Of a stretch of DNA of 64,000 nucleotides, positions 1 to 64,000 are shown piece after piece; positions within the stretch are counted from its first letter, which is position 1; each line of letters begins with the position of its first letter. Below the pieces are notes generated by a model, which had not been told where the DNA came from, did not search any database, and worked only from the letters and a program-made list of their open reading frames with translations. Made by a program: the position numbers and the translations under genes. The stretch is from an uncultured bacterium (GTDB lineage: Bacteria > Omnitrophota > Omnitrophia > Omnitrophales > Aquincolibacteriaceae): positions 26,052 through 90,051 of the forward strand of contig CAYPIR010000006.1 of the NCBI GenBank assembly GCA_964410905.1. Direction: 5' to 3'.

Positions 1-424
1 CGTTGAGATTATGATTGTTGTTGCGATCATCGGTCTTTTGGCCGCTATCGCGATTCCTAATCTTATGCGTGCTCGAATGAATGCTAATGAAGGCGCTATT
101 AAATCAGATCTTCGCACTGTCAGTTCTGCGGCAGAGAGTTTTCGTGCGGCACAAACCACTCCAGCATATCCAGCCAATCTTGCGGCATTAACAGGGGCGA
201 CACCTCCATATTTGGCGTCTTCCTTTGGTTCTGCAACGCATGGTTTTAACATTACTTTGGTTGGTGGAACAGACGGGTTTGCGGCTGTAGCGGCACGTGT
301 TTCTGCTAATTCTTCAGAACATGATTATTGTGTAGACCAAACAGGCGTTGTTGTCGTCGGTAATCCAGGTACTTTCACCGCAGCAGTAACAGGTTGCGGA
401 GGCGGAACGCCAATCGCAGGCTAA
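1..424 (+). CDS. Type IV pilin / pseudopilin, 5'-truncated by the window edge. The frame is open from nt 2 and reads ...VEIMIVVAIIGLLAAIAIPN.
   Basis: Classic pilin N-terminal hydrophobic helix (E at +5, IAIPN), small size, C-terminal Cys pair. The window begins inside the prepilin leader. Confidence 0.7.
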   Translation, partial: VEIMIVVAIIGLLAAIAIPNLMRARMNANEGAIKSDLRTVSSAAESFRAAQTTPAYPANLAALTGATPPYLASSFGSATHGFNITLVGGTDGFAAVAARVSANSSEHDYCVDQTGVVVVGNPGTFTAAVTGCGGGTPIAG

Positions 425-451
425 AGCCGAAGCGTTTTTTTGCCGAAAAAT

Positions 452-489
452 GCCTGTCTTGCTTAGCGGTGAGACAGGCGTTTTTTTTC
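452..489 (+). terminator. Rho-independent terminator after the pilin gene
   Basis: GC stem gcctgtc...gacaggc followed by a run of 9 T. Confidence 0.55.
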
Positions 490-528
490 TGCTGTTGTTT
501 TCTTTAAAATTTTGATAAAGTTCAATCT

Positions 529-1638
529 ATGACTTCCAATTCCTCCGAAAAATCTGAAAAGAAAATCAGCGAATCAAAGTCGATTCTTGCCAAGTTTCAG
601 TCATTTTTTTCTCCAACAAAAACGTCTCATCGAAAAATAACCACTTGTGATCTGGGACGAATGCGAACCGTTTTGCTGGAACTTGAAAAACGCTCTGACC
701 ATCTTTTTATTCATCAATTTAAAATTATAAAGAACGCCATTCGCGAACAAAAAACTTCATCTGTTTTAGAATCTTTTTTAAATGGAAAAGTTTTTTCCAA
801 TGTCGGCATTCGCGCGTCTCTAAAAGGGCATGCAGTAGTAATTCGTTTCATACGGTTTCCCAAAATGAGTCATGAAGAATTAAAGAGCGCAATGAGCTTT
901 GAAGCGGAGCAGTATATTCCATTTAAATTAAATGAGGTGGCGCTTGATTTTGCGGTCATTGAGAATTCGATAAAGACTTCCGACGGTGAAAAAATGGAGG
1001 TTATGATTGTGGCTATCAAGAAACAAGATCTTGAGCCGACTCTGGAGGTTTTTAGACTGCTTGATGTTAAATTGTCTCTCTTGGACGTTGATATATTGGC
1101 GGCTCTTACCGCGCTAGAATATTTTCATCCGGTTGATTTTTCGCAGCATATAGCATTTTTGGATTTAGGGACGGAACTTTCCACTCTTGGATTCGTTAGG
1201 GATGGGAAACCGCATTTTATCCGAGACATTTCTTATGGGACTTATGATTTGCATAAACGCCTCAAAACAAAGACGGGCATTTCGGATGATGAGTGTGACG
1301 CGATTTTGGAAAACAAAGAAAAACCCTCTGATGAGGCGGCCTCGGCAATAAAAGAAAGTTTAGAAAGTCTTGTAGGGGATTTGAGAATTTCTTTCGATTA
1401 TTATCATGACCAGGCGTTATCTGTCAGTCATCCGCAGCCCATAGGGAAAGTTTTTGTATGCGGAGGCGCAGTTAACGAGCTTATATTAAAAACGCTTGAG
1501 ATGGGGTTAAAAATGCCTGTTAAATCAATGGACGTTTTGGGAAAAATTCAATTTTCTGAACTAGCGGATAGAAACGAATTTGCGGCAAACGCTTCTCTTT
1601 TAACTGTCGCTTTAGGACTTGGGATACGCGAACAATGA
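529..1638 (+). CDS. pilM: Type IV pilus assembly ATPase-fold protein PilM
   Basis: Actin-like fold motifs. EAEQYIPF motif typical of PilM. Position ahead of pilN/O/P/Q, with a 4-nt overlap with the next gene. Confidence 0.7.
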   Translation: MTSNSSEKSEKKISESKSILAKFQSFFSPTKTSHRKITTCDLGRMRTVLLELEKRSDHLFIHQFKIIKNAIREQKTSSVLESFLNGKVFSNVGIRASLKGHAVVIRFIRFPKMSHEELKSAMSFEAEQYIPFKLNEVALDFAVIENSIKTSDGEKMEVMIVAIKKQDLEPTLEVFRLLDVKLSLLDVDILAALTALEYFHPVDFSQHIAFLDLGTELSTLGFVRDGKPHFIRDISYGTYDLHKRLKTKTGISDDECDAILENKEKPSDEAASAIKESLESLVGDLRISFDYYHDQALSVSHPQPIGKVFVCGGAVNELILKTLEMGLKMPVKSMDVLGKIQFSELADRNEFAANASLLTVALGLGIREQ

Positions 1639-2210
1639 TTCATATCAATCTCCTTCCACAAGACCTTAGGCAAAAAGAAATGACTCCGACTACGGTGCGG
1701 TGGGAGCCTTTTGCTATTTTGTTTGCAGTGCTTTTTCTTTTGCTCACGGTGTTTTTTTATTCCGATTATTTAGATGTTCGGGCGGTGCATAAAACAATAC
1801 GCGATGAATGGAAAACAAAATCAGCGGTAATCCCGCAATTGAAGCAACTTGAAAAACGGGTCGGCGTAGAGCTGACTGATGAGAAGATGTTTTTGGAAAA
1901 AAACATTTTGAATACGGAATCTGCAACGCGGCTCTTTTCGCATGTCAGTGAATACCTGCCTGAAAGAGGCTGGTTAACGGAGTTTAGATTTGACCGCGAT
2001 ATAAACAAATCTTTCTTGTCTTTAAAGGGGATAGTGCAATCTCAAAAAAACAAGTCGGAGATTGAACAGTTAGAAATATTTTTGCAAAAATTGAAAAAAA
2101 ATTTACACGGCGACACAAAGACATCTCTTACAACCTCAAAAAGAATGTCAGGAAATTTAAACGAGACAGAGTTTAACGCTAAATTTGAATGGGGAGGGGC
2201 TGACAAATGA
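1635..2210 (+). CDS. pilN: Type IV pilus assembly protein PilN
   Basis: Begins MIHINLLPQDLR (INLLP signature). Single TM segment. Stop overlaps the next start (ATGA). Confidence 0.6.
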   Translation: MIHINLLPQDLRQKEMTPTTVRWEPFAILFAVLFLLLTVFFYSDYLDVRAVHKTIRDEWKTKSAVIPQLKQLEKRVGVELTDEKMFLEKNILNTESATRLFSHVSEYLPERGWLTEFRFDRDINKSFLSLKGIVQSQKNKSEIEQLEIFLQKLKKNLHGDTKTSLTTSKRMSGNLNETEFNAKFEWGGADK

Positions 2211-2836
2211 AGTTGCCAAAAAATCTGCCTGAATTTATGGATGTTTTAAAGTCCATTGATAAAATTGTTTGGGCATATGTTGCGGCGGGAGTGCTCGTTG
2301 TTAATCTACTTGTTGTCTACCTTGTTATTCCGTCTTGGATTGACAGACCGCGATTGCACAATGAAGTTCGTGAAATGAATGGACAAATTCAACAAGCAAA
2401 CGCGCTTGAGCAAAAACGTAAAAGTTGGGAAAAAGACCAGAAGATTTTTGAGGACTTTGTGGCTGATGCTAAGTCGCGGCTTTTCAAGGTTGATGAGACA
2501 ACTCTTTTATTGAGTCAGATTGCTAAAATGGCAAGCCTTGCTCGCATTGAGGTTTTGTCTTCAAAACCGCTTGATGAAAAAATGGTTTTACCCGCGCCTT
2601 ATAATCAAAAATATCAACCTGCCGGCTATCAAATTGCCGTTCAAGGCGGCTATCATGAGATCGGAAATTTTGTAAGCAGAATAGAAAACAATGATAAATT
2701 ATTGCGCGTGCAGAGCGTGCAAATTGAAGCGGATAAAAAATCGGAGGGGAAGTCTATTGCCGAATTAAAAATATGGGCGATTTTAGAAGGACAACCCGCG
2801 GCTGCTGCAAAAGGAGCGAAAAATGGAAGCAAGTAG
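2207..2836 (+). CDS. pilO: Type IV pilus assembly protein PilO-like
   Basis: N-terminal TM, coiled-coil region, operon position between pilN and pilP/pilQ. Confidence 0.5.
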   Translation: MKLPKNLPEFMDVLKSIDKIVWAYVAAGVLVVNLLVVYLVIPSWIDRPRLHNEVREMNGQIQQANALEQKRKSWEKDQKIFEDFVADAKSRLFKVDETTLLLSQIAKMASLARIEVLSSKPLDEKMVLPAPYNQKYQPAGYQIAVQGGYHEIGNFVSRIENNDKLLRVQSVQIEADKKSEGKSIAELKIWAILEGQPAAAAKGAKNGSK

Positions 2837-3176
2837 AGCATCTTTAAGAATGGTTCTTTTTGTTGGGACATTTTTGTGGGTAGGGGTTTTTGCTGTTATT
2901 GCTTCAGAAGTTGTTTATGAGGCTGGAAAAAGACGGGATCCATTTGTTCCATTGGCGGACGAAGCCGGCGCTGAGCAGGCTGTAAGCGGGGGGGCTAAAC
3001 TCGAAGGGATTATTTATGATCCTTCTGGAAAATCCATTGCGGTTTTGAGTGGAAAAACATACATGGAAGGCGACAGCGTTGGGGACGCGAAGGTGCTTGA
3101 GATTTTTAAAGACCGTGTTGTTCTTGGAGTTGATAACGAAAGAAAAGAACTAAAATTGAGAAAAACAGATATTTAG
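2823..3176 (+). CDS. PilP-like small periplasmic pilus assembly protein
   Basis: Small protein with one hydrophobic anchor between the PilO-like gene and the secretin. Assignment is by synteny only. Confidence 0.35.
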   Translation: MEASRASLRMVLFVGTFLWVGVFAVIASEVVYEAGKRRDPFVPLADEAGAEQAVSGGAKLEGIIYDPSGKSIAVLSGKTYMEGDSVGDAKVLEIFKDRVVLGVDNERKELKLRKTDI

Positions 3177-3294
3177 CGCTGCCCGTCTTGTTTTATTAGA
3201 CAAAAAAATTTTAAATTGATTCTAAAAAATGTCGTTAATTTAGTAGCCTAGAAAATTTTTCTCTGTGTTATGATACTCGGACTGGAGATATTAA

Positions 3295-4893
3295 ATGATT
3301 GCATTGATTAAAAAAAGTTGCTTTGTGCTTTTTTCTTTAAGTTTTTTCATCGTGGGGAATTTTGCTTTTGCAGAAGACAGCGCTGCTTTAAACGAAATTG
3401 TTTTGGATGAAACTTCTCCCCAGGTTGCCGCAGAGAATGACAAGAAATTGCCCGCCGATAAAATGAATGATGATACGATAAGCCTTGATTTTAAAGACGC
3501 GGACATTAATACGGTTTTGCGCGTTTTGAGTATAAAGAGCGGAATGAATATAGTTACTGGCCCTGAGGTCGGCGGGCTTGTAACAGTTCGGCTGGATAAT
3601 GTCCCTTGGGAAAAAGCGCTGGATGTGATTTTGCGCACCTATGATTATGTTTTTGAAAGAGACGAGAATATTATCCGCATCACGACTCGCGACAAGATGG
3701 AACTTGAGCCCGTTGATACGAAAACATTTATTTTGAATTATTCAAAGGCAAATGAAATTCAATCGGCAGTTCAAGATATTTTGACCGAGCGTGGGAAGAT
3801 TAAGGTGGCACAGCGAACAAATATGGTTGTCGTGACGGATATTCCGACCAATCTCTACAAGATTGGCGAAATCATCGCTAGACTCGATCAACTTACGCCG
3901 CAGGCCTATATTGATTCGAAAATTATAAAAACTGGCACGTCAGTTGTAGAAAATATGGGTATTAAGTGGAACCCTACTGTAACTTTAACAGGTTCCAGCC
4001 GACCAACGACTTTTCCTTTTACGAACGATGACAAAAGCGCAAGTGGCTGGAGAAGCTTTTTTCCACAACTATCAGACGCTGGAGGCTCGACCACGACAAC
4101 GTCCACCGCTTCGACCAATCCATCAAGGTCTAGCGCATTTCCGCTTGCGCCGGTGAACACTAATGATGCGACATTTAATTATGGGACACTTGATTTCTCT
4201 AGTTTTTCCGCGACACTTCAAATGCTCAGGCAATCTTCGACAACAAAAATGATTTCTAATCCGCGAGTTGTCGTGCTTAACAATCAAACGGCGCATATTC
4301 AAGTCGGACAGGATTTTCCAATTCCTAAGTTTGAACGTAACGAGACAACGGGAAGTATGGTTGTGTCGGGTTACGATTATCGTCAGCTGGGAGTTGTATT
4401 GAATGTAACTCCGCATATTAATTCCGCGGCGGAAATTTTGGTAGACCTAAAGCCAGAAATTAGCAGTCAGGGAGGGATGGTTGATTTTATAGCGGGGCAG
4501 CTTTCGGCTCCGTCTTTTACGGTAACGAATGCTGAAACACAAGTTTTAATCGCGAGTGGACAGACCATCGCGATTGGCGGGCTTATGACTGATGAATTTG
4601 GTATGGAAGAAGCAAAAGTGCCTTATTTGTCTGACATTCCTTTACTTGGAAAACTTTTTCGCTCTAAACGTCAGGAGACAGGAAATAATAGCAAAGTTGA
4701 AACTCTCTTTTTTGTAACAGTTACGATGGTAGACTCGCAAGGACAACCTGCGGTCAGCAAAGTTGATGGGGACAATAATCCTCAACAAACCAAAGAAAAT
4801 TTGACTTCGCGCGATACGGCTGAAACGGGTGCCGGCGGGTCAACACAAACAACAGAAACGCAAGCGATACCTAATGATGCAGACAAAGTTTAA
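3295..4893 (+). CDS. pilQ: Type IV pilus/T2SS secretin (PilQ/GspD family) with an S/T-rich insertion and a low-complexity C-terminal tail
   Basis: Signal peptide. Secretin C-domain motifs (ISNPRVVVLNNQTAHIQVGQ..., VLIASGQTIAIGGL, PYLSDIPLLGKLF). S/T-rich segment around aa 230-320. Confidence 0.8.
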   Translation: MIALIKKSCFVLFSLSFFIVGNFAFAEDSAALNEIVLDETSPQVAAENDKKLPADKMNDDTISLDFKDADINTVLRVLSIKSGMNIVTGPEVGGLVTVRLDNVPWEKALDVILRTYDYVFERDENIIRITTRDKMELEPVDTKTFILNYSKANEIQSAVQDILTERGKIKVAQRTNMVVVTDIPTNLYKIGEIIARLDQLTPQAYIDSKIIKTGTSVVENMGIKWNPTVTLTGSSRPTTFPFTNDDKSASGWRSFFPQLSDAGGSTTTTSTASTNPSRSSAFPLAPVNTNDATFNYGTLDFSSFSATLQMLRQSSTTKMISNPRVVVLNNQTAHIQVGQDFPIPKFERNETTGSMVVSGYDYRQLGVVLNVTPHINSAAEILVDLKPEISSQGGMVDFIAGQLSAPSFTVTNAETQVLIASGQTIAIGGLMTDEFGMEEAKVPYLSDIPLLGKLFRSKRQETGNNSKVETLFFVTVTMVDSQGQPAVSKVDGDNNPQQTKENLTSRDTAETGAGGSTQTTETQAIPNDADKV

Positions 4894-5069
4894 ATGGATT
4901 TGTTCTTTAAGTTTTGATGCGAAACGCTAAGTCGGCATTCTGTCGTTTTTTATATTGGCTTTAAATTTTTCTTGATTTGCTTACCGCAATGTTCCTTCCT
5001 TTCTCCATCCTCAAAAATCTGCCCTTTAGGGCAAAACAAACACGAAAGAACTGAAAGGATGTTGGATTT

Positions 5070-6809
5070 ATGGAACGGAAGATTTTAATTTCTCAAGATG
5101 CGAACGAAAAACAGGTGGCAATTTTAGAGGACGGCCGCCTTGAAGAATTTTATATTGAACGCGGGGACTCTAAAAAACTTTTTGGAAATATTTACGAAGG
5201 CGTGGTCAAAACGGTTATCCCCGGAATAGACGCTGCTTTTGTTGATATTGGAACGGGTAAAGACGGGTTTCTTTATGTCGGAGACGCGCTTCGTTCTCCT
5301 TTGGATTTGGACGCCGAATATGATGACGGGGAAGATCGAAAGACGGAAGTGTTCTCTGCTGAAATAAAGACCGAACCGCAAATAACCATTTCCAATACAG
5401 AGAAGCATGATTTTCATCAATCGGAACCGCCGGCAACAGAGCACCTTACGACTGAGTCAGGCGCGGAAGTTATTGTGCAAACAAACGGCGATTCGGCGCA
5501 GCAGCAAGGACAGGGGAAATCCCGCTTCCGTGGCGGGCGCGGCAAAACCGGAGGGAAATTCCATCGTGGACAAAATCATCAGCATCATCATGCTCGGCGG
5601 CCGCGAATTGAAGAAGTTCTAAAAGTTGGGCAAAAGGTAATTGTTCAAGTCGTAAAAGAGCCGCTTGGCAATAAAGGTCCAAGACTTACCACGCAATTTT
5701 CCATTCCCGCGCGTTATCTCGTTATGATGCCGGGCGAATCTAAAATTGGTATTTCTCGCCGCGTAGAAAGCCGCGCTGAACGCGATCGTATTCGAGGGAT
5801 TTTTAAAAATCTTGAAATTCCAAAGGGTGTTGGTTTTATTGTTCGCACAAACGCGGAGGGTAAAAGCGATGCTGAATTTAATCGTGATATCCGCTACCTT
5901 TTGAGACTTTGGAAGAAAATACACGGAATGATATCCGCGAAAAAAGCGCCGGTTATGATTCATCAGGAACTTGGTCTTGTCGAGCGAGTTGTCCGCGATT
6001 ATGTGAACGAAGACACTTCAAAAATCGTAGTCGATCACCTTGATATTTTCAAGAAGCTCAAGCGTTTTACCTCCGTTTATATGCCGGGGCAAAAACTTAA
6101 CATAGAGTTTTCTAAGGAAAAGGGAAGCCTTTTTGAGCGGCACGGTATCGAAAAAGAAATTGAGCGGACTTTTCAAAAAAATGTTTATCTCAAATCAGGC
6201 GGATACCTTGTTATTGAACAGACTGAAGCGCTGGTTGTCATAGATGTTAACACGGGAAAGTTCACTGGGAACAGCAAAGGGCTGGAAGAGACGGTCTATA
6301 AAAATAATGTTGAGGCGGCGCACGAAATCGCGCGGCAGCTCAGGCTTCGCGATGTCGGCGGAATAGTTGTAATCGATTTTATTGATATGGAACAGCATCA
6401 CCATCGCCGAAGTTTGTTCAATGTTTTTAAAGAAGCGGTGAGCAAAGACAGAGCCAAAACTCATATTGTTCAGGTCTCAGAACTTGGGCTTATTCAAATG
6501 ACGCGGCAACGTATGCGTCCATCGCTTGAAAGCGCGGTTTATGATACTTGCCCATATTGCGAAGGAAAAGGAAACATCAAATCGACAGCGACTATGGCGA
6601 TACAAGTGATTCGAGAACTAAAAAAATCTTTGAAAGACACGCGCGGACGAATTTTGAATGTTTATGTTCACCCTGAAGTAGCTGAAAGATTGCTGCAGCA
6701 AGAAAAAAAATCGTTGGGATTTTTAGAGAAAAATACGAACAGCAAAATCTCAGTTTATTCTGAGCCGTCATCGCACAGAGAAGACATAAACATTACATTT
6801 GTAAAATGA
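5070..6809 (+). CDS. rng: Ribonuclease E/G family endoribonuclease with an insertion of about 110 aa splitting the S1 domain
   Basis: S1-domain start, DVNTGKFTG catalytic motif, Zn-link CPYCEGKG. Inserted Gln/Gly/Arg/His-rich segment (QQQGQGKSRFRGGRGKTGGKFHRGQNHQHHHARRPR). Confidence 0.8.
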   Translation: MERKILISQDANEKQVAILEDGRLEEFYIERGDSKKLFGNIYEGVVKTVIPGIDAAFVDIGTGKDGFLYVGDALRSPLDLDAEYDDGEDRKTEVFSAEIKTEPQITISNTEKHDFHQSEPPATEHLTTESGAEVIVQTNGDSAQQQGQGKSRFRGGRGKTGGKFHRGQNHQHHHARRPRIEEVLKVGQKVIVQVVKEPLGNKGPRLTTQFSIPARYLVMMPGESKIGISRRVESRAERDRIRGIFKNLEIPKGVGFIVRTNAEGKSDAEFNRDIRYLLRLWKKIHGMISAKKAPVMIHQELGLVERVVRDYVNEDTSKIVVDHLDIFKKLKRFTSVYMPGQKLNIEFSKEKGSLFERHGIEKEIERTFQKNVYLKSGGYLVIEQTEALVVIDVNTGKFTGNSKGLEETVYKNNVEAAHEIARQLRLRDVGGIVVIDFIDMEQHHHRRSLFNVFKEAVSKDRAKTHIVQVSELGLIQMTRQRMRPSLESAVYDTCPYCEGKGNIKSTATMAIQVIRELKKSLKDTRGRILNVYVHPEVAERLLQQEKKSLGFLEKNTNSKISVYSEPSSHREDINITFVK

Positions 6810-6833
6810 CAAACACAATATAGAAAGAAAGCA

Positions 6834-7382
6834 ATGGCGCGGCGAAAGAAGACAAATTGGATTAAACTCCTTAAAAAAATCGGCAAAGTTTTATTTGGCG
6901 AGGATTCGAAATCCTCACGCTCGGTCCGTAAATCTTCTCGTAAGACTGCAAAATCTGTTGCTCGGCGGAAAAGCGAGCCTAAACGAAAGCCGGTTCCTAA
7001 AAAAACTGTAAAGAAGATTAAACCTAAAGTTTCAAAGCCTATAAAAAAGGCGGCGAAAAAAAGTATAAAAAATAAAAGCGCCGGCAAAAAAACTTTGCGC
7101 AAGCGGCAGCCTAAAATAATAAAAGAGGCTCTGGCAATACTTCCGGTTGCCGAAGTAACGCATTATTTCTCGAATGTTGATGTCGCAGTTTTAAAAATCA
7201 AATCCGGCGATATTCGCGTCGGCGACAAAATTCATTTCAAAGGACATACTACCAATTTTACACAGGAAGTTTTGTCTATGCAGATTAACCATAAGCCTGT
7301 TTTGATTGCTCAGAAGGGCGACGATTTAGGGCTTAAGGTGAAATCTCGCGTTCGTGCTGGAGATTTAGTTACAAAACTATGA
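6834..7382 (+). CDS. Lysine-rich histone H1-like basic protein fused to a C-terminal small beta-barrel domain
   Basis: About 95 aa of KKxAKK-type repeats, then an about 85-aa domain with GD-x-V beta-barrel-like patterns. Confidence 0.5.
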   Translation: MARRKKTNWIKLLKKIGKVLFGEDSKSSRSVRKSSRKTAKSVARRKSEPKRKPVPKKTVKKIKPKVSKPIKKAAKKSIKNKSAGKKTLRKRQPKIIKEALAILPVAEVTHYFSNVDVAVLKIKSGDIRVGDKIHFKGHTTNFTQEVLSMQINHKPVLIAQKGDDLGLKVKSRVRAGDLVTKL

Positions 7383-7386
7383 GAGG

Positions 7387-7716
7387 TTGAAAATGACTTC
7401 GCAACATTATCTTCGCACATATCGGGCGTTTCAGCTTGATGAGGTAACAAAACATTTGATAGTCGTAGGCGACTTAAGCGGTAACTGCGCCTCCTGCAAC
7501 GCGCTTGGAATAGATGTTTATAAAACGCCCATCTGCCCAGAATGCGGGACGCCATTTAAGTATATTGCGAGCCGCAGACTAGAAACTCACCCTTCGGAAC
7601 GATTTCAATTCGCGAAGCGAATCGCCGAGTCCCGACCTGATTTGATTCTCATTGATTATCAAGATTATCAAAAAGCCGTGGGCAACAAAACGGCTAGGGA
7701 TTTTTTTAATTTATGA
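7387..7716 (+). CDS. Zinc-ribbon hypothetical protein
   Basis: CASC...CPEC four-Cys ribbon. 4-nt overlap with the downstream cca gene suggests co-translation. Confidence 0.35.
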   Translation: MKMTSQHYLRTYRAFQLDEVTKHLIVVGDLSGNCASCNALGIDVYKTPICPECGTPFKYIASRRLETHPSERFQFAKRIAESRPDLILIDYQDYQKAVGNKTARDFFNL

Positions 7717-9035
7717 AATTAAACTCTCCTAAAGCGCAAGCTGCCTGTCAGATAATAAAGACTCTAAATGAAAATAATTTCGTCGCGTATTTCGCGGGCG
7801 GCTCCGTTAGAGATTCGTTAATGGGAAAAACCCCGAATGATTTTGACATCGCGACAACTGCCACGCCTGAGAAAATAGAAAAAATTTTTCCGAAGACAAT
7901 ACCAGTAGGAAAACAATTCGGCGTAATGATAGTTCTTATCGGCGAGGACGCTTTTGAAGTCGCCTCGTTCCGTTGTGAAGGCGGGTATCAAGACGGACGA
8001 CATCCCACGAAAATTTCTTTCACGGAACCAAAAGAAGATGCTCTTCGCCGAGATTTTACGGTCAACGGGATGTTTTTTGATCCAATTAAAATGGAATATA
8101 TTGATTTTGTCGGCGGAGCAGAAGATATAGACAAAAAAGTAATTAGAGCGATAGGAAACCCTGATGAGAGATTTGAAGAAGATAAACTCAGGCTTTTGCG
8201 GGCCGTTCGCTTTGCCTCAACGCTAGGATTTGAAATCGAAAAACAGACTTGGCTGGCGATAAAACGAAAGGCAAAACAGATTGAAGCGGTTAGCCCTGAA
8301 AGGATACGAGAAGAACTTGTTAAGATTTTTACTCGTTCAGGAGCCGCGCGGGGAATGCGGCTTTTATCCGAGTCGGGACTATTGGCGGAAATTTTGCCCG
8401 AAATCGAAAAGATGAAAGGTGTCGAACAGCCGCTGCAATTTCATCCTGAAGGCGATGTTTATAATCACACATTACTGCTGCTTGAAAATTTTCGCGAGCC
8501 TGTTTCAACGACGCTCGCGTTTGCGGCTCTTTTTCACGATATTGGAAAACCTGATACGCTTGTTGTCCGGGATGGAAAGCAAACTTTTTACGAGCATGCC
8601 GAAAAAGGCGCGGAGATGGCGCGCGATATTATGAAACGGCTTCGGTTCTCCAACGCTGAAATTGAAGCGGTTTCTGAATGTGTTTTGAACCATATGAAAT
8701 TCATACACGTTAAGCAAATGCGGCCGGGAAAGTTAAAGCAATTTATGAGCAGACAGACATTCGCGGATGAGCTCGAATTACATAGACTTGATTGTGTCTC
8801 ATGCCACGGCATGCTTGATAACTATAATTTTTTGACTGAGAAATTAAAGAACTTCACAAAAGATGAGATTAAACCGAAACCGATTATAAATGGCGATGAT
8901 TTAATCGCGCTTGGAGTCAAGCCCGGACCGGAAATGAAACCAATTTTGGAAGAGGCTTTTATTCTGCAATTAGAAGGGAAGTTTGAAGATAGAGAAGCCG
9001 CGTTAAAATGGCTGAAAGAATATATTGAGAAATGA
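7713..9035 (+). CDS. cca: CCA-adding tRNA nucleotidyltransferase (head domain plus HD domain)
   Basis: GGSVRDSLMGKTPNDFDIATTATPE nucleotidyltransferase motif, RLLRAVRFA, HD motif HDIGKP. Confidence 0.75.
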   Translation: MKLNSPKAQAACQIIKTLNENNFVAYFAGGSVRDSLMGKTPNDFDIATTATPEKIEKIFPKTIPVGKQFGVMIVLIGEDAFEVASFRCEGGYQDGRHPTKISFTEPKEDALRRDFTVNGMFFDPIKMEYIDFVGGAEDIDKKVIRAIGNPDERFEEDKLRLLRAVRFASTLGFEIEKQTWLAIKRKAKQIEAVSPERIREELVKIFTRSGAARGMRLLSESGLLAEILPEIEKMKGVEQPLQFHPEGDVYNHTLLLLENFREPVSTTLAFAALFHDIGKPDTLVVRDGKQTFYEHAEKGAEMARDIMKRLRFSNAEIEAVSECVLNHMKFIHVKQMRPGKLKQFMSRQTFADELELHRLDCVSCHGMLDNYNFLTEKLKNFTKDEIKPKPIINGDDLIALGVKPGPEMKPILEEAFILQLEGKFEDREAALKWLKEYIEK

Positions 9036-9097
9036 TCACTAAGCAAAGTATCGCAACTAAGCCTGCGTTTTTGCAAGGCAGTTAAAGGTGGTAATTT

Positions 9098-10807
9098 ATG
9101 GCGCTAAAACATTTTTCAAAATTTGTAGCAGGCTTTCTAATAGCAGCAGCGTTGGCGCTTGGCATTGCCGCTTTGGTTGTGTTTAACGGATTTGATTCTA
9201 ACGCGTTTCGTAAGGCCGCTAAAGATTATTTGACGGAATTAACCGGATTGCGGACAGAGATTTCCGATGTCAGTTTAGTTTGGGCAGACCGGCCTAAATT
9301 GAAAGTTATTGGGATTAAATTTTATGATCCCCAAACAGTTAGAAAAATATTTTCCGCTCGTCAAATTGAGGCTGAGGTTGACCTTTCATCAATATGGAAA
9401 AAACGCTTTGTAATTTCCAAAATATTAGTTCAAGGGGCAACTGCTTTTATTTATCGTGATTCCGAGGGAGTTTGGTGCTGGGAGAAACTTTCTTTTAATT
9501 CAATGCCCGTGAAGGGTTCTCAAGCTCCGCGTCAAATCGCGTGGAATTTTGATTTCGTTCCTAACGTATACGCGGCCGATCCCAATGCGGTTAGCGGCAG
9601 TCTGCAATCAATCACTCAAGATTGGAAGTTCAACATAGATGAAGTCGAATTTCGCGCTTCGGAAATAAATTTTTCGGACGAGTTCCAGACGACTGGGCTT
9701 AAACTTCAGATTCAAAAGATTAACGCAACAATCAGGGCTGTCGATAAACTTGTTTTTGATTTTTGGTTAAAGGCAGATGTTTTTGAGGCTAATGCAAGAG
9801 ACCTTGTTTTACAAGGTAGATGGAACGCGAGTTTATCGAAACTGGAAATTGGGACGGATTTTAGAAATGGCAGAGCAAAAGCGAATGTGAAAGTTCAACT
9901 CGCGGATATTTTAGATCGAACCCAAACGGAATGCTTATTTCATCTGAATCAGCTAGACCTAGAATCTACTTTGCGGCCTATATTTAAAGATGAGGCAAGG
10001 TTGGCTGGAACAATTGCTGGCGATGGGCGTGTATCATTTAAAGGCGTAACGGAAGAAGCGATTCGGCATTCCGCGCTAGGCTCCGCGAATTTGGAAATCA
10101 AAAAGGGCGCAATCCTTAATAGAAATTTTGTTCGTGAAGCGTTGTTTAGATTGTCGGACATTTTGCCCGTGCAAGAGATTTATAAAGGTGATTTGCCCGA
10201 GGATGTTTTAAAACTCCTTAGCGGACAAGATACCGCGTTTGATTTGTTGAAAGCTAGACTTGATGTCGGACAAGCTGTATTGATGATACGAGAGTTTGAG
10301 CTTGAAAACGAGTCTTACAGATTGGTTTCCGATGCGGATTTAAGGCTTGTTGGAGATTTTGTGGATGGCACGGCTGAGATTTTTTTCTCAAAAAATATTT
10401 CTAATTATTTAGCGGGTAAGATAAAAGAATTATCTTTTTTAACGCAAAATACCAACGAAGAAATCTTGATAATCCCATTTTCTTTTAGAGGCGCTTTGCC
10501 CGATGTGAATGTACAGCCTGATTTGGTCGCTATTGGCACGGCGATAATGCGAGGCAAGGCTCAAGAGGCACTTTCGGGAAACTTGGCGGTAGTTTCTAAT
10601 GTCGTGAAGCAATTGATAGGACAAGTCGATAGCGAAACTGATAAAGTAGTTTTGAAAACGTCATCAAAACAAACTCTGCCGCAAATTTCGCAAGATTTGA
10701 TGCAAAAAGGCATGGATCTTTTACAAAAATATCAATCTGGTAGTGATTCTGCCCGCTCGCAAGCGATACAAGAAGGTATGGCGATTTTGTCGGAATATAA
10801 AAATTAA
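9098..10807 (+). CDS. AsmA-family outer-membrane biogenesis protein
   Basis: N-terminal signal-anchor, then AsmA-like N-region and a long beta-rich body. Confidence 0.5.
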   Translation: MALKHFSKFVAGFLIAAALALGIAALVVFNGFDSNAFRKAAKDYLTELTGLRTEISDVSLVWADRPKLKVIGIKFYDPQTVRKIFSARQIEAEVDLSSIWKKRFVISKILVQGATAFIYRDSEGVWCWEKLSFNSMPVKGSQAPRQIAWNFDFVPNVYAADPNAVSGSLQSITQDWKFNIDEVEFRASEINFSDEFQTTGLKLQIQKINATIRAVDKLVFDFWLKADVFEANARDLVLQGRWNASLSKLEIGTDFRNGRAKANVKVQLADILDRTQTECLFHLNQLDLESTLRPIFKDEARLAGTIAGDGRVSFKGVTEEAIRHSALGSANLEIKKGAILNRNFVREALFRLSDILPVQEIYKGDLPEDVLKLLSGQDTAFDLLKARLDVGQAVLMIREFELENESYRLVSDADLRLVGDFVDGTAEIFFSKNISNYLAGKIKELSFLTQNTNEEILIIPFSFRGALPDVNVQPDLVAIGTAIMRGKAQEALSGNLAVVSNVVKQLIGQVDSETDKVVLKTSSKQTLPQISQDLMQKGMDLLQKYQSGSDSARSQAIQEGMAILSEYKN

Positions 10808-10820
10808 GAGGATTAAAAAT

Positions 10821-11369
10821 ATGGCTAAAAAAATAATCGTTACAGTTTATGGTGAAGATAAGTCGGGAATTATCGCTCGCGTGAGCGAGATTTTGTTTTC
10901 CCGAGGCTGCAATTTGGAAGATGTCAGTATGACTATTTTGGAAGGTCGTTTTGCGATGATGATGTCCGCATCAGTTTCTTCGGACGCTATGATTAGCGGG
11001 GTTTGGGACGGTTTGAAACTTTTGGGGTCTAAGCCTTGGTCGCTTGATTGCCGCATTGTAGAACTTGGTAGTAGCAAAAAAACGTCTAAAAAGTCAATAG
11101 ACGCGACTTTTATTATAACGGCATTCGGGAAAGACCGAGTTGGTATTGTGTATAAGATTAGCCGTGCTTTAAGCGCTCTAGGTGTCAATATCGTGGGGCT
11201 GGATAGTCGTATTTTGGGTTCTGGAGGCAAAACCATATATGGAATGCTTTTAGAGATAAACGCACCTAAAACGGCTCAGGAACGCAAAATTAGGCAGGTT
11301 TTGGAGCGTGTCGCAAAGAAATTAAAGATTGAAATACAAATTAAGCCTCAAGATCGAGTGTCTTTTTAA
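10821..11369 (+). CDS. Tandem ACT-domain regulatory protein (GcvR/UPF0237-like)
   Basis: Two ACT-like halves (KSGIIARVSEIL..., KDRVGIVYKISRAL...). Start placed at the ATG preceded by AAGAGGA. Confidence 0.55.
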   Translation: MAKKIIVTVYGEDKSGIIARVSEILFSRGCNLEDVSMTILEGRFAMMMSASVSSDAMISGVWDGLKLLGSKPWSLDCRIVELGSSKKTSKKSIDATFIITAFGKDRVGIVYKISRALSALGVNIVGLDSRILGSGGKTIYGMLLEINAPKTAQERKIRQVLERVAKKLKIEIQIKPQDRVSF

Positions 11370-11379
11370 GCCCTTACAT

Positions 11380-11907
11380 ATGAATCAGAATCGAAATAAG
11401 TCCCAAATTCGCATTTTTCCCGATGCTGTTTTGCGTAAAAAGACAGAAATTGTAACTGTTTTTGACGCGAATCTTAGGGATTTGGTCAAAACGATGGCGC
11501 AAATTATGAAGTCTCAACCATACGGAGTTGGTATTGCGGCGCCTCAAATAGGCGTTTCTAAGGCTGTTGCTATAGTGGATGTTACGGCGCGCGAGCCTAA
11601 ATCAAGCCAAATTGTCCTAGTAAATCCTGTAATTTTAGAGCGTCGTGAGCCTGAAGTCCGCAAAGAAGGATGCATGAGCTTGCCGGATTATTCAGCATTT
11701 GTTAAAAGGCATAAGTGGATTAGGTTTAAGTGGCAGGATGCGTATGGCGAAAGCCATGAGAAAGTAAGCGAGGGCATTGAGGCAGTTTGTGTTGAACATG
11801 AAGCTGACCATTTAAATGGAATACTTTTTATAGACCACGTGACATGTCTTAAAACTGATATGCTTCCGCGAAAACCGCAGCACAAAATGAAAAAAACCAC
11901 CAAATAG
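11380..11907 (+). CDS. def: Peptide deformylase
   Basis: GVGIAAPQIG, EGCMSLP and HEADHLNG motifs. Start moved to internal ATG (MNQNRNK...). Confidence 0.85.
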   Translation: MNQNRNKSQIRIFPDAVLRKKTEIVTVFDANLRDLVKTMAQIMKSQPYGVGIAAPQIGVSKAVAIVDVTAREPKSSQIVLVNPVILERREPEVRKEGCMSLPDYSAFVKRHKWIRFKWQDAYGESHEKVSEGIEAVCVEHEADHLNGILFIDHVTCLKTDMLPRKPQHKMKKTTK

Positions 11908-12102
11908 GCGTCAGCGAAGAAGTATTTTTAGAGAAAAATAACCTTTTTTCTTCAAAATTAATTATTAAAATATTCATAAAATTATTAACAAAATCCAAAT
12001 TTGTCTAAGTGGTAGTGGTTTTTATGGATTGTATAACGTCCTATAATGTATCTTATGTAAAAAATACTATAAGAAAGCATAAGAGACGCTTATTAGACTG
12101 GG

Positions 12103-12552
12103 TTATTTGAAAAGAAGCGATTTTGCAGTTTCTTGTATGCGTTTGCCGTCAGCCCGCCCTTGAACTTGCGGCATTAAAACTTTCATAAGTTTTCCAATAT
12201 CAGCCATCGTTGTCGCGCCAGACATTTCAATGGCGTTTAGGATAGCGGCTTTCAGCTCATCATCTGTTAGTTGCTTTGGCAAATATGCTTCGAGTATGGC
12301 AAGCTCGGCGTTCTCTTTATCAGCCAAGTCAGTTCTGCCGGCCTTTTTAAAACTCTCAAGACTTTCGCGTCTTTGTTTGGCTTGCTTGTCTATTAGTTTT
12401 AAGACTTCGACATCATCGGCTTTGTCTTTTTTTACTTGGATTAAGTAATTTCCGATAGAACTTTTAAGCATCCGTAAAGTCGAAAGTCGCACTGTGTCTT
12501 TGGCTTTCATGGCTGAGATAACGTCTTTTTCTATTTGCTCGACTAAACTCAT
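12103..12552 (-). CDS. yqeY: GatB/YqeY domain protein
   Basis: Full-length similarity pattern of the YqeY family (MSLVEQIEKD...AMKAKD...). Confidence 0.7.
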   Translation of the reverse strand: MSLVEQIEKDVISAMKAKDTVRLSTLRMLKSSIGNYLIQVKKDKADDVEVLKLIDKQAKQRRESLESFKKAGRTDLADKENAELAILEAYLPKQLTDDELKAAILNAIEMSGATTMADIGKLMKVLMPQVQGRADGKRIQETAKSLLFK

Positions 12553-12625
12553 TTTGTTTTCTCCTCATCTTATTGAAAGTTTTTATATGCGACTTTACAT
12601 TTTACATATTGTAAAGATAGGCTTG

Positions 12626-14557
12626 CTACCAGTCTTTATCAATGTCAAAAACTTGTTCGCTTGGCGGCGGGCGGCGAAGCGCCTGCGTTTCTTTTTCCGA
12701 CTCCTTCAACGCGTCTAAGAGGTTTAACGCGTCTTGAAGTTTCATTTGCCCCTGAAGCGGCTGTTTTGCTTGGGCTTGCTGTTTTTGTTCATTTTGCTTT
12801 TCTTGTTCAGGCTTTGATTGCTGATTATCCTTGTCATTTTTGTCGGATTTTTTATCGTCTTGATTTTCAGAATTGTTTTGTGGATTTTCTTTGTCTTGGT
12901 TTTTTTGATCTTTTTGCTGCTGACTGGATTCGCCTTTATCTTGCTCGCCATCGTTTTTATCCTGTTGTTCTTTCGCTTGTCCCCCTTGACCTTGGCCAGG
13001 TTGATTTTGTTCATTTTGTTGATTTTTGTCTTGCTGCTGATTTTGTTGGTCTTGTTGTCGGTCTTTATTTTTGTCTTTGTTTTGTTGATTTTGCTTATCG
13101 TTTTGGCGTTCTTGGTCTTTTTTGTCCATCTCCCCTTTCTTCTTTTGAAGAAATTCGAGATTGTATTTTGCGTCTTGGTCATTGGGGTCGAGTTCCAAAG
13201 TTTTTTTGTATGATTGAATCGCTTTGTCGAATTCTCCCAATCTGTATTGAGTATTGCCAAGATTATAGAACGCTTTGGCTTGAAGACTGGGGGCAATTTT
13301 TTTCTGACTAGATGCCACAGAAAAATCCTTTGCGGCTTCTTGAAAAGAATCCGTCTTGTATAACGCCGAGCCGATGTTGTAGAGAATTTCAGGTGAGTCG
13401 GGATTCTTTACCTGCGCTTTTCGATAATTTTCTACAGCGGATTGATATTTTTTGTTTTTGAAATTCTCGTTCCCTTTTTCTACTACCCTTTTTGACGTTT
13501 CGATAAATCCTGAAAATAGAAAGAATGAAATTAGAACGGGCAGAATGGTTGAACTTTTCGCGTTTTGCCGCTTTATAAGCATTTCTAAAAGAAGAAATAG
13601 AAAGCCGATAAAGAGAAGCGTTTGATATTGGTCTTCCCTTTCTACAATGGTTTTTTCTTCAAACTGCTGCTCGCCCCAGTTGCGCAGGTGTTTTAAAACA
13701 AGGGCCGTCTCTTTTTCGCTTGGAGTCGCTGGCAAATATATTCCTCCAGTTTCGTTTGCCAAACGTTCAAGAAGAGGCTGATTAAGTTTTGTCAAAACCA
13801 ATTCCCCAGCGCGCGATTTTTTGAATCCCGTCCGTTCGCCTTTTGCATTTTTAAGAGGGATTGGTTCGCCTTCCTTTTTGCCGAGACCAATTGTGTATAT
13901 TCGAACATTTGCCCTTTTCGCATCAGCTATCGCTTCGTCTATTTCGCCGCCGTGATCTTCTCCATCACTAAAAATTATCAAGGCTTTATATTTTAATTCT
14001 TGTTGAGGAAACGCTCGAGTCGCGAGGCTAATGGCTTGGCTTAGAGATGTTCCGGGATCGGGTAAAAAACCCGGACTAACGGCATCTAAAAATAAAAGGA
14101 ATGCCGAGTGGTCGTGAGTAAGCGGAGTTTGTAAAAATCCCGAACCCGCAAAAGTTACCATCCCGATGCGGTCGCCGCGTAAACCTTCAATAAAAGTTTT
14201 GATTTCAAATTTGGATTTTTCAAGGCGGTTCGGCTTTGTGTCTTCGGCAAGCATTGAGAGAGATGTGTCAAGTAAGAAAATAATATCGACGCCTTTCCTT
14301 TGCGCCATTCGTTTTTCTTCTCCCCATTGCGGCCGCGCGGCGGCAAAAATAAAAAACAAAAAGGCGAGCAATACTAATATGCCCGAAAGTTTCCATTCGT
14401 TTTTCTTATAACCCGTGAGAAGTTTGTCCTGCAGTTCCGGACTTTGTACTAGTTTTTGCAATCTTTTTCGCCAAACCTTTCGTGAGATTGAATACAGTAT
14501 GGCTAGTATCGGAATTAGCCATAGAGCCAGCAAAAATTGAGGAGCGAAAAAGTGCAT
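12626..14557 (-). CDS. BatB/BatC-like aerotolerance protein: vWA domain, two TMs, TPR repeats and a Q/N/D/K-rich low-complexity tail of about 200 aa
   Basis: vWA MIDAS motif (DTSLSM), TPR-like repeats, extreme compositional bias in the last roughly 200 codons (nt 12626-13230). Confidence 0.7.
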   Translation of the reverse strand: MHFFAPQFLLALWLIPILAILYSISRKVWRKRLQKLVQSPELQDKLLTGYKKNEWKLSGILVLLAFLFFIFAAARPQWGEEKRMAQRKGVDIIFLLDTSLSMLAEDTKPNRLEKSKFEIKTFIEGLRGDRIGMVTFAGSGFLQTPLTHDHSAFLLFLDAVSPGFLPDPGTSLSQAISLATRAFPQQELKYKALIIFSDGEDHGGEIDEAIADAKRANVRIYTIGLGKKEGEPIPLKNAKGERTGFKKSRAGELVLTKLNQPLLERLANETGGIYLPATPSEKETALVLKHLRNWGEQQFEEKTIVEREDQYQTLLFIGFLFLLLEMLIKRQNAKSSTILPVLISFFLFSGFIETSKRVVEKGNENFKNKKYQSAVENYRKAQVKNPDSPEILYNIGSALYKTDSFQEAAKDFSVASSQKKIAPSLQAKAFYNLGNTQYRLGEFDKAIQSYKKTLELDPNDQDAKYNLEFLQKKKGEMDKKDQERQNDKQNQQNKDKNKDRQQDQQNQQQDKNQQNEQNQPGQGQGGQAKEQQDKNDGEQDKGESSQQQKDQKNQDKENPQNNSENQDDKKSDKNDKDNQQSKPEQEKQNEQKQQAQAKQPLQGQMKLQDALNLLDALKESEKETQALRRPPPSEQVFDIDKDW

Positions 14558-14560
14558 TTT

Positions 14561-15541
14561 TTAAGGAACCTTTAAAAGTAATGTTTTTTTAAGGAAAATA
14601 TCAAGAATTAAAAGTAAAAGCGCTGGAATTAAAAACCACAAAAAAAGTTCATCGAAGTGGCGATATTCTTTAACCTTTACTTCGCTTTTTTCTAGGTTGT
14701 TAATCCGTTCATAAATCTCTGATAATGATTTTGGATCGCGGGCTCGAAATTGAAGACCTCCCGTTATATCCGCTATTCGTTTCAAAGTCATTTCGTCAAT
14801 TTCTACAGGCGCTTGAACATAGCGTTTTCCAAGAAGAGGGTCATCAATTGGAAACGGGACAAGCCCTCCCCTGCCTACCGCGATTGTGTAAATTTTTATG
14901 TCGAAAGTTTTTGCCAATTCAGCCGCGGTTACGGGATCGATATTTCCGGCGTTATTTTCTCCGTCCGTAATAAGAATTATTACTTTACTTTTCGCGTCAG
15001 CATCTCTGAGCCTGTTGACAGAAGTGGCTATTCCCATGCCAATCGCGGTACCATCCGCAATCATTCCGACTTTAATTTCAGACAGAAGTTCGGTAAGCAC
15101 GCGATAATCCAGCGTCAGAGGACATTGTGTAAATGCCTTTTTGGCGAACACTACAAGCCCAATTCTGTCGTTTTCTCGTCCCTTTATAAACTTAATGGCT
15201 TCTTGTTTCGCGACATATAGACGGTTTTCGGGCTGAAAATCTTCAGCCAGCATGGAGCCTGAAATATCAAGCGCGATAACAATATCAACGCCGTATGTTT
15301 GAATTTCTTTTTCGCGCGAAATTATGGCTGGCCGCGCCAGCGCTATTATCAAGAGCGAAAGAATTAACACCCGCAAAAATGGCATAGATTGGTAAAAAAA
15401 CATACGTACGGTTACAGGGCTAGACTTGAAAAATTGAAATGTAGAGAATGGCAATTCAAGCCGCGTCCGTTTTTTCGCAATCAGCCAAACAATCGGCAGT
15501 ATAAAAAAGAGAAGAAAAAAAGCGGGGCTTCTAAAAATCAT
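14561..15541 (-). CDS. BatA-like vWA-domain membrane protein
   Basis: N-terminal TMs, vWA DISGSM MIDAS motif, ITDGENN motif. 4-nt overlaps with both neighbours. Confidence 0.75.
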   Translation of the reverse strand: MIFRSPAFFLLFFILPIVWLIAKKRTRLELPFSTFQFFKSSPVTVRMFFYQSMPFLRVLILSLLIIALARPAIISREKEIQTYGVDIVIALDISGSMLAEDFQPENRLYVAKQEAIKFIKGRENDRIGLVVFAKKAFTQCPLTLDYRVLTELLSEIKVGMIADGTAIGMGIATSVNRLRDADAKSKVIILITDGENNAGNIDPVTAAELAKTFDIKIYTIAVGRGGLVPFPIDDPLLGKRYVQAPVEIDEMTLKRIADITGGLQFRARDPKSLSEIYERINNLEKSEVKVKEYRHFDELFLWFLIPALLLLILDIFLKKTLLLKVP

Positions 15542-16488
15542 ATCCCTTCCTGCCCTTCTTCCGCTCGGTTATCGTCCGGCTCTGAAGCGGATTCTTTTAT
15601 AATTTCTTCAGAGTTTTTATTTATCGCGTTTGTTTCGGCCGCGGTAGGAATCCATTTCGCGAACTTTGCGAGGTCGGCAGATTCCAAAACATGTTGAATT
15701 TTTTGATATAGGGCTGATGAAAGGGACAGAGATTTTATTGAACGTAAAATTTCCGCAGTCGTTGCTTCTACAGCGAGGATTTTGTAGCGGCTTTCAAAAT
15801 AGACGCGAATAATTTCGGAAAGTTTCAGGTAATAAAGCTTTGTCTTTCCCGATTCTATGAGTCCTGAATGGAAAAGTTTTTCCAGTTCTTGTAGCGCGAT
15901 TTCCTCGGAGGTTTGTTTTGATTTTGGGGACTCATCAAATCTATTTTCCCTGATGCGTTTATATGCAAGAACAATTAAGAAAATAGTTAAAAACGCGACA
16001 GGCATCCACAAGTATTTTGAGATTTTCCATTCGAATGGGACAACGGACTTTATGTCTCTTATGTCGTTTTGAGGCGAGGTGCCGGCAACACTTTTTACAG
16101 TTAAATAAATTTTTTGACTTTGAATGGATTTTTTTTGCTCGTCTTTCTTTTGATATTCAATTTTAACTGGTGGCAAAACAAATTCTCCAAGCCTAAAAGT
16201 TGTCAGGACAAATTTTTTTCCTTCGATAATCCTTTTCTTTTGCTTTTTATTTATGTCTTCAACTTTTTTGATTTCAAGAATATCAGAATCAGGCGCAGAG
16301 ATAGCGGATAATATTTTTATGTCGGGACTATGCTCAATTGTTACGGTGTAATTAATATGTTCGCCAATAGTTAAAAACGCTTTATCCACTTCAGAACGGA
16401 CGCGTATGTCATCATCGGAAAATGCGTTTGCAATTATGGAAATGAAACAAACCAAAAACAGCAATAAAGTTAAAAAATATTTTTTCAT
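15538..16488 (-). CDS. BatD-like bitopic membrane protein (signal peptide, extracytoplasmic domain, TM, cytoplasmic domain)
   Basis: Architecture and operon position. Paralogous in layout to 18445-19302. Confidence 0.4.
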   Translation of the reverse strand: MKKYFLTLLLFLVCFISIIANAFSDDDIRVRSEVDKAFLTIGEHINYTVTIEHSPDIKILSAISAPDSDILEIKKVEDINKKQKKRIIEGKKFVLTTFRLGEFVLPPVKIEYQKKDEQKKSIQSQKIYLTVKSVAGTSPQNDIRDIKSVVPFEWKISKYLWMPVAFLTIFLIVLAYKRIRENRFDESPKSKQTSEEIALQELEKLFHSGLIESGKTKLYYLKLSEIIRVYFESRYKILAVEATTAEILRSIKSLSLSSALYQKIQHVLESADLAKFAKWIPTAAETNAINKNSEEIIKESASEPDDNRAEEGQEGI

Positions 16489-17357
16489 TTACGTTCTCTG
16501 CTTTTAAAAAAACGCATTAACGGATTGACGTAGGAATCTGTCGCGGCGACCTCAATTCGGTCAATTTGAAGCCGTTTAAAGAGCTTCTCTAGCGAGTTTC
16601 GCCAATTGTGAGTTTCCCGGCCGAAACGATTTTGGAACTGCGTTGACGAAGTGTCGAGCAAGATTGTTTTTCCTGTTTCTCGGTCTTGCGTTTCAAAAAG
16701 TCCAACACGGGGAATTTCGTGTTCAAGAGAGGCGTTTAGATGAATTGCTACCACGTCATGTTTTTGACTCAAAATTTTTAAAGGTTTCTCGTAATTTTTA
16801 TCCAAAAAATCAGAAATCAAAAAAATAATGGACGAACGAGCTTGGACACGAGATAAAAATTCCAAGGCTCCGGCTAGATGAGTGCCGCGCTTTTTAGGCT
16901 GATAGCCTAAAATTTCACGGATAATTCTTAAAGTGTGATTGCGCCCTTTTTTTACAGGTATGAATTTTTCGACCTCCTCCGTAGAAATAAGCATTCCAAC
17001 TTTATCATTATTTTTTACCGCGGAAAAGGCGAGGATGGCGGCGATTTCGGCCGCGATTTCGGATTTGAGTTTGTCGATTGAGCCAAAATATTGCGAACCT
17101 GACATATCTACAACAAAAATGACTGTAAGTTCGCGAGTTTCAACAAACTTTTTGACAAATGGGTGCTGGCTGCGAGCCGTAACATTCCAATCGATTGTGC
17201 GTATGTCGTCGCCCGGGACGTATTCTCGAACATCCGCGAATTCAATCCCCTGCCCTTTAAAAACGGATTCGTATTCGCCGCCGAAAAGATCGTTTACAAG
17301 TCTCTTGGTGCGTATTTCGATGTGGCGTACTTTCTTAAGCAGTTCTGCGGGAATCAT
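16485..17357 (-). CDS. DUF58 domain protein (vWA-like, MoxR partner)
   Basis: GQGIEFADVREYVPGDDIRTIDWNVTAR motif characteristic of DUF58. Confidence 0.7.
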   Translation of the reverse strand: MIPAELLKKVRHIEIRTKRLVNDLFGGEYESVFKGQGIEFADVREYVPGDDIRTIDWNVTARSQHPFVKKFVETRELTVIFVVDMSGSQYFGSIDKLKSEIAAEIAAILAFSAVKNNDKVGMLISTEEVEKFIPVKKGRNHTLRIIREILGYQPKKRGTHLAGALEFLSRVQARSSIIFLISDFLDKNYEKPLKILSQKHDVVAIHLNASLEHEIPRVGLFETQDRETGKTILLDTSSTQFQNRFGRETHNWRNSLEKLFKRLQIDRIEVAATDSYVNPLMRFFKSRERK

Positions 17358-17391
17358 CGCTTGAGGTCTCTCTTATGGCTGATGTTTAAAG

Positions 17392-18381
17392 TTACGGCAC
17401 CTCAATTTGATCAAATATTTTTTTGACTAAATCATCAGATGTGATGTCTTCGGCTTCGGCCTCATATGTAACCAGAATACGATGCCTCAGGACATCAGAG
17501 CCGATTTGTTTTACATCGTCAGGAGTTACGTAGGCGCGGCCTTGCAAAAACGCGTTTGCTTTCGCGGCGAGAGTTAACATTATGCTAGCGCGTGGCGAAG
17601 CGCCATATGAAATAAGCGGTTTTAAATCATTTAGTTTGTAGTCTTGCGGGTCGCGTGTCGCAAAAACCAAGTCTAAAATATAATCCTTCACTTTTTCATC
17701 TATATAGATTTGTCTGACCAGTTCACGCAGCTCTAATATTTTTTCAATATTCATTACGGGCAAGACTTCGGTTTTATCTGCGATGGCTTGACGTTCTAAA
17801 ATTTCTTTTTCTTCCTTTTTGCTTGGATATCCGACAATGAGTTTCAACATAAAACGGTCGACTTGGGCTTCGGGTAGCGGATAAGTTCCCTCTTGCTCGA
17901 TAGGGTTCTGAGTCGCAAGAACGAGGAATGGCACGGGGAGCGGGAATGTTTCGTTGCCGATTGTAACTTGTCGTTCTTGCATTGCTTCGAGAAGCGCGCT
18001 TTGAACTTTCGATGGGGCGCGGTTGATTTCGTCCGCCAAAATAATATTGGAAAAAATGGGACCTTTTTTAGTCGTGAAATTGCTGTCTTTAGGATTGTAA
18101 ACAAGTGTTCCAATTACATCCGCGGGCAGAAGATCGGGGGTAAATTGAATTCTTTGAAATTGCGCCGAAACCGCTTGTGAAAGGGTCCTGACGGATAAAG
18201 TTTTGGCAAGACCAGGGACACCTTCAATTAAGATATGTCCGTCCGCGAGTATGGCTATCATGAGTCGATCGACAAGATATTGCTGTCCCACAATTACTTT
18301 GCCGATTTCACGCGTGAGGTCTTTAATATGAGAATTTGCTTCACGGACTTTTGCGTTGATTTCTTGAATGGAGCCGGACAT
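17392..18381 (-). CDS. moxR: MoxR-family AAA+ ATPase
   Basis: GHILIEGVPGLAKT Walker A context and full MoxR-family pattern. Start moved to the internal Met (MSGSIQEINAK). Confidence 0.85.
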   Translation of the reverse strand: MSGSIQEINAKVREANSHIKDLTREIGKVIVGQQYLVDRLMIAILADGHILIEGVPGLAKTLSVRTLSQAVSAQFQRIQFTPDLLPADVIGTLVYNPKDSNFTTKKGPIFSNIILADEINRAPSKVQSALLEAMQERQVTIGNETFPLPVPFLVLATQNPIEQEGTYPLPEAQVDRFMLKLIVGYPSKKEEKEILERQAIADKTEVLPVMNIEKILELRELVRQIYIDEKVKDYILDLVFATRDPQDYKLNDLKPLISYGASPRASIMLTLAAKANAFLQGRAYVTPDDVKQIGSDVLRHRILVTYEAEAEDITSDDLVKKIFDQIEVP

Positions 18382-18444
18382 AGTGAAATCTCCTTTTCGT
18401 GCGAGAGTGATGAGTTTCAAAAGTAACTAGAGAGAGAAAACAAA

Positions 18445-19302
18445 TTAAATCAAACTAGGGCTAATGATAATCTTGCCTTTTATATATTGCAAGAGCGTCT
18501 TTTGAATTTGTGAAAGCTCTTGAGAAGAAATGTCTGACATCGCAAATCGCGTGTGAATGAGAGTCTCGGCAATGCGTATGATTTCATTTATTTCCGACGT
18601 GGGAAGATGCTGAGTTTTGAGAATATCTATTTGTGCTGAAAGCTTTTTTGCGGCTGGAAGTTGGTAATGGGTTTCTATGACTTTTTTAATTTCCTCTTCC
18701 CAGACGGCAATTTTTCCCTTTGCTGAAGGAGATGCGAAAGTGGAAATTGTTTCTTCAGCGCGGAGGTAAATTTTTTGCCGTGGGTCTTGCAGCGAAACGT
18801 CTTTTTTTATTTGTTTTTGCTTGCGCGATTTTTTTACGAAATACTGTCCGATAATCCCCAAGATAGCCCCTATAACCATATACAAAATCAGTCTAAAAGG
18901 AAAAGGTTTGGTTACGGTGATTGTTTGCGCAGGAATTTCTAACTCCGCCCATTTTTTTTCGTCAGATTTTTTATAATTTACGATGAAAGAATAAATTTTG
19001 CCCTGCCCCACCTTTTTTGCTATAAAAACATATTTTATGAAATATGAAATATAGCTTTCACTGGTTTCTTGTGACTGCGTCTGCTCTTTTAAAATAAGAT
19101 TATTTAATTTTGGTTCCTTAGAAATAATCTCATAATCTCCATCTGCTTTTTGACATCGGACTTCGATGATGAACTGAATGGGTTTCGCGAAAGTGATTTT
19201 TTTAGGTAAAGCGTGGATTTTTATTTCTGGTGAGGCGAATGATAATTTCGCGGACAAAAGTATAAGGAGAGACAACAATAAAATTCGGACTATTTTAGAC
19301 AT
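18445..19302 (-). CDS. BatD-like bitopic membrane protein, second paralog
   Basis: Signal peptide, central TM, same layout as 15538-16488. First gene of the minus-strand operon. Confidence 0.35.
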   Translation of the reverse strand: MSKIVRILLLSLLILLSAKLSFASPEIKIHALPKKITFAKPIQFIIEVRCQKADGDYEIISKEPKLNNLILKEQTQSQETSESYISYFIKYVFIAKKVGQGKIYSFIVNYKKSDEKKWAELEIPAQTITVTKPFPFRLILYMVIGAILGIIGQYFVKKSRKQKQIKKDVSLQDPRQKIYLRAEETISTFASPSAKGKIAVWEEEIKKVIETHYQLPAAKKLSAQIDILKTQHLPTSEINEIIRIAETLIHTRFAMSDISSQELSQIQKTLLQYIKGKIIISPSLI

Positions 19303-19333
19303 ATTTTTTTATTTTTATCGCGCAAGCAGATAA

Positions 19334-19399
19334 AAACCGACATTAACTCACAAACTCGTCCGATTCTCAGAACGCATTGTTTGTCATTAATGTCGGTTT
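19334..19399. repeat. 13-bp perfect inverted repeat (AAACCGACATTAA / TTAATGTCGGTTT) separated by 40 nt, between dnaK 3' end and the Bat/MoxR operon start
   Basis: Seen directly. Could be a dnaK terminator-like structure or a dyad operator of the downstream operon. Confidence 0.35.
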
Positions 19400-19423
19400 A
19401 TATCTTTTATGTAACAGCCAATT

Positions 19424-21349
19424 CTATTCTTTCTTTTTCTTTTTTTCGTCTTCGTCTACAACTTCGTAATCGGCATCAACAACGCCATCGTCTTTCTTAC
19501 TTTCGGGATTTGGCGTTTCAGCCGTTTTGTTTCCCGCTTTTTTTGCGGCCTCTTCATACATTTTTTGTGCGATTGTATGAGACGCTGCCGCGAGTTTTTG
19601 AGCGGCTTTGTCGAGCTCTTCTTTAGATTCGCTCTTCAAAGTTTCTTTTGCTTCTTTTAACGCTTCTTCGACTTTTTTCTTTTCGTCTTCTGAAATTTTG
19701 TCGCCTTGTTCTTTCAGCGTTTTTTCAGTGGCGTAAATTAAATTGTCGAGTTGATTTTTTGCTGTTACTGCTTCGTGTTTCTTTTTGTCTTCTTCGGCGT
19801 GAGCTTGCCCTTCTTTTACCAATTTTTCAACTTCATCTTTCGAAAGTCCGGACGAAGACTCTATTCTGATTTTTTGTTCTTTGCCAGTTCCAAGATCTTT
19901 CGCGGAAACGTGGACTATGCCGTTCGCGTCAATATCGAAAGTAACTTCGATTTGGGGGACGCCTCGCGGCGCGGCTGGAATTCCTTCAAGGTTGAATACG
20001 CCGAGAACGCGGTTGTAAGAAGCCATTTCGCGTTCCCCCTGCAAAACCTTGACTGTAACAGCCGTTTGATTGTCAGCCGCAGTTGAGAAAATTTCCGATT
20101 TCTTCGTTGGAATTGTCGTGTTGCGTTCAATGAGTTTGGTCATCACTCCGCCTAAAGTTTCAATTCCGAGAGAAAGAGGCGTAACATCAAGAAGAAGAAT
20201 GTCTTTAACATCTCCTTTCAAGACTCCGCCTTGAATCGCGGCACCTGTTGCCACAACCTCATCAGGATTGACACCTTGGTGAGGAGTTTTGCCAAACAAA
20301 TCTTTTACTTTTTGAACAACCGCGGGCATGCGCGTCATGCCGCCGACAAGAATAACTTCGTCAATGTCGGACGCCTTGAGCCCCGCGTCTTTCAACGCTT
20401 GATTACAAGGAGCTACGGATCGCTCGATAAGATCGGCAACAAGTTGCTCAATCTTAGAGCGTGAAAGCGTCAAAAGTAAGTGCTTTGGACCAGACGCGTC
20501 AGCCGTGATAAACGGAAGATTGATTTCCGTGCTTTGCGCTGTGGATAATTCGCATTTCGCTTTTTCTGCGGCTTCTTTCAAGCGTTGAATCGCAAGTTTA
20601 TCTTTACTTAGATCAATGCCTTCGGTTTTTTTGAATTCAGAGATGAGCCAATCGATAATCTTTTGGTCAAAGTCATCTCCGCCAAGATGCGTGTCGCCGT
20701 TTGTTGCTTTTACTTCAAACACGCCTTCGCCGATTTCTAGAATCGAAATATCAAATGTTCCGCCGCCAAGGTCGTAAACCGCGATGGTTTCATCTTTCTT
20801 TTTATCAAGTCCGTAAGCAAGTGCCGCGGCGGTAGGTTCATTGATAATGCGAAGAACTTCCAGTCCGGCAATTTGCCCCGCGTCTTTTGTTGCTTGTCGC
20901 TGTGAGTCGTTGAAGTACGCGGGAACAGTGATTACGGCTTGCGTGATTTTTTCGCCCAAGTATTGTTCCGCGTCGGCTTTTAACTTTTGAAGAACTTTTG
21001 CGGAAATTTCCGGCGGAGTATAATTGCGTTTGTCGTTTGGAACGTGGAACGCTGCTTCTCCGTGCTTGCCCGCGATTACTTTAAACGGAACCATTTGCAC
21101 TTCATGCCCGGACTCTTCAAAACGGCGGCCGATAAAACGCTTTGCGCTGAAAATAGTATTTTCAGGATTTGTTACGGCTTGGCGTTTTGCAGTTTGTCCA
21201 ACAAGCTGCTCTCTCGTTTTTGTAAATGCCACGATGGACGGTGTAGTTCTATTCCCTTCTTTGTTTTCGATTATTTTGGGATCGCTTCCTTCGATAATCG
21301 CCATACAAGAGTTGGTTGTTCCTAAATCAATGCCTAGAATTTTACCCAT
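19424..21349 (-). CDS. dnaK: Molecular chaperone DnaK (Hsp70)
   Basis: [23 protein letters not shown] and Hsp70 signatures throughout. Acidic and Lys-rich tail. Confidence 0.95.
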
Positions 21350-21637
21350 TGTTTTGTTCTCCTTTTAGTGTTTTATTTTATTGAAGTTAAATGTGTGATG
21401 TAATAGCCATATCAATTATCGTGCCAAACATTTTAAAAATTTAGACAATGTAAGTCTTTTAATTTCAATATGTTATAAAAATAAAAAAATATTTATTTGT
21501 GCGATGAAAAGTTGATATGTGTCAAAATTATACATAAGGTGTGGCAAAATAACTCAATTGGTTATTGTGGTTTAAAGGACAAGGGGATGTTAAAAAGGAA
21601 ATTCTAGTTGCGATATTATTTTTAGGAACTAGTTTAT

Positions 21638-21727
21638 TGGTGCCCGAGGCCAGACTTGAACTGGCACAGGGATTAACTCCCCAACGGATTTTAAGTCCGG
21701 TGCGTCTGCCGATTCCGCCACTCGGGC
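21638..21727 (-). tRNA. tRNA-Leu(UAA), type II long variable arm, CCA encoded
   Basis: Reverse complement folds as acceptor GCCCGAG/CTCGGGC, D-arm GCGG..CGC, anticodon loop CTTAAAA (anticodon TAA), variable hairpin GGGGA/TCCC, T-arm GCCAG TTCAAGT CTGGC. Confidence 0.75.
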
Positions 21728-21814
21728 ACATTTGTAAGTTTTAACATCTATTTTAAAAAGCAGTAAAATTTTAATAAATTAGATTTTGAAAAAATCGATT
21801 ATAATACAGCGCCT

Positions 21815-22207
21815 ATGGAAAACGAAACCATTCAACTTCTTCAATTTTCGATTTGTAAAAAATTTGAAACCAAAGAAAACGACTGCTACACGGCGCATCT
21901 GGTTCGCAGCAATATGGTTGTCCCCTCATTTCCCTACTACTTCAATGATATTTATGCCGTTACATGTTGGCGTAAAGACAAAAAGTTTCACAAAGAAGTT
22001 CTTGAATACTCAACAGCTGACGGCGCTGTATTTAAAACTCAGCCGATGGATATTGAGCCTGTTACGTCAAGCGTTCTTTTTCGCTGGCACAAGCACGCTT
22101 TCCCCAGCAATTTTCCCATCAAGCAAGACGGGCTTTTAAGAATCAAAGTAATTCTCGATTGGAAAATTATGTTCGAGTCCTATCTGCTGATTGAGAAAAA
22201 AATTTAA
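21815..22207 (+). CDS. Hypothetical protein, convergent with the giant gene
   Basis: 130-aa ORF with non-biased composition. No recognisable motif. Confidence 0.25.
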   Translation: MENETIQLLQFSICKKFETKENDCYTAHLVRSNMVVPSFPYYFNDIYAVTCWRKDKKFHKEVLEYSTADGAVFKTQPMDIEPVTSSVLFRWHKHAFPSNFPIKQDGLLRIKVILDWKIMFESYLLIEKKI

Positions 22208-22224
22208 AGTTTAACGGATTTTTG

Positions 22225-25200
22225 TTACTGAACCGTCCTTGTAACTTTTGATATTTTCATCTCTCCGCGAGATTTTGATAAATCATCAGGCCAAATAACT
22301 TTATTATTTTTAAGCGTTGCTCCAACCACTCCTTCCATAGCTTGACGAAGCATCCAACCCGCCGCGCCCGTATATCCATGCCAAATCATACGGCCCGGCT
22401 CATACGTGGTTAAAAGGTCTGCGGATTGTTTGTTAGGTTGTCCGCCATAAATCTCAATTTCGTTCATGTGAGAAATAGGCGAAATCTTCAACCAAAGGCG
22501 ATATGCGGTCGCGCGATACTGTTCCGCGCTTGCCGAGTCGCCCCGCTTTTCAAACTCTTCAGCCAAAAGCCGCGCGGCGCGGACAAGCCACTGAACTCCG
22601 TGGCAATACATACCGTTTTCCCGAACGCCTTCAGGATATTTACTGCTGCGCCCAAGATACGGTTTTGTGTCTTCGCGAAGCGCCGGCCAGCCGAGTAAAA
22701 TCGCGTTGTCTTTTTCCAACACTTGAAGTGCTGTGTTGAAAATTGTGACACCGCGTTCAAAATTAATACCTGACATAACAGACCAAGCGGCAGTCAAAGC
22801 GTCAATTTCCCACACGCCGCTGCCTTTAAGCCCGATTTCCGTTCCGTCATCGTGAAATGCGCGCAAATAACGGTCATCACGCCAAGTTTTTTCAAGGGCA
22901 ACTTTGAGCGCTTCTATTTTGTCTTGATAAAACTTCTTTTTCGCGTCACCCTCTTTTTTGCCGATTATGCCGACCATTTCTTTGAGAATATAATAAAGGA
23001 AAAAGCCAAGCCATACACTTTCGCCAATTCCTTCGCCACCAATCTCATCAAGCCCGTCGTTCCAATCGCCTACTCCCATAAGAGGTAAGCCGTTTCTGCC
23101 TGAGCGCTGCTTGATAACCAAATCAATTGAACGCATGCAGTGCTTATATAAGGTGTCGGAGCGAGTTGTTCTGTGATACATATGTCCCCAACCTTGTTTG
23201 TTTTTAGGAAGCTGAGCGAAGGGAAACTCAGAGACCATATAAGATTCCATTTCGTCAAGAATGGATTCATCGCCTGTGGCGCGGACATATTCTACAGCGC
23301 CCCAAGCAAGCCACAGCGGATTGTCGGACGCGTGGGAACGGCATGAAAAAGATGTCCGCCCGTCCGGCAATGTAAAGAACCAATGGTTCACATCGCCTTC
23401 AACAAACTGCTGCGCGGCGTGCAAGAGAATTTGTTTGCGCGCGAGCGCGGGATTTATCCAAATTAAATTGACAGTATCCTGCAATTGATCGCGGAAACCA
23501 AACGCGCCGCTAGTTTGATAAAAACCGCGTCGTGCCCAAATGCGTTCGGCAAGCGCTTGATACTTTAGCCAATTTTGATAGTGGTCAAACTCAGGCTGAT
23601 TGGTTTCAACTTTGAGAGTTCCCATCAAATTTAGCCACCACGACCGCGTCGCGTCAAGTTCTTTACGGACAAGATCAAGGTTCTTATATTTTTGGACAAG
23701 TTCAACAGCGTGCTTATGATTTTCAGTTTGTCCCAAAACAATAGCGACCGTAACTTCGCCTTGCGCCGGAATCTCAACAGTTCCGACAAAACCAGCGATT
23801 TGCGCAGAATCCGTGATTTGCGTTGTGTCAGGAGTATCGTTTTCAACTATATAGGGACGCTTTATGCCGCGGCCTGTTCCAAAAAAACGACCGCGTTTCG
23901 TTTCTACACAGTCGGCGGGAACAGACATAGAGGCAAATGCCCAACCCGGCCGGAAAAAGTTACGCGGATTCTCAAAATAAAGAGCGTCTGAAGCCTTGTC
24001 GTGTTTTACTTGAAGCGGTCCTGAGCGTTCTGGTTGAAATGAAAGCGCTATCTGAAAATACGGCGCGACTCGTAATTTGCGCGGAGTGTTTTCATCATTT
24101 TTAAGCGTCAAAAGATAAACGCCAAGAGGATCTTCTGTCGGGACATAAACCGTTAGACGCGAAGAGAGAGACCCGTCTTTCATCGTAAAAACCGCCGTGC
24201 CGTCAACGCTGAATTCCGCCTCGTGATGAGCGTTGTTGTCATTTAACGGTTGATATGTCGGCGAATACCATTCATCTCGGTCTGAGTCATAAAGATAAAT
24301 CGCTTCTGATGGGACCTCTTTTGTCGCCGTGTCAGGCCAATCAGGCGTTAAACGGTTTTGTTGTGAGTTCCCGTTACACGATGTGTGAAGCCCGCGATTT
24401 GTAACCATTACGGAATGCATTGGGTTCGACATCGCGTGGTCAAATGGACGCGGTGTATATGGAGTCAAAACTTTGAGAGTGTTTCCATCCTCAGAGTATT
24501 GATAGTAAGGCTGAGGTGTTCCAGATGGGATTTCGCCATGCCCGATTAAAAGTTTGCGGGCGGGCTTTTCAGATATAACCGAACGAGGCGCGGGATTAGG
24601 TTTGAGATATTTTTCGATTGTGTCCAGAGCGCCTTGTTTGTTTTTGGAGTAACCAATAATCATTTTAAATGACGCTGAGCTGTGCGGAGATACAGTCTCA
24701 GATACAAGAAGGCTGCCGATCGGATCAAATGTCGGATAACCTTTCATATCTTGCGCGGGTAAAAAGTCAAAAATTTCAAGCGCGCGCGGCTGCCAAACAC
24801 TTCGTCCGCGGCCGATAAAATCCACGCGTCCCGTATGCAAACCTTCGGGAGCGACATCGGTCGCCATAAAGCCGGTGGATTTTGTGCTTTTCTGCCAAGT
24901 AACAATGGCGTTGGATTTTGCGACATATTCCATTTCGGGATAAAGCCGCGCGTATTGAGTGTGAAATCTGTCGTGCATTCCTCCGTTTAAAACCCATTCA
25001 AGATATGGGACAACTTTTAAGTGGCGGGTTTTTTCGGATTGGTTTTCAATAGAAATATTCCAAATTTCCGCAGTAGCGGTTGAAGTTGGAATCGTAATAG
25101 TTACGACGGCTTTTACGCCATGACTTACATTCGTGATGACAATGCTTTCATCTTTGCGCTCGACATTGGATGGAACAAATTCTTCTGACGGAAAATTTCC

Positions 25201-28200
25201 CGTAATTGGCCACGCGAGAGGTCTGCCTTCAGTTCCGCCGGTCTCATCAACTATGAATAGAATGCGTCCCGATGGGTCTATTTGGTCGTAGGAACGGCGT
25301 GAAATATCGCATTCCTTTCCAATGAGTTCAGAATAAATTTCGCCATTTTGTTTGGCTACAACTTTATATTCACAATTGGCGATTTCATTTGCTTGGATTT
25401 GCCGCGCGGCAGATTTGGATCTTAGGATGCGCGTAATAAAAGAAATTATCGTGCAAACAAGAACGCCCGCGATAATCCATAGCAAAAGTTGCGCGAATGG
25501 CAGGGCCTGTAAAGCCGGTATAAGCCCCTTTCCGCGAAGAGAGTTTTGAATGTTTTCCGCTTTGCTCCACACTTCGTCCCATTGTTCTCCGCGAGGGATA
25601 TAAAACGGGATTAGCAGCGGCGCCCAAGTTGTAAAACGTTTTACGCCTTCCGGAATATAACGCTGAGCGGAGGCTTTCCCGATAAATTTAGAAACCTTTT
25701 CATCGAGTTTTTCCATTCCTAAGAAACTCAAATTCACCAGCGTCGCGACGCGAAGTCCCATGTGATCCATCCAAATCAAAATACGGAAGAAATCAAATGC
25801 CAAAATCCACACAAACATCTTAAGACTCCACGCCACAAAATCAGGGGCGGACATAGTTATATTGTTATAAATCGCGAACAATGTGCGGATGGCACCGTCT
25901 TGGTTATACCAAGTTGGATTAGGCATCATACGAAGGAATGTGTAGATGATAGGCGACATCCAAAGGCCCCATCGCAACACATGAATCATAAGTTCGCTGA
26001 GCTGCGCAAGACCGGCCTTGGAAAAGAAGAATTTAATGGGGGCTTTATCTTTGTCGAAGAATGCTTGTAAGAAAACTTTGTTTACCGCGAAAAGCCAAGT
26101 CGCGACCGACCATTTAATGACCCCGTCCAGCGATTCTGTGAAAAGAAGTTTTACGCCGCCCGTGCATTTTCCTAAGTCAATCATTCCCCATTTGCTTAAA
26201 AGAACAGGTTGAACATAATGTCCCAAATCGTTTAAGTAAGGATATACGGTGGTGGACATTTCCCCAAGATGATTAAACGCGGGATACGCGTTGCACTGAG
26301 CGGTTGTGAAATAAGTTGTTACATAAAGGTTTAGCTTGTAAATAATTACCGAAACTTGCGGAACATCAAGATAAAACGCGACTGCGCCGCCAAGAAAAAC
26401 GCCTAGAATTGAGTCGATAAAATAAAGCCGCCAAGTTTGAACTTTCCCTTGATGACGAATCGAATAATAAATATCGCGTAAAAGACTTATTCCGCCGGAA
26501 GCAATAAAACCGATTATGGCTCCAAGCCAAACGCGTTCTGACATGGATTTTTCGATATAACCTTGCGAAATTAAATACGCGAGTCCGGCACCCGCGATTG
26601 CCCCGCGGAAGTAAAGCGTTTTGCTCCTGTAGCTATAGGCGGCACGTTCAAAGAAAGGCAAACTTCCATCAAATGTTTCAATAATAGTTTTTACGAACGG
26701 GAAAAGAAGCATTCCGCCCAATGTTCCAATTACATAGGGGAAAGACGCCATCACGTTTTGTGAAACCGGCGCTTTAAAAAGCATTGAAATAAGATAAAGG
26801 ATGGCAATCAATATACCGCTGTAAGCCATACCTTTTTTAATGCCGCCGGAAACATTTTTGACAATGCTGTCCGCGGTCGGCGCAATGCGTTTCCCGCCGT
26901 CAAGAAGAATACCTGTTATTAAATAAACCTCGCCCCAAAGTCCTCCGAACGACAGGATTGTAGTCGCAAGCGCGACAAGAGCGCGAACAATTTCAGGCAA
27001 TTTTGCTACCATTGCCGAGGACCCAAAATCCGCGATTGAAGGAGCAATTACTACGGCAAGCGAAACAAGAAAAATATAGAGATGCGCTTTGAGGGTTGGC
27101 ACAACGCGTTCTTTCGTGGCGTAAGAAATTCCGTTCGCGAGAAGTTCATTGAATAAAAACACAACGGCTAGTCTGCCTAAAAATTCCAACGCGTTTGGAA
27201 AAGTCGCAAGAACACCAAAAGAAAAATTGTAAGTAAGCGTTTGGAGAAGTGTAACATTTTCAAGAAGCAGCAAAATGCCTACTAGATAAGGCGTCCCGAC
27301 AATAAGAGCCGCGGCGATTGGTTTTGTGCTTCTCCCAAAAGAAGAAAAGTTATGGACATTAAAAATCTGGTAAATAAAAAACGCGACTATTGCCGTGAGT
27401 TTATTAATCATCAAAAGATGTATCCACGAAGTCGGAATTTGTAAAAGTTCAAGGCTGCTGGCGGATGCCGCCAGTAGACCGGCGACAAAAACATTTTGGA
27501 AAGTTTCTGCGGCGGTGATCGCTTTGCCCGCCAAAACACATTTCATCCAAGCCGCGATGATGCCGCCCAAAAGTCCTATTAATAAAATCTTTGTAATTAG
27601 ACAAGTTCCCGAAATGGATGTTCTCCCAAGCGAATAAATCCAAAGCCCTGTGCCGATAACCAGGACGGTCATTAACCCGTATAAGAAATCTTTTTTGAGG
27701 CGTGAAAAAATCGACTCGCCTTTTGGTGAAATAATGTTCAGATTTTTATCTGATTCTTTTACAAAGACGCGTTTAATGAAATTTGACATGAACGGCAAAA
27801 TGACCGCGAGTATCAGGGAGAGCAAAATAACCGCGCCGAACTTAATTCCAACAAAAAAGCGTTGAGTGAAACTTTCATTAAAAAAATCCATTCCTAAATA
27901 TAAAGTGCCCTTTGAAATCTCTTTTGATTTTGGCGTAATTACAAAGTTGACTTCTTTTAGATCACCCAATTTCTGCCAATCAATAGTCTTGCGGATGGTA
28001 TTCCAGCCCGGTTTTATTCCAAGAGCGAAATCTTGCGTTGCCGATGCTCCTACGAGTTCGACCTTTGTTGATACTTCCCTGAGCTGTCTTGCTTCAAGAG
28101 CGCGAAAACCAATTTCGATAGTGTTTACATGAGTAGACTTTAAATCCTCAGGAAAATTTTTTGTCGAAATTGTTATTGGATTTCCTTCAACAAACGTATA

Positions 28201-29154
28201 CGCGAAATCGTAAACGTCTTTTCTCGCTTCATCATCAAAGGAAAAATTAATGGAACCTTTTGACGCGCCAACTCCCGAAACGCTTTTTGCGCTAGCGTCA
28301 AGAAGTCCGAAGAATGTTCGAGCAGAGGGCTGCATTTTGGGTTTTGCCGCGACTGGAACAATTTCTTTGGCTTTTTCTTTTACAATGGAAGGTGCTGTCT
28401 CGGCAGTTTTTTTGCGCTCCGCAAAAGGTTTTTTCGTGGCGAATTTTGTGGTTTTTTTCGTGTCCTTCGCAATTGTTGCGGTTTTCTCAGAAATAGTTTC
28501 GACCGTTTTTGCCGCTTCGGATTTCACCTCGGAAAGCTTTTTTGTCGTTTTGGCGATAATTGAATCATTCAATTCAAAACTAATTGCCAAAGTTCCTTTT
28601 ACAGTCAAATTCTTTAAGGATTTGACTTTAAATGAAACATTATTCAAAATACCGATTTTTGCCCAGTCGATTTTTTCTTGAAATACTGTCCAGCTGGATT
28701 TGAGCTTTAGAGGTATGACTTGAGTTCCGCTATCACCATTCAACTCCGCATTTACTGAAATCTCTTGAAGCTGAGAATCTTGGAAAACCTTCGCTTCGAT
28801 TTTTATGGCGCTGACAGAAGTTGAAACCAGTTTTTGCGAGAATTTTTGAATTTTTACGGCAACGGATGTTTTGGGCATCGCGACATAATCAAACTCCAAA
28901 ATGTCTTTTTTCGTCTCCTCATCAAAAGTTAAACTCTGATTTCCTTTCGATGCTCCAGTCGCAACGACTTCACGAGATGCACCGTCAATAATTGTTATCG
29001 GCGCTTGCGCGAAAGATGTGGCTGCGACTATGGTCAATAAAAATAAAAAACCAAAAACTTTTAAAAGTTTTTGGCTCGGCAAGTTAGAGGAAAGGGATGA
29101 AAGAGATTTGCAAATCTGTCGCATGGATTTTATCCTGTTGTTAAGGGTTGACAC
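22225..29154 (-). CDS. Giant 2309-aa multidomain envelope protein: signal peptide, two tandem beta-sandwich-like repeats, polytopic membrane domain of about 800 aa, cytoplasmic GH94-like glycoside phosphorylase region (cyclic beta-1,2-glucan synthase / cellobiose phosphorylase type)
   Basis: Uninterrupted 6.9 kb ORF. Hydrophobic run aa 31-50. Repeats aa about 51-196 and 281-426. Roughly 20 or more hydrophobic segments across aa about 433-1245. C-terminal GAFGFRDQLQD and GVGDWNDGLD motifs typical of the GH94 catalytic (alpha/alpha)6 domain. Confidence 0.6.
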   Translation of the reverse strand: MSTLNNRIKSMRQICKSLSSLSSNLPSQKLLKVFGFLFLLTIVAATSFAQAPITIIDGASREVVATGASKGNQSLTFDEETKKDILEFDYVAMPKTSVAVKIQKFSQKLVSTSVSAIKIEAKVFQDSQLQEISVNAELNGDSGTQVIPLKLKSSWTVFQEKIDWAKIGILNNVSFKVKSLKNLTVKGTLAISFELNDSIIAKTTKKLSEVKSEAAKTVETISEKTATIAKDTKKTTKFATKKPFAERKKTAETAPSIVKEKAKEIVPVAAKPKMQPSARTFFGLLDASAKSVSGVGASKGSINFSFDDEARKDVYDFAYTFVEGNPITISTKNFPEDLKSTHVNTIEIGFRALEARQLREVSTKVELVGASATQDFALGIKPGWNTIRKTIDWQKLGDLKEVNFVITPKSKEISKGTLYLGMDFFNESFTQRFFVGIKFGAVILLSLILAVILPFMSNFIKRVFVKESDKNLNIISPKGESIFSRLKKDFLYGLMTVLVIGTGLWIYSLGRTSISGTCLITKILLIGLLGGIIAAWMKCVLAGKAITAAETFQNVFVAGLLAASASSLELLQIPTSWIHLLMINKLTAIVAFFIYQIFNVHNFSSFGRSTKPIAAALIVGTPYLVGILLLLENVTLLQTLTYNFSFGVLATFPNALEFLGRLAVVFLFNELLANGISYATKERVVPTLKAHLYIFLVSLAVVIAPSIADFGSSAMVAKLPEIVRALVALATTILSFGGLWGEVYLITGILLDGGKRIAPTADSIVKNVSGGIKKGMAYSGILIAILYLISMLFKAPVSQNVMASFPYVIGTLGGMLLFPFVKTIIETFDGSLPFFERAAYSYRSKTLYFRGAIAGAGLAYLISQGYIEKSMSERVWLGAIIGFIASGGISLLRDIYYSIRHQGKVQTWRLYFIDSILGVFLGGAVAFYLDVPQVSVIIYKLNLYVTTYFTTAQCNAYPAFNHLGEMSTTVYPYLNDLGHYVQPVLLSKWGMIDLGKCTGGVKLLFTESLDGVIKWSVATWLFAVNKVFLQAFFDKDKAPIKFFFSKAGLAQLSELMIHVLRWGLWMSPIIYTFLRMMPNPTWYNQDGAIRTLFAIYNNITMSAPDFVAWSLKMFVWILAFDFFRILIWMDHMGLRVATLVNLSFLGMEKLDEKVSKFIGKASAQRYIPEGVKRFTTWAPLLIPFYIPRGEQWDEVWSKAENIQNSLRGKGLIPALQALPFAQLLLWIIAGVLVCTIISFITRILRSKSAARQIQANEIANCEYKVVAKQNGEIYSELIGKECDISRRSYDQIDPSGRILFIVDETGGTEGRPLAWPITGNFPSEEFVPSNVERKDESIVITNVSHGVKAVVTITIPTSTATAEIWNISIENQSEKTRHLKVVPYLEWVLNGGMHDRFHTQYARLYPEMEYVAKSNAIVTWQKSTKSTGFMATDVAPEGLHTGRVDFIGRGRSVWQPRALEIFDFLPAQDMKGYPTFDPIGSLLVSETVSPHSSASFKMIIGYSKNKQGALDTIEKYLKPNPAPRSVISEKPARKLLIGHGEIPSGTPQPYYQYSEDGNTLKVLTPYTPRPFDHAMSNPMHSVMVTNRGLHTSCNGNSQQNRLTPDWPDTATKEVPSEAIYLYDSDRDEWYSPTYQPLNDNNAHHEAEFSVDGTAVFTMKDGSLSSRLTVYVPTEDPLGVYLLTLKNDENTPRKLRVAPYFQIALSFQPERSGPLQVKHDKASDALYFENPRNFFRPGWAFASMSVPADCVETKRGRFFGTGRGIKRPYIVENDTPDTTQITDSAQIAGFVGTVEIPAQGEVTVAIVLGQTENHKHAVELVQKYKNLDLVRKELDATRSWWLNLMGTLKVETNQPEFDHYQNWLKYQALAERIWARRGFYQTSGAFGFRDQLQDTVNLIWINPALARKQILLHAAQQFVEGDVNHWFFTLPDGRTSFSCRSHASDNPLWLAWGAVEYVRATGDESILDEMESYMVSEFPFAQLPKNKQGWGHMYHRTTRSDTLYKHCMRSIDLVIKQRSGRNGLPLMGVGDWNDGLDEIGGEGIGESVWLGFFLYYILKEMVGIIGKKEGDAKKKFYQDKIEALKVALEKTWRDDRYLRAFHDDGTEIGLKGSGVWEIDALTAAWSVMSGINFERGVTIFNTALQVLEKDNAILLGWPALREDTKPYLGRSSKYPEGVRENGMYCHGVQWLVRAARLLAEEFEKRGDSASAEQYRATAYRLWLKISPISHMNEIEIYGGQPNKQSADLLTTYEPGRMIWHGYTGAAGWMLRQAMEGVVGATLKNNKVIWPDDLSKSRGEMKISKVTRTVQ

Positions 29155-29478
29155 AAAAATTCACCGTCAAGTTATAGAAAATAAAATTATTGAATTCGAC
29201 CTAAAATTCTCACGTGCAGAAGATGTGTATTATACGCAAAATCACATCTTTAAAAAGGCTTTAGTTTGAGATTTTTTGAAGCAGGCAATTTGCAAGGATT
29301 GGAAGTACCGCACCTTACGGTGAATCTGCAACTTCACTGCGTTTTGCGCAGAATGACGAGACGGCGTAAACCCGCGGGATTACTTGTCCTAACGCATTGA
29401 GCGTTGAGACAGGATGACTTTAGAGCTGAATCTGTCCATGAATTAGTCGACGCTCACAAGAATGACACGCGCTATCCC

Positions 29479-30360
29479 TCAGCGGTGCAGCTTAACCCAA
29501 TCCTGCGACATCTCGGCGGAATTGCGATACACAATTTCCGCGATAATTCGTCTAATTGTTTTCCTGAGAATTTTTACGAGAAGTTTTCCATCTCTAAAAT
29601 CGGCGGGCGCAAAATGCTCCGCGCGTTTATCCGCGACCATTTTCCTAACATCTTTAGGAACTTCTTTCTCCGGCGAATAAACTGCGACTGCATAACCGCC
29701 CGCCTTTTGAGTAACCGTCATCGAAGGGACATCCGTAATCCCATCGCCGATATAAATCATATTCCGAAAAGGAATTCGTCTTTCAGACTCCGGCATATGG
29801 TCATTTACGCTTTCGCTCAAATCCAGTTTTCCTTTGTTTATGCGAAACAAAAATTGAGTTTTATTTGTATCGTTAATTACAAGTTTGGGAAATAACGGAT
29901 GCCCTTTATCGTCATAATCAAACTCGCAGCCAAAAACCGCTTTGAAATATTTCCGAATGCTTACCCCGTCTAAAATATCTCGAAGGCCGCTTGAAACTAT
30001 GTAATGCTCAAGCGTAATTTCGGCATCAATCGCGTCCGGCAAACTATGAACAAAGTCGTCAAGCCGCTCGAAATACCCATCATTTACTCCGGGAAAATAT
30101 GAAATATTTTTAGCCGATTCTCTAAGTTTTTTTTGGCTAATGGGCCGCGGACGAAAAACCGGAGCGTCGATCAAAAGTTTTAAATACGCCAAAGTTTTTT
30201 CATAACCGCGTTCTTTTTCAAGTTTTTCCGACTCCGCCCAAAACAAATCTTTGTTTATTTCATACGCCTTAAAAATTGTTTCTTCTTGCATGTTCCAAGG
30301 CGAAAGCGTCCCGTCAAAATCATAAACAAGGGCGATGATATTTTGTTTGTTTTTGTTCAT
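29479..30360 (-). CDS. HAD-superfamily (subfamily IB-like) phosphatase/hydrolase
   Basis: Motif I YDFDGTLS, motif IV YIGDGITD. Confidence 0.6.
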   Translation of the reverse strand: MNKNKQNIIALVYDFDGTLSPWNMQEETIFKAYEINKDLFWAESEKLEKERGYEKTLAYLKLLIDAPVFRPRPISQKKLRESAKNISYFPGVNDGYFERLDDFVHSLPDAIDAEITLEHYIVSSGLRDILDGVSIRKYFKAVFGCEFDYDDKGHPLFPKLVINDTNKTQFLFRINKGKLDLSESVNDHMPESERRIPFRNMIYIGDGITDVPSMTVTQKAGGYAVAVYSPEKEVPKDVRKMVADKRAEHFAPADFRDGKLLVKILRKTIRRIIAEIVYRNSAEMSQDWVKLHR

Positions 30361-30378
30361 ATTTCGTTCTGTTCTAAG

Positions 30379-30777
30379 TTACGTTGTTTTTTTAGGCGCG
30401 AAACTGGCTTTCGTTTTTGTTTTATCATCTAAATTGCCGGAAAGCTTTGCATTTGCCATCTGAATATATTGCGAAACAGTTCGGACGTTTTGCGCTAAAC
30501 TGTTTTTCTGTTCTTCTGTTAAGTTATCGCCAGTTGGTATTTGCATTTGTCCGACTGGAAAAAGAAGCGCCGCGTCATTACTTGGAACAAGAACGTCCAG
30601 ACGTCCATTAACTTGATTAAGCCGATACAAAACACCTTCATATCCATAAACCGTATAAACAAGAGGCTGATGGCTTATGGCATTTTTCACACAACCGGAT
30701 CTGATTAAAAGCGCCGAGATAAGTAAAACAACGGCGATAATTCCTACAGAGATAAATTTTTCCATTTCTATTTTCAT
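30379..30777 (-). CDS. Small secreted/membrane-anchored hypothetical protein
   Basis: N-terminal hydrophobic segment. No other motif. Confidence 0.3.
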   Translation of the reverse strand: MKIEMEKFISVGIIAVVLLISALLIRSGCVKNAISHQPLVYTVYGYEGVLYRLNQVNGRLDVLVPSNDAALLFPVGQMQIPTGDNLTEEQKNSLAQNVRTVSQYIQMANAKLSGNLDDKTKTKASFAPKKTT

Positions 30778-30789
30778 TTTTATTTTCCT

Positions 30790-31341
30790 TTAAACGGTTG
30801 GTTTGAAATATCTGTCTTTGTAAAATTTTAATTCGGCAATAGATTCTCGAATGTCGGAAAGCGCGCGATGCCCTTTGGATTTTGTCGGCTGCTTGTCCTT
30901 GGGATACCATCGCGCGATTAGAGCCTTAAGAGAACTGACGTCCACATGCCTGTAGTGGAGATAATCGTCAATTTTTGGCATATATTTAGAAAGAAATCGT
31001 CTGTCTTGATGAACAGAGTTTCCGCAAAGCGGCGCTTTTTTAGGTTTGCAAAACCCCTCAATAAATTTAAGAGTTTTCGCTTCAGCTTCCGCCTCAGTGA
31101 CAGCGGACTTTTTAACCGCCTCAACAAGTCCCGATTTCGCGTGATGCTTTTGATTCCACTCATCCATTGAGCGCAAAACGCTCGCGGGCTGGTGAATAAC
31201 AATGTCAGGTCCCTCTCCAAGAATATTTAAATTCCCGTCGGTGACAATAGTAGCGATTTCCAAAATTCTTTCTTTTTCCGGATCAAGTCCCGTCATTTCC
31301 ATATCAATCCAAACCATATTAAATCTATGAATCTTTGCCAT
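30790..31341 (-). CDS. orn: Oligoribonuclease (DEDDh 3'-5' exonuclease)
   Basis: WIDMEMTGLDPEKERILEIA Exo I motif, H-x4-D Exo III. Start moved to the internal ATG at 31341. Confidence 0.8.
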   Translation of the reverse strand: MAKIHRFNMVWIDMEMTGLDPEKERILEIATIVTDGNLNILGEGPDIVIHQPASVLRSMDEWNQKHHAKSGLVEAVKKSAVTEAEAEAKTLKFIEGFCKPKKAPLCGNSVHQDRRFLSKYMPKIDDYLHYRHVDVSSLKALIARWYPKDKQPTKSKGHRALSDIRESIAELKFYKDRYFKPTV

Positions 31342-31360
31342 ACAGCCCTTTCTATTTAAA

Positions 31361-31900
31361 TTACTTTGTGTTGAAGCGCAGAATATAAAACTCGTCAAAA
31401 AGCTCTTCAAACGCATTTTTCATGGCATCACAAACTCCTACCGCAAATTGAAACGCCTCCGTGATTTGTCGCTCGGCGGGATTCGCTGAGGAATGCGTGG
31501 TCGCGCTAATTCCTAATTTGTGGAATAAGTGAACCATAACGCTTACCGTCGGCGATTCGTCAGGATTGGCATTTGACGCGTAAAGACTTTCACTGAACTT
31601 AGTAGCGGTGTCGAGAGATTTGGGCGAAGCGAATATATTGAGAGCCTCTTTAAAAAAGAAATTTTCCACATCCTTATCATTGATTTCATTTAAAGCGCAC
31701 GCCCCGCGCCAAAAAACGCAGCCCAAAGCGAGTTTTGCCGGAACAAATTCGGCAGAAAACTGCATGAAAGATTTTTCTTTTAATAAAGAATCTCGCGCGG
31801 TGAGCTCATCATAAATAACACGATTGTTATCACTGGCGAGCGAGAAGTCTAAAAGTTCTTTTATGTATTTTTTTTCAAAAAAAGAGTTTTTATTCAGCAT
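31361..31900 (-). CDS. Hypothetical protein
   Basis: ORF with normal composition. No motif recognised. Confidence 0.3.
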   Translation of the reverse strand: MLNKNSFFEKKYIKELLDFSLASDNNRVIYDELTARDSLLKEKSFMQFSAEFVPAKLALGCVFWRGACALNEINDKDVENFFFKEALNIFASPKSLDTATKFSESLYASNANPDESPTVSVMVHLFHKLGISATTHSSANPAERQITEAFQFAVGVCDAMKNAFEELFDEFYILRFNTK

Positions 31901-32014
31901 TTTATTTTCCGTGTTAGCGACGCATTGTATCAAATCATTTATGCATACGCCTTAACTTTTGCGGATTTTTGCCGTCAATAAACTTGTCTGTTTTTTACAT
32001 TTCATGAGGATTTT

Positions 32015-33040
32015 ATGCGTCGCAAAAAACGTTCTAAATTTAAACTATCAAAAAAGCAAAAACAAAATTTTACAGTCGCCATCGTGGCGGTGATTTGCGC
32101 GATAGGCGCGTTTTGGATGTTCGCGAAACCCATTGCCATTAAAACGGCATCGCAGTCAAACGTGAAGAAGCAAACTGTTTATCAAACAAAAACAAAATCT
32201 TTCGTTTCGTCAGCCGTTGAAAAAGAAGTAAAAATACAAAAATCAAACATCAAAATCGCGGAACCTTCGAGACAAACTATTCAGCCCGTCGCCGCTCAAC
32301 CGGTAACGAGCCGTCCGCCCGTAATAAAAAACACTCTGCCCAAACGCGCTGTCCCTGATCTTTACAGCAATCGCCCAAAAGTAACATTTGTAATTGATGA
32401 CATCGGCTACCATTTAAGAGATCGCGACCGCCTAGCCGCTTTGAGCGACAAGGTTACTTACGCCATTTTGCCGCTGCTCCCTTTTTCACGGTATTTTGGG
32501 AATTTAAGCAAAGCAACTGGCGCGGAAGTGATTTTGCATCTGCCGCTTGATACGACTCAAGATATTATTCCCGGAAAAGGTTTGATTGTGGACACTATGA
32601 GTGATCAAGATATTTTAGATATGCTTTCGCGAGACATCAGTTCAGTACCTAATCTTGTCGGCTCAAACAATCACATGGGTTCGCGCGGAACTACAAACCG
32701 TCGAGTAATGACAATTATTTTAAAAGAACTTAAACGGCGCGGTCTTTTCTTTTTGGATAGCTACACAACCGCCGACTCTGTGGTCCCGCAAGTAGCTAAG
32801 GAAATCAATTTACCGATTCTCACCCGCGGAGTTTTTTTAGACAATGTTGACGAAAAAAACGCCATAGCTCGCCAAATAACTGACTTGAGACGCATCTCTC
32901 GCGCGCGCGGGAGCGCTATAGCAATCGGACATTACAGAACAAACACTCTTGAGGTTTTAGCAAATGAAATACCGGCAATGGAAGATGAAGGTTTTGTTAT
33001 TTTGACGCTGCAGGAAATGCTTTCTATTCACGCGGATTAA
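32015..33040 (+). CDS. Divergent polysaccharide deacetylase family protein (YibQ-like)
   Basis: N-terminal TM. TFVIDDIGY, HLPLD and NHMGS motifs of the YibQ/divergent PDA family. Confidence 0.6.
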   Translation: MRRKKRSKFKLSKKQKQNFTVAIVAVICAIGAFWMFAKPIAIKTASQSNVKKQTVYQTKTKSFVSSAVEKEVKIQKSNIKIAEPSRQTIQPVAAQPVTSRPPVIKNTLPKRAVPDLYSNRPKVTFVIDDIGYHLRDRDRLAALSDKVTYAILPLLPFSRYFGNLSKATGAEVILHLPLDTTQDIIPGKGLIVDTMSDQDILDMLSRDISSVPNLVGSNNHMGSRGTTNRRVMTIILKELKRRGLFFLDSYTTADSVVPQVAKEINLPILTRGVFLDNVDEKNAIARQITDLRRISRARGSAIAIGHYRTNTLEVLANEIPAMEDEGFVILTLQEMLSIHAD

Positions 33041-34506
33041 ACTTTTTCCGCAAAAAAAGTTTCGTGGTAAAGCACGGTGAGCCGAACCTTAACAAATTGT
33101 CCCACGAGATTTTCTTTCGACTTAAAAAGAACTCGTCTGTCTTGATCCATTCGTCCAACCCACTCATCACTGTTTTGTGGATTTCTATTTTCGACAAAAA
33201 CGCCGCGAATCTTTCCTATGGCCTCGCGGCTTTTTTCTTCCGAGATTTGCTTTTGCAAATCCAGAAGCTCTTTTAAACGCGATGCTTTTTTTTCTTCAGA
33301 AACATCATCCGTAAGACGCGCCGCCGGGGTGCCCGGCCGAACGGAATATTTATAAATAAACGCGCTATCAAAACGAATTTCTCGCAAAGCCTGCTTTGTC
33401 TCTTCAAAATCCTCTTCTGTCTCGCCCGAAAATCCAACGATAATATCTGTTGTTATAGCTATATCCGGAATGAGCGAACGAAGACGTCCAACCTTATCCT
33501 TATATTCTTTGAAGTTATGATAACGCTTCATTCGTTTTAGCATTCTGTCGGAACCGGATTGCAGCGGAAGATGAAATCTGCGGCTTAATTTTTCTTGGGA
33601 CGCTAAGACTTGAAACAAATCTTCTGTCGCGTCCGTGGGATGCGAGGTTGTAAAAGAAATTCTTTTAAGTTCTTCAATCTCGCACAATTTTTCTAAAAGT
33701 TTTGGGAATGATATTTCCCCGTTATTTGATTCGCCGCTTCCTCCCTTATAGCTATTGACATTCTGTCCGAGCAAAGTAATCCATTTAAATCCTTTTGAGG
33801 CCAACCGCCTAGCTTCAGCAATAACATTTTCAGCAGGCATAGACACCTCGTGGCCGCGCGTAATCGGAACAATGCAAAAAGTGCATTCTTTATCGCAACC
33901 AGTCATAATCGGAAGCCACGCGTGATATGGACTGTCGCGTTTGGTGCATTCGCTATACTCTATGGAAATCCCTTCTTGATTTATTCGCGAAATACCAAGA
34001 TTTTTGTGAGCTGATACTTCGTTCTTTTTATCTGACGTTCGCCTCGCCAATTCCTCTTCGCGCTTATTCTTAATTTCTAATATCATTTGCGGTAATTCTT
34101 TTATGTTACGCGTGCCTATCATCAAATCAAGAAATGGAAAACGTTTGAACATCCGCTCCCGATGTTCTTCAACCATGCAACCCATCAGACCGATTATAAG
34201 TTCGGGGCGTTTCTTTTTTTCGACTCCAAGCATTCCCAGTCGTCCCCAAATTCTTTCTTCCGCGTGCTCGCGAACCGAGCATGTGTTCATCAATACAATA
34301 TCAGCTCCTTTCGACAAAGATGGTCTGCCCAAAACTTTTGCTAACTCATCGGGCTCATCGCCTTCAGAAATTACTTTGAAACCATGACTCTCAAGAAGCC
34401 CCGCGGCGAGTTGGCTGTCGTAGACATTCATTTGACAGCCGAAGGTCGCAATAAGCACCTTCAGAAAACTTTTTCCGCTATTTCCTATACAAACTTCTTC
34501 TGGCAT
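33037..34506 (-). CDS. miaB: MiaB-like tRNA methylthiotransferase (radical SAM MTTase with TRAM domain)
   Basis: FGCQMNVYDS and NTCSVRE (MTTase N-domain), radical-SAM CDKECTFC, C-terminal TRAM-like region. A charged insertion of about 60 aa between the N-domain and the radical-SAM core. Confidence 0.75.
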   Translation of the reverse strand: MPEEVCIGNSGKSFLKVLIATFGCQMNVYDSQLAAGLLESHGFKVISEGDEPDELAKVLGRPSLSKGADIVLMNTCSVREHAEERIWGRLGMLGVEKKKRPELIIGLMGCMVEEHRERMFKRFPFLDLMIGTRNIKELPQMILEIKNKREEELARRTSDKKNEVSAHKNLGISRINQEGISIEYSECTKRDSPYHAWLPIMTGCDKECTFCIVPITRGHEVSMPAENVIAEARRLASKGFKWITLLGQNVNSYKGGSGESNNGEISFPKLLEKLCEIEELKRISFTTSHPTDATEDLFQVLASQEKLSRRFHLPLQSGSDRMLKRMKRYHNFKEYKDKVGRLRSLIPDIAITTDIIVGFSGETEEDFEETKQALREIRFDSAFIYKYSVRPGTPAARLTDDVSEEKKASRLKELLDLQKQISEEKSREAIGKIRGVFVENRNPQNSDEWVGRMDQDRRVLFKSKENLVGQFVKVRLTVLYHETFFAEKV

Positions 34507-34519
34507 GGTTTATTCCCTT

Positions 34520-34941
34520 CTAATTTCTGCTCAGCCGAAACAAGAACCTGGTCAAAAGGCTTTCGTCTAGCATCCGCAAGGAGCCTCTGCAATGCTGGTC
34601 GAGCCACGGTGTAACCACTGACGCCATCATCCTGATAAACCTTCTCACCCGGGATATCGCAAAAAATTTCTCATGAACCTCAAGTGAGAACCCTTCTCGC
34701 ACCTGATCTTCTGTGCTAACGCGAGTGTAAAGTGCTGCTTTTATGGCTTTGTATTCTCCCGAAGCACGCTGCGCCATTTGCGGATATCCCGGAGGTCATC
34801 TGCGGTCAAGACCGGGAGATTCCGGTAGTCGCGCTTTACTGTGATCCAACCCTTTTTCAGCCAATAATATAGGGTCAGACGATGGACGCCCAATTCTGCC
34901 GCCGCATCTTTTAAGTTGTATCGCTTGGGATTCTTAGACAT
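34520..34941 (-). pseudogene. Frameshifted, truncated IS607-like serine recombinase (MerR-type HTH plus start of resolvase catalytic domain)
   Basis: ORF 34741-34941 encodes an HTH (LKDAAAELGVHRLTLYYWLKKGWI). Overlapping frame 34520-34777 encodes ALYTRVSTEDQ (serine-recombinase catalytic Ser motif) and then degenerates. No intact downstream recombinase domain and no tnpB. Confidence 0.5.
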
Positions 34942-35169
34942 GAACGTCTTTCTACACGGTTATTCACGCAAACGCAATAAGAATTACCGTCCAGGTTCTG
35001 TTTTTGTTTCGCAAATGTTCTTTTCTTCACTGCTTTTTACCAAGGGCTTAAACAGAAGCAAATCAGATTCGGAAATAAACTCTGGGCGGGTTTATAAGTT
35101 CGCGTGGTATTCCTGCGACGCTTGCAAAGTAGAGTTTTGAGAAGATATGGCTGTTTAAATTCCTGAAAA

Positions 35170-35607
35170 TTAGTCTATCTGCTGTGCTGTAAGAAAAATG
35201 GATTTTTCAAGTGCGGAAAAAAAGTCCTGATAGACTTTGGGGTCTTCGACTGGTTTAATGCCGTATTCAACATTAGCACGAACCAAAAACTGCTGGGCGT
35301 TACGTTCCTTCACCATCACAGACATTTTCACAATTACCATCCCGCTATATTTCTGACCGGTTACGGTTCCGAGATCGAGGCTCGAGTCTTGGATTAAGAA
35401 ATTGAGATCTTGCATAGTATTGATAACGCTTCTAAGCATTAATTTTTTATCCGTCGTATCAAACGCTCGGCTCTGAATATTGCGCAATGCCACTTGGCTT
35501 TGTTCCGTTGTAAGAATTTGTTGTTGATTAGCAGCGCAACCGGCACCCAGAAAAGCACATGTCGTGATCAAAACGATTAAAATATAAAAGTCATGCCTTA
35601 TTTTCAT
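35170..35607 (-). CDS. Lipoprotein, hypothetical (paralog of the next gene)
   Basis: Lipobox LGAGC. Shared C-terminal pattern (DPK.Y.DFF...IFL..Q) with 35604-36164. Confidence 0.45.
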   Translation of the reverse strand: MKIRHDFYILIVLITTCAFLGAGCAANQQQILTTEQSQVALRNIQSRAFDTTDKKLMLRSVINTMQDLNFLIQDSSLDLGTVTGQKYSGMVIVKMSVMVKERNAQQFLVRANVEYGIKPVEDPKVYQDFFSALEKSIFLTAQQID

Positions 35608-36164
35608 ATCTTTTGCTCCTCTAAAAAGATCGCTTTGGAAACCATTTCAAAAAAATCATGATACATCTTGGGGTCTGAAATAGTTTCAAACCGGGAAACC
35701 TGTCCCTGCGCATTCCAGACTACTGTTTGGAATTTTACACGAACGACAATCGAGTCATTGGTCAACGCAGAATTGATTAACACAGAAGCTTCAATTTTTT
35801 GTGTTTTATCGGTTTGCCCATAGAGATTTGAATAGCAACCCAATAACGAGCATGCCACATCAGCCGCAAGCGCCGCCGTTACCTGACCTGCGCTAACTGC
35901 GGTACGATTTTTGGACGAAACAATCATCCCAAGATCCATTTGACTTTTGTCAATCGTAAAACCCAGATCCTGCAAAGCCCCCGCCGCACCTAGAATTACT
36001 TTTTTTTCATCCGTTGTAGCATATTTGCGCATTTGCTGTTCGCGTGCGGAAAGATAATTCTCAGGAAGAACCAGAAGATTCTTTGGCATAGATTGGCAAC
36101 CTGCCAAAATGAAGCAGAGGCTTGTTAAAACAAGCTTGCAAAACGAATTTTTCGTTTGTTTCAT
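35604..36164 (-). CDS. Lipoprotein, hypothetical (paralog of the previous gene)
   Basis: Lipobox LAGC. 4-nt overlap with the downstream paralog. Confidence 0.45.
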   Translation of the reverse strand: MKQTKNSFCKLVLTSLCFILAGCQSMPKNLLVLPENYLSAREQQMRKYATTDEKKVILGAAGALQDLGFTIDKSQMDLGMIVSSKNRTAVSAGQVTAALAADVACSLLGCYSNLYGQTDKTQKIEASVLINSALTNDSIVVRVKFQTVVWNAQGQVSRFETISDPKMYHDFFEMVSKAIFLEEQKI

Positions 36165-36181
36165 ATTAGATTACGGTTAAA

Positions 36182-36640
36182 TCAAAACTTTGAACTGTGA
36201 TAGGCAAAGTCGCGGACTTTACCTTCTAAGTCGAATTTAATGACAACGGTTAGGGTTTTTTGAGTCGTGCTTACCGCACTGGCGTTTTTCCCAAAAGTAC
36301 CGCCAAGGCCACCAAGAAGCAGAGTGGTACCAGGTACTCCGCCTGCGCCCACACCGCCGCCAAGGTTACCACTGCTTGAGGCATATGCTGCCTCGGTAGC
36401 AATTTTGTCATAGACCCATACTTCGCGTCTTTGCTCATCGGTCGTGACAACATTAGGAGATCCAAGTATTTCCGCTACCTGGGCATTCGTCATTCCGATC
36501 CTGATTTCCCGTTGCACTTTGCCAACTGTCAAACTGTTTGGTCCATTATCCTGCACATCTTGCCGGAGAGAGCTTGCCGAAACGCATCCGGATAAAGCCA
36601 TCAAACACGCGAGAATTAAAAAACCCGCCATCTTTTTCAT
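36182..36640 (-). CDS. BamE/SmpA-OmlA-like outer-membrane lipoprotein with a Gly-rich C-terminal extension
   Basis: Lipobox LSGC. IRIGMTNAQVAEILGSPN...EVWVYD matches the SmpA/OmlA fold motif. GGGVGAGGVPGTTLLLGGLGG glycine-zipper-like stretch. Confidence 0.5.
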   Translation of the reverse strand: MKKMAGFLILACLMALSGCVSASSLRQDVQDNGPNSLTVGKVQREIRIGMTNAQVAEILGSPNVVTTDEQRREVWVYDKIATEAAYASSSGNLGGGVGAGGVPGTTLLLGGLGGTFGKNASAVSTTQKTLTVVIKFDLEGKVRDFAYHSSKF

Positions 36641-36799
36641 ATTTCCTCCCTATATAAAATTAAAAAAATTTTTTACGGCGCAGAGTATAATGCACATCCG
36701 AATCCAGAGTCAAATGATTTAGCGCAAGCATCTCTGATTCTTCCAGCATAAAAACTCCGTTTCCTTAAAGATACATCAGTGTAAGCGCGCCATCAACCG

Positions 36800-37507
36800 T
36801 TAAAAATCAAAGGATTCACCTTCCCTCAGTTTGACGCAGTGTTTTCCAAAAAATCTGGCAAAGATCGGGGCTGCTCCAGGTCCCGAACAATGGAGCGGAA
36901 TGACTTTTTTGACGCCAAGGGTCTTGAGATCGGCGACGATCTTGATATTCTCTTCGGGATCGTTATCTTTCATGTGAAACCCGCCGCAGATGGCATAAAT
37001 ATTATCGCCGAATTCCTTGATGGCGCGCTTAACGATCTTGACGATCCCTGGATGCGCACATCCCGTGATAACCGAAAATCCTTTTCGGGACTTTACCACG
37101 AGCGCCTGCTCGTAAAGGATTCCGCGTCCAGTGTCGGCGCTCATCTGACCAATTGAATAAACATGATGAGAAATTTTTCTAACTGTATTGACCTCGACAA
37201 GTATCCCCCCGTTGCTTTTCACGAGATTTTTTAGATCTTTGCCGGCCTTCTTGCAGACATAGACTTGCGTTTGGGGCTGAGTCCGGAGCAATCCCCCAAG
37301 CCCCGCAATATGATCCCAGTCATCATGGGAGATCACGACATGCCGGACCCGAGTAAGATTGAACTTGAAACGTTTTACGTTCTCCCAAAAAACATCTGCC
37401 CGCCCGAACGCGTCGAAAAAAACATCTCCGACAAGAAAAGAAACGCCCCAACGCAAAGTTTTTCTTTCCCGGCTTGTTGATCCTTCGGCAATTAAACTAA
37501 TCTTCAC
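36800..37507 (-). CDS. MBL-fold metallo-hydrolase
   Basis: HVVISHDDWDHIAGLG (HxHxDH) motif. Confidence 0.65.
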   Translation of the reverse strand: MKISLIAEGSTSRERKTLRWGVSFLVGDVFFDAFGRADVFWENVKRFKFNLTRVRHVVISHDDWDHIAGLGGLLRTQPQTQVYVCKKAGKDLKNLVKSNGGILVEVNTVRKISHHVYSIGQMSADTGRGILYEQALVVKSRKGFSVITGCAHPGIVKIVKRAIKEFGDNIYAICGGFHMKDNDPEENIKIVADLKTLGVKKVIPLHCSGPGAAPIFARFFGKHCVKLREGESFDF

Positions 37508-37627
37508 AGGGTCACGGCCCCTCGACGATCTTGGCTGCTTCTTCTACGCATCCAAGGCAAGATATCTTTTTGATCGCTCTGAGTGAGCCAGATCGGCCAA
37601 GGTGATGGTCTTTTGCTTTCTTAACAC

Positions 37628-38149
37628 TCACTTAACAGGGACCTTCATATCATCAAGCATGGCCTCAAGATCTTCTTCATGCTCAACTTCATCAGCCAGG
37701 ATCTCGAGGATGATTCTTTCCGTGATAGGATCTTTCCCTCTTACGTAATCGAAGAGTTTTTTATAAGTCTCTATCGCGCACTGTTCGCCCTTGATGTTCT
37801 GTGAGAGGAGTGTTTTAGTGTTCGAATCCGAAGGAGCATCGTAACCGCAATTCGTTTCTTTTAAGATGTCCTGCGGCGTCAAAAGGGGCACTCCGCCGAG
37901 CTGGAGCATGCGCTCCACCAGCATTTCGGCGTGATGCAATTCTTCTCCAGCATGATCTTCTAATTCCTTCGCGATAATTTCTCGCATCCTTCCGGTCGCA
38001 ACCTTTGCGCCGACCCAATACTGATAATAAGCCAGCCATTCATCGGCATAGGCTTTATTCATCAGGATGAGCAGCTCCTTGATATTCACTCCCACGATCT
38101 CTCTTCCTTTAGCTCCCATATTTTTCTCCTTTTTTGTTTTTTTAAACAA
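37628..38149 (-). CDS. Ferritin-like di-iron protein (Dps/bacterioferritin-like)
   Basis: Paired E-x2-H motifs (ELEDHAGEELHHAE, DEVEHEEDLE) typical of the ferritin-like four-helix bundle. Confidence 0.55.
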   Translation of the reverse strand: MFKKTKKEKNMGAKGREIVGVNIKELLILMNKAYADEWLAYYQYWVGAKVATGRMREIIAKELEDHAGEELHHAEMLVERMLQLGGVPLLTPQDILKETNCGYDAPSDSNTKTLLSQNIKGEQCAIETYKKLFDYVRGKDPITERIILEILADEVEHEEDLEAMLDDMKVPVK

Positions 38150-38275
38150 TGCTTTTCACAACGAGATTCTACATTGGCTTCCAGGATATATACAATCCTG
38201 AAAAAAGCTTGCGCCGAAGGATCACCTCCGCCCAGTAAAACGAAGGGCGTCCCCGTATCCCCGTGAGTTACAAAA

Positions 38276-38285
38276 TCAATATTGA
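38276..38285. promoter_or_regulatory. Perfect palindrome TCAATATTGA, flanked by short CCCCGT/ACGGGG inverted repeats, in the ferritin-like gene upstream region. Candidate Fur/PerR-type operator.
   Basis: Seen directly in the sequence, about 115-130 nt upstream of the ferritin-like start. AT-rich dyad resembling Fur-family half sites. Confidence 0.3.
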
Positions 38286-38519
38286 CGGGGATAGCCCCTA
38301 GAAAAGGGATCTTTTGCTCAAGCGCTAGTTTTTGACCTCCTCGAGAGAGTCCACACTTTTCGTATCCGCGTCTTTAAATTCAGGATAAAAATACCGCGCC
38401 AGTGGACAAGAACGCAGGATAGGATCCGTAACGTTGATCACCTGCTCTTTCGAGACAGTGAGCACGGAAGAAAAATATTTCAATACATGCAGATCTCTTT
38501 CGACAGGACGGATCATGAC

Positions 38520-39371
38520 CTAAGCTTTTACAGCCTCCCAAATCCGGATCATTTCGGTTTTTAAAACGCCATTTGTGTGTTCCGTAACAGGTCTTCTCGC
38601 AATGACGGATTCAATAACAGCGCGATCGAAGGGTATTTTTCCGATCACGGGAATCTTTTGTCCTTCGCAAAAATGTTCGATTTTTTCAGAGGCTTCCGGA
38701 TTAATATCCCATTTGTTGATCACCAACCTGACCGGCACTTTAAAATGCGCCGCCAATTCGATCACCCTTTCGACATCGTGAAGGCCTGAAAGTGTTGGTT
38801 CGGTCACGACCACCGCGAGATCCACACCCGAAAGAGAAGCGATTACAGGGCATCCGATCCCCGGAGGACCATCAACGATTACATATTCCGCTTGAGTTTT
38901 TTCGGCGAGTTCTTTAGCGGTTTGTCGCACCTTCGCGACAAGCTTTCCAGAATTTTCTTCTGCAATTCCAAGTTTGGCGTGCACAAAAGATCCGTAGGGT
39001 GTTTCGGAAATAAACCACTCTCCTGCCGTATTTTCCTGCATGCGGATCGCATTCACCGGACACAGTCGCGCACAGAGACCGCATCCTTCACAATTAATCG
39101 GGCTCACGGCAAACTCCAAGCTGATGGCCTGAAAGCGGCAAGCGGCTTTACACTCGCCGCAACCCGTGCACAGAGACGGATTAATCTTGGCAAAAGCCCC
39201 GCTTCTGAAAGGATGCCGTTCTTTTATGGAGGAACCCAATAAAAGATAGAGATTCGCGGCGTCAACATCACAGTCCGCCATGACCTTGTTCTCTGCCAAG
39301 GTAGCAAAGGCTCCGGTGAGCATGGTTTTCCCCGTGCCACCTTTCCCGCTGATCACGACGATTTGCTTCAT
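38520..39371 (-). CDS. MinD/Mrp-like P-loop ATPase with an inserted 2x[4Fe-4S] ferredoxin domain
   Basis: GKGGTGKT Walker A, CTGCGECKAAC and CEGCGLCARLCP cluster motifs. Confidence 0.8.
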   Translation of the reverse strand: MKQIVVISGKGGTGKTMLTGAFATLAENKVMADCDVDAANLYLLLGSSIKERHPFRSGAFAKINPSLCTGCGECKAACRFQAISLEFAVSPINCEGCGLCARLCPVNAIRMQENTAGEWFISETPYGSFVHAKLGIAEENSGKLVAKVRQTAKELAEKTQAEYVIVDGPPGIGCPVIASLSGVDLAVVVTEPTLSGLHDVERVIELAAHFKVPVRLVINKWDINPEASEKIEHFCEGQKIPVIGKIPFDRAVIESVIARRPVTEHTNGVLKTEMIRIWEAVKA

Positions 39372-40210
39372 GCTCTCACCTTCGATGTCCCAAGTATAAA
39401 TTTGAAAAGGTCTAGAAATTTCTCCCGATATTCCGGCAATTGTTCAACAAAAGGAACCCCCGCAGAATAAAGTTCTGCGATTTTCCGGTCAAAAGGTATT
39501 TGAAGCATTACTGGAATCTCATGAGCCTTGAAATGGATCCGGGTTTTCAGATCGTGCGGTTCCGTCCGGTTCATGACAACTCCGTAAGGGATTTTAAGTT
39601 TCTTAACGGTTTCGATTGCGAGCTCGAGATCATTCATCCCGAAGGGTGTGGGTTCTGTGACCAAAATACAAAAATCACTTCCTTTCACAGCCGTCACCAT
39701 GGGGCATGAAGTACCCGGTGGTGCGTCAATAATCGTCATGCATGACCGGTCGATATGCGACTTGACTTGTCGAATAAGCGGAGGAGCCATAGTTTCACCC
39801 ACGGCAAGTTTCCCCTGAATAAAATCAATACCTCCCCTCTGCCCTATTTCAATTTCACCGATCGATCGGTCCACCTCCCGGATGGCTCCTTTGGGACACA
39901 GACGAGTGCAGGCTCCGCAGCTATGGCACATTTTGGGAAAAAAAAGAACCTTTTGGGGAAGGACTGCCAGCGCGTGATAGGCGCAAACTTCCTGGCATTT
40001 CCCGCAAAAATCGCACTTGGCATAATCTATCTCTGGGACTCGAACCGTTGCCGGTTTTCGATCGGTTATATTAGCTTTTAGAAATATCTGCGCATTGGGT
40101 CCCTCAACATCGCAATCGAGAAGCTGAGCGTGTTCTAGGGAAAGCGCCAGATTCACCGCCACTGTCGTTTTTCCGGTACCTCCTTTGCCGCTTGCCACCG
40201 AAATAATCAT
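39368..40210 (-). CDS. MinD/Mrp-like P-loop ATPase with 4Fe-4S ferredoxin domain (second paralog)
   Basis: SGKGGTGKTT, CDFCGKCQEVC and CHSCGACTRLCP. Start moved to MIISVASGKGG. Confidence 0.8.
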   Translation of the reverse strand: MIISVASGKGGTGKTTVAVNLALSLEHAQLLDCDVEGPNAQIFLKANITDRKPATVRVPEIDYAKCDFCGKCQEVCAYHALAVLPQKVLFFPKMCHSCGACTRLCPKGAIREVDRSIGEIEIGQRGGIDFIQGKLAVGETMAPPLIRQVKSHIDRSCMTIIDAPPGTSCPMVTAVKGSDFCILVTEPTPFGMNDLELAIETVKKLKIPYGVVMNRTEPHDLKTRIHFKAHEIPVMLQIPFDRKIAELYSAGVPFVEQLPEYREKFLDLFKFILGTSKVRA

Positions 40211-40854
40211 TGCGGTTTCTCTGCAATGATCGTTTGATGAAAGGAAGTTGTTGATTTTCTTACAAGAAACTTTTTTTTTCGAAGATAAGTTGCAGCCCAC
40301 GGCATCGTGACCGTGCCTTTACCATGCGTATTTTCTTCAAGAGCATGGATCTGTTCCATGGTTTTAAATCCCTTTTCCGTAAAATCACTCAGGATTAGCT
40401 TCCCTCCGGGCTTAAGAACGCGGATGAGTTCGTCCAGGACCTTGTGGGGCTGGATAAAATGGTGGAGGGTATTGATGGAGAAAACCATGTCGTAGCATTC
40501 GTCTTTAAAGCTTAAGTGTTCTCCGTTCTCCACGCGAAGATCCGCAAAATCGTCTAAAAGTTGAAATTTCAGATAAAGCTTTGCAAGATCGCGCTCTTTT
40601 TTCGAAATATCAAAACTGGTGAAGGTCAGGCCGCGCTTTGCCAAGGCGCTCGCAAAATGCCCCTTTCCTGTACCTGCTTCGAGTATTCTCCCGCGCAACG
40701 GAGAGGCTTGTTCAAGGATCACTTCCCGTTCTCTGTCGAGGTTGTAGCCGAACTTTAAGAACATTTTTTTGCGTTCAAATATCCGTCTCAACGCCGGCGA
40801 CAGCTCAGGGAGAATCTTGCTTTTCTTGGAAACTCGTATCGGATCAATTTTCAT
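40207..40854 (-). CDS. Class I SAM-dependent methyltransferase
   Basis: ILEAGTGKGHFA (motif I), LKPGGKLIL. Start moved to the internal ATG (MKIDPIRV). Confidence 0.65.
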   Translation of the reverse strand: MKIDPIRVSKKSKILPELSPALRRIFERKKMFLKFGYNLDREREVILEQASPLRGRILEAGTGKGHFASALAKRGLTFTSFDISKKERDLAKLYLKFQLLDDFADLRVENGEHLSFKDECYDMVFSINTLHHFIQPHKVLDELIRVLKPGGKLILSDFTEKGFKTMEQIHALEENTHGKGTVTMPWAATYLRKKKFLVRKSTTSFHQTIIAEKPQ

Positions 40855-41017
40855 GGGGAGAGATCGCCTGTGTTGGACAGAAAGAGATGCAAGACTCGCA
40901 TTCGAGGCATTGTTCGTTTGCAACTGCTTTACCTTGCGTTAGCCGGACGCTGTCCACAGAGCAAACAGCTATACAAACACAGCGACCATTACATTCTGTA
41001 GCCTCTGTTTTGACCAT
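40844..41017 (-). CDS. Small 57-aa ferredoxin-like protein, not in the supplied ORF track
   Basis: My own translation of the minus strand gives MVKTEATECNGRCVCIAVCSVDSVRLTQGKAVANEQCLECESCISFCPTQAISPHEN. It has a canonical C-x2-C-x2-C-x3-CP motif plus a second Cys cluster. Overlaps the methyltransferase start by 11 nt. Confidence 0.4.
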   Translation of the reverse strand: MVKTEATECNGRCVCIAVCSVDSVRLTQGKAVANEQCLECESCISFCPTQAISPHEN

Positions 41018-41045
41018 CTTGAATTTTCCTTATATGGATGAGTTT

Positions 41046-41417
41046 TTAGACTTTAGAGATTCCAGATTTCGAGATAACACTGGGATTTTTTGCAGCCTCT
41101 AATTTCCCGCTTTTATAATTCTCAAGAGCCTCTGAGATTTTTCCCGAAACTCCGGTAATGACATTGATCCCCGCTGATAGAGCAACCTCGAAAGCATTGG
41201 GGCCCATATTCCCCGTAAGAATAACTTCCACGCCCTTGGAAACTACCATCTGTACTGTCTGGATTCCGGCTCCACCCGAGTTTTGAGCATGGACGTTTTC
41301 AACCGTTTCGAAATCTCCGGAATCCGTATCAAAAATTAAAAAATACTTGCAGCGTCCGAAGCGCGGATCGACCGCAGCGTCGGGGGTCTTTCCCTCTGAA
41401 GTAATAGCTATTTTCAT
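41046..41417 (-). CDS. NifX/NifB-C-like dinitrogenase FeMo-cofactor-binding family protein (PF02579-like)
   Basis: MKIAITSEG...RFGRCKYFLIFD...VILTGNMGPNAFEVL pattern. Confidence 0.7.
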   Translation of the reverse strand: MKIAITSEGKTPDAAVDPRFGRCKYFLIFDTDSGDFETVENVHAQNSGGAGIQTVQMVVSKGVEVILTGNMGPNAFEVALSAGINVITGVSGKISEALENYKSGKLEAAKNPSVISKSGISKV

Positions 41418-41499
41418 AACCCTCCTTAAGTGAGTATCGTGTTTCTTACATTTTTAAGGGCACACAGCGCAATACTGTTATCTCAGGTGGAGCGCAGTA

Positions 41500-41865
41500 T
41501 TAGTGACATCCTCCTTCGTGCCCCGGGCAGCTCGCCAGTCCGCCGAGCTTGTTTTTGACAAGATCTTCAACTGCGGCTTTGACATTTCCGGAATAACCGA
41601 ACACCTGAATACCGGCTGCCGAAAATTTCTCTTGGGCACCCATTCCCATGCCGCCTGCGATCACATGCGTGACGTCGTGCTTCAACATTTCATCTACAGC
41701 CTGACAGCCGCCCTCGCCGTGTACTGCTGTATTTTGGGCCACTTTCGCCTCTTTGATTTTGTTTCCATTTAGTTCGACCACACAAAAATACTTACACTGA
41801 CCGAAATGTGCGGAGACTTCGCTATCGAGTCCGCGATCGTCATTGGTGGTAATGCCTATTCTCAT
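41500..41865 (-). CDS. NifX-like FeMo-cofactor-binding family protein with a C-terminal CPGHEGGCH motif
   Basis: MRIGITTND...HFGQCKYFCVVE...VIAGGMGMGA. Start moved to the internal ATG at 41865. Confidence 0.7.
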   Translation of the reverse strand: MRIGITTNDDRGLDSEVSAHFGQCKYFCVVELNGNKIKEAKVAQNTAVHGEGGCQAVDEMLKHDVTHVIAGGMGMGAQEKFSAAGIQVFGYSGNVKAAVEDLVKNKLGGLASCPGHEGGCH

Positions 41866-41929
41866 GTCGCTATCCTCCTGGTTCTCAAGAGACAGCCATC
41901 TGATTGTTGTCTGCCTCTTGAACACACGT

Positions 41930-42250
41930 TTAGTTTCCTTTTTTCTGTTTCTCTGTTTGCTGTAATTCGGTCAACCGTGAGCGAACTACTTCAAGCTCAC
42001 CTGAAAGATAAGCGGCTTGTTCTTTTAACAGTTCGCTCTCTTCTTTCTCACTGATTCCGGTCTGAACGGGATACACTTTTTGCCATCCGCTCAGCCCTGT
42101 AGCATAAAACTGGTTCCACCGTCCACGGCATCCCCAGCCACCCACGCGTCCGACACCTCGACTTGCTCCTGCAGAACGCGTGCAAAAGCCGCGTCCTCCT
42201 CCCGTCATCGGGCCGATACCCATGGGCCCCATTCCGTTTCCTCCTGGCAT
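41930..42250 (-). CDS. DUF5320-like protein (Gly/Met/Pro-rich N-terminus plus coiled coil)
   Basis: MPGGNGMGPMGIGPMTGGGRGFC N-terminus and coiled-coil tail. Strong SD AAGGAGGTGA 7 nt upstream of the ATG at 42250. The ORF-track start at 42283 lies inside the Fur-box-like site. Confidence 0.55.
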   Translation of the reverse strand: MPGGNGMGPMGIGPMTGGGRGFCTRSAGASRGVGRVGGWGCRGRWNQFYATGLSGWQKVYPVQTGISEKEESELLKEQAAYLSGELEVVRSRLTELQQTEKQKKGN

Positions 42251-42266
42251 AACAGTCACCTCCTTA

Positions 42267-42292
42267 TTGAAAATGGTTTTCATTGATAATCA
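42267..42292. promoter_or_regulatory. Fur-box-like operator (TTGAAAATGGTTTTCATTGATAATCA) immediately upstream of the DUF5320/NifX-like/MinD-like operon
   Basis: Contains a TGATAAT hexamer repeat and a GAAAATGGTTTTC dyad. Located between the fur stop and the SD of the DUF5320 gene. Confidence 0.4.
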
Positions 42293-42307
42293 AAAAAATA
42301 TAGTCGT

Positions 42308-42709
42308 CTACTTCTGACACTTTTCGCAAAGTCCATAGAACTCGATCACATGGTCCGTGATTTTGAAGCGAAATTTCTTCGACAGTCCGGCTTCAGTTTT
42401 TTTTAAGAGCCGCACTTCATCATCGATAAAATCCCGGTAATCTAAAACGCGGTTACAGGCTGTGCAGACCAAGTGGTGATGATGGTCATCGCTTTTAGAC
42501 CCGCGGATCAGCTCGTAACGGGCTCGCCCGTCACCGAACTCGTGTCGCGAAAGCACGTTCATCTCAGCAAGGAGATCCAAAGTCCGATAAACTGTAACAA
42601 GCCCAACCTTCGGATATTGTCTCCGAACCGCGTTAAACACCTCTTCTGCGCTTAAATGGCCACCCTTCTTGCTCACGACATTCAAAATCAACTCACGCGC
42701 GACCGTCAT
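42308..42709 (-). CDS. fur: Fur-family metalloregulator (Fur/PerR/Zur type)
   Basis: HTH region ELILNVV...HLSAEEVFNAV, regulatory motifs HHHHLVCTACNRV...C-x2-C. Probable start at the internal Met (MTVARELIL). The ORF-track frame extends to 42775. Confidence 0.8.
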   Translation of the reverse strand: MTVARELILNVVSKKGGHLSAEEVFNAVRRQYPKVGLVTVYRTLDLLAEMNVLSRHEFGDGRARYELIRGSKSDDHHHHLVCTACNRVLDYRDFIDDEVRLLKKTEAGLSKKFRFKITDHVIEFYGLCEKCQK

Positions 42710-42794
42710 ACGGCGGCCACAACCCCTCAACTGTCCCGAAAACCATGGTGGTCCACATCCATCTCGCCTAGGCATATTACTTTGCCTCCTTATT

Positions 42795-42814
42795 GAAAAT
42801 CATTATCAATAATA
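42795..42814. promoter_or_regulatory. Fur box (GAAAATCATTATCAATAAT) about 20 nt upstream of the fur ORF, implying autoregulation
   Basis: 14/19 match to the GATAATGATAATCATTATC consensus, with an exact ATCATTATC core. Confidence 0.5.
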
Positions 42815-43138
42815 TACTTTAAACAAGCACCTGTCAAATGTTTTAACTTGTTCATCTATCAAAAAAAATTGAAAAATATTCGAGTTCGAGATAGCCGCGT
42901 GATTGGTGAATGCCATTGGCACCTAAGGAGATAATTGCTTGCAGCAAACACTATCAGGGTCTTACAAAAAATTAAAAGAATTCTGAGGATAGAGCTTGAA
43001 GAGAATATGACATAAAGCAGTGTAAGCGCCCCGCCAATACTCAACCGAAGGTTGCGATGCAGAGCTTTATTTCCTTTCCGCACTTATTGATTGTTTTTTT
43101 TATTGACACATTAAAGAATATTCACAAAATAGAAAAAT

Positions 43139-44137
43139 ATGGTCGGTCGCAGAGCAAAACTCAGAAAAAGATTCTCGCGGTTTAAAGAACAGTTTATCAA
43201 AACGGTTTCCCGTATTAAGCCGATTGTCGCATTTCGTATTTTAGGCGGAATCGTTATTTTTTTCCCCGGCTTAGCACTTTCTATATTGATGTCACTTTCA
43301 CGAACAATTCGATGGCGAAAACTCGAAACTTGTAAAAAATTTTTATTGCACCATTCGCTCGCATTTGAAAATGTTCTTCCCGATTCGCTAACGGTGCGCT
43401 CTGTGTCCGGCGGGTTGAGTAATTCAAATCAAATTTGGTATTGCAAGAAAAAATCTGGCGAAGATGTAACATATTTCGTAAAAATCTTTTTGTCAGCGGG
43501 AAGTTTTTGGGCAAAACGCCTTTCTTTTGTCAGCCCGTTTCCGGCGATTTATGCGGGTAAAACTCATGAACGATTTACAACCGACATGGTAAGCCGTGTT
43601 CAATTGTCTGAGTATGGAGTTTCTGTCCCGCGGCTCGTCGCGTATGATGCTGTTGAAAAAGTTATGGTCGCAGAACATATTTCTGGCAGAAATGTCGATG
43701 CGATTTTGCAAAGAATTGGACGCCGCGGAAAATTTTTAAACGATGAAAAAGAAGTAATTCGTCAGTCGGCCATCGGACTCGCGAGGGCTCATCGAGCGGG
43801 ATTTTCCTTAATTGATACTCAACCCATTAATTGCATCTGGGTTTCTGGTGAAAAAAAAGTTTACTTCACCGACCTTGAATTTTGCACGCGAGAAGACACG
43901 CGGCTTTGGGATATAGGTTTTTTTCTTTGCTTTATAGCAGTTCGTCTTACAAGCAGTATACGGCAAACGGCGCGCGACATATTCTTGGAAAATTATAAAA
44001 AAGAGCAACCCCTCGATAGCGCGGCGCTAGACAGAACCGCCGAGACGCTTCAAAGTTATATGCCTGTCTTTCAAGCTATTCTTGATATAAGACAATTTAC
44101 GCCCGAAGAGCTTTTTGAAGGTTTAATTTCAGCGTGA
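43139..44137 (+). CDS. Membrane-anchored protein-kinase-like fold protein (Kdo/LPS kinase or RIO-like family)
   Basis: N-terminal TM. HRAGFSLIDTQPINCI resembles the HxDLxxxN catalytic loop and YFTDLEF resembles the DFG/IDFE metal-binding motif. Confidence 0.35.
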   Translation: MVGRRAKLRKRFSRFKEQFIKTVSRIKPIVAFRILGGIVIFFPGLALSILMSLSRTIRWRKLETCKKFLLHHSLAFENVLPDSLTVRSVSGGLSNSNQIWYCKKKSGEDVTYFVKIFLSAGSFWAKRLSFVSPFPAIYAGKTHERFTTDMVSRVQLSEYGVSVPRLVAYDAVEKVMVAEHISGRNVDAILQRIGRRGKFLNDEKEVIRQSAIGLARAHRAGFSLIDTQPINCIWVSGEKKVYFTDLEFCTREDTRLWDIGFFLCFIAVRLTSSIRQTARDIFLENYKKEQPLDSAALDRTAETLQSYMPVFQAILDIRQFTPEELFEGLISA

Positions 44138-44208
44138 AAGATAAATGGCCAATTAAATTTTTATTATCTTTTTTGACATAAAAGCTCTCAAGGCGTAAAA
44201 TCAAATTT

Positions 44209-45204
44209 ATGAAACCTAAGGCATCTAAAAAATCTTTAAAAAAAGCAACAGAACCTCAAAAAAAAGTTGACGCTAACGTCGTAATCTTTGACATTGATAA
44301 TGTTCTTATCGATACGCGCAAGTCATACCTTGATGCCATCCGCAGTACTGTTGATCTTTACCTTACTCACGGTCCAGTTCCGTTTTTTAGTTCGGAGCTA
44401 AAGTCTAAATCACGCGGAATTTTAAGTCCTGACGATGTGGAAAAGTTTAAACTTTTGGGCGGATTTAATGACGATTGGGATTGTTGTTATGGGCTTCTCG
44501 TCTATCTGCTTTCGCTTCCCACAAAAAAACGCACTGTTGAATCTTTAAAAAAAGCCATTCAAATTGAAAAATTTTCTAAAAATATTAAAACGCGACCTTT
44601 GGGTGTGTCAGGCATTACCGCTATTTTAGGACGGCCTTCGACTATCACGATCGAGCGCGTGGCGAGAATTTTTCAAGAAATCTATCTTGGCAAGGAGCTT
44701 TTTCCCCGTGTGACTTTAAACAAAATCCGTTATTGGAATAAGCGAGGCCTTATTCAGCGCGAAGAACTTGTTTTTAAACGTCAAACGTTGGAAAAATTAA
44801 AAAGCCTTGGGCTAAAGATTGGTATTGCTACAGGTCGTCCGTATTATGAAGCGATGCACGCTCTCAAGACTTTTGGAATTGCTGATATGTTTGATGCGGT
44901 TGTGACTATGGACGAAGTTAAGAAAGAAGAACGTGAACGAAAAGAATCTCTGCGGAAGCCGCACCCTTTTTCAATTTTAAAGGCGGCAAAATCTTTGGGG
45001 ATAAAAAAGAAATTTTTGTATGTCGGCGATTTGCCCGATGATATGCTTGCCGCGGAACGAGCCAAAAAAGAAATTACTATTAACTCCGTTGGCTTTCCCT
45101 CCCTCGCGAACAATCCATTTCAAGCCGAAAAAGGACTTCGTGCAGCGAAAGCGGATTTTATTATCAAAACACCTTCCGATCTCGTAAGCCTTTTAGAAAA
45201 ATAA
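44209..45204 (+). CDS. HAD-superfamily hydrolase with a large cap domain
   Basis: Motif I VVIFDIDNVLIDT, motif III K...GIATGRP, motif IV YVGDLPDD. Confidence 0.55.
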   Translation: MKPKASKKSLKKATEPQKKVDANVVIFDIDNVLIDTRKSYLDAIRSTVDLYLTHGPVPFFSSELKSKSRGILSPDDVEKFKLLGGFNDDWDCCYGLLVYLLSLPTKKRTVESLKKAIQIEKFSKNIKTRPLGVSGITAILGRPSTITIERVARIFQEIYLGKELFPRVTLNKIRYWNKRGLIQREELVFKRQTLEKLKSLGLKIGIATGRPYYEAMHALKTFGIADMFDAVVTMDEVKKEERERKESLRKPHPFSILKAAKSLGIKKKFLYVGDLPDDMLAAERAKKEITINSVGFPSLANNPFQAEKGLRAAKADFIIKTPSDLVSLLEK

Positions 45205-45309
45205 TTTTTCATTTTTTAAAAAAATTGCCGACCATATACTTGCGGTTGCTTTTCTCCGTAAATAAACCATAAAATCTTTCACTCTTTTAATTGAAGGGTT
45301 TCTTCAACA

Positions 45310-46134
45310 GTGATATTACGCCTCGTTTTACTAAGTTGTTTATTATTTTTCATAATTACCTCGCCCCCTTCATTTGCCTTTGCTTTATCAATGACAGCAA
45401 ATGAACTAGTATGCCTTGAGCAAATGGTTTTTTTTAATGAATGCGCTGGTGAAGAAGCGCGAATGCTGACTTGGAATGAAGATGAGGCTTTCCCATCTTT
45501 TGGCGTTGGCCATTTTATTTGGTATCCCAAAGGTCCAAAGCCGCCATATCGCGAGTCGTTCACGGAATATCTTGAGTTTATGGAGGCGCAGCAATTAGAA
45601 ATTCCTGATTGGATTAAAAATCTGCCGACACGCGAAGCGCCTTGGGAAAGTAGACAAGAATTTTTAGATGAGCTTGGCAATGAACGGATGACTGACCTGT
45701 TGGATTTTTTGATTCGCACGCGGCGTTGGCAAACTATTTTTATAATGAAACGCGCCACTGATGTTTTACCAAAACTTTTGGCGACAGTTCCAGAGGCGGA
45801 GCATTTGGCTTTGACGTTAAAATTCAACGCTGTTGCGGGCGCTCCAAATGGAATGTTCGCAATAATTGATTATATAAATTTTAAAGGTGAAGGATTGCTT
45901 GAAACAGAACGGTTTAGAGGCGAAGGTTGGGGTTTGTTACAAGTATTGCAGCAAATGGATATGCCTCAAATTGAGACGCCTGAAACTGAAAAAGACGCGC
46001 TGCAAAATTTTGTACGCGCCGCGATGTTTGTCCTCGAACGAAGAACACAAAACGCTCCTCCAGATAAAGATTGTTCAAAACGCATTTGCGGTTGGAAGGA
46101 ACGCGTAAAAAAATATCTCACGGTCAAATGCTGA
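45310..46134 (+). CDS. Secreted hypothetical protein
   Basis: Clear signal peptide MILRLVLLSCLLFFIITSPPSFAFA. Preferred over the antisense ORF 45279-45827 because of composition. Confidence 0.4.
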   Translation: MILRLVLLSCLLFFIITSPPSFAFALSMTANELVCLEQMVFFNECAGEEARMLTWNEDEAFPSFGVGHFIWYPKGPKPPYRESFTEYLEFMEAQQLEIPDWIKNLPTREAPWESRQEFLDELGNERMTDLLDFLIRTRRWQTIFIMKRATDVLPKLLATVPEAEHLALTLKFNAVAGAPNGMFAIIDYINFKGEGLLETERFRGEGWGLLQVLQQMDMPQIETPETEKDALQNFVRAAMFVLERRTQNAPPDKDCSKRICGWKERVKKYLTVKC

Positions 46135-46256
46135 AATAAAGTTTTAATGTCTTTTCACCTCTGCTCAAAATGTATTCGTCAATACCTTTTTTGTTAGTTT
46201 CATCATCGTAGTCTTTCATTATAGACAACATTTTTTAGCCGTGATATGTTCGCGTA

Positions 46257-47693
46257 ATGCAGCCGCAATTTAGTCAAATTCAACAACAAAAAACGATTCT
46301 CTCGCCGCAAATGCGGGTGTTTTTGAAAGTTCTTCATTTGCCAATCGCGGAACTTAGACAAGCGGTAAATGATGAGCTGGAAAAGAATCCAATTCTTGAA
46401 GAGTCTGCTCGTGAAACGACTGACGAACTCCCTCCTGCTAATGCTTCACAAAATAATTCAAATGAAATATCCGATGATGAAACTAGCGAAACAATTCCTG
46501 ATGACTTAGAAGATAAAGAGCCGCTTGTTTTTACAGAACGAATTAAGGATTTTTCTCGTCCTAAAGCCGAAGATGTTCAAAAGATTAGAGATTTTCAAGA
46601 ATCGCTCATAACGCGTCCCGAAAGTTTGTTCGATTTTTTGGAATGGCAATTGCACTTTATTGATCTAAAACCCATAGAAAAAAAAGTTGCCGCGGAAATT
46701 TTAGGCAATATTGATTCTGACGGTTATTTAAAGGTGACCGTTGATGAAATAATGGCGGCCTGTGATGTCGATTCTGCCTGCGTCCAAAAAGTTTTGGAAG
46801 AAATTCAAAAATTTGATCCTCCGGGCGTTGGCGCGCGCGATCTCCGTGAAGCGCTCCTGATTCAATTGACGCGTAAGGGATCAAATGCGGCTCTCGCAAA
46901 GCAAATAGTATCCGAACATCTTTCCTTAATTGCTAAGCATGATCTTAAAAATCTTGCAAAAATTTATTCCGCGAGCGAAGAAGACATCAAGGCAGCTATT
47001 GATTTGGTGTCGCGTCTCGACCCAAAGCCCGGCAGAAGTTTTTATGCTGAAGAAAATATTGTGATTACCCCGGATGCGACTGTATCGATAAAAGATGGGA
47101 CGGATGACGAACTTGAGATAGAAGTTCATCAAGAATGGCTTCCTGAGCTTAAAATCAATAAAGAATACCGCCGTATGATTCGCCAAAAAGATATTGATGA
47201 TGAAACGAAAGGTTTTTTAAAAGAAAAACTGGCAAGCGGAATGGAGTTTTTAAAAGCAATTGAGCTTAGAGGCTCCACATTGAAGACTATTACTGATGAA
47301 GTGGTTCGCGCGCAACCGCTTTTTTTTACGCGCGGTTTTTCTTTTCTTCGTCCGCTGCGCTTGAAGGACATCGCGGAACGTTTAGGATTGCATGAGTCAA
47401 CAATTAGTCGCGCAATTCATGGAAAATATCTTAAAACTCCACAGGGCACTATCCCCTACAAGAGTTTTTTCTCTCAAAAAATCGAAACGGAAACTGGCGA
47501 TGTGGAATCACAAAAAAGTATCATGGAAAGAATTAAATCCATCGTGGAAAAAGAAGATTCTAAACACCCGCTCAGTGATCAAAAGATTGAAGAGCGGCTT
47601 AAAGCGGAAGGAATTGTGATAGCGAGGCGGACAATAGCGAAATATCGTAAAATATTGAGAATTCTTCCAATTCACTTAAGACGACAACGATAA
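46257..47693 (+). CDS. rpoN: RNA polymerase sigma-54 factor
   Basis: C-terminal RpoN box ARRTIAKYR, HTH ...LHESTISRA..., acidic region I/II organisation. Confidence 0.85.
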   Translation: MQPQFSQIQQQKTILSPQMRVFLKVLHLPIAELRQAVNDELEKNPILEESARETTDELPPANASQNNSNEISDDETSETIPDDLEDKEPLVFTERIKDFSRPKAEDVQKIRDFQESLITRPESLFDFLEWQLHFIDLKPIEKKVAAEILGNIDSDGYLKVTVDEIMAACDVDSACVQKVLEEIQKFDPPGVGARDLREALLIQLTRKGSNAALAKQIVSEHLSLIAKHDLKNLAKIYSASEEDIKAAIDLVSRLDPKPGRSFYAEENIVITPDATVSIKDGTDDELEIEVHQEWLPELKINKEYRRMIRQKDIDDETKGFLKEKLASGMEFLKAIELRGSTLKTITDEVVRAQPLFFTRGFSFLRPLRLKDIAERLGLHESTISRAIHGKYLKTPQGTIPYKSFFSQKIETETGDVESQKSIMERIKSIVEKEDSKHPLSDQKIEERLKAEGIVIARRTIAKYRKILRILPIHLRRQR

Positions 47694-47702
47694 GATCATA
47701 CA

Positions 47703-47775
<73 letters not shown>

Positions 47776-48050
47776 ATTGAACGTTTATTTAGAGAGATTT
47801 GAGATATTGGTCGACTGACTCAGCCGCGCTTCGACCTTGATGAATTGTCAAACGATGAACAAGATTTTGTAATATTTGAACGCCGCCTCTTGCTATTTGA
47901 TAAGTCTGTACTCAATCAATGCGCGCAACAAAACCTACACCGCACGCATTTAGACAAAACTCCCACGGATTTTTAAAGCTGGGGAAGAAAAATCTTCGAC
48001 CTAGTGAAGCGAAATTCGTGAGAGACCCGAACAGACCGAACGAGCGTATT

Positions 48051-48608
48051 TTACGGATTTTTATTTATTTTTAAATAAAAAAATCCAAGCAAAGTTTTGC
48101 CGTCAATAATTTTCTTTTCTCGAATCATTTTATCAATCTCGGGAGAAGAAAATTCTCGAACTTCTAAATCCTCATCTTCATCACACGGCATTCTGGCGCG
48201 AGTGAAATTTTCCGCTAAATACATAACCATTTTTTCTCCGGATATGCCGGGAGTAGGATAAAATTCAAAAAGTTTTTTAAGTTTCCGAGGACGCATGGCA
48301 ATTTCTTCCATCAATTCTCTTTTTGCCGCGGCGGTGAAGGATTCGTTTTTTTCTCTTCCTCCCGCCGGAAATTCCCATATCTTTTTTCTGAGCGGGAAAC
48401 GATACTGCCGAACCAATAGATATTTTCCATCGGCAGTTTTGGGAATCATCACAACGCAGCCAGGATGTTCGATAACTTGCCTTGATAAAATTTTTCCGGC
48501 AGATGTTTTGATGTCGCAATCAACCAGTTTGACCGCGCCTTTAGAAAACACAACGCGCTTTTTTATGGTTTGAAATGTTTTTTGGGATTTTTTTATAACG
48601 GAGGACAT
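48051..48608 (-). CDS. NUDIX hydrolase
   Basis: Nudix box GGREKNESFTAAAKRELMEEIAM (GX5EX7REUXEEXGU). Confidence 0.75.
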   Translation of the reverse strand: MSSVIKKSQKTFQTIKKRVVFSKGAVKLVDCDIKTSAGKILSRQVIEHPGCVVMIPKTADGKYLLVRQYRFPLRKKIWEFPAGGREKNESFTAAAKRELMEEIAMRPRKLKKLFEFYPTPGISGEKMVMYLAENFTRARMPCDEDEDLEVREFSSPEIDKMIREKKIIDGKTLLGFFYLKINKNP

Positions 48609-48625
48609 GAAAACTAACTTATAGA

Positions 48626-49951
48626 TTAATTGCTGCTCAGAAGTTGGGAGAAATGAGATGTGAAATTAGGATACGAAGTCGGGATGCATTCAGTGTTATT
48701 TATGACAATCGGTCCTTTAGATTTTAAACTGGCAATCGCCAAACTCATCGCGGTTCTGTGGTCGCCAAAACTTTCCACTGCTGCTCCATGAAGCTCAGGA
48801 ACGCCTTTTATCAAGGATCCATCAGGAAGCTCTTCAATATTAGCGCCAACCGCTTTTAAATTTTTTACCATAGATTGAATTCTATCAGTTTCTTTTACGC
48901 GAAGTTCCGCCGCGCCTGAAATCAAGCTTTCCCCCTCAGCAAGCGCCATCGCTACCATCAAAATCGGCAACTCATCTATGAGCGAAGGTATTTCTTCATG
49001 CGTAACACCAGTTCCATGCAGTTTTGTGCCGCGTATTCTAATAGTTCCCATTGGTTCGGGAATCGTGTGCGTAATTTGTATTTCTATATTCGCGCCCATT
49101 CTCTTTAAGACTTCTAAAACGCCCGTCCTTGTTGGATTTAACCCTACATTTTTAACTTCAATATCGGAGCTCTCGGTCATTGCCGCTCCGACAATAAAAA
49201 AAGCCGCTGATGAAATATCTCCCGCGACATACGCTGTCAGCGGCAATAACATTTCGGTTTGTTCGATTATGAGATTTTGTTCAACCTTCTGAAATTTGGC
49301 GGCTGTTGATTCTAGAAATCTTTCCGTGTGGTCGCGTGATGGAATATCTTCACGAACAATTGTTCTGCTTTCGGCAAATAACCCGGCAAAAAGTATCGCG
49401 GATTTTATCTGCGCACTGGACAACTTATTATCAAAATCAATACCTCTAAGTTTACCGCCACGGATTGTGAGCGGCGTAAAGTTCGCGTTTTCTTTCCCCT
49501 TTATTTGCGCACCCATTTGCTTTAGAGGCTCAGTAACTCGTCGCATGGGACGAGTTGATAAGGACGGATCGCCGACTAAAGTGGCTTCAAATCGTTGCCC
49601 CGCCAAGATGCCGAGCATGAGCCTTGTCGAAGTTCCAGAATTGCCCAACCAGAGTTCTTTTTCAGGAGCGGCTAAGGAATGTAGCCCTCGTCCAATAATC
49701 TCGACTTTGCCCGTTCCTTTTTTGTGCTCTATCTTAACGCCCATTTGTTGCATGGCGAATAGCGTATTAAGGCAATCTTCCGCTTCGAGAAAATTTTCAT
49801 AATGACTTTCGCCTTCCGCCAAAGAACCAAAAAGAATTGCGCGGTGAGATATGGACTTGTCCCCGGGAGGAGAATAAGAGCCTAAAAGTTTTTTATCATT
49901 AGCGTCAAAGGTGAGAAATGCCATAAAATTATTTGCGGTGGACCCAAACAC
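48626..49951 (-). CDS. aroA: 3-phosphoshikimate 1-carboxyvinyltransferase (EPSP synthase)
   Basis: LGNSGTSTRLMLG, full-length EPSP synthase pattern. Confidence 0.85.
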   Translation of the reverse strand: MFGSTANNFMAFLTFDANDKKLLGSYSPPGDKSISHRAILFGSLAEGESHYENFLEAEDCLNTLFAMQQMGVKIEHKKGTGKVEIIGRGLHSLAAPEKELWLGNSGTSTRLMLGILAGQRFEATLVGDPSLSTRPMRRVTEPLKQMGAQIKGKENANFTPLTIRGGKLRGIDFDNKLSSAQIKSAILFAGLFAESRTIVREDIPSRDHTERFLESTAAKFQKVEQNLIIEQTEMLLPLTAYVAGDISSAAFFIVGAAMTESSDIEVKNVGLNPTRTGVLEVLKRMGANIEIQITHTIPEPMGTIRIRGTKLHGTGVTHEEIPSLIDELPILMVAMALAEGESLISGAAELRVKETDRIQSMVKNLKAVGANIEELPDGSLIKGVPELHGAAVESFGDHRTAMSLAIASLKSKGPIVINNTECIPTSYPNFTSHFSQLLSSN

Positions 49952-50162
49952 GAAGGCGGTCTTGTTCGGCTAAGATTTTATCTTCTCGAGCTAGAATTTC
50001 TTTTTGTTGATTTTCTATCGCTTGAAGGCGAGACTTTATCTCTGATAAATCAGCTAGGACTTGATTAGGAAAATCTGTTTCATTCACAGCAAAAAGAGAA
50101 GAAGGCCCTATCGCAAAAAAAATGAAAATAGCGCACAATATATTACGCGAGGAGAACTTCAT
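49929..50162 (-). CDS. Small secreted coiled-coil protein
   Basis: Signal peptide MKFSSRNILCAIFIFFAIGPSSLFA, then a heptad-like region. Start moved to the internal ATG to avoid a 110-nt overlap. Confidence 0.3.
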   Translation of the reverse strand: MKFSSRNILCAIFIFFAIGPSSLFAVNETDFPNQVLADLSEIKSRLQAIENQQKEILAREDKILAEQDRLRVWVHRK

Positions 50163-51066
50163 CGCCTTCCCAAACTGGATTTGCAGAGTCTTCGTCAAGA
50201 AGAGTGGCCGCGGAAAATTTATCATAAAGTTTTTCAACTTGAATATTCGCAATGGTTTGAGTATTTCTGATGACTTTTAAGCGGTCGCCCATGCGAAGTC
50301 CGTCATTTAGCCCTTGATTGATAACTACAAAATTAAATTTACGATTAACCGTCAAAATCTTTTTATCAGGTATCGCGATAGACGCTGAAGTCGCGGGAAT
50401 AATGGATGTCGCGTTAGAAGAATAATCAGTATCGTAAGAAGTTGTTTGGGGCGTGTCAGGGATAAAAGCCGGCGGGGAATCAGTCCCAAACGATTTCGGT
50501 TGTTGCGTTTGAATTTTCGTGGATGTGATAGGTTTAAAAGACAACTTTTCATCTGTTATTGTTACTTCTCTGGACGGCTTTTCAAAACTCAATTGCTCGC
50601 GTTCCGATGATGAAGTTGAAGCGGTATCTTGTGAAGAAGACGTTAGCCCTTTAAACGCCACTTGATTGGTATCGGCTGGAGTAACTCCACACGCAGCCTG
50701 CGCGTCCTGCGCTTTCTTTTCAAGAACGGTTACCTGCTTTTGCAAATTGGTTATTAAATTTTGATGCGTTTTAAGTTGTTTTTCAAGAGAGCTTTTTTCC
50801 GTATCTAATCTGTTTTGAGCATTTTGAAGTTTTTCAAGTTGAACCTTCATAGCGTCAGCGCGAGCGCGATATTCTTTGCTTCTAGTTTCTAATTCTTCAT
50901 TCGCAGATTGAATCGAGGCTATTTTTTCTTTCGATTGATTATATTTCGCTTCTACTCCGGAACGGACAGTTTGTTCTTTGATTAAATCTTGATACAGATA
51001 ATAAGAACCGCCCGCTGCTAATAATGAAATTATAAAAGCAAAAACCACTCCTAATTTCGAACCCAT
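50143..51066 (-). CDS. Membrane-anchored coiled-coil protein with S/T-rich linker and C-terminal small beta-barrel-like domain
   Basis: N-terminal TM, about 130-aa coiled coil, S/T/P-rich linker, C-terminal GD-x-V rich domain. Confidence 0.4.
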   Translation of the reverse strand: MGSKLGVVFAFIISLLAAGGSYYLYQDLIKEQTVRSGVEAKYNQSKEKIASIQSANEELETRSKEYRARADAMKVQLEKLQNAQNRLDTEKSSLEKQLKTHQNLITNLQKQVTVLEKKAQDAQAACGVTPADTNQVAFKGLTSSSQDTASTSSSEREQLSFEKPSREVTITDEKLSFKPITSTKIQTQQPKSFGTDSPPAFIPDTPQTTSYDTDYSSNATSIIPATSASIAIPDKKILTVNRKFNFVVINQGLNDGLRMGDRLKVIRNTQTIANIQVEKLYDKFSAATLLDEDSANPVWEGDEVLLA

Positions 51067-51182
51067 ATTCGCCTCATATTTTTAAGTTTGGCGCCGTGCG
51101 TCATAAAGTATAAAGACAAAATAAATCGGAGAGAGATCGGAGACAAAATCTATGCCGCCAATCTCTCTCCATTTGCTATCAC

Positions 51183-51437
51183 TTAAGAAAGATGCTTGCT
51201 TACAAGCTTTGTCATTTCAAACATATTGACAACTTTTTTACCGCCGAAAACTGGTTTCAATTTCTCGTCAGCATTGATGTTGCGTTTGTTCTTGGTATCT
51301 TGAAGTTTGTTTTTCTTGATATATGCCCAAAGTTTCTTGACAACTTCACTGCGAGGAAGCGGCCCTTTGCCAACTACCGCTGCAAGATCTTCACTTACTT
51401 TCAAAGGTTTCATAAACGCTGAATTTGCTTTCGCCAT
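51183..51437 (-). CDS. SWIB/MDM2 domain protein
   Basis: 84-aa protein matching the SWIB fold pattern (KPLKVSEDLAAVVG...SEVVKKLWAYIKKNKLQD...VNMFEMTKLVSKHL). Confidence 0.6.
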   Translation of the reverse strand: MAKANSAFMKPLKVSEDLAAVVGKGPLPRSEVVKKLWAYIKKNKLQDTKNKRNINADEKLKPVFGGKKVVNMFEMTKLVSKHLS

Positions 51438-51581
51438 ATTGCTCTCTCTCCTTTTTGTTTGACCGTATCGTCAAATTTGAACGATCAAATTTGAGTTACA
51501 CGGCTTTGCTGGTTTGTATGCTACATTACAATTGGAAAAAATTAAAAGGTTTTCTACTCGAGAAACCTTCCTATTAAAGAC

Positions 51582-52040
51582 TTATTTCGGCTTTGCCAGC
51601 AAAAACTTCAGTTCTTTCATAAAATGCCCGACATCTTGAAAGTCTCGATAAACGCTTGCAAACCGAACATAAGCAACTTGATCAATTTTGGAAAGCTGCG
51701 TCATTATAAACTCGCCGATTATTTTTGACGGCACTTCCCTATCATATTTTTCGCGAATCATAGTTTCAAGTTCATTTGCGATTTTTTCTTGGCTAGCTAA
51801 AGGAACGGGACGTTTTTCACAAGCCTTGTAAACTCCAGAAAGGACTTTTGCCCGCTCATAAGTTTCTCTTCGCTGATCTTTTTTAACAACGAACATCGCT
51901 ATTTCTTCAACTCTCTCATAAGTTGTGAAACGCTTCGCGCACGCGATGCATTCGCGACGACGACGGACAACCTGTCCTTCTTCCGCCACGCGAGAATCAA
52001 CCACTTTATCTGAATCTTCTTTGCAGTATGGGCAGCGCAT
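51582..52040 (-). CDS. nrdR: Transcriptional repressor NrdR
   Basis: MRCPYCK...C-x2-C zinc ribbon plus ATP-cone. Confidence 0.85.
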   Translation of the reverse strand: MRCPYCKEDSDKVVDSRVAEEGQVVRRRRECIACAKRFTTYERVEEIAMFVVKKDQRRETYERAKVLSGVYKACEKRPVPLASQEKIANELETMIREKYDREVPSKIIGEFIMTQLSKIDQVAYVRFASVYRDFQDVGHFMKELKFLLAKPK

Positions 52041-52052
52041 TGAAAATTATCT

Positions 52053-53318
52053 CTATTGCAATTCCGGATAAAGTGGAAATTTTTTAGTGAGCATCTCAAC
52101 TCGGCTTTTAATTTTCATAAGTTCCGTTTCATTTTCGACATTTTTAGTCGCGTCGTCAATTAGCTGAGCGATTAAAACCATTTCCGGCTCTTTCATTCCG
52201 CGAGCTGTAACGGCGGGCGTCCCTAGCCTGACTCCGGAAGCTTTGAAAGGAGATTCTTTGTCGAAAGGAATAGTATTTTTGTTGGCGGTGATTTTAACTT
52301 TATCTAAAAGCTCTTGAACTTGTTTGCCATTGAAACCTTTAATCGTAACATCAACAAGCATTAGATGATTATCAGTCCCGCCGGAAACAATTCTCCAGCC
52401 ACGATTTGCAAGCTCTTCGGCAAGAACCTTTGCGTTTCTAACAATTTGAGCCGAGTAGTCTTTAAACTCAGGCGCAAGAGCTTCTTTAAACGCAACTGCT
52501 TTTGCCGCGATTATGTGCATCAATGGCCCGCCTTGAATACCGGGAAAAACCGCGCTATCAATTGCTTTCGCGTGCTTTTCTTTACATAAAATAAGTCCCG
52601 CGCGCGGACCTCGAAGCGTTTTATGCGTTGTAGTTGTTACAACATCAGCGTATGGAATAGGACTTGGATGATGCCCCGTGGCAACAAGCCCCGCAAAGTG
52701 CGCCATATCCACCATTAAAATAGCGCCGACTTTATCGGCGATTTCGCGGCCGCGTTTAAAATCGATTATTCTAGGATACGCCGACGCGCCCAACAAAAGC
52801 ATTTTAGGTCTCTCTTCTAATGCTAATTTTTCAAGAGCGTCATAATCAATTTGTTCGTTTTTGGGACTAACCCCATAAGGAATTATTGTGTAAAAACAAC
52901 CGGAATAATTCATTTTGTGCCCATGCGACAAATGTCCGCCGTGAGATAAATCCATGCCGAGAATTTTGTCGCCTTTTTCAAGAAGCGCCATAAATACGGC
53001 TATATTCGCGGAAGTTCCGCTATGCGGCTGAACATTGGCATGCTCTGCGCCAAAAAGTTTTTTAGCGCGATCAATCGCGAGTTGTTCTATCACATCCGCG
53101 TTCTCGCAGCCGCCATACCATCTCTTCCCGGGATAGCCTTCGGCGTATTTGTTGGTAAGAACGGAACCCATTGCTTCCAAAACAGAAAGGGATGTGAAAT
53201 TTTCGCTCGCGATCAATTCGATATTTTCATTTTGCCGACGGACTTCGTTTCGTATCGCCTGATAAATTTCAGGATCGCTTTTTTTTAATTGCGTATGATC
53301 AATGATGCTGTTCTTCAT
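52053..53318 (-). CDS. glyA: Serine hydroxymethyltransferase
   Basis: SHMT PLP-site [12 protein letters not shown] and full-length pattern. Start at an internal Met is approximate. Confidence 0.9.
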
Positions 53319-53754
53319 AAGCCTTAATTTTGTTAACACGGATTTCATGCCGTCCCCTTTCAAATGCTGTCTTTAACCAAGTATCAATTAATGGGAAAAT
53401 AATATGCTGTGGTAAAAAGCCCGCGCCAAGTATAAGCATATTTGAATCGTTGTGCTGGCGAGAAAGCTTCGCTTGTTCAATATTGGAACAAAGCGCGGCA
53501 CGAACGCCTTTTACTTTATTGGCGGCAATCGCGCTTCCGATGCCGGTATAGCAAATGCCTATCGCGCGCAAACACTCGCCGGCGGCAACTTTTTCTGCCG
53601 CTGGGAAAATAAAATCTGGATAATCGCAGGAGTCTTCCGCGAAAGCTCCGCAATCAACCACTCTAAAATTTTTATCTTTTAAAAAATCTATCAAAATATT
53701 TTTGAGTTGAACTCCTCGATGATCTGTAGCTATCGCGATTCTCGGCTTTAACAT
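53299..53754 (-). CDS. rpiB: Ribose-5-phosphate isomerase B
   Basis: RpiB/LacAB pattern ([24 protein letters not shown]). Confidence 0.85.
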
Positions 53755-53765
53755 TTGCTTTCCCT

Positions 53766-54839
53766 TTAGTCTATTTGAATAATCCGACTAATGTTTTGAG
53801 TCAGTTTTTTTTCTATTTGAACCAACGTTTTTTCATAAACATCAATACCAAGACCAATGGGGTCTTCTATATCAAGCGTCCAAATTCTATCTTTTACATC
53901 TGGCATTCTTTTAACTATAAAATCCGTGTGCGTCGGCGTCATTGAAACAATTAAATCAGAACTCCATAAATCGCCGTCTTTTAGCGAACAGCTTCTGAAT
54001 TTGCTCAAGTCAATTCCGCGATTCCGCATTACAAACTCAGCTTCGGGGGTGCAAGGAAGCCCGTCCCTAGCCATTGTCCCGCACGATAAAACTTCAATTT
54101 TATTTCCAAGACCTTTTTGCTCAACACAATGTCTAATCCACGCTTCTCCGATTGGCGAACGACAAGTGTTTCCAGTGCAAACAACCAAGATTCGTTTAAG
54201 CGGCGCGCCGTTTGTATTTATTTTTTCAATGAGCTTATGAACATCGGAATGCAAAGCTCCTTCACGCAAAACCGCCGGCTTATCGCCCGCGACATCTACT
54301 ACGGTCGAATCAAGCGCATAATCCGCTCGTCCGCCGTCTATCGCCAAAGCGAAAGATTCACTAGGAAGCGACTTAATCGCGGCATCAACCGTTTTTGGCG
54401 ATGCGCCAGAACTTAAGTTCGCGCTTGTGGCGATAAAAGGACTTCCGACTTCTTCTATTATCGATTGAGCTATTTTATTTTTAGGAAACCGTATGCCTAT
54501 TTTTTTATCATCTTTAGTTGGCATAATCAATGTTACCGGTCCAGGCAAAAAAGTTTGTGCGAAAGTTCGGACAAGCGGAGTCTTTTTTATTTCTAGGGTG
54601 TCAAGCGTAGTCCAATTACTAATATGCAAAGAAAATGGTTTGTTTGTCGGACGGCCTTTTATTTTGTTCAGTTTTTCCGAAACTTCGGGTGTTACAGCGC
54701 TTGAGCCGATACCGTAAACAGTCTCGGTTGGGAAGATAATAAACTCGCCGTTCCGAATAAGACGGGCAATATCGCGAACCCTGTTCTTGTCGGGCTCCCT
54801 AGCATCCAGCTTAATAATTGTCGTCGAACTTTTAACCAT
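53766..54839 (-). CDS. Fusion protein: threonylcarbamoyl-AMP synthase YrdC/Sua5 domain plus low-molecular-weight protein phosphatase (LMW-PTP/arginine-phosphatase-like)
   Basis: N-half FPTETVYGIGSSA (YrdC fold). C-half VVCTGNTCRSPIGEA (CX5R(S/T) P-loop) and DP catalytic Asp. Start moved to the internal ATG at 54839. Confidence 0.7.
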   Translation of the reverse strand: MVKSSTTIIKLDAREPDKNRVRDIARLIRNGEFIIFPTETVYGIGSSAVTPEVSEKLNKIKGRPTNKPFSLHISNWTTLDTLEIKKTPLVRTFAQTFLPGPVTLIMPTKDDKKIGIRFPKNKIAQSIIEEVGSPFIATSANLSSGASPKTVDAAIKSLPSESFALAIDGGRADYALDSTVVDVAGDKPAVLREGALHSDVHKLIEKINTNGAPLKRILVVCTGNTCRSPIGEAWIRHCVEQKGLGNKIEVLSCGTMARDGLPCTPEAEFVMRNRGIDLSKFRSCSLKDGDLWSSDLIVSMTPTHTDFIVKRMPDVKDRIWTLDIEDPIGLGIDVYEKTLVQIEKKLTQNISRIIQID

Positions 54840-54843
54840 TTTT

Positions 54844-55350
54844 TTATTTTCTACGAATTTTATCCTGCAGTTTTTTGTTTTTTTCTTTACACGCCGCGGC
54901 AATGTCTTTTTTGTATTTTTCAATTTTCTTTGTAAGTCTCTTATCCGCTAGCGCCAAAATCTGCGCGGCAATAATTCCGGCATTGCGCGCGCCGGATTTC
55001 CCAATAGACACAGTCGCGACTGGAACTCCGGCGGGCATTTGAACCGTAGAAAGAAGCGCGTCCAAACCGTTTAGCGAAGTCGCTGAAAGCGGAACTCCAA
55101 TTACGGGCAAAGTTGTGTTTGCCGCGACAGCGCCTGCAAGATGCGCGGCAGCTCCTGCTCCTGCTATAAAAACCTTTATCCCGCGTTTCGCGGCGTTTTT
55201 AGCGAGACTGGCAACTTCGTCCGGCGTTCTATGTGCTGACATCACCTGTATTTCATACGCGATACCAAACAAATCAAGCGCGGTCGCGCCTTCCTGCATA
55301 ACTTCCCAATCAGAATCGCTGCCCATTAAAATTGAAACTTGTTTTTTCAT
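54844..55350 (-). CDS. purE: N5-carboxyaminoimidazole ribonucleotide mutase
   Basis: PurE pattern (GSDSDW, MSAHRTP, GAGAAAHLAG). Confidence 0.85.
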   Translation of the reverse strand: MKKQVSILMGSDSDWEVMQEGATALDLFGIAYEIQVMSAHRTPDEVASLAKNAAKRGIKVFIAGAGAAAHLAGAVAANTTLPVIGVPLSATSLNGLDALLSTVQMPAGVPVATVSIGKSGARNAGIIAAQILALADKRLTKKIEKYKKDIAAACKEKNKKLQDKIRRK

Positions 55351-56627
55351 CGCAACACCTCTATGGCCTTTTGTCCAATATCATGGCGATAAAACCCGCC
55401 TTTAAAATGAATATTGGAAGCTAATTTATACGCTTTTTCTCTAGCTAACTTTAGACTTTCTCCAAGCGCCGTTACGGCAAGTACTCGTCCGCCCGAAGTT
55501 ACTATTTGTTTTTTATCATTAAGAGATGTCCCAGCGTGAAAAACAATGGAGTCTTGCTGTCCCTCGCCGTTTTCAAGTCCTGCTATTTCCAAACCTTTTT
55601 CATACGAACCGGGATAACCGCCTGATGCCATAACAATTGTTATGCAAGATTCTCTTTTCCAGTTAAGAGAATCAATAGTTAAATTACCGTCCGCTATTTC
55701 TTTTAATACAGGCAACAAATCAGACTGAAGTCTAGGCAATATCACCTGCGTTTCCGGATCGCCCAGCCTGCAATTATATTCTAATACAAACGGTCCATCT
55801 TTAGTCATCATAACACCGACGTAAAGAACTCCTCGGTATGGCATCCCATCACGCGCAAGACCGTCAATTAACGGACGAACAGCAAGCTCAATTATCGCCT
55901 GCAGTTCTGCGTCCGTTACGCTATTGCTCGGGGAGAACGCTCCCATTCCGCCGGTATTCGGTCCTTGGTCGTGATCGTATGCGCGTTTATGGTCGCGGGC
56001 GGACGCAAGCGGTAAAATCTTTTTCCCGTCTGTTAAAACTAAAACAGAGACTTCCTCACCTTTAAGACATTTTTCAATCACGACTCGTTCGCCCGCCGCG
56101 CCGAAAATCTTACCATCCATTATTTGCGCTATAGCGGTTACGGTTTCTTCTGAACTCTGACAAATAACAACTCCCTTTCCCGCCGCAAGACCGTCCGCCT
56201 TTACCACCGCGGGCATTTCAATTTCAATGGCATAGTGCTTGGCTTCATTAGAATTTGAAAAGACTTCGTATTCCGCCGTGGGAATCCCGTATTTTGTCAT
56301 CATCTCCTTAGAAAAAACTTTGCTCCCTTCAAGAAGCGCCGTTTGTTTGGAAGGCCCAAAAAGTTTCAGTTCTTTTTCAGCAAATTTATCCCAAATACCA
56401 GCGACCAGCGGAACCTCGGGACCGACAACGGTAAGGTCAATTTTCTCTTTCAAAGTGAACGCTAGCAGCTCGTCAATATTGTCCGCGGAAATCGCGACAC
56501 ACTCGGCTATTTGGGATATCCCAGCATTTCCAGGCGCCGCGTACAATTTGGTAAGTTTTGGACTTTGTGCGATTTTCCACGCGAGCGCGTGCTCTCTGCC
56601 TCCGGAGCCGATTAACAAAACTTTCAT
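55347..56627 (-). CDS. purD: Phosphoribosylamine-glycine ligase
   Basis: MKVLLIGSGGREHALAWK and ATP-grasp pattern. Confidence 0.9.
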   Translation of the reverse strand: MKVLLIGSGGREHALAWKIAQSPKLTKLYAAPGNAGISQIAECVAISADNIDELLAFTLKEKIDLTVVGPEVPLVAGIWDKFAEKELKLFGPSKQTALLEGSKVFSKEMMTKYGIPTAEYEVFSNSNEAKHYAIEIEMPAVVKADGLAAGKGVVICQSSEETVTAIAQIMDGKIFGAAGERVVIEKCLKGEEVSVLVLTDGKKILPLASARDHKRAYDHDQGPNTGGMGAFSPSNSVTDAELQAIIELAVRPLIDGLARDGMPYRGVLYVGVMMTKDGPFVLEYNCRLGDPETQVILPRLQSDLLPVLKEIADGNLTIDSLNWKRESCITIVMASGGYPGSYEKGLEIAGLENGEGQQDSIVFHAGTSLNDKKQIVTSGGRVLAVTALGESLKLAREKAYKLASNIHFKGGFYRHDIGQKAIEVLR

Positions 56628-57652
56628 TCTACGGTAACTCCTGTTTGTTTAACTATCTCGCCAACTATCCATGATTTGAGTTTAAATTTTTGAAGAATTT
56701 TTTGCGCGGCAGAAACTTCTTTTTTATCAAGGATAACCGTCATTCCAATTCCCATATTAAATGTCTTATACATTTCGTGATCGGATATATTCCCCGCGAC
56801 TTGCGCGATTTTAAAAATCTCCGGAACAGTCCATGCGAACTTATTTATTTTCGCTCCAAGTCCTTTAGGAAAAACCCTAGGCAGATTATCATAAAATCCG
56901 CCGCCCGTAATATTCACAATCCCTTTTAGAGCTATTTTCTCCAAAAGCGCAAGAATTGGCCGGACATAAACTATTGTCGGTGTTAATAATTTTTTTCCAA
57001 TCTCGCCCTTCAATTCCTTTTCGGAAAAAATCTTTCTAAGCAAAGAATATCCATTGGAATGAAACCCTGATGACTGAATACCAAGTATCAGATCGCCGAA
57101 TTTAATCTTTTCGCCAGTTACAACTTTTTTACGGTCAACTGCGCCTACAGAAAAACCGGCTATGTCATATTGCGCAGCAAGATTTTTTCTATTATCCGTG
57201 TAAAAACCCGGCATTATCGCGGTTTCGCCGCCGACAAGAGCGCATCCTGCTTGACGACAGCCATCTGTTATTCCTTTTAAAACTTCTCCGATAATTTTTG
57301 TCTCAAATTTTCCAGAGGCATAATAGTCCAAAAAGAAAATTGGCCGTGCGCCTGTCGTAATGAGATCATTTACGCACATCGACACCAAGTCAATTCCTAT
57401 TGTGTCGTGCTTACCCAAAAGCCGCGCGAGCTCAAGCTTTGTTCCAACACCGTCAGTCGAGGCTACAAGAAGCGGGTCTTTTATACCGGTTTTCTTTAGA
57501 TCAAAAAGAGAGGCGAACCCAAGCGTGTTTCCCATTACACCCGAATTCCGCGTGGAGCAAATCATGGAAGAAATTTTTTTGTTATACGCGTCATCGCCTT
57601 TTAAATGCGGAACGCCTGCTTTTTCGTATGTCCAACTCATAGTTTGCAGCAA
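56624..57652 (-). CDS. purM: Phosphoribosylformylglycinamidine cyclo-ligase
   Basis: AIR synthase pattern (STDGVGTK). Confidence 0.9.
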   Translation of the reverse strand: MLQTMSWTYEKAGVPHLKGDDAYNKKISSMICSTRNSGVMGNTLGFASLFDLKKTGIKDPLLVASTDGVGTKLELARLLGKHDTIGIDLVSMCVNDLITTGARPIFFLDYYASGKFETKIIGEVLKGITDGCRQAGCALVGGETAIMPGFYTDNRKNLAAQYDIAGFSVGAVDRKKVVTGEKIKFGDLILGIQSSGFHSNGYSLLRKIFSEKELKGEIGKKLLTPTIVYVRPILALLEKIALKGIVNITGGGFYDNLPRVFPKGLGAKINKFAWTVPEIFKIAQVAGNISDHEMYKTFNMGIGMTVILDKKEVSAAQKILQKFKLKSWIVGEIVKQTGVTVE

Positions 57653-59034
57653 TTCCTTTTGTTTTCAAGTTTGTATTTATCATCCGCGTCATAAATTTTT
57701 GTGGGATATTTTCCCGTAAAGCACGCCGAGCAAAAATTGCTTGGATTTTGCGATGTCGCCGCGAGCATTCCATCCAAACTTAAATAGCCAAGAGAGTTAA
57801 CATTCAAAAACTTTTTGATTTCTTCCATAGAACTATTAGCGGCAAGCAATTCTTTTTTGGACGGAAAGTCTATGCCGTAAAAACAAGGAGACACATGAGG
57901 CGGACAACTGATTCGCATATGCACTTCTTTTGCCCCCGCTGAACGAAGCAGCTTTACACGGTTTTTCGCGGTGTTTCCGCGAACTATTGAATCGTCCACA
58001 ACGATAACTCGTTTGCCTTCGATGGTTTCTTTTATTGGGTTTAATTTGATGCGCACCTTAAGTTTTCGGCTTGCTTCGGAAGGACTCAAAAATGTTCTGC
58101 CAATATAGTGGTTGCGTATAAACCCAAAAGAAAAAGGGATGGCAGACTCACGCGAATATCCAAGAGCCGCCCAGCTGCCTGAGTCCGGAACAGGCACAAC
58201 AATATCCGCCTCGACTGGATATTCGCGGGCAAGCTGCCTGCCCATTTTTTCACGAACAAGGCCAACATTGTCGCCAAAAATTCTCGAGTCAGGGCGCGCA
58301 AAATACACATGTTCAAAAATGCAGGGAGATGTATTAATTTTTTCATCTTTGAAAGGAAAATGGCTGCGAATCCCCTTTCTATCAATAACAACAATTTCTC
58401 CGGGCTCAATTTCGCGAATAAATTCAGCTTCTATCAAATCTAACGCGCAAGTCTCTGACGCAAGCACATAACTTTGTCCTAACTTCCCTAAACACAGAGG
58501 CCGAAATCCATTAGGATCGCGAACACCAAATAAATGCTCTTCGGTCAATAGGACAAGACTGAACGCGCCTTTGGTACGCTTAGCAGCTTCAATTACACCC
58601 TCTTCATGGGAACGATAGCTTGGCTTTGCAATCATATGAACAAAAACTTCGGAATCGATTGTGGTTCCAAAAATTGAGCCATACGCTTCAAGTTCCGCGC
58701 GAATTCTCTCTGAGTTTACAAAATTTCCGTTATGAGCAATCGCGATTTGTCCGCGTGAATAATCAACTTTATAAGGCTGCGCATTTGTAATAACAGACGA
58801 ACCTGTCGTGGAATAACGTACATGCCCAATGGCATTTTTACCCGGCAGCTGCGCAAAAGACGCTTCGTCAAAAGCCTCTCCGACAAGTCCCGCTTTTTTT
58901 ATGAGATAAAGGTCAGAACTGTCGCTTGTGCAAATGCCTGCAGCCTCTTCGCCGCGGTGCTGAAGCGCAAAAAGCCCCATTTGCGTGATGCGTGCCGCGT
59001 GAGGATGATTATATATTCCAAAAATGCCGCACAT
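57637..59034 (-). CDS. purF: Amidophosphoribosyltransferase
   Basis: MCGIFGIY N-terminal nucleophile, PRTase domain, C-terminal Cys ligands. Confidence 0.9.
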   Translation of the reverse strand: MCGIFGIYNHPHAARITQMGLFALQHRGEEAAGICTSDSSDLYLIKKAGLVGEAFDEASFAQLPGKNAIGHVRYSTTGSSVITNAQPYKVDYSRGQIAIAHNGNFVNSERIRAELEAYGSIFGTTIDSEVFVHMIAKPSYRSHEEGVIEAAKRTKGAFSLVLLTEEHLFGVRDPNGFRPLCLGKLGQSYVLASETCALDLIEAEFIREIEPGEIVVIDRKGIRSHFPFKDEKINTSPCIFEHVYFARPDSRIFGDNVGLVREKMGRQLAREYPVEADIVVPVPDSGSWAALGYSRESAIPFSFGFIRNHYIGRTFLSPSEASRKLKVRIKLNPIKETIEGKRVIVVDDSIVRGNTAKNRVKLLRSAGAKEVHMRISCPPHVSPCFYGIDFPSKKELLAANSSMEEIKKFLNVNSLGYLSLDGMLAATSQNPSNFCSACFTGKYPTKIYDADDKYKLENKRNCCKL

Positions 59035-61358
59035 TATTTTCGCTCCATGATGTTGACTATTGCGTTTTCAAATTTTTCTGTCAAATCCACTACTTTTGCA
59101 TTGATTTTATCGTTAATTTCAAGAGTGTCTCCGCCGACAACGCCAATTTCATAAATCGGAACGGCAAATTTTTGAGCAAGTTCATTTAGCTCTTTAAGAT
59201 TCTCTTTTTTAGCTGAAACAATTACGCGCGACTGAGATTCGCCAAAATAAAGCGCGTCAAGTCTTAAATCCTTCGACGCATTTAGAACGGAATCAAGATT
59301 GATTTTTGCTCCAAGTTTTTTATCACTCTTAATTGAACTTTCCGCGATAGCAACAGCAAGCCCGCCTTCCGCTAAATCATGACAAGATGAAAGTTTTCGC
59401 GCGTTGGCAGCTGTCAAAATAAATTCCTGCAGCACTTTTTCACACTTCAAATCAAGCCGTGGCGGCAATCCCTGTCTAAGCCCATGCTCAATCATAAGGT
59501 AATGGCTGCCGCCAATTTCATTAAACGTATCGCCAATCAAGAGGATTACATCGCCTTCATTTTGAAACGCGGAAGGAACGCGTTTTTCAATATTATCCAA
59601 AACACCGACTATGCCGATAGTAGGCGTCGGGAAAATAGCGGCTTTTGGACTTTCGTTGTAGAAACTTACATTTCCTCCCGTAACGGGCAACTCAAGCGTT
59701 TTGCATGTTTCTATCATTCCTGATACGGAATTGTGAAATTGCCAGAAAACATCTGGTTTCATAGGATTGCCAAAATTAAGACAATTTGTTACTCCAATAG
59801 GCTTCGCACCTGAGCAAACAACATTGCGAGAGGCCTCCGCCACGGCTATTTTTCCGCCTTCAAATGGATCAAGATACGCGTAAAGACTATTGCAATCCGT
59901 AGAAATCGCAATTCCCTTTTTTGTGCCTTTTACGCGAATAAGCGCTGCGTCGTGTCCGGGATAAAAAACAGTATCGGTTCTGACCATATGGTCGTATTGT
60001 TTCCAAACCCAAGACTTAGACGCGACTGACGGATGGGAAAGAATCTCATTAAGAGTCGCATTAAAATCTTTTGGTTCAGCAATATTTGTCAAATCCAGTT
60101 TTTGAACTTCATCGAGATATTCGGGCTTCGATTCTTCTCTAACATAAATCGGTCCATCATCCGCAAGCGCCTTGGCGGGAATTTCAGCCGCTAAATTTCC
60201 TTCGTTCAGCACTCGATATTTATCGCCTTTTATAACTTCTCCGATTTTCACCGCGTGCAAATCCCATTTTTCAAAAATATCTTCGACGAGTTTTTCTTTG
60301 CCTTTTTTTACTATGACGAGCATGCGTTCTTGCGATTCAGATAAAAGAATTTCGTATGGAATCATTCCTGTTTCGCGTTTCGGAACGTATGCCAAATCGA
60401 TTTCAATTCCCGTTGACGCGCGAGACGCGGTTTCACAACCTGCGCAAGTAAGTCCAGCGGCGCCCATATCCTGCATCCCAACAAGCGCGTCTGTCTTGAG
60501 AAGCTCAAGACACGCTTCCATCAAAAGTTTTTCCATAAACGGATCACCCACCTGAACAGCGGGTCTATCTTCATTGCTTTTCTCAGATAGTTCTTTTGAC
60601 GCAAACGCCGCACCTCCCAGTCCGTCGCGGCCAGTCGTTGAGCCGACATAATAAACAGGATTTCCCACGCCATGCGCCGCGCCGTGGACAATCGCGTCTT
60701 TTTTAATAATACCAAGCGCTAGCGCGTTTACTAGCGGATTTCCTTCATACGAGTCATCAAAATAAACCTCGCCGCCGACTGTGGGAATTCCCATACAATT
60801 CCCATAATGAGCAATCCCCGCGACTACGCCTCTAAAAAGATGCTGATTAACTGGTTTTGATAAATCTCCAAATCGCAGAGAATTCATCAAAAGAACAGGG
60901 CGCGCGCCCATTGTAAAAATATCCCTCAAAATTCCTCCGACACCTGTTGCCGCGCCTTGAAACGGTTCAATTGCCGAAGGATGATTATGACTTTCCACTT
61001 TAAAACAAACCGCGTAACCATCTCCAATGTCAACAATGCCGGCATTTTCCGCGCCGGGCGCTACAAGCAAATGCTCTTTGTGCGGCAACTCCGCGTTCAT
61101 TTTGGCAAAAAGTTTTAAAATCGGTTTGGAATTTTTGTATGAACAATGTTCACTCCACATAACGCTAAACATTCCAAGCTCGGTAATGTTAGGATCCCGG
61201 CCAAGTATTTCTTGAATTTTTTTATATTCTTCGGGCGTAATACCGTGCGCGGCGATTGTTTCTGGAGTAATTATTTTTTCAGTTTCTATATCGGGCATAT
61301 TTTTAGTCCAATGCGTTAAAAATGCTTTCAAAAATTTTTCTGCCATCTGTCGAACCAA
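59034..61358 (-). CDS. purL: Phosphoribosylformylglycinamidine synthase subunit PurL
   Basis: Small-PurL duplicated AIRS-like domains, full-length. Confidence 0.9.
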
Positions 61359-61992
61359 GCAAATCCTCGCTTGAACGCTCAGGGTGCGGCATCATTCCTA
61401 AAACGTTTTTCTTTTTATTAACAATTCCCGCAATGTTGTCGCGCGAACCGTTTGGATTAAACTTATCGTTCACAACGCCATCGCTAGAGGAATATTTAAA
61501 AATAATCTGCGAATTATCCTGAAGAGATTTCAGCGTGTTATCATCGCAATAATAATTTCCTTCGCCGTGCGCTATAGGAACTTGCAAAACCTCGCCGGCA
61601 TCCATTTGACGCGTAAAAATTGTCAAATTTTCTTCTGTGCGGATAAAAGCGTGTGAACAAATAAACTCTAGAGATCGATTGCGAAGCATCGCTCCTGGCA
61701 AAAGCCCCGCCTCCAAAAGAATTTGAAATCCATTACAAATGCCGATTACGGCCCTGCCGTCATTGGCGTGTTTTATGACAGGTTCCATTATGGGAGAAAA
61801 TCTTGCGATGGCTCCTGTTCTCAAATAATCGCCATAACTAAAGCCGCCGGGAATTACAACCAAGTCAACTTTTGGAAGATTTCTTTCCTTGTGCCAAACA
61901 TATTCAACCTGCGCTTTCACAACATCTTTGAGCGCGTGATAGCAATCGGTATCGCAATTTGAACCGGGAAAAACTAAAACTGCGGCTTTCAT
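61303..61992 (-). CDS. purQ: Phosphoribosylformylglycinamidine synthase glutaminase subunit PurQ
   Basis: [14 protein letters not shown], class I amidotransferase Cys/His. Confidence 0.85.
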
Positions 61993-62057
61993 ATTATTGG
62001 CTCTCTTGTTTTTTTAAATGTTTTTAAACGTTACAGAATTCATTCAAAACGCAGCGC

Positions 62058-62312
62058 TTACGCAACTTCTTCCAGCTCGAACGAATATTCTTCTATTACA
62101 GGATTATAAAGCAGCTTATCACACATCGCGTGAATAGATTTTTCTGCCGATTCTTTGTCCGCTGCCTCAAGCTCAAGTTCAAAGTATTTTCCGATACGAA
62201 GACTTTTCGCCTCCTTAAATCCCATAGTCGAAAGCGCGTGAAGAGTTGTCTGCCCTTGAGGATCTAAAACGGACTTTTTTAAACTTGTATGAATTGTCGC
62301 TTTGAATTTCAT
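62058..62312 (-). CDS. purS: Phosphoribosylformylglycinamidine synthase subunit PurS
   Basis: 84-aa PurS pattern. Confidence 0.8.
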   Translation of the reverse strand: MKFKATIHTSLKKSVLDPQGQTTLHALSTMGFKEAKSLRIGKYFELELEAADKESAEKSIHAMCDKLLYNPVIEEYSFELEEVA

Positions 62313-62333
62313 AAATTCTCCTCGATTTTGACC

Positions 62334-63248
62334 TTAAATTTTTTTGCCTGTCAAACGTTCATAAATATCGCAATACGCGGCCGTGGTTTTTTCAATAATT
62401 TCTTGCGGAAGATCCGGGGCCGGCGGCTGCTTATTCCACGTAAGTGTTTCAAGATAATTGCGGACAATTTGTTTATCAAAGCTAGGCTGATCGTGTCCGG
62501 TTTCATAACTTGCGGCAGGCCAAAACCGTGAACTGTCCGGCGTTAAAATTTCGTCAATAAGCATTAACTTGCCGTCATAAATACCAAACTCAAACTTTGT
62601 ATCCGCAATAATTATGCCTTTTGCCGCCGCGTATTCTTGACCTTTTTTATATAAAAGAATCGACAATTCTCGGACTTGTTCAGCAATGCTTTTCCCAACA
62701 ATTTGTTTTGCTTCGCTAAAATCAACATTCATATCGTGTCCGCTCTTGGCTTTAGTCGAAGGCGTGAAAAGCGGTTCCGGAAACTTATCGCATTGCTTGA
62801 GCCCTGACGGAAGCAAATGCCCGCAAACTTTTCCAGTAGCAAGATAATCTTTCCAGCCAGAACCTGTTATATATCCGCGCACAACGCATTCTATTGCAAG
62901 CGGCTCGGCGCGTTTTACAAGGACAGAACGTCCTTCAATTTCGTGACGAAAGTCCGCAAGAACCTTCTCTGGCAATCCCATCTTGTCAATATCAGCGCTG
63001 ATAAGATGCTGCGGCATAATGTCTTTAAAATAATTCTGCCAAAAAAGCGTAATTTGATTTAAAATTTTTCCTTTTAATGGAATTGGATCAGCCAAAACAA
63101 CATCAAACGCGCTCAAGCGATCTGTTGTTACAATCAGAAGTTTGTCTTCGCCGATGCCGTAAATATCGCGAACCTTTCCCATCGCGACTTTGGTCAAAGG
63201 AAGATGAGTTCCAATCACCGCGAATTTTTTTGGGACGGAATAGGTCAT
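62334..63248 (-). CDS. purC: Phosphoribosylaminoimidazole-succinocarboxamide synthase
   Basis: SAICAR synthetase pattern (GKVRDIY...). Confidence 0.85.
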   Translation of the reverse strand: MTYSVPKKFAVIGTHLPLTKVAMGKVRDIYGIGEDKLLIVTTDRLSAFDVVLADPIPLKGKILNQITLFWQNYFKDIMPQHLISADIDKMGLPEKVLADFRHEIEGRSVLVKRAEPLAIECVVRGYITGSGWKDYLATGKVCGHLLPSGLKQCDKFPEPLFTPSTKAKSGHDMNVDFSEAKQIVGKSIAEQVRELSILLYKKGQEYAAAKGIIIADTKFEFGIYDGKLMLIDEILTPDSSRFWPAASYETGHDQPSFDKQIVRNYLETLTWNKQPPAPDLPQEIIEKTTAAYCDIYERLTGKKI

Positions 63249-63249
63249 T

Positions 63250-64000
63250 TTATTTTCTCTTATTTACTGAAATTCCAGCGCGTTTCAAAATCTCCGAAAC
63301 GTTTTTTATATGGCGCTCATAACTAAACGCCGAACGAATTTCGCTGGGAGTTAAAATCTTTAAAATCGCGGCATCCGACAAAACAACATCAGAAAGTTTC
63401 AGATTGTCATTTCCCCAAAGTTTTTGCGCGGCGTCTTGAACAAGTTTGTAGCCCGCCTCGCGAGTAAGGCCTTTTTGAACTAGCTTTAACAAAAGTCCCT
63501 GAGAGAAAACCATTCCGCGGCTTGCTTCAAGATTCTTAATCATACGATCTTTGTTTACTACAAGATTGTCAATTACGTTTTGCATAAGTCCAAGCATATA
63601 ATCGAGCAAAATTGTGCTGTCGGGGAAAATTACGCGTTCCACGGATGAGTGCGTAATATCCCGCTCGTGCCACAACGCAATATTTTCTAAACCGGCAAGT
63701 GCGTTTCCGCGAAGAATTCTTGAAAGCCCCGCCACGCGTTCGCAAGTAATAGGATTTCGTTTATGAGGCATAGCGGAAGAACCTTTTTGCCCTTTTGAAA
63801 AAAACTCTTGAACTTCATAAGTTTCTGTTTTTTGCAAGCTGCGAATTTCCGTGGCAAGCTGCTCAAGAGTCCCTCCGACAAGCGCGATTGCCGATAAAAA
63901 CTCAGCATGGCGGTCGCGCTGCAGTACTTGAGTGGAAACAGGCGCGGGATTAAGTCCTAACTTTTTGCAAACAAACGCTTCAACTTTCGGATCGACATTC
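63250..64000 (-). CDS. purB: Adenylosuccinate lyase, 5' part beyond the window
   Basis: GSSAMPHKRNP fumarate-lyase signature. My translation shows the frame stays open upstream of the listed TTG to the window edge (...HAEFLSAIALVGGTLEQLATEIRSLQKTETYEVQEFF...). Confidence 0.8.
   Translation of the reverse strand, partial: NVDPKVEAFVCKKLGLNPAPVSTQVLQRDRHAEFLSAIALVGGTLEQLATEIRSLQKTETYEVQEFFSKGQKGSSAMPHKRNPITCERVAGLSRILRGNALAGLENIALWHERDITHSSVERVIFPDSTILLDYMLGLMQNVIDNLVVNKDRMIKNLEASRGMVFSQGLLLKLVQKGLTREAGYKLVQDAAQKLWGNDNLKLSDVVLSDAAILKILTPSEIRSAFSYERHIKNVSEILKRAGISVNKRK

Follow-up and report, generated by a model that had tools for sequence, protein, structure and literature searches.

Cyclic β-1,2-glucan synthase (Cgs) is a giant inner-membrane protein that carries an N-terminal domain, a GT84 (GT2-like) glycosyltransferase domain whose catalysis relies on Asp residues and which has a priming loop with Tyr, a central cyclization domain (CY, GH189) of GH144-like (α/α)6 type and an RFL insert, and that ends in a cytoplasmic GH94 module with a GP1-GP2-GP3 layout. 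This GP region starts at residue 1536, GP1-3 have been equated with LpSOGP, residues D2393 and D2528 were mutated in a GP-inactive construct, and the GP catalytic residue is dispensable for synthesis (PMC10901819). GH94 enzymes are reversible, and one report indicates that 1,2-β-oligoglucan phosphorylase builds polymer from glucose-1-phosphate (Glc1P) in vitro (PMC3960220). Here we analyse a protein of Omnitrophota that is likewise a giant inner-membrane protein with a C-terminal GH94 module of this layout and that lacks the N-terminal, GT84 and CY domains and the RFL insert of Cgs. Our literature search found no description of this architecture.

Architecture of the protein

The window, that is, the whole 64-kb stretch of DNA analysed, encodes what is almost certainly an inner-membrane protein made of three fused parts: exported domains, a membrane domain and GH94 (Table 1). 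This agrees with the original prediction, whose combination of exported repeats, membrane domain and GH94 is borne out by the open reading frame, Pfam, hydropathy and the alignment of the domains. Translation probably starts at ATG 29124 rather than at GTG 29154, because AGGA sits 8 nt upstream of the former, and the product would then have 2,299 aa. With a GC content of 0.46, against 0.40-0.48 in the rest of the window, the gene gives no indication of horizontal transfer. Its neighbours in the window are housekeeping genes (DnaK, HAD, RNase T, MiaB-like, MoxR/Bat and purine genes) for which no synteny with the loci of relatives was found, and the local context therefore offers no functional clue. 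GH144, GH189 and ABC sugar genes are absent beside the gene and throughout the window, as is, by tblastn, any homologue of the Cgs CY domain.

Table 1. Features of the giant gene and its product
Feature	Coordinates	Strand	Remark
Whole open reading frame	22225..29154	(-)	2309 aa counted from GTG 29154
Signal peptide region (aa 11-48)	29011..29124	(-)	Read from sequence and hydropathy
Exported N-domain copy 1 (aa ~50-202)	28549..29007	(-)	Family unknown; weak CBM11-like profile similarity
Linker, K/T/A/E-rich, low-complexity (aa ~203-278)	28321..28548	(-)	Joins both N-domains
Exported N-domain copy 2 (aa ~279-432)	27859..28320	(-)	Homologous to copy 1
Membrane domain part 1 (aa 433-930), TM1 to TM14	26365..27858	(-)	Hydropathy, conservation, AlphaFold model
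Membrane domain part 2 (aa 931-1245)	25420..26364	(-)	Amphipathic, Trp-rich; most conserved stretch
GP1, first GH94-type beta-sandwich (aa ~1246-1500)	24655..25419	(-)	Aligns with Cgs 1536-1777
GH94 supersandwich (aa 1567-1808)	23731..24456	(-)	PF06165
GH94 catalytic (alpha/alpha)6 domain (aa 1839-2278)	22321..23640	(-)	PF17167

The N-terminus has the features of a predicted Sec-type signal: a charged n-region, the h-region VFGFLFLLTIVAATSFA (aa 30-48) and an A-x-A-like cleavage site, SFA/QAP. The duplication of an exported domain of ∼145 aa, which had been read from the letters alone, is real, as the two copies share 32% identity across 149 aa (E 4e-29). Relatives carry between zero and four copies, a variation that resembles the behaviour of accessory binding modules. 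A Pfam scan of the N-domains (22 members, at E ≤ 10) gave nothing significant, the best E being 0.025, and a profile search of the PDB gave no match. When aligned by hhalign with the CBM11-like domains of proteins secreted from neighbouring genes in related loci, the N-domains reached a probability of 36-49% (E 2-4e-4), a weak similarity that only weakly suggests that they are CBM11-like carbohydrate-binding modules.

The GH94 module

The C-terminal ∼1,060 aa are, as judged from their sequence, a complete, bona fide GH94 module of Cgs type, in keeping with the original assignment, which an absence of GH94 matches would have overturned. Instead, Pfam matches lie far over the gathering scores (PF06165 in two stretches, 1.4e-67; PF17167, 2.3e-63), and both predicted signatures are in place, GAFGFRDQLQD at aa 1883 and GDWND at aa 2029. 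The best solved relative of the module is A. tumefaciens Cgs (E 8e-105; cellobiose phosphorylases reach 1e-37), with scores of 355 bits to Cgs GP versus 130 bits to cellobiose phosphorylase; a direct phmmer match to the solved 1,2-β-oligoglucan phosphorylase was not obtained. Residues 1250-1491 align with Cgs 1536-1777 and residues 1566-2286 with Cgs 2050-2756, and the two positions mutated in Cgs are preserved, D1889 of GFRDQ aligning with D2393 and D2033 of GDWND with D2528. Across 71 relatives, R1888, D1889, D2033 (the catalytic residue, in GDWND) and H2185 are invariant.

Cgs being the top PDB match, and relatives being named 'cyclic beta-1,2-glucan synthetase' or 'glycosyl transferase family 36' in their sources, one could take the protein for an ordinary Cgs. 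We rejected this reading almost outright, since homology to Cgs does not extend beyond the GP region (Cgs residue 1536 to the end). The GT84/GT2 domain, the CY/GH189 domain (no PF10091 match and no alignment to Cgs 979-1535) and the RFL insert are all missing; the stretch that separates GP1 from GP2, where Cgs has the RFL insert, measures about 75 aa here versus about 270 aa in Cgs. Furthermore, the model of the membrane domain is unlike the Cgs structure 8rf0/8rf9.

The membrane domain

Hydropathy and positive-inside analysis point to ∼19 transmembrane (TM) passes (18 to 19) in aa 433-1245, and over 60 relatives the predicted location is extracytoplasmic for the N-domains and cytoplasmic for the GH94 module. 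TM1 connects to the exported domains, and relatives that lack N-domains also lack TM1. The AlphaFold model of the domain, which is based on a 60-sequence alignment, is confident and all-helical apart from short hairpins; an earlier model from a 16-sequence alignment was too poor (pLDDT 56) and was replaced. The domain had been described as hydrophobic throughout, with ∼20 helices. The helical character and approximate number stand, but part 2 is amphipathic, with 4.1% W and no more than two or three spans of clear hydrophobicity, the final TM lying at aa 1223-1241. Its motifs are a KWG(R/M)IDLG hairpin, (H/Y)VLRWGLWMSP, PTWYNQDG and DHMGLRVATLVNLSF, and an insert of 26 aa with low pLDDT, at about aa 958-985, is specific to the window protein. 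In part 1, the cytoplasmic loop ETFDGSLPFFER (aa 826-837) is conserved. Overall, the domain is strongly conserved across phyla, and dozens of its polar and aromatic residues are invariant, which argues that it is more than an anchor. Of particular interest are E826, D829, R837, D894, D930, Q933, W989, R1061, W1062, W1065, W1082-D1086 and D1130/H1131.

No known fold or glycosyltransferase was recognised in this domain. Foldseek with the model returned only weak rows, including MurJ and MATE (E 0.4-1.5, TM-score 0.07-0.14), and no match to Cgs 8rf0/8rf9, both of which were within the searched libraries; hhalign between thirds of the domain detected no internal duplication. Pfam found no glycosyltransferase domain in the protein at E ≤ 1, PF00535 and PF13632 included, nor a glycosyltransferase family in five relatives at E ≤ 0.01. 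QxxRW is absent, as predicted, although the protein does contain a single DxD, DKD at 1034, where none had been expected. The original prediction was thus right that there is no GT84-type domain, with Pfam matches and the extent of the Cgs alignment in agreement, and the comparison of aa 433-1245 with GT84 by profile and structure leaves no ordinary cyclic glucan synthase. Its proposal of a GT-C-like membrane domain fails for want of any GT-C fold or motif, and that of an envelope polysaccharide synthase finds no direct support, there being no glycosyltransferase signature anywhere in the protein. Judged from these searches and from the model, the domain (∼810 aa, ∼19 TM) is outside described families and solved folds; the part that had been singled out as least explained is indeed the unexplained, novel part of the protein.

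Distribution and gene neighbours in relatives

The fusion occurs in 504 species genomes, mostly of Omnitrophota. Fusion of the membrane domain to GH94 is obligate in relatives: the module is present in 62 of the 64 complete genes of related loci, and the two exceptions are split open reading frames. The commonest neighbour cluster (39 copies, in 18 of 87 related loci) consists of secreted proteins whose domains are of GH144 type or CBM-like. In about 11 loci the operon is fuller, with GH189-like proteins, CBM11-like proteins, a sugar ABC importer (a substrate-binding protein, SBP, and two ABC permeases), a soluble GH94 of 790 aa and ROK. The upstream type of secreted neighbour matches endo-β-1,2-glucanases (8xul, 7e-66; 5gzh, 1e-42), and the type directly downstream matches the Cgs cyclization domain (8wy1, 2e-44; Cgs 978-1099, 1e-42). 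GH144-type and GH189-like neighbours therefore tie the family to β-1,2-glucan, and from them and the similarity to Cgs GP we infer that the GH94 module is probably specific for β-1,2 linkages. This operon evidence comes from a sub-clade, as the neighbours occur in only 18 of the 87 related loci.

Because related loci carry secreted β-1,2-glucanase-like proteins, a sugar ABC importer and a soluble GH94, we favour a translocating phosphorylase. As the best reading of the protein we tentatively propose that it conducts glucan and couples this passage to phosphorolysis in the cytoplasm, which we hold to be possible and short of probable. The same loci bear on a second reading, in which the protein would belong to a split glucan synthase or exporter devoid of GT84. 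β-1,2-glucan would be made at the cytoplasmic face, either by GH94 running in reverse from Glc1P or by a membrane domain that is an unrecognised glycosyltransferase, with GH94 setting the chain length as it does in Cgs. The product would leave the cell's interior through the membrane domain, and relatives would use their secreted GH189-like protein to cyclise or remodel it once it is in the periplasm. A secreted CY homologue lies 17-100 nt downstream of the giant gene, or overlaps its stop (L081, where a secreted GH189-like neighbour spans 15466-17490), in about 10 loci, and such tight coupling would fit this biosynthetic reading equally well; in one locus (L005), genes for OpgG and an OpgH-like GT2, both biosynthetic, lie just downstream. 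Also in favour of this reading are the Cgs type of the GP module, GP1 included, the reversibility of GH94 enzymes and the polymerisation seen in vitro, the acidic residues conserved in cytoplasmic loops, as in the loop of part 1, and the invariant (H/Y)VLRWGLW motif. Against this, GT-A, GT-B and GT-C folds or motifs are all missing, the same operons hold a set of genes that is catabolic in flavour (ABC importer, soluble GH94, ROK and endo-glucanases), phosphorylases in cells normally work degradatively, and Cgs itself can synthesise without its GP catalytic residue. Taken as a whole, we consider a split synthase rather unlikely.

A third reading requires no sugar to be conducted. The GH94 module would be a membrane-tethered phosphorylase that degrades cytoplasmic sophoro-oligosaccharides near an importer, and the membrane domain and N-domains would act as sensors of glucan in the periplasm or of the osmotic state, or as docking sites for partner proteins. 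Exported domains that resemble ligand-binding domains, joined to a cytoplasmic output module, do form a sensor-like layout, and the operons of relatives already contain a separate ABC importer. However, 18 to 19 TM passes and invariant residues kept across phyla exceed the needs of an anchor or sensor, the fusion to GH94 is obligate, the N-domains are dispensable whereas the membrane core never is, and a second GH94 that is no more than tethered would be superfluous beside the soluble one of the operon. We therefore regard this reading as quite improbable.

Discussion

Under the favoured reading of a conduit coupled to phosphorolysis, the membrane domain would be the path of a linear β-1,2-glucan chain through the inner membrane. 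The periplasmic N-domains would hold the glucan, its non-reducing end would arrive at the cytoplasmic GH94 site, and there the chain would be shortened with phosphate by one glucose per step, releasing α-glucose-1-phosphate. A single polypeptide would thus couple the uptake of glucan to its energy-saving breakdown, as a 'vectorial phosphorolysis'. The secreted enzymes of relatives, GH144-type and GH189-like, would cut or open β-1,2-glucans of periplasmic or foreign origin, and the ABC importer and soluble GH94 would handle the short products. Vectorial phosphorolysis would be a group translocation of polymers, for which no precedent is known. The direction of glucan movement may be uptake or export; that the membrane domain is a polysaccharide conduit of a new class and, together with GH94, draws periplasmic β-1,2-glucan inward and yields Glc1P as the chain emerges is in itself doubtful.

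If confirmed, such a coupling of conduit and phosphorylase would constitute a new mode of polysaccharide transport and use, one that works without ATP and keeps the bond energy as Glc1P, and would give a first function to a large new membrane fold. Host-dependent Omnitrophota and their relatives might then exploit glucans from the periplasm of their Gram-negative prey or partners. The analysis also corrects an annotation error, as hundreds of proteins in Omnitrophota, Elusimicrobiota, Planctomycetota and other phyla are called 'cyclic beta-1,2-glucan synthetase' without possessing synthase and cyclase domains. It indicates β-1,2-glucan as a relevant substrate or product in phyla whose lifestyle is poorly understood, and the secreted homologues of the Cgs cyclization domain are candidates for new β-1,2-glucan-active enzymes.

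Comparison with known systems

The window protein has exported N-terminal domains, which set it apart from Cgs, and ∼19 TM passes in an unrelated fold, whereas Cgs has a region of six helices. The CY domain, part of the polypeptide in Cgs, has a homologue that in some relatives is a separate secreted protein. GT-C glycosyltransferases and the flippases of the MOP group (MurJ, Wzx and MATE) are likewise large, polytopic helical proteins of envelope glycan pathways. However, GT-C enzymes have a distinct membrane fold whose first extracytoplasmic loop bears a catalytic acidic residue, and MOP flippases a two-lobed fold of 14 TM (12 in MATE); the membrane domain shows neither, and for MOP flippases it gave no Pfam match, no internal repeat and only the low TM-scores reported above. 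Cellulose synthase BcsA and OpgH, which handles β-1,2-glucan, also unite a cytoplasmic sugar-active module and a possibly glucan-conducting membrane part in one polypeptide. They depend on a GT2 domain of GT-A type, the D,D,D,QxxRW motif and nucleotide sugars, all three of which the window protein lacks, and their membrane parts are structurally unlike its own. The soluble GH94 phosphorylases, among them SOGP (Lin1839 of Listeria innocua and LpSOGP of Lachnoclostridium phytofermentans), have the same supersandwich and (α/α)6 domain, SOGP with an extra N-terminal sandwich like GP1, and their gene clusters include ABC sugar importers, as do those around some relatives' genes. Whereas these enzymes are cytoplasmic proteins of about 800-1,100 aa, the GH94 module described here is a permanent part of a protein with a huge membrane domain.

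A giant membrane-embedded GH94 protein with exported N-domains

The reading frame at 22225..29154 (-) proved genuine, and no other in the region comes near its length, in line with the original prediction that it is the largest element of the window; the main points of that description (ORF, duplicated N-terminal domains, membrane region and GH94) were all correct. Translation from the listed GTG (29154) yields 2309 aa. However, an in-frame ATG lies ten codons downstream (29124), and as a Shine-Dalgarno-like AGGA is properly spaced 8 nt upstream of it, this ATG is the more likely start on sequence grounds. By sequence and hydropathy, the N-terminus carries a Sec-type signal (a charged n-region, a hydrophobic VFGFLFLLTIVAATSFA, then QAP), followed by the two duplicated exported domains (N-domains), which share 32% identity across 149 residues (E 4e-29) and are separated by a lysine/threonine-rich linker. 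Relatives have 0 to 4 copies. A 22-sequence N-domain profile had no PDB match, and members scanned singly had no significant Pfam match. Profile-profile comparison revealed weak similarity (probability 36-49%, E 2-4e-4) to CBM11-like domains in the secreted products of genes adjacent to homologues of the giant gene, and carbohydrate binding by the N-domains would be plausible.

Features of the giant protein, its window and one related locus (aa, protein positions; nt, window positions unless a locus is named)
Feature	Position	Strand	Content
Type IV pilus assembly genes	nt 529-4893	+	PilM-like through secretin; then RNase E/G, CCA/polyA polymerase family gene, AsmA-family gene
Bat/MoxR-type aerotolerance operon	nt 12626-18420	-	MoxR AAA+ ATPase, DUF58, BatD-like, BatA/VWA, VWA+TPR protein
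N-domain copy 1	aa ~50-202	-	
N-domain copy 2	aa ~279-432	-	
Helical membrane region	aa 433-1245		
TM1 to TM14	aa 433-930		
Periplasmic hairpin region	after TM14		carries D930, Q933, KWG
TM15			then amphipathic Trp-rich segment with probably three further passes
Last TM	aa 1223-1241		basic stretch follows
GH94 module	aa 1246-2309		match to GH94
Two adjacent genes	nt 38520-40300	-	each MinD/ParA-type P-loop NTPase plus 4Fe-4S ferredoxin domains
Locus L005	L005 15978-22449	+	homologue, then 700-aa lipoprotein of no assigned family, OpgG (MdoG), 199-aa ORF, OpgH-like GT2

The phosphorylase module resembles that of Cgs

Over the whole protein, Pfam identified only two families, PF06165 (GH94 supersandwich, two stretches, 1.4e-67) and PF17167 (GH94 catalytic, 2.3e-63), bearing out the proposed C-terminal GH94 region with its GAFGFRDQLQD and GDWND signatures. 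NCBIfam gave no match, and cellobiose phosphorylases aligned at about 1e-37. The best solved relative, at 8e-105, was Cgs of A. tumefaciens, a synthase of cyclic beta-1,2-glucan, which aligned in two pieces (aa 1250-1491 with Cgs 1536-1777 and aa 1566-2286 with Cgs 2050-2756). In Cgs, the GP region begins at residue 1536 and has three parts, GP1-GP3, with a Rossmann-like segment, RFL (1847-2012), inserted between GP1 and GP2, whereas GP1-GP2-GP3 without RFL is ascribed to soluble 1,2-beta-oligoglucan phosphorylase (PMC10901819). Comparing our two-piece alignment with these borders indicates that GP1-GP2-GP3 is complete in the giant protein and that, unlike in Cgs, RFL is missing, a layout shared with the soluble enzyme. 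D2393 and D2528, mutated in a GP-inactive Cgs construct (PMC10901819), align with D1889 (GFRDQLQD) and D2033 (GDWND). As R1888, D1889, D2033 and H2185 are invariant across 71 relatives, the phosphorylase is predicted to be almost certainly active.

Although relatives are automatically named 'cyclic beta-1,2-glucan synthetase' or 'glycosyl transferase family 36', similarity to Cgs stops at the GP region: nothing in aa 1-1245 aligned with Cgs even at E<=10, and Pfam found neither a GT84/GT2 domain nor a PF10091 (GH144/GH189-like) cyclase domain in the giant protein. Identity as a cyclic glucan synthase was therefore rejected. Five diverse relatives also showed GH94 only in Pfam. The earlier statement that GT84-type, DxD and QxxRW features are lacking holds for GT84 and QxxRW, but a single DxD is present (DKD at 1034). 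An invariant (H/Y)VLRWGLW in an amphipathic helix (window 25966-25986, aa 1057-1063) superficially resembles the QxxRW of processive GT2 synthases. This likeness is probably coincidental; in those synthases a GT-A domain surrounds QxxRW, whereas none surrounds the motif here.

A conserved membrane domain without a described relative

An initial AlphaFold model of the membrane domain, built on 16 sequences, was of low quality (pLDDT 56), whereas 60 sequences gave a mean pLDDT of 90 and a pTM of 0.89, with helices throughout except for two short hairpins. Disorder and low confidence were confined to 26 inserted residues, AFNHLGEMSTTVYPYLNDLGHYVQPV, within the periplasmic hairpin region (window 26200-26280, aa ~958-985); this insert is specific to the window protein and absent in 7/7 close relatives aligned. 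The suggestion of a GT-C-like domain was not borne out: among 350,542 PDB chains, Foldseek found no match at E<=1e-3 (best row, membrane pyrophosphatase, E 0.05, TM-score 0.13; MurJ and MATE entries, E 0.4-1.5, TM about 0.1), and the sequence profile matched no PDB chain at E<=10. The check for GT84 or Cgs similarity within this region was likewise negative by Pfam, Cgs alignment and Foldseek, and no internal duplication was detectable. By every test available, sequence and model thus suggest a domain without a described relative, including Cgs, GT-C enzymes, GT2 synthases and MOP flippases.

Topology was predicted from the hydropathy of the model helices and loop K+R counts averaged over 60 relatives. 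The alternation was clean, with about 19 TM passes (around 20 had been proposed), the N-domains outside and the GH94 module in the cytoplasm, as originally predicted. The region is helical but not 'hydrophobic throughout', as its last ~300 residues are amphipathic and Trp-rich. Because relatives of ~1830 aa without N-domains also lack TM1, the predicted core has 18 TM passes and both of its ends on the cytoplasmic side, and TM1 would just connect the exported domains. Near-invariant polar and aromatic residues occupy both membrane faces, including ETFDGSLPFFER within a cytoplasmic loop, LRD where TM13 ends, (H/Y)VLRWGLWMSP, PTWYNQDG and DHMGLRVATLVNLSF. Conservation this strong argues for a catalytic or conducting domain rather than a mere anchor. 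The membrane core is so large and so well conserved that a sensor or anchor role for the giant protein is improbable.

Distribution of relatives and their obligate fusion

A word-indexed search recovered 15 relatives and no more, each a fragment from an Omnitrophota MAG. When 1.84 billion representatives were searched exhaustively with an HMMER profile, 661 proteins passed E<=1e-3 and 290 passed E<=1e-30, and many were full-length (1700-2250 aa). With each GTDB species represented by a single genome, relatives turned up in 504 genomes. Most of these are Omnitrophota; smaller numbers belong to Elusimicrobiota, Planctomycetota, Auribacterota, Chlamydiota, FCPU426 and 'Deltaproteobacteria' MAGs. 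As the closest match was 76% identical, the window's Omnitrophota species is not among the scanned representatives. Fusion of membrane domain and GH94 is obligate, as 62 of the 64 complete genes in 87 related loci carry GH94 and the other two are ORFs split mid-gene. Several MAGs have the giant gene split into two or three adjacent ORFs (L081 9237-15469, L049 9338-15434, L065, L077, L067, L090), which could reflect frameshifts, misassembly or genuine splits.

Neighbouring genes point to beta-1,2-glucan

In the window, the giant gene is on its own, flanked by dnaK and a HAD-family gene, and a spacer of 324 nt lies upstream of it. Housekeeping functions account for the other ORFs scanned (type IV pilus/secretin, RNase E/G, Bat/MoxR, sigma-54, purine synthesis), and the type IV pilus/secretin/AsmA-family set fits a diderm envelope. 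None of 10 flanking ORFs compared was syntenic with relatives, and no GH144/GH189 homologue was found in the window.

No neighbour is shared by a majority of the 87 loci. Nonetheless, the proposed survey for glucan genes was productive: the commonest neighbour cluster (18/87 loci, 39 copies) comprises secreted proteins or lipoproteins in which CBM-like and GH144-fold domains occur singly or together. About 11 loci, belonging to Omnitrophota and to MAGs with a Planctomycetia label, share a fixed gene order: a secreted CBM-like protein of ~203 aa; a secreted protein of ~760 aa that matches endo-beta-1,2-glucanases (8xul, 7e-66; 5gzh, 1e-42); a TPR/YfiO-like protein; the giant gene; a secreted protein of ~688 aa, for which the best solved relatives are the T. 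italicus CGS cyclization domain (8wy1, 2e-44) and the A. tumefaciens Cgs CY domain (1e-42); two ABC sugar permeases; and, in 8 loci (e.g. L036), ROK. On the complete chromosome CP070780.1, the operon has two further genes at its start, for a solute-binding protein and for a soluble GH94 of 790 aa. The ~688-aa gene starts 17-100 nt past the giant gene or overlaps its stop. Such secreted stand-alone GH189 homologues (L036, L040, L043, L044, L049, L050, L055, L062, L065, L081) have a signal peptide or lipobox and an N-terminal CBM-like domain (e.g. L081 15466-17490, L040 15465-17531); a periplasmic version of the Cgs cyclization domain seems undescribed. Of the 87 loci, only L005 ties the family to periplasmic glucan biosynthesis genes; its lipoprotein type also occurs in L019, L087 and L089. 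In L006, a Wzx-like Polysacc_synt gene lies just 5' of a 2499-aa homologue, and directly 3' is an ORF of at least 6770 aa (17989-27500 (+)), among the very long Omnitrophota proteins, that extends beyond the fetched locus.

A link between the family and beta-1,2-glucan is supported on three separate counts: a GP module of the Cgs type, neighbours resembling GH144/GH189, and the single OpgGH locus. A Cgs-type phosphorylase that looks active and lies in the cytoplasm, a novel and conserved domain of 18-19 TM, and the optional exported domains always share one chain, and the membrane domain may join periplasmic glucan to the phosphorylase. We tentatively favour uptake-coupled phosphorolysis, because the recurrent operon is catabolic (endo-glucanases, CBM proteins, ABC importer, soluble GH94, ROK), phosphorylases are normally degradative in cells, and the variable number of exported modules resembles substrate-capture devices. 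The main rival, a GT84-less 'split Cgs' making or exporting glucan for the periplasmic cyclase homologue, agrees with the OpgGH locus and with how tightly the GH189-like gene is coupled, but we consider it less likely. There is a substantial, though well below even, chance that the mechanism is categorically new. We found no paper describing an architecture of signal/N-domains, membrane domain and GH94. The GH94 module itself is of a known kind; the membrane domain, and its obligate fusion to GH94 without any glycosyltransferase, are not, and we rate the giant protein as a Cgs-like membrane phosphorylase.

Follow-up and report, generated by a model that had tools for sequence, protein, structure and literature searches.

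A probable ORP-type metallocluster operon headed by its own Fur-family regulator gene in a Candidatus Omnitrophota bacterium

The minus-strand gene cluster described here, part of the 64-kb window (the whole stretch of DNA that was analysed), probably represents an ORP-type (orange-protein-complex-like) metallocluster module under the control of a repressor, organised as one operon in a Candidatus Omnitrophota bacterium and serving iron-sulfur handling. Its own Fur-type metal-sensing repressor would tie the ORP cluster to iron status and thereby make its function testable, with a Fur-type switch in place of the Desulfovibrio sigma-54 activator. All eleven genes that the sequence-only reading had listed were found with their domains and coordinates, although one of them, a 63-aa ORF, turned out to be a deletion scar. 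The same reading saw no assigned function for this gene combination, which is in fact already known as the ORP (orange protein) system of Desulfovibrio (PMC6345978, PMC8359166). The features are as follows.

42809..42837, minus strand: sigma-70-type fur promoter, TTGACA-17 nt-TATTAT, 11/12 consensus positions, the best promoter-like site in 36500-43300
42791..42811, no strand assigned: predicted Fur operator 1, palindrome core TGATAATGATTTTCA at 42808-42794 of the minus strand, 27.8 bits
42308..42775, minus strand: fur, Fur-family repressor, 155 aa (PF01475, E=2e-29)
42265..42285, no strand assigned: predicted Fur operator 2, core TGAAAACCATTTTCA in the intergenic spacer of fur and DUF5320, 24.5 bits
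41930..42250, minus strand: DUF5320 protein, 106 aa (PF17253, E=3e-21)
41500..41865, minus strand: NifX-like (Nitro_FeMo-Co) protein a, NifXa (PF02579, E=2e-19)
41046..41417, minus strand: NifX-like protein b, NifXb, orange protein (Orp8) homolog with a single Cys (PF02579, E=9e-27)
40844..41017, minus strand: 57-aa ferredoxin, 8 Cys (Fer4, E=1e-4)
40207..40854, minus strand: class I SAM-dependent methyltransferase, 215 aa (Methyltransf_11, E=2e-22)
39368..40210, minus strand: MinD-type ATPase paralog a, Orp3/Orp4-like, with an inserted 2x[4Fe-4S] ferredoxin domain (ParA/CbiA and Fer4 domains)
38520..39371, minus strand: MinD-type ATPase paralog b, with an inserted 2x[4Fe-4S] ferredoxin domain, 33% identity to paralog a
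38325..38516, minus strand: the '63-aa ORF', a remnant comprising codons 1-59 of a DUF2099 (methanogenesis-marker-8-like) gene (tblastn)
38137..38340, minus strand: remnant of an Mrp/NBP35 (MrpORP-like) Fe-S carrier, last 68 codons (90% identity to residues 218-285 of the protein from related locus L004)
37628..38119, minus strand: DPS-like (DPSL) ferritin-superfamily di-iron protein, 163 aa (PF00210, E=9e-28)
37524..37583, minus strand: short C_GCAxxG_C_C gene remnant in the DPSL-MBL spacer (tblastn, L004 residues 75-94, E=7e-4)
36800..37507, minus strand: MBL-fold protein of COG1237 type, HDDWDH motif (weak Lactamase_B and Lactamase_B_2 matches)

Homology to ORP parts is most apparent in the two ATPases and in NifXb. 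Both ATPases (E=1e-48 against each other) contain GKGGTGKT, a deviant Walker A motif, along with two CxxCxxCxxxC motifs, and the pair matches Orp3 and Orp4, described as MinD-type ATPases with ferredoxin motifs (PMC6345978). The AlphaFold model of ATPase b (pLDDT 86) is nearest to MinD/FlhG and then to NifH/BchL; structure comparison found its ferredoxin insert absent from solved structures. Residue C174 of this protein, located in DGPPGIGCP, is invariant in 12 homologs. NifXb is matched over its full length by TM1290 (1RDU, 9e-23), MTH1175 (1EO1, 3.5e-19) and D. gigas ORP (2WFB, 5e-17). NifXa, 33% identical to NifXb, is rich in Cys and His (C24, C28, C54, C113, C120 and the tail CPGHEGGCH), and its solved relatives are PH0822 and TM1816-type proteins. 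Partial matches to the MrpORP model further support the ORP identity. In Desulfovibrio, MrpORP transfers clusters to Orp3-Orp4-Orp8 (PMC6345978), which, like thioferrate storage by IssA (PMC5524996), is a precedent for iron-sulfur species being bound by a NifX domain.

We compared the cluster with related loci in 80 species-level genomes. The expectation that these genes are conserved together was borne out, as the set is kept across many phyla: the ATPase pair is present in 75 genomes, NifX in 69 and DUF5320 in 52, where it is normally the first gene after the regulator. The fur gene leads the cluster, with the same operator, in 26 of the 80 genomes from at least eight phyla, and a DUF134 protein takes its place in 19. 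A NifU_N scaffold occurs in 28 loci and an Mrp-like carrier in 30. This wider context in relatives (NifU-type scaffold, MrpORP-like carrier, ZIP and DPSL, with TonB/ExbBD adjoining fur) fits a role in iron-linked metallocluster handling. Core genes are under purifying selection, with dN/dS of 0.03-0.22 against a 94% relative.

The methyltransferase and the ferredoxin had been taken for unusual additions, a view that the comparison does not sustain. Methyltransferase orthologs (42-89% identity) lie between NifX/ferredoxin and the first ATPase in ~17 Omnitrophota genomes, each of a different species, and relatives of ~30% identity are found downstream in Planctomycetia, Saganbacteria and Actinomycetota. 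No NCBIfam model matched the protein at or above its cut-off; it belongs to a subfamily that is conserved in Omnitrophota and specific to the cluster. A small ferredoxin is present in 18 of the 80 loci, in ~11 of them in the same slot as in the window. The 57-aa ferredoxin, which combines one atypical CX3CXCX3C motif with one canonical CxxCxxCxxxCP motif, has been called as a gene in independent assemblies and has a dN/dS of 0.33 against L004. At its 3' end the ferredoxin gene shares 11 nt with the start of the methyltransferase gene, and the ATPase a gene overlaps each of its neighbours by 4 nt. Translation of DUF5320 starts at the second Met, which is preceded by an AGGAGG ribosome-binding site; the N-terminal half of the protein is rich in Gly, Arg and aromatic residues (MPGGNGMGPMGIGPMTGGGRGFC...), and the C-terminal half is helical and rich in Glu and Leu.

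Downstream of the ATPases the cluster has been eroded. The 63-aa ORF was rejected as a gene in its own right, being a DUF2099 remnant joined out of frame to the Mrp-like one: in a tblastn search with the 334-aa DUF2099 protein of L004, where the gene is intact, residues 1-59 align at 38516-38340 with 78% identity. The intact L004 Mrp-like carrier scores 351.7 bits on the MrpORP model. The same DUF2099/Mrp junction is present in the independent Logan assemblies L001 and L002. The C_GCAxxG_C_C gene is intact in L004, L007 and L009, and the spacers flanking the ferritin-like gene are what remains of deleted genes. The NifU, ZIP, Mrp and AhpC genes of the 94% relative are missing from the window cluster. 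The window genome carries a trimmed cluster, with DUF2099, NifU-type scaffold, ZIP, Mrp-type carrier and AhpC deleted, all of which close relatives retain. Since scaffold and carrier genes are among those deleted, the module may have another way of working here or rely on genes located at other sites of the genome. The best solved relative of the DPSL protein is the Bacteroides DPS-like protein 2VZB (E=1.5e-39), followed by Sulfolobus DPSL 2CLB; the MBL protein has solved relatives in 7DCK (6e-32), TM1679 and 2P4Z. The MBL gene is a recurrent trailing gene of the cluster, located on the same strand in 32 of the 80 loci.

Recognisable Fur boxes had also been proposed, and a scan with a 21-bp position weight matrix (PWM), built only from other genomes, revealed two Fur-type operators that stand out clearly and occupy the very positions from which fur and the DUF5320 operon would have to be controlled. 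The third-best site in the 64 kb scores 7.5 bits, compared with 27.8 and 24.5 for operators 1 and 2; across 200 Markov-1 random windows the best score per window averaged 10.2 and never exceeded 19.3. Operator 1 differs by one mismatch from TGATAATNATTATCA, and its position (42794-42808) is the single one-mismatch match to the classical 7-1-7 consensus in the 64 kb. It overlaps the fur promoter region, abutting the -10 hexamer directly downstream. Operator 2 is preceded by a weak promoter-like element, TAGACG-16-TATCAA, that failed the criteria of the promoter scan. Its promoter/operator/RBS module is collinear with the fur promoter module.

The operators are conserved. An equivalent of operator 1 lies 5-25 nt upstream of fur in ~23 of the 24 fur-led loci with available upstream sequence (of 26 fur-led loci in total), and an equivalent of operator 2 lies 13-27 nt past the fur stop in 19 other genomes. 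Related loci totalling 1.2 Mb contain 54 sites of at least 14 bits, and 47 of these are just upstream or just downstream of fur. The consensus is a 21-bp palindrome, TAATGAAAATnATTTTCATTA, whose flanking TAA/TTA positions are 71-95% conserved even though they were not used in choosing training sites. It matches the published Fur box of delta-proteobacteria (dFUR), WTGAAAATNATTTTCAW. An unbiased metagenome scan detected the same palindrome ahead of genes for TonB-dependent receptors, ZnuA, ZIP transporters and Fur. The PWM scan of the window detected no separate operator for the DPSL gene or the MBL gene.

Which signal the regulator reads is less straightforward. The nearest solved structure to the window Fur is Fur 9IRE (E=1e-27), and cluster-linked Fur proteins from other phyla share 42-63% identity with it. 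Its key residues are H40, R64 (in YRTL), E88, HHHH 98-101, C104xxC107, D112 and C150xxC153. D112 stands where canonical Fur has Glu and PerR has Asp, whereas E88 is a Glu at the position of PerR Asp85. This mixture of Fur-like and PerR-like residues does not indicate a 'pure iron sensor', so an oxidant or another metal might also be the signal; zinc or manganese could serve too, since the palindrome also precedes zip-fur operons and a ZnuA gene. Of the iron-responsive metallocluster system put forward earlier, the metallocluster role agrees with the context in relatives, and iron is suggested as the signal by the operator type.

It is conceivable, though rather unlikely, that the regulator is a PerR-like peroxide or redox sensor with a Fur-type DNA-reading head, and that oxidants derepress the cluster. 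Its products, together with those of the AhpC and DPS-like genes that adjoin it in relatives, would then repair or replace iron-sulfur clusters that have been damaged. D112 aligns with PerR Asp104, an O-donor reported to set H2O2 accessibility and replaced by Glu in Fur (PMC4866751). This Asp is common to most cluster-linked Fur proteins, and ZIP-linked Fur proteins with the same box have Glu; however, it is not universal (Glu in L034, Ala in L050, Asn in L042), and the PerR Asp85 equivalent is Glu. AhpC and DPSL genes neighbour the cluster in L004, L034 and others, but they have no operator and AhpC is absent from the window. The Desulfovibrio ORP system is itself redox-controlled, yet derepression by oxidants would have the opposite sign to OrpR control. 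Finally, the operator is of the TGA...TCA (Fur) type and differs from both the B. subtilis PerR box TTATAATNATTATAA and the Desulfovibrio PerR signal.

We favor control by iron through repression. A dimer of the Fur-family repressor, the product of the first gene, would bind the 21-bp palindrome at two places. Because operator 1 lies directly downstream of the fur -10 hexamer, binding there would bring about autoregulation and control of read-through transcription, while operator 2 would act in the second, similarly laid out promoter/operator/RBS module between fur and DUF5320. With the co-repressor metal bound, most likely Fe(II), RNA polymerase would be blocked; loss of the metal at iron shortage, or possibly upon oxidation of the site, would lead to joint expression of the genes downstream of fur (DUF5320, NifXa, NifXb, ferredoxin, methyltransferase and the two ATPases). 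In this series, overlaps of 4-11 nt couple translation from ferredoxin to ATPase b. The two MinD-type ATPases, whose ferredoxin inserts would each bind two [4Fe-4S] clusters, may form an ATP-dependent heterodimer like Orp3 and Orp4. Together with the NifX-like carriers, this heterodimer would hold, mobilise or deliver iron-sulfur species to clients at limiting iron, suggesting trafficking of such species as the role of the cluster. It is counter-intuitive that a cell starved of iron would induce Fe-S-rich proteins, unless these have a salvage or delivery task comparable to that of SUF. Also speaking against this proposal, the ORP system of Desulfovibrio has been linked to cell morphology and division, and a higher redox potential turns it off.

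A main role in MinD-like positioning or in cell division, the initial proposal for the Desulfovibrio ORP complex, seems improbable to us; metal regulation would in this case only tune the supply of Fe-S cofactors. The ATPase fold is indeed nearest to MinD and FlhG, OrpR inactivation causes morphological defects (PMC8359166) and MrpORP localises to the poles (PMC6345978). However, no MinC, MinE or division genes are located nearby, the conserved partner genes encode NifX-like carriers, NifU, Mrp and metal transporters, and the ORP authors themselves term the division role a hypothesis. Least probable of all is a Zur-like sensor of zinc or another divalent metal within a zinc/metal-economy response, despite the ZIP transporter inside the cluster of close relatives, the palindrome ahead of ~10 zip-fur operons and a ZnuA gene in metagenomes, and the ZnuA/ABC-3 genes flanking the L007 cluster: ZIP-linked regulators form a different subfamily (only 30-33% identity), the window Fur has the His37 equivalent H40 and lacks Zur's Cys ligand at the Asp85 position, published Zur boxes are unlike this operator, and all other cluster components point to iron-sulfur chemistry.

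Returning to the proposed iron-controlled ORP-type module, its closest known counterpart is the ORP system of D. vulgaris Hildenborough (Orp3, Orp4, Orp5, Orp8, Orp9/MrpORP; OrpR). Both have paired MinD-type ATPases with two [4Fe-4S] motifs each, an orange-protein homolog made up of a single Nitro_FeMo-Co domain and a dedicated regulator encoded in the cluster. Both are also restricted to anaerobes, and an Mrp/NBP35 carrier is shared if the wider cluster of relatives is taken into account. Transcription of the Desulfovibrio genes relies on sigma-54 and OrpR, a regulator whose activity is confined to low redox potential (PMC8359166), whereas the window cluster has a Fur-family repressor at sigma-70-type promoters and a predicted derepression under stress. 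Neither a sigma-54 promoter nor an OrpR palindrome was found near the cluster, and the whole 64-kb window is devoid of enhancer-binding-protein signatures. Furthermore, the window has one co-directional operon instead of two divergent ones, with two NifX-like genes, the 57-aa ferredoxin and the SAM methyltransferase inserted; its Mrp gene is a 68-codon scar, and the Mrp proteins of relatives lack a fused Nitro_FeMo-Co domain.

The Fur regulon of delta-proteobacteria has the same 17-bp core, an autoregulated fur and metal-uptake targets. The dFUR box lies upstream of feoAB and fur (Rodionov et al. 2004, PMC545781), and iron-limitation microarrays of G. sulfurreducens confirm the predicted regulon according to a personal communication of the authors (PMC545781). 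As published, that regulon consists of feoAB, porins, flavodoxin and hypothetical genes and includes no ORP genes; in the window, in contrast, the regulator is the first gene of an ORP-type cluster and operators occur, within 10 kb, only there. IssA of Pyrococcus furiosus, a thioferrate storage protein, binds inorganic iron-sulfur species and can rebuild [4Fe-4S] ferredoxin (PMC5524996). It has the same IPR003731/Nitro_FeMo-Co domain as NifXa and NifXb, but itself ends in a Gly/cationic/aromatic tail and assembles into thioferrate nanoparticles; the window NifX-like proteins have no such tail. A composition like that of the IssA tail is seen on the separate DUF5320 protein, as a resemblance only.

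The E. coli suf operon, Fur-repressed and used for Fe-S assembly at times of stress, is likewise an iron-sulfur operon with an ATPase, derepressed at scarce iron or oxidative stress. In place of SufBCD/SufS homologs, the window cluster has MinD-type ATPases and NifX-like carriers.

An ORF listing combined with Pfam and NCBIfam scans reproduced the minus-strand gene order that the sequence-only reading had proposed for the cluster:

42308-42775, minus strand: fur (PF01475, 2e-29)
41930-42250, minus strand: DUF5320 gene (PF17253)
41500-41865 and 41046-41417, minus strand: NifX-like genes a and b (Nitro_FeMo-Co)
40844-41017, minus strand: 57-aa ferredoxin with 8 Cys (Fer4)
40207-40854, minus strand: Class I SAM methyltransferase (Methyltransf_11)
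39368-40210 and 38520-39371, minus strand: MinD-type ATPases a and b (ParA/CbiA plus Fer4)
38325-38516, minus strand: 63-aa ORF (DUF2099 scar)
37628-38119, minus strand: ferritin-superfamily gene (PF00210)
36800-37507, minus strand: MBL-fold gene (Lactamase_B, weak)

The start codons agree with the gene callers' choices on independent assemblies. Exact matches to the window's proteins occur only on short Logan contigs, from four read sets, and the names of the nearest hits point to Candidatus Omnitrophota. From the ferredoxin gene through the second ATPase gene the reading frames overlap by 4-11 nt, a sign of translational coupling over this stretch. The surviving core genes are all intact, with dN/dS of 0.03-0.22 relative to L004, a 94%-identical related locus. 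The ferritin-like protein is DPS-like (DPSL), matching 2VZB at 1.5e-39 and also Sulfolobus DPSL 2CLB. No convincing intrinsic terminator marks the end of the operon on the minus strand. The Rfam scan of the window returned two tRNAs only and no riboswitch or other RNA element. Divergent from fur, a 332-aa protein (43139-44137, plus strand) has a weak, below cut-off match to Bud32/RIO-type kinases (E=4e-7), and no Fur operator beyond operator 1 faces its gene. The window also holds a single ORF of 2309 aa (22225-29154, minus strand).

The 63-aa ORF listed in the gene order proved to be a deletion scar: codons 1-59 come from the 5' end of a DUF2099 gene that is intact in L004 and encodes 334 aa. 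At 38340 a change of frame leads from this scar into the final 68 codons of an Mrp/NBP35 gene (90% identity; C-terminal remnant at 38137-38340). A 20-codon remnant of a C_GCAxxG_C_C gene lies between the ferritin-like and MBL genes (37524-37583). The DUF2099 N-terminus, the Mrp C-terminus and the GCAxxG fragment demonstrate that about 8 kb of an extended cluster, still present in L004, was deleted in this lineage. Missing relative to L004 are the body of DUF2099, a NifU_N scaffold, a ZIP transporter, AhpC, most of Mrp and several unrelated genes. Logan assemblies built from separate read sets contain the DUF2099/Mrp junction as well, and it is therefore not an assembly artefact of the window. 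The dN/dS values of the remnants (0.23-0.29) mostly record history before the deletion and are uninformative. The window locus is a partly decayed copy, and its own value is lower; the class it represents is still informative. As to the lost part, the DUF2099 protein of L004 (10856-11860) reaches 230.8 bits with the methanogenesis marker 8 model, against a cut-off of 232.7. Since L004 is bacterial, this family is not confined to methanogens.

To assess conservation, relatives of the second ATPase were sought with one genome per species, and the ORFs of the resulting 80 loci were searched with profiles. The loci come from Omnitrophota, Planctomycetota, Elusimicrobiota, Nitrospirota, Syntrophales, Desulfobacterota, Chloroflexota, Atribacteria, Clostridia, Aminicenantes, Ignavibacteria, Zixibacteria, Verrucomicrobiota and archaea. 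The cluster genes are conserved together across phyla, as had been expected.

Occurrence of cluster genes among the 80 loci
ATPase pair: 75/80
NifX-like: 69/80 (two or more copies in 57)
DUF5320: 52/80
MBL: 32/80
Methyltransferase: 30/80
Mrp-like: 30/80
NifU_N: 28/80
fur: 26/80
DUF134: 19/80
Small ferredoxin: 18/80

The claim that the combination of MinD-like ATPase, NifX-like protein and DUF5320 recurs in anaerobes without an assigned function thus stands for the co-occurrence, but the set is not nameless: it matches the Desulfovibrio ORP (orange protein) system. Nor is the methyltransferase an unusual addition: about 17 Omnitrophota species have an ortholog (42-89% identity) at this place in the cluster, and other phyla have more distant relatives, about 30% identical, after the ATPases. 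It is a cluster-specific subfamily, and its solved relatives are generic O-methyltransferases. Assignment to the DVU_1556 family was rejected (55 bits against a cut-off of 155), as were BioC, UbiG and ArsM-type assignments, with scores far below their cut-offs. A word-based search with DUF5320 retrieved only 45 close relatives, with no domain fusions and no informative names among them.

The gene heading the cluster varies. Among the 59 loci with at least 1.2 kb visible upstream, 21 have fur in the position ahead of the cluster, 16 have DUF134 and 22 have neither; a sigma-54 enhancer-binding protein occurs at three loci only. DUF134, a sigma-70 region-4-like HTH protein, stands in the regulator's place in about 19-20 genomes, among them those of archaea and of close relatives of the window organism (L007 364-747, L009, L036, L041, L047-L049, L052-L057, L059-L061, L068, L076, L077, L084 and L085; L numbers denote related loci in other genomes). 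L004 and L008 (90-94% identical) carry fur, and L007 and L009 (about 80%) carry DUF134. Since DUF134 fills the slot in such close relatives too, the two regulators look interchangeable at the cluster head.

Fur-led clusters carry a conserved double operator. In the window, fur is preceded by the region's best sigma-70-like promoter (TTGACA-17-TATTAT, 11/12 positions), which is directly followed by operator 1 (42791-42811; TGATAATGATTTTCA), the sole match with one mismatch to the classical 7-1-7 Fur box in 64 kb. The palindrome of operator 2 (42265-42285; TGAAAACCATTTTCA) follows the fur stop codon and precedes the DUF5320 start. Both promoter modules are collinear: a -35-like element, a -10-like element, the operator, ATAAGGAGG and ATGCC. 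We trained a matrix on the equivalent regions of the 26 other genomes with fur ahead of the cluster. In nearly all of these the palindrome lies 5-25 nt ahead of fur and in 19 also 13-27 nt past the fur stop; the consensus is TAATGAAAATnATTTTCATTA. Its outer TAA/TTA is 71-95% conserved, although it lies outside the selection pattern. The two window sites reach 27.8 and 24.5 bits, against 7.5 for the third-best site in the window; the best sites of 200 Markov-1 random windows average 10.2 bits (largest 19.3). In the related loci, 1.2 Mb in total, 47 of the 54 sites of at least 14 bits sit just upstream or downstream of fur. From the matrix scan and the conservation it follows that the ‘recognisable Fur boxes’ noted earlier are real, of a known Fur type and placed where a bound repressor would occlude the promoter.

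The operator core equals the published dFUR box WTGAAAATNATTTTCAW, which sits upstream of feoAB and fur in delta-proteobacteria (PMC545781). Microarray data of G. sulfurreducens under iron-limiting conditions reportedly confirm the predicted FUR regulon (a personal communication given by the authors of PMC545781). When metagenomes were scanned for the palindrome in an unbiased way, fur-DUF5320 clusters followed it in 8 of the 80 loci returned; other genes behind it were about ten zip-fur operons, lone fur genes, TonB-dependent receptors and one ZnuA. The ferritin-like and MBL genes do adjoin the cluster, as claimed, but neither has a Fur site of its own. In DUF134-headed clusters of Ignavibacteria and Zixibacteria, a Fur-type site of 15.7-22.8 bits precedes a second DUF5320 gene (L055 6163, L060 4273, L061 3549), which suggests that these clusters may also be under the control of a Fur whose gene lies elsewhere in the genome.

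What the regulator senses is less straightforward. PF01475 spans Fur residues 20-147, and the best solved relatives are Fur proteins. The two CxxC motifs of a structural Zn site are present (C104xxC107 and C150xxC153), and the sensor-site residues are H40, E88, H98-101 and D112. The operator type points to iron as the signal. A serious rival is a peroxide-labile iron sensor controlling the cluster, since the sensor site has a PerR-type Asp: D112 aligns with the B. subtilis Fur Glu108/PerR Asp104 position, where Fur proteins have Glu and Asp is the PerR state, and where the choice of residue is proposed to decide peroxide access (PMC4866751). Most cluster-linked Fur proteins have the same Asp, and ZIP-linked Fur proteins with the same box carry Glu. 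On the other side, the window regulator differs from PerR in having Asp at position 104 only, with Glu at position 85, and its operator half-sites are TGAnAAT, not the TTATAAT of the PerR box TTATAATNATTATAA. With either iron or peroxide-labile sensing, derepression is predicted under stress on Fe-S supply. The ZIP-fur loci themselves (metagenome contigs L092, L097, L100, L102, L121, L123, L133, L139, L145 and L160) have the same palindrome, 19 bp, about 18 nt ahead of the ZIP-transporter gene. Next comes a Fur-family gene whose short product, about 121 aa, is only 30-33% identical to the window Fur; in L102 a small ABM-domain gene lies opposite.

Control by sigma-54 and the redox-sensing OrpR, which together with IHF activate the two divergent ORP operons of Desulfovibrio (PMC3897727, PMC8359166), was rejected, as pattern searches near the cluster came up empty: the sigma-54 consensus has 17 matches in the window against 28 expected, none upstream of the cluster; the OrpR palindrome GGGCGYRTTTTGCGCCC has two in the window, at 29.6 and 31.2 kb, none near the cluster; and the GAFTGA enhancer-binding-protein signature is absent from all frames of the window.

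Cluster-linked Fur proteins share an N-terminal tag with DUF5320. They open with MPR[GR][DN]G.GP.WWHG[KR]F[KR]GCGYR (in the window MPRRDGCGPPWF...RGCG), echoing the DUF5320 opening MPG[GF]DGTGP.G.GPMTG..G[FY]C. The common element can be written as ‘MP-x-x-D/N-G-x-G-P, Gly/Arg-rich, then Cys’. A third family in related clusters, Gly/Arg-rich ORFs of about 75 aa, begins with MPRGDGTGP.GQGPGTGRGMGRGGGRGR. The expression MP..[DN]G.GP matches 72 of 7873 ORFs (40 DUF5320, 27 of the small family and 5 Fur) and no other annotated family among them. The tag occurs at:

42700-42775, minus strand: N-terminus of Fur in the window
42180-42250, minus strand: N-terminus of DUF5320 in the window
L010 4317-4538, L019 6835-7059 and L021 8301-8531: further related loci

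The 5' region of fur looks as if it had been copied from that of DUF5320, with promoter, operator, RBS and first codons. As a shared handle, the tag might bind anionic iron-sulfide species, as proposed for the tail of IssA, the iron-sulfur storage protein A of Pyrococcus furiosus (PMC5524996). Alternatively, it might dock on the NifX/ATPase proteins or be a substrate of the cluster's own methyltransferase. Any such role would couple transcription to the loading state of the system. That the cluster Fur is a dedicated Fur/PerR hybrid reporting the state of the ORP machine, rather than a general iron sensor, nevertheless strikes us as improbable.

The two ATPases are paralogs (33% identity, E=1e-48) with a deviant Walker A (GKGGTGKT) and two CxxCxxCxxxC motifs each. 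In a fold search, the ATPase model (pLDDT 86) is nearest to MinD/FlhG, then NifH/BchL, and retrieves the generic MinD/ParA/NifH family only; the fusion with ferredoxin is absent from solved structures. Seven residues past the Walker B-type Asp both have a Cys (C174 in 38520-39371, C169 in 39368-40210) in the context DGPPGIGCP or DAPPGTSCP, invariant in 12 homologs. This spacing, the same as that of Asp125-Cys132 in NifH, hints at a putative metal or cluster site bridging the dimer.

We infer Fur repression of the cluster and an iron-sulfur handling role for the ATPases and NifX-like proteins. A metal-loaded Fur dimer would occlude both promoters, and metal loss would derepress fur and the operon from DUF5320 to the ATPases. 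Driven by ATP, the ATPases may then pair as a heterodimer and, together with the NifX-like proteins as carriers, hold or deliver iron-sulfur species. The iron-sulfur reading follows from domain chemistry, from the precedents of MrpORP and IssA, and from the NifU, Mrp, ZIP, DPSL and TonB genes beside the cluster in relatives.

The gene set itself is not new, and genome databases show that its members occur together. It is among the most widespread anaerobe-specific clusters, spanning bacteria and archaea in the 80 species-level genomes sampled, and its role is still called unclear after about twenty years of study in one genus. The literature search found neither a link between Fur and ORP genes nor any discussion of DUF5320. 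New here are the Fur-led architecture, which has a conserved double operator and puts a Fur-family repressor at the head of the cluster in about a third of the 80 genomes and at least eight phyla; DUF134 as an alternative regulator in the same slot; and the conserved methyltransferase, which together with the Gly/Arg-rich DUF5320 proteins constitutes an unexplored part of the ORP-type cluster. The Fur-led architecture is the first regulatory clue to ORP outside Desulfovibrio; it connects the system with the status of a metal, probably iron, and not with cell division. Since Fur, DUF134 and the sigma-54 activator OrpR share the slot, the cluster offers a clean case for the re-wiring of a conserved machine.

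Comparison with known systems places the parts as follows. Fur proteins have Fur-type operators before their own gene and metal-homeostasis genes; the window has two such operators (27.8 and 24.5 bits), and in metagenomes the palindrome precedes TonB-dependent receptor, ZIP and ZnuA genes. Fur proteins also bind DNA in an Fe(II)-dependent manner, as the window protein probably does. Unlike IssA, neither NifXa (...LASCPGHEGGCH) nor NifXb (...AAKNPSVISKSGISKV) has a long Gly/cationic/aromatic C-terminal tail after the Nitro_FeMo-Co domain. In Desulfovibrio, Orp3 and Orp4 are MinD-type ATPases with a ferredoxin domain, Orp8 is a Nitro_FeMo-Co protein, and Orp3-Orp4-Orp8 receive their Fe-S clusters from the Mrp carrier Orp9 (MrpORP; PMC6345978). 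MrpORP, an Mrp/NBP35 ATPase with a C-terminal Nitro_FeMo-Co domain, is missing here except for the 68-codon out-of-frame remnant. The intact L004 Mrp covers positions 1-253 of 365 in the NCBI MrpORP model with 351.7 bits, below the cut-off of 450, and is therefore a single-domain Mrp. The ORP system also has small accessories, Orp5 (Cys-rich, [2Fe-2S]) and Orp7; DUF5320 is present in Thermodesulfobacteriota loci that also bear an enhancer-binding-protein gene (L058). In the ORP system, Orp3, Orp4 and Orp8 form a physical complex with a Mo/Cu or Fe-S cofactor. ORP is the closest known system: the two paralogous P-loop ATPases of the window are of MinD type and both carry a 2x[4Fe-4S] ferredoxin domain as an insert, like Orp3 and Orp4, and its NifXb, a single-domain Nitro_FeMo-Co protein, matches D. 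gigas ORP (2WFB, E=5e-17) over residues 2-112 of 123.
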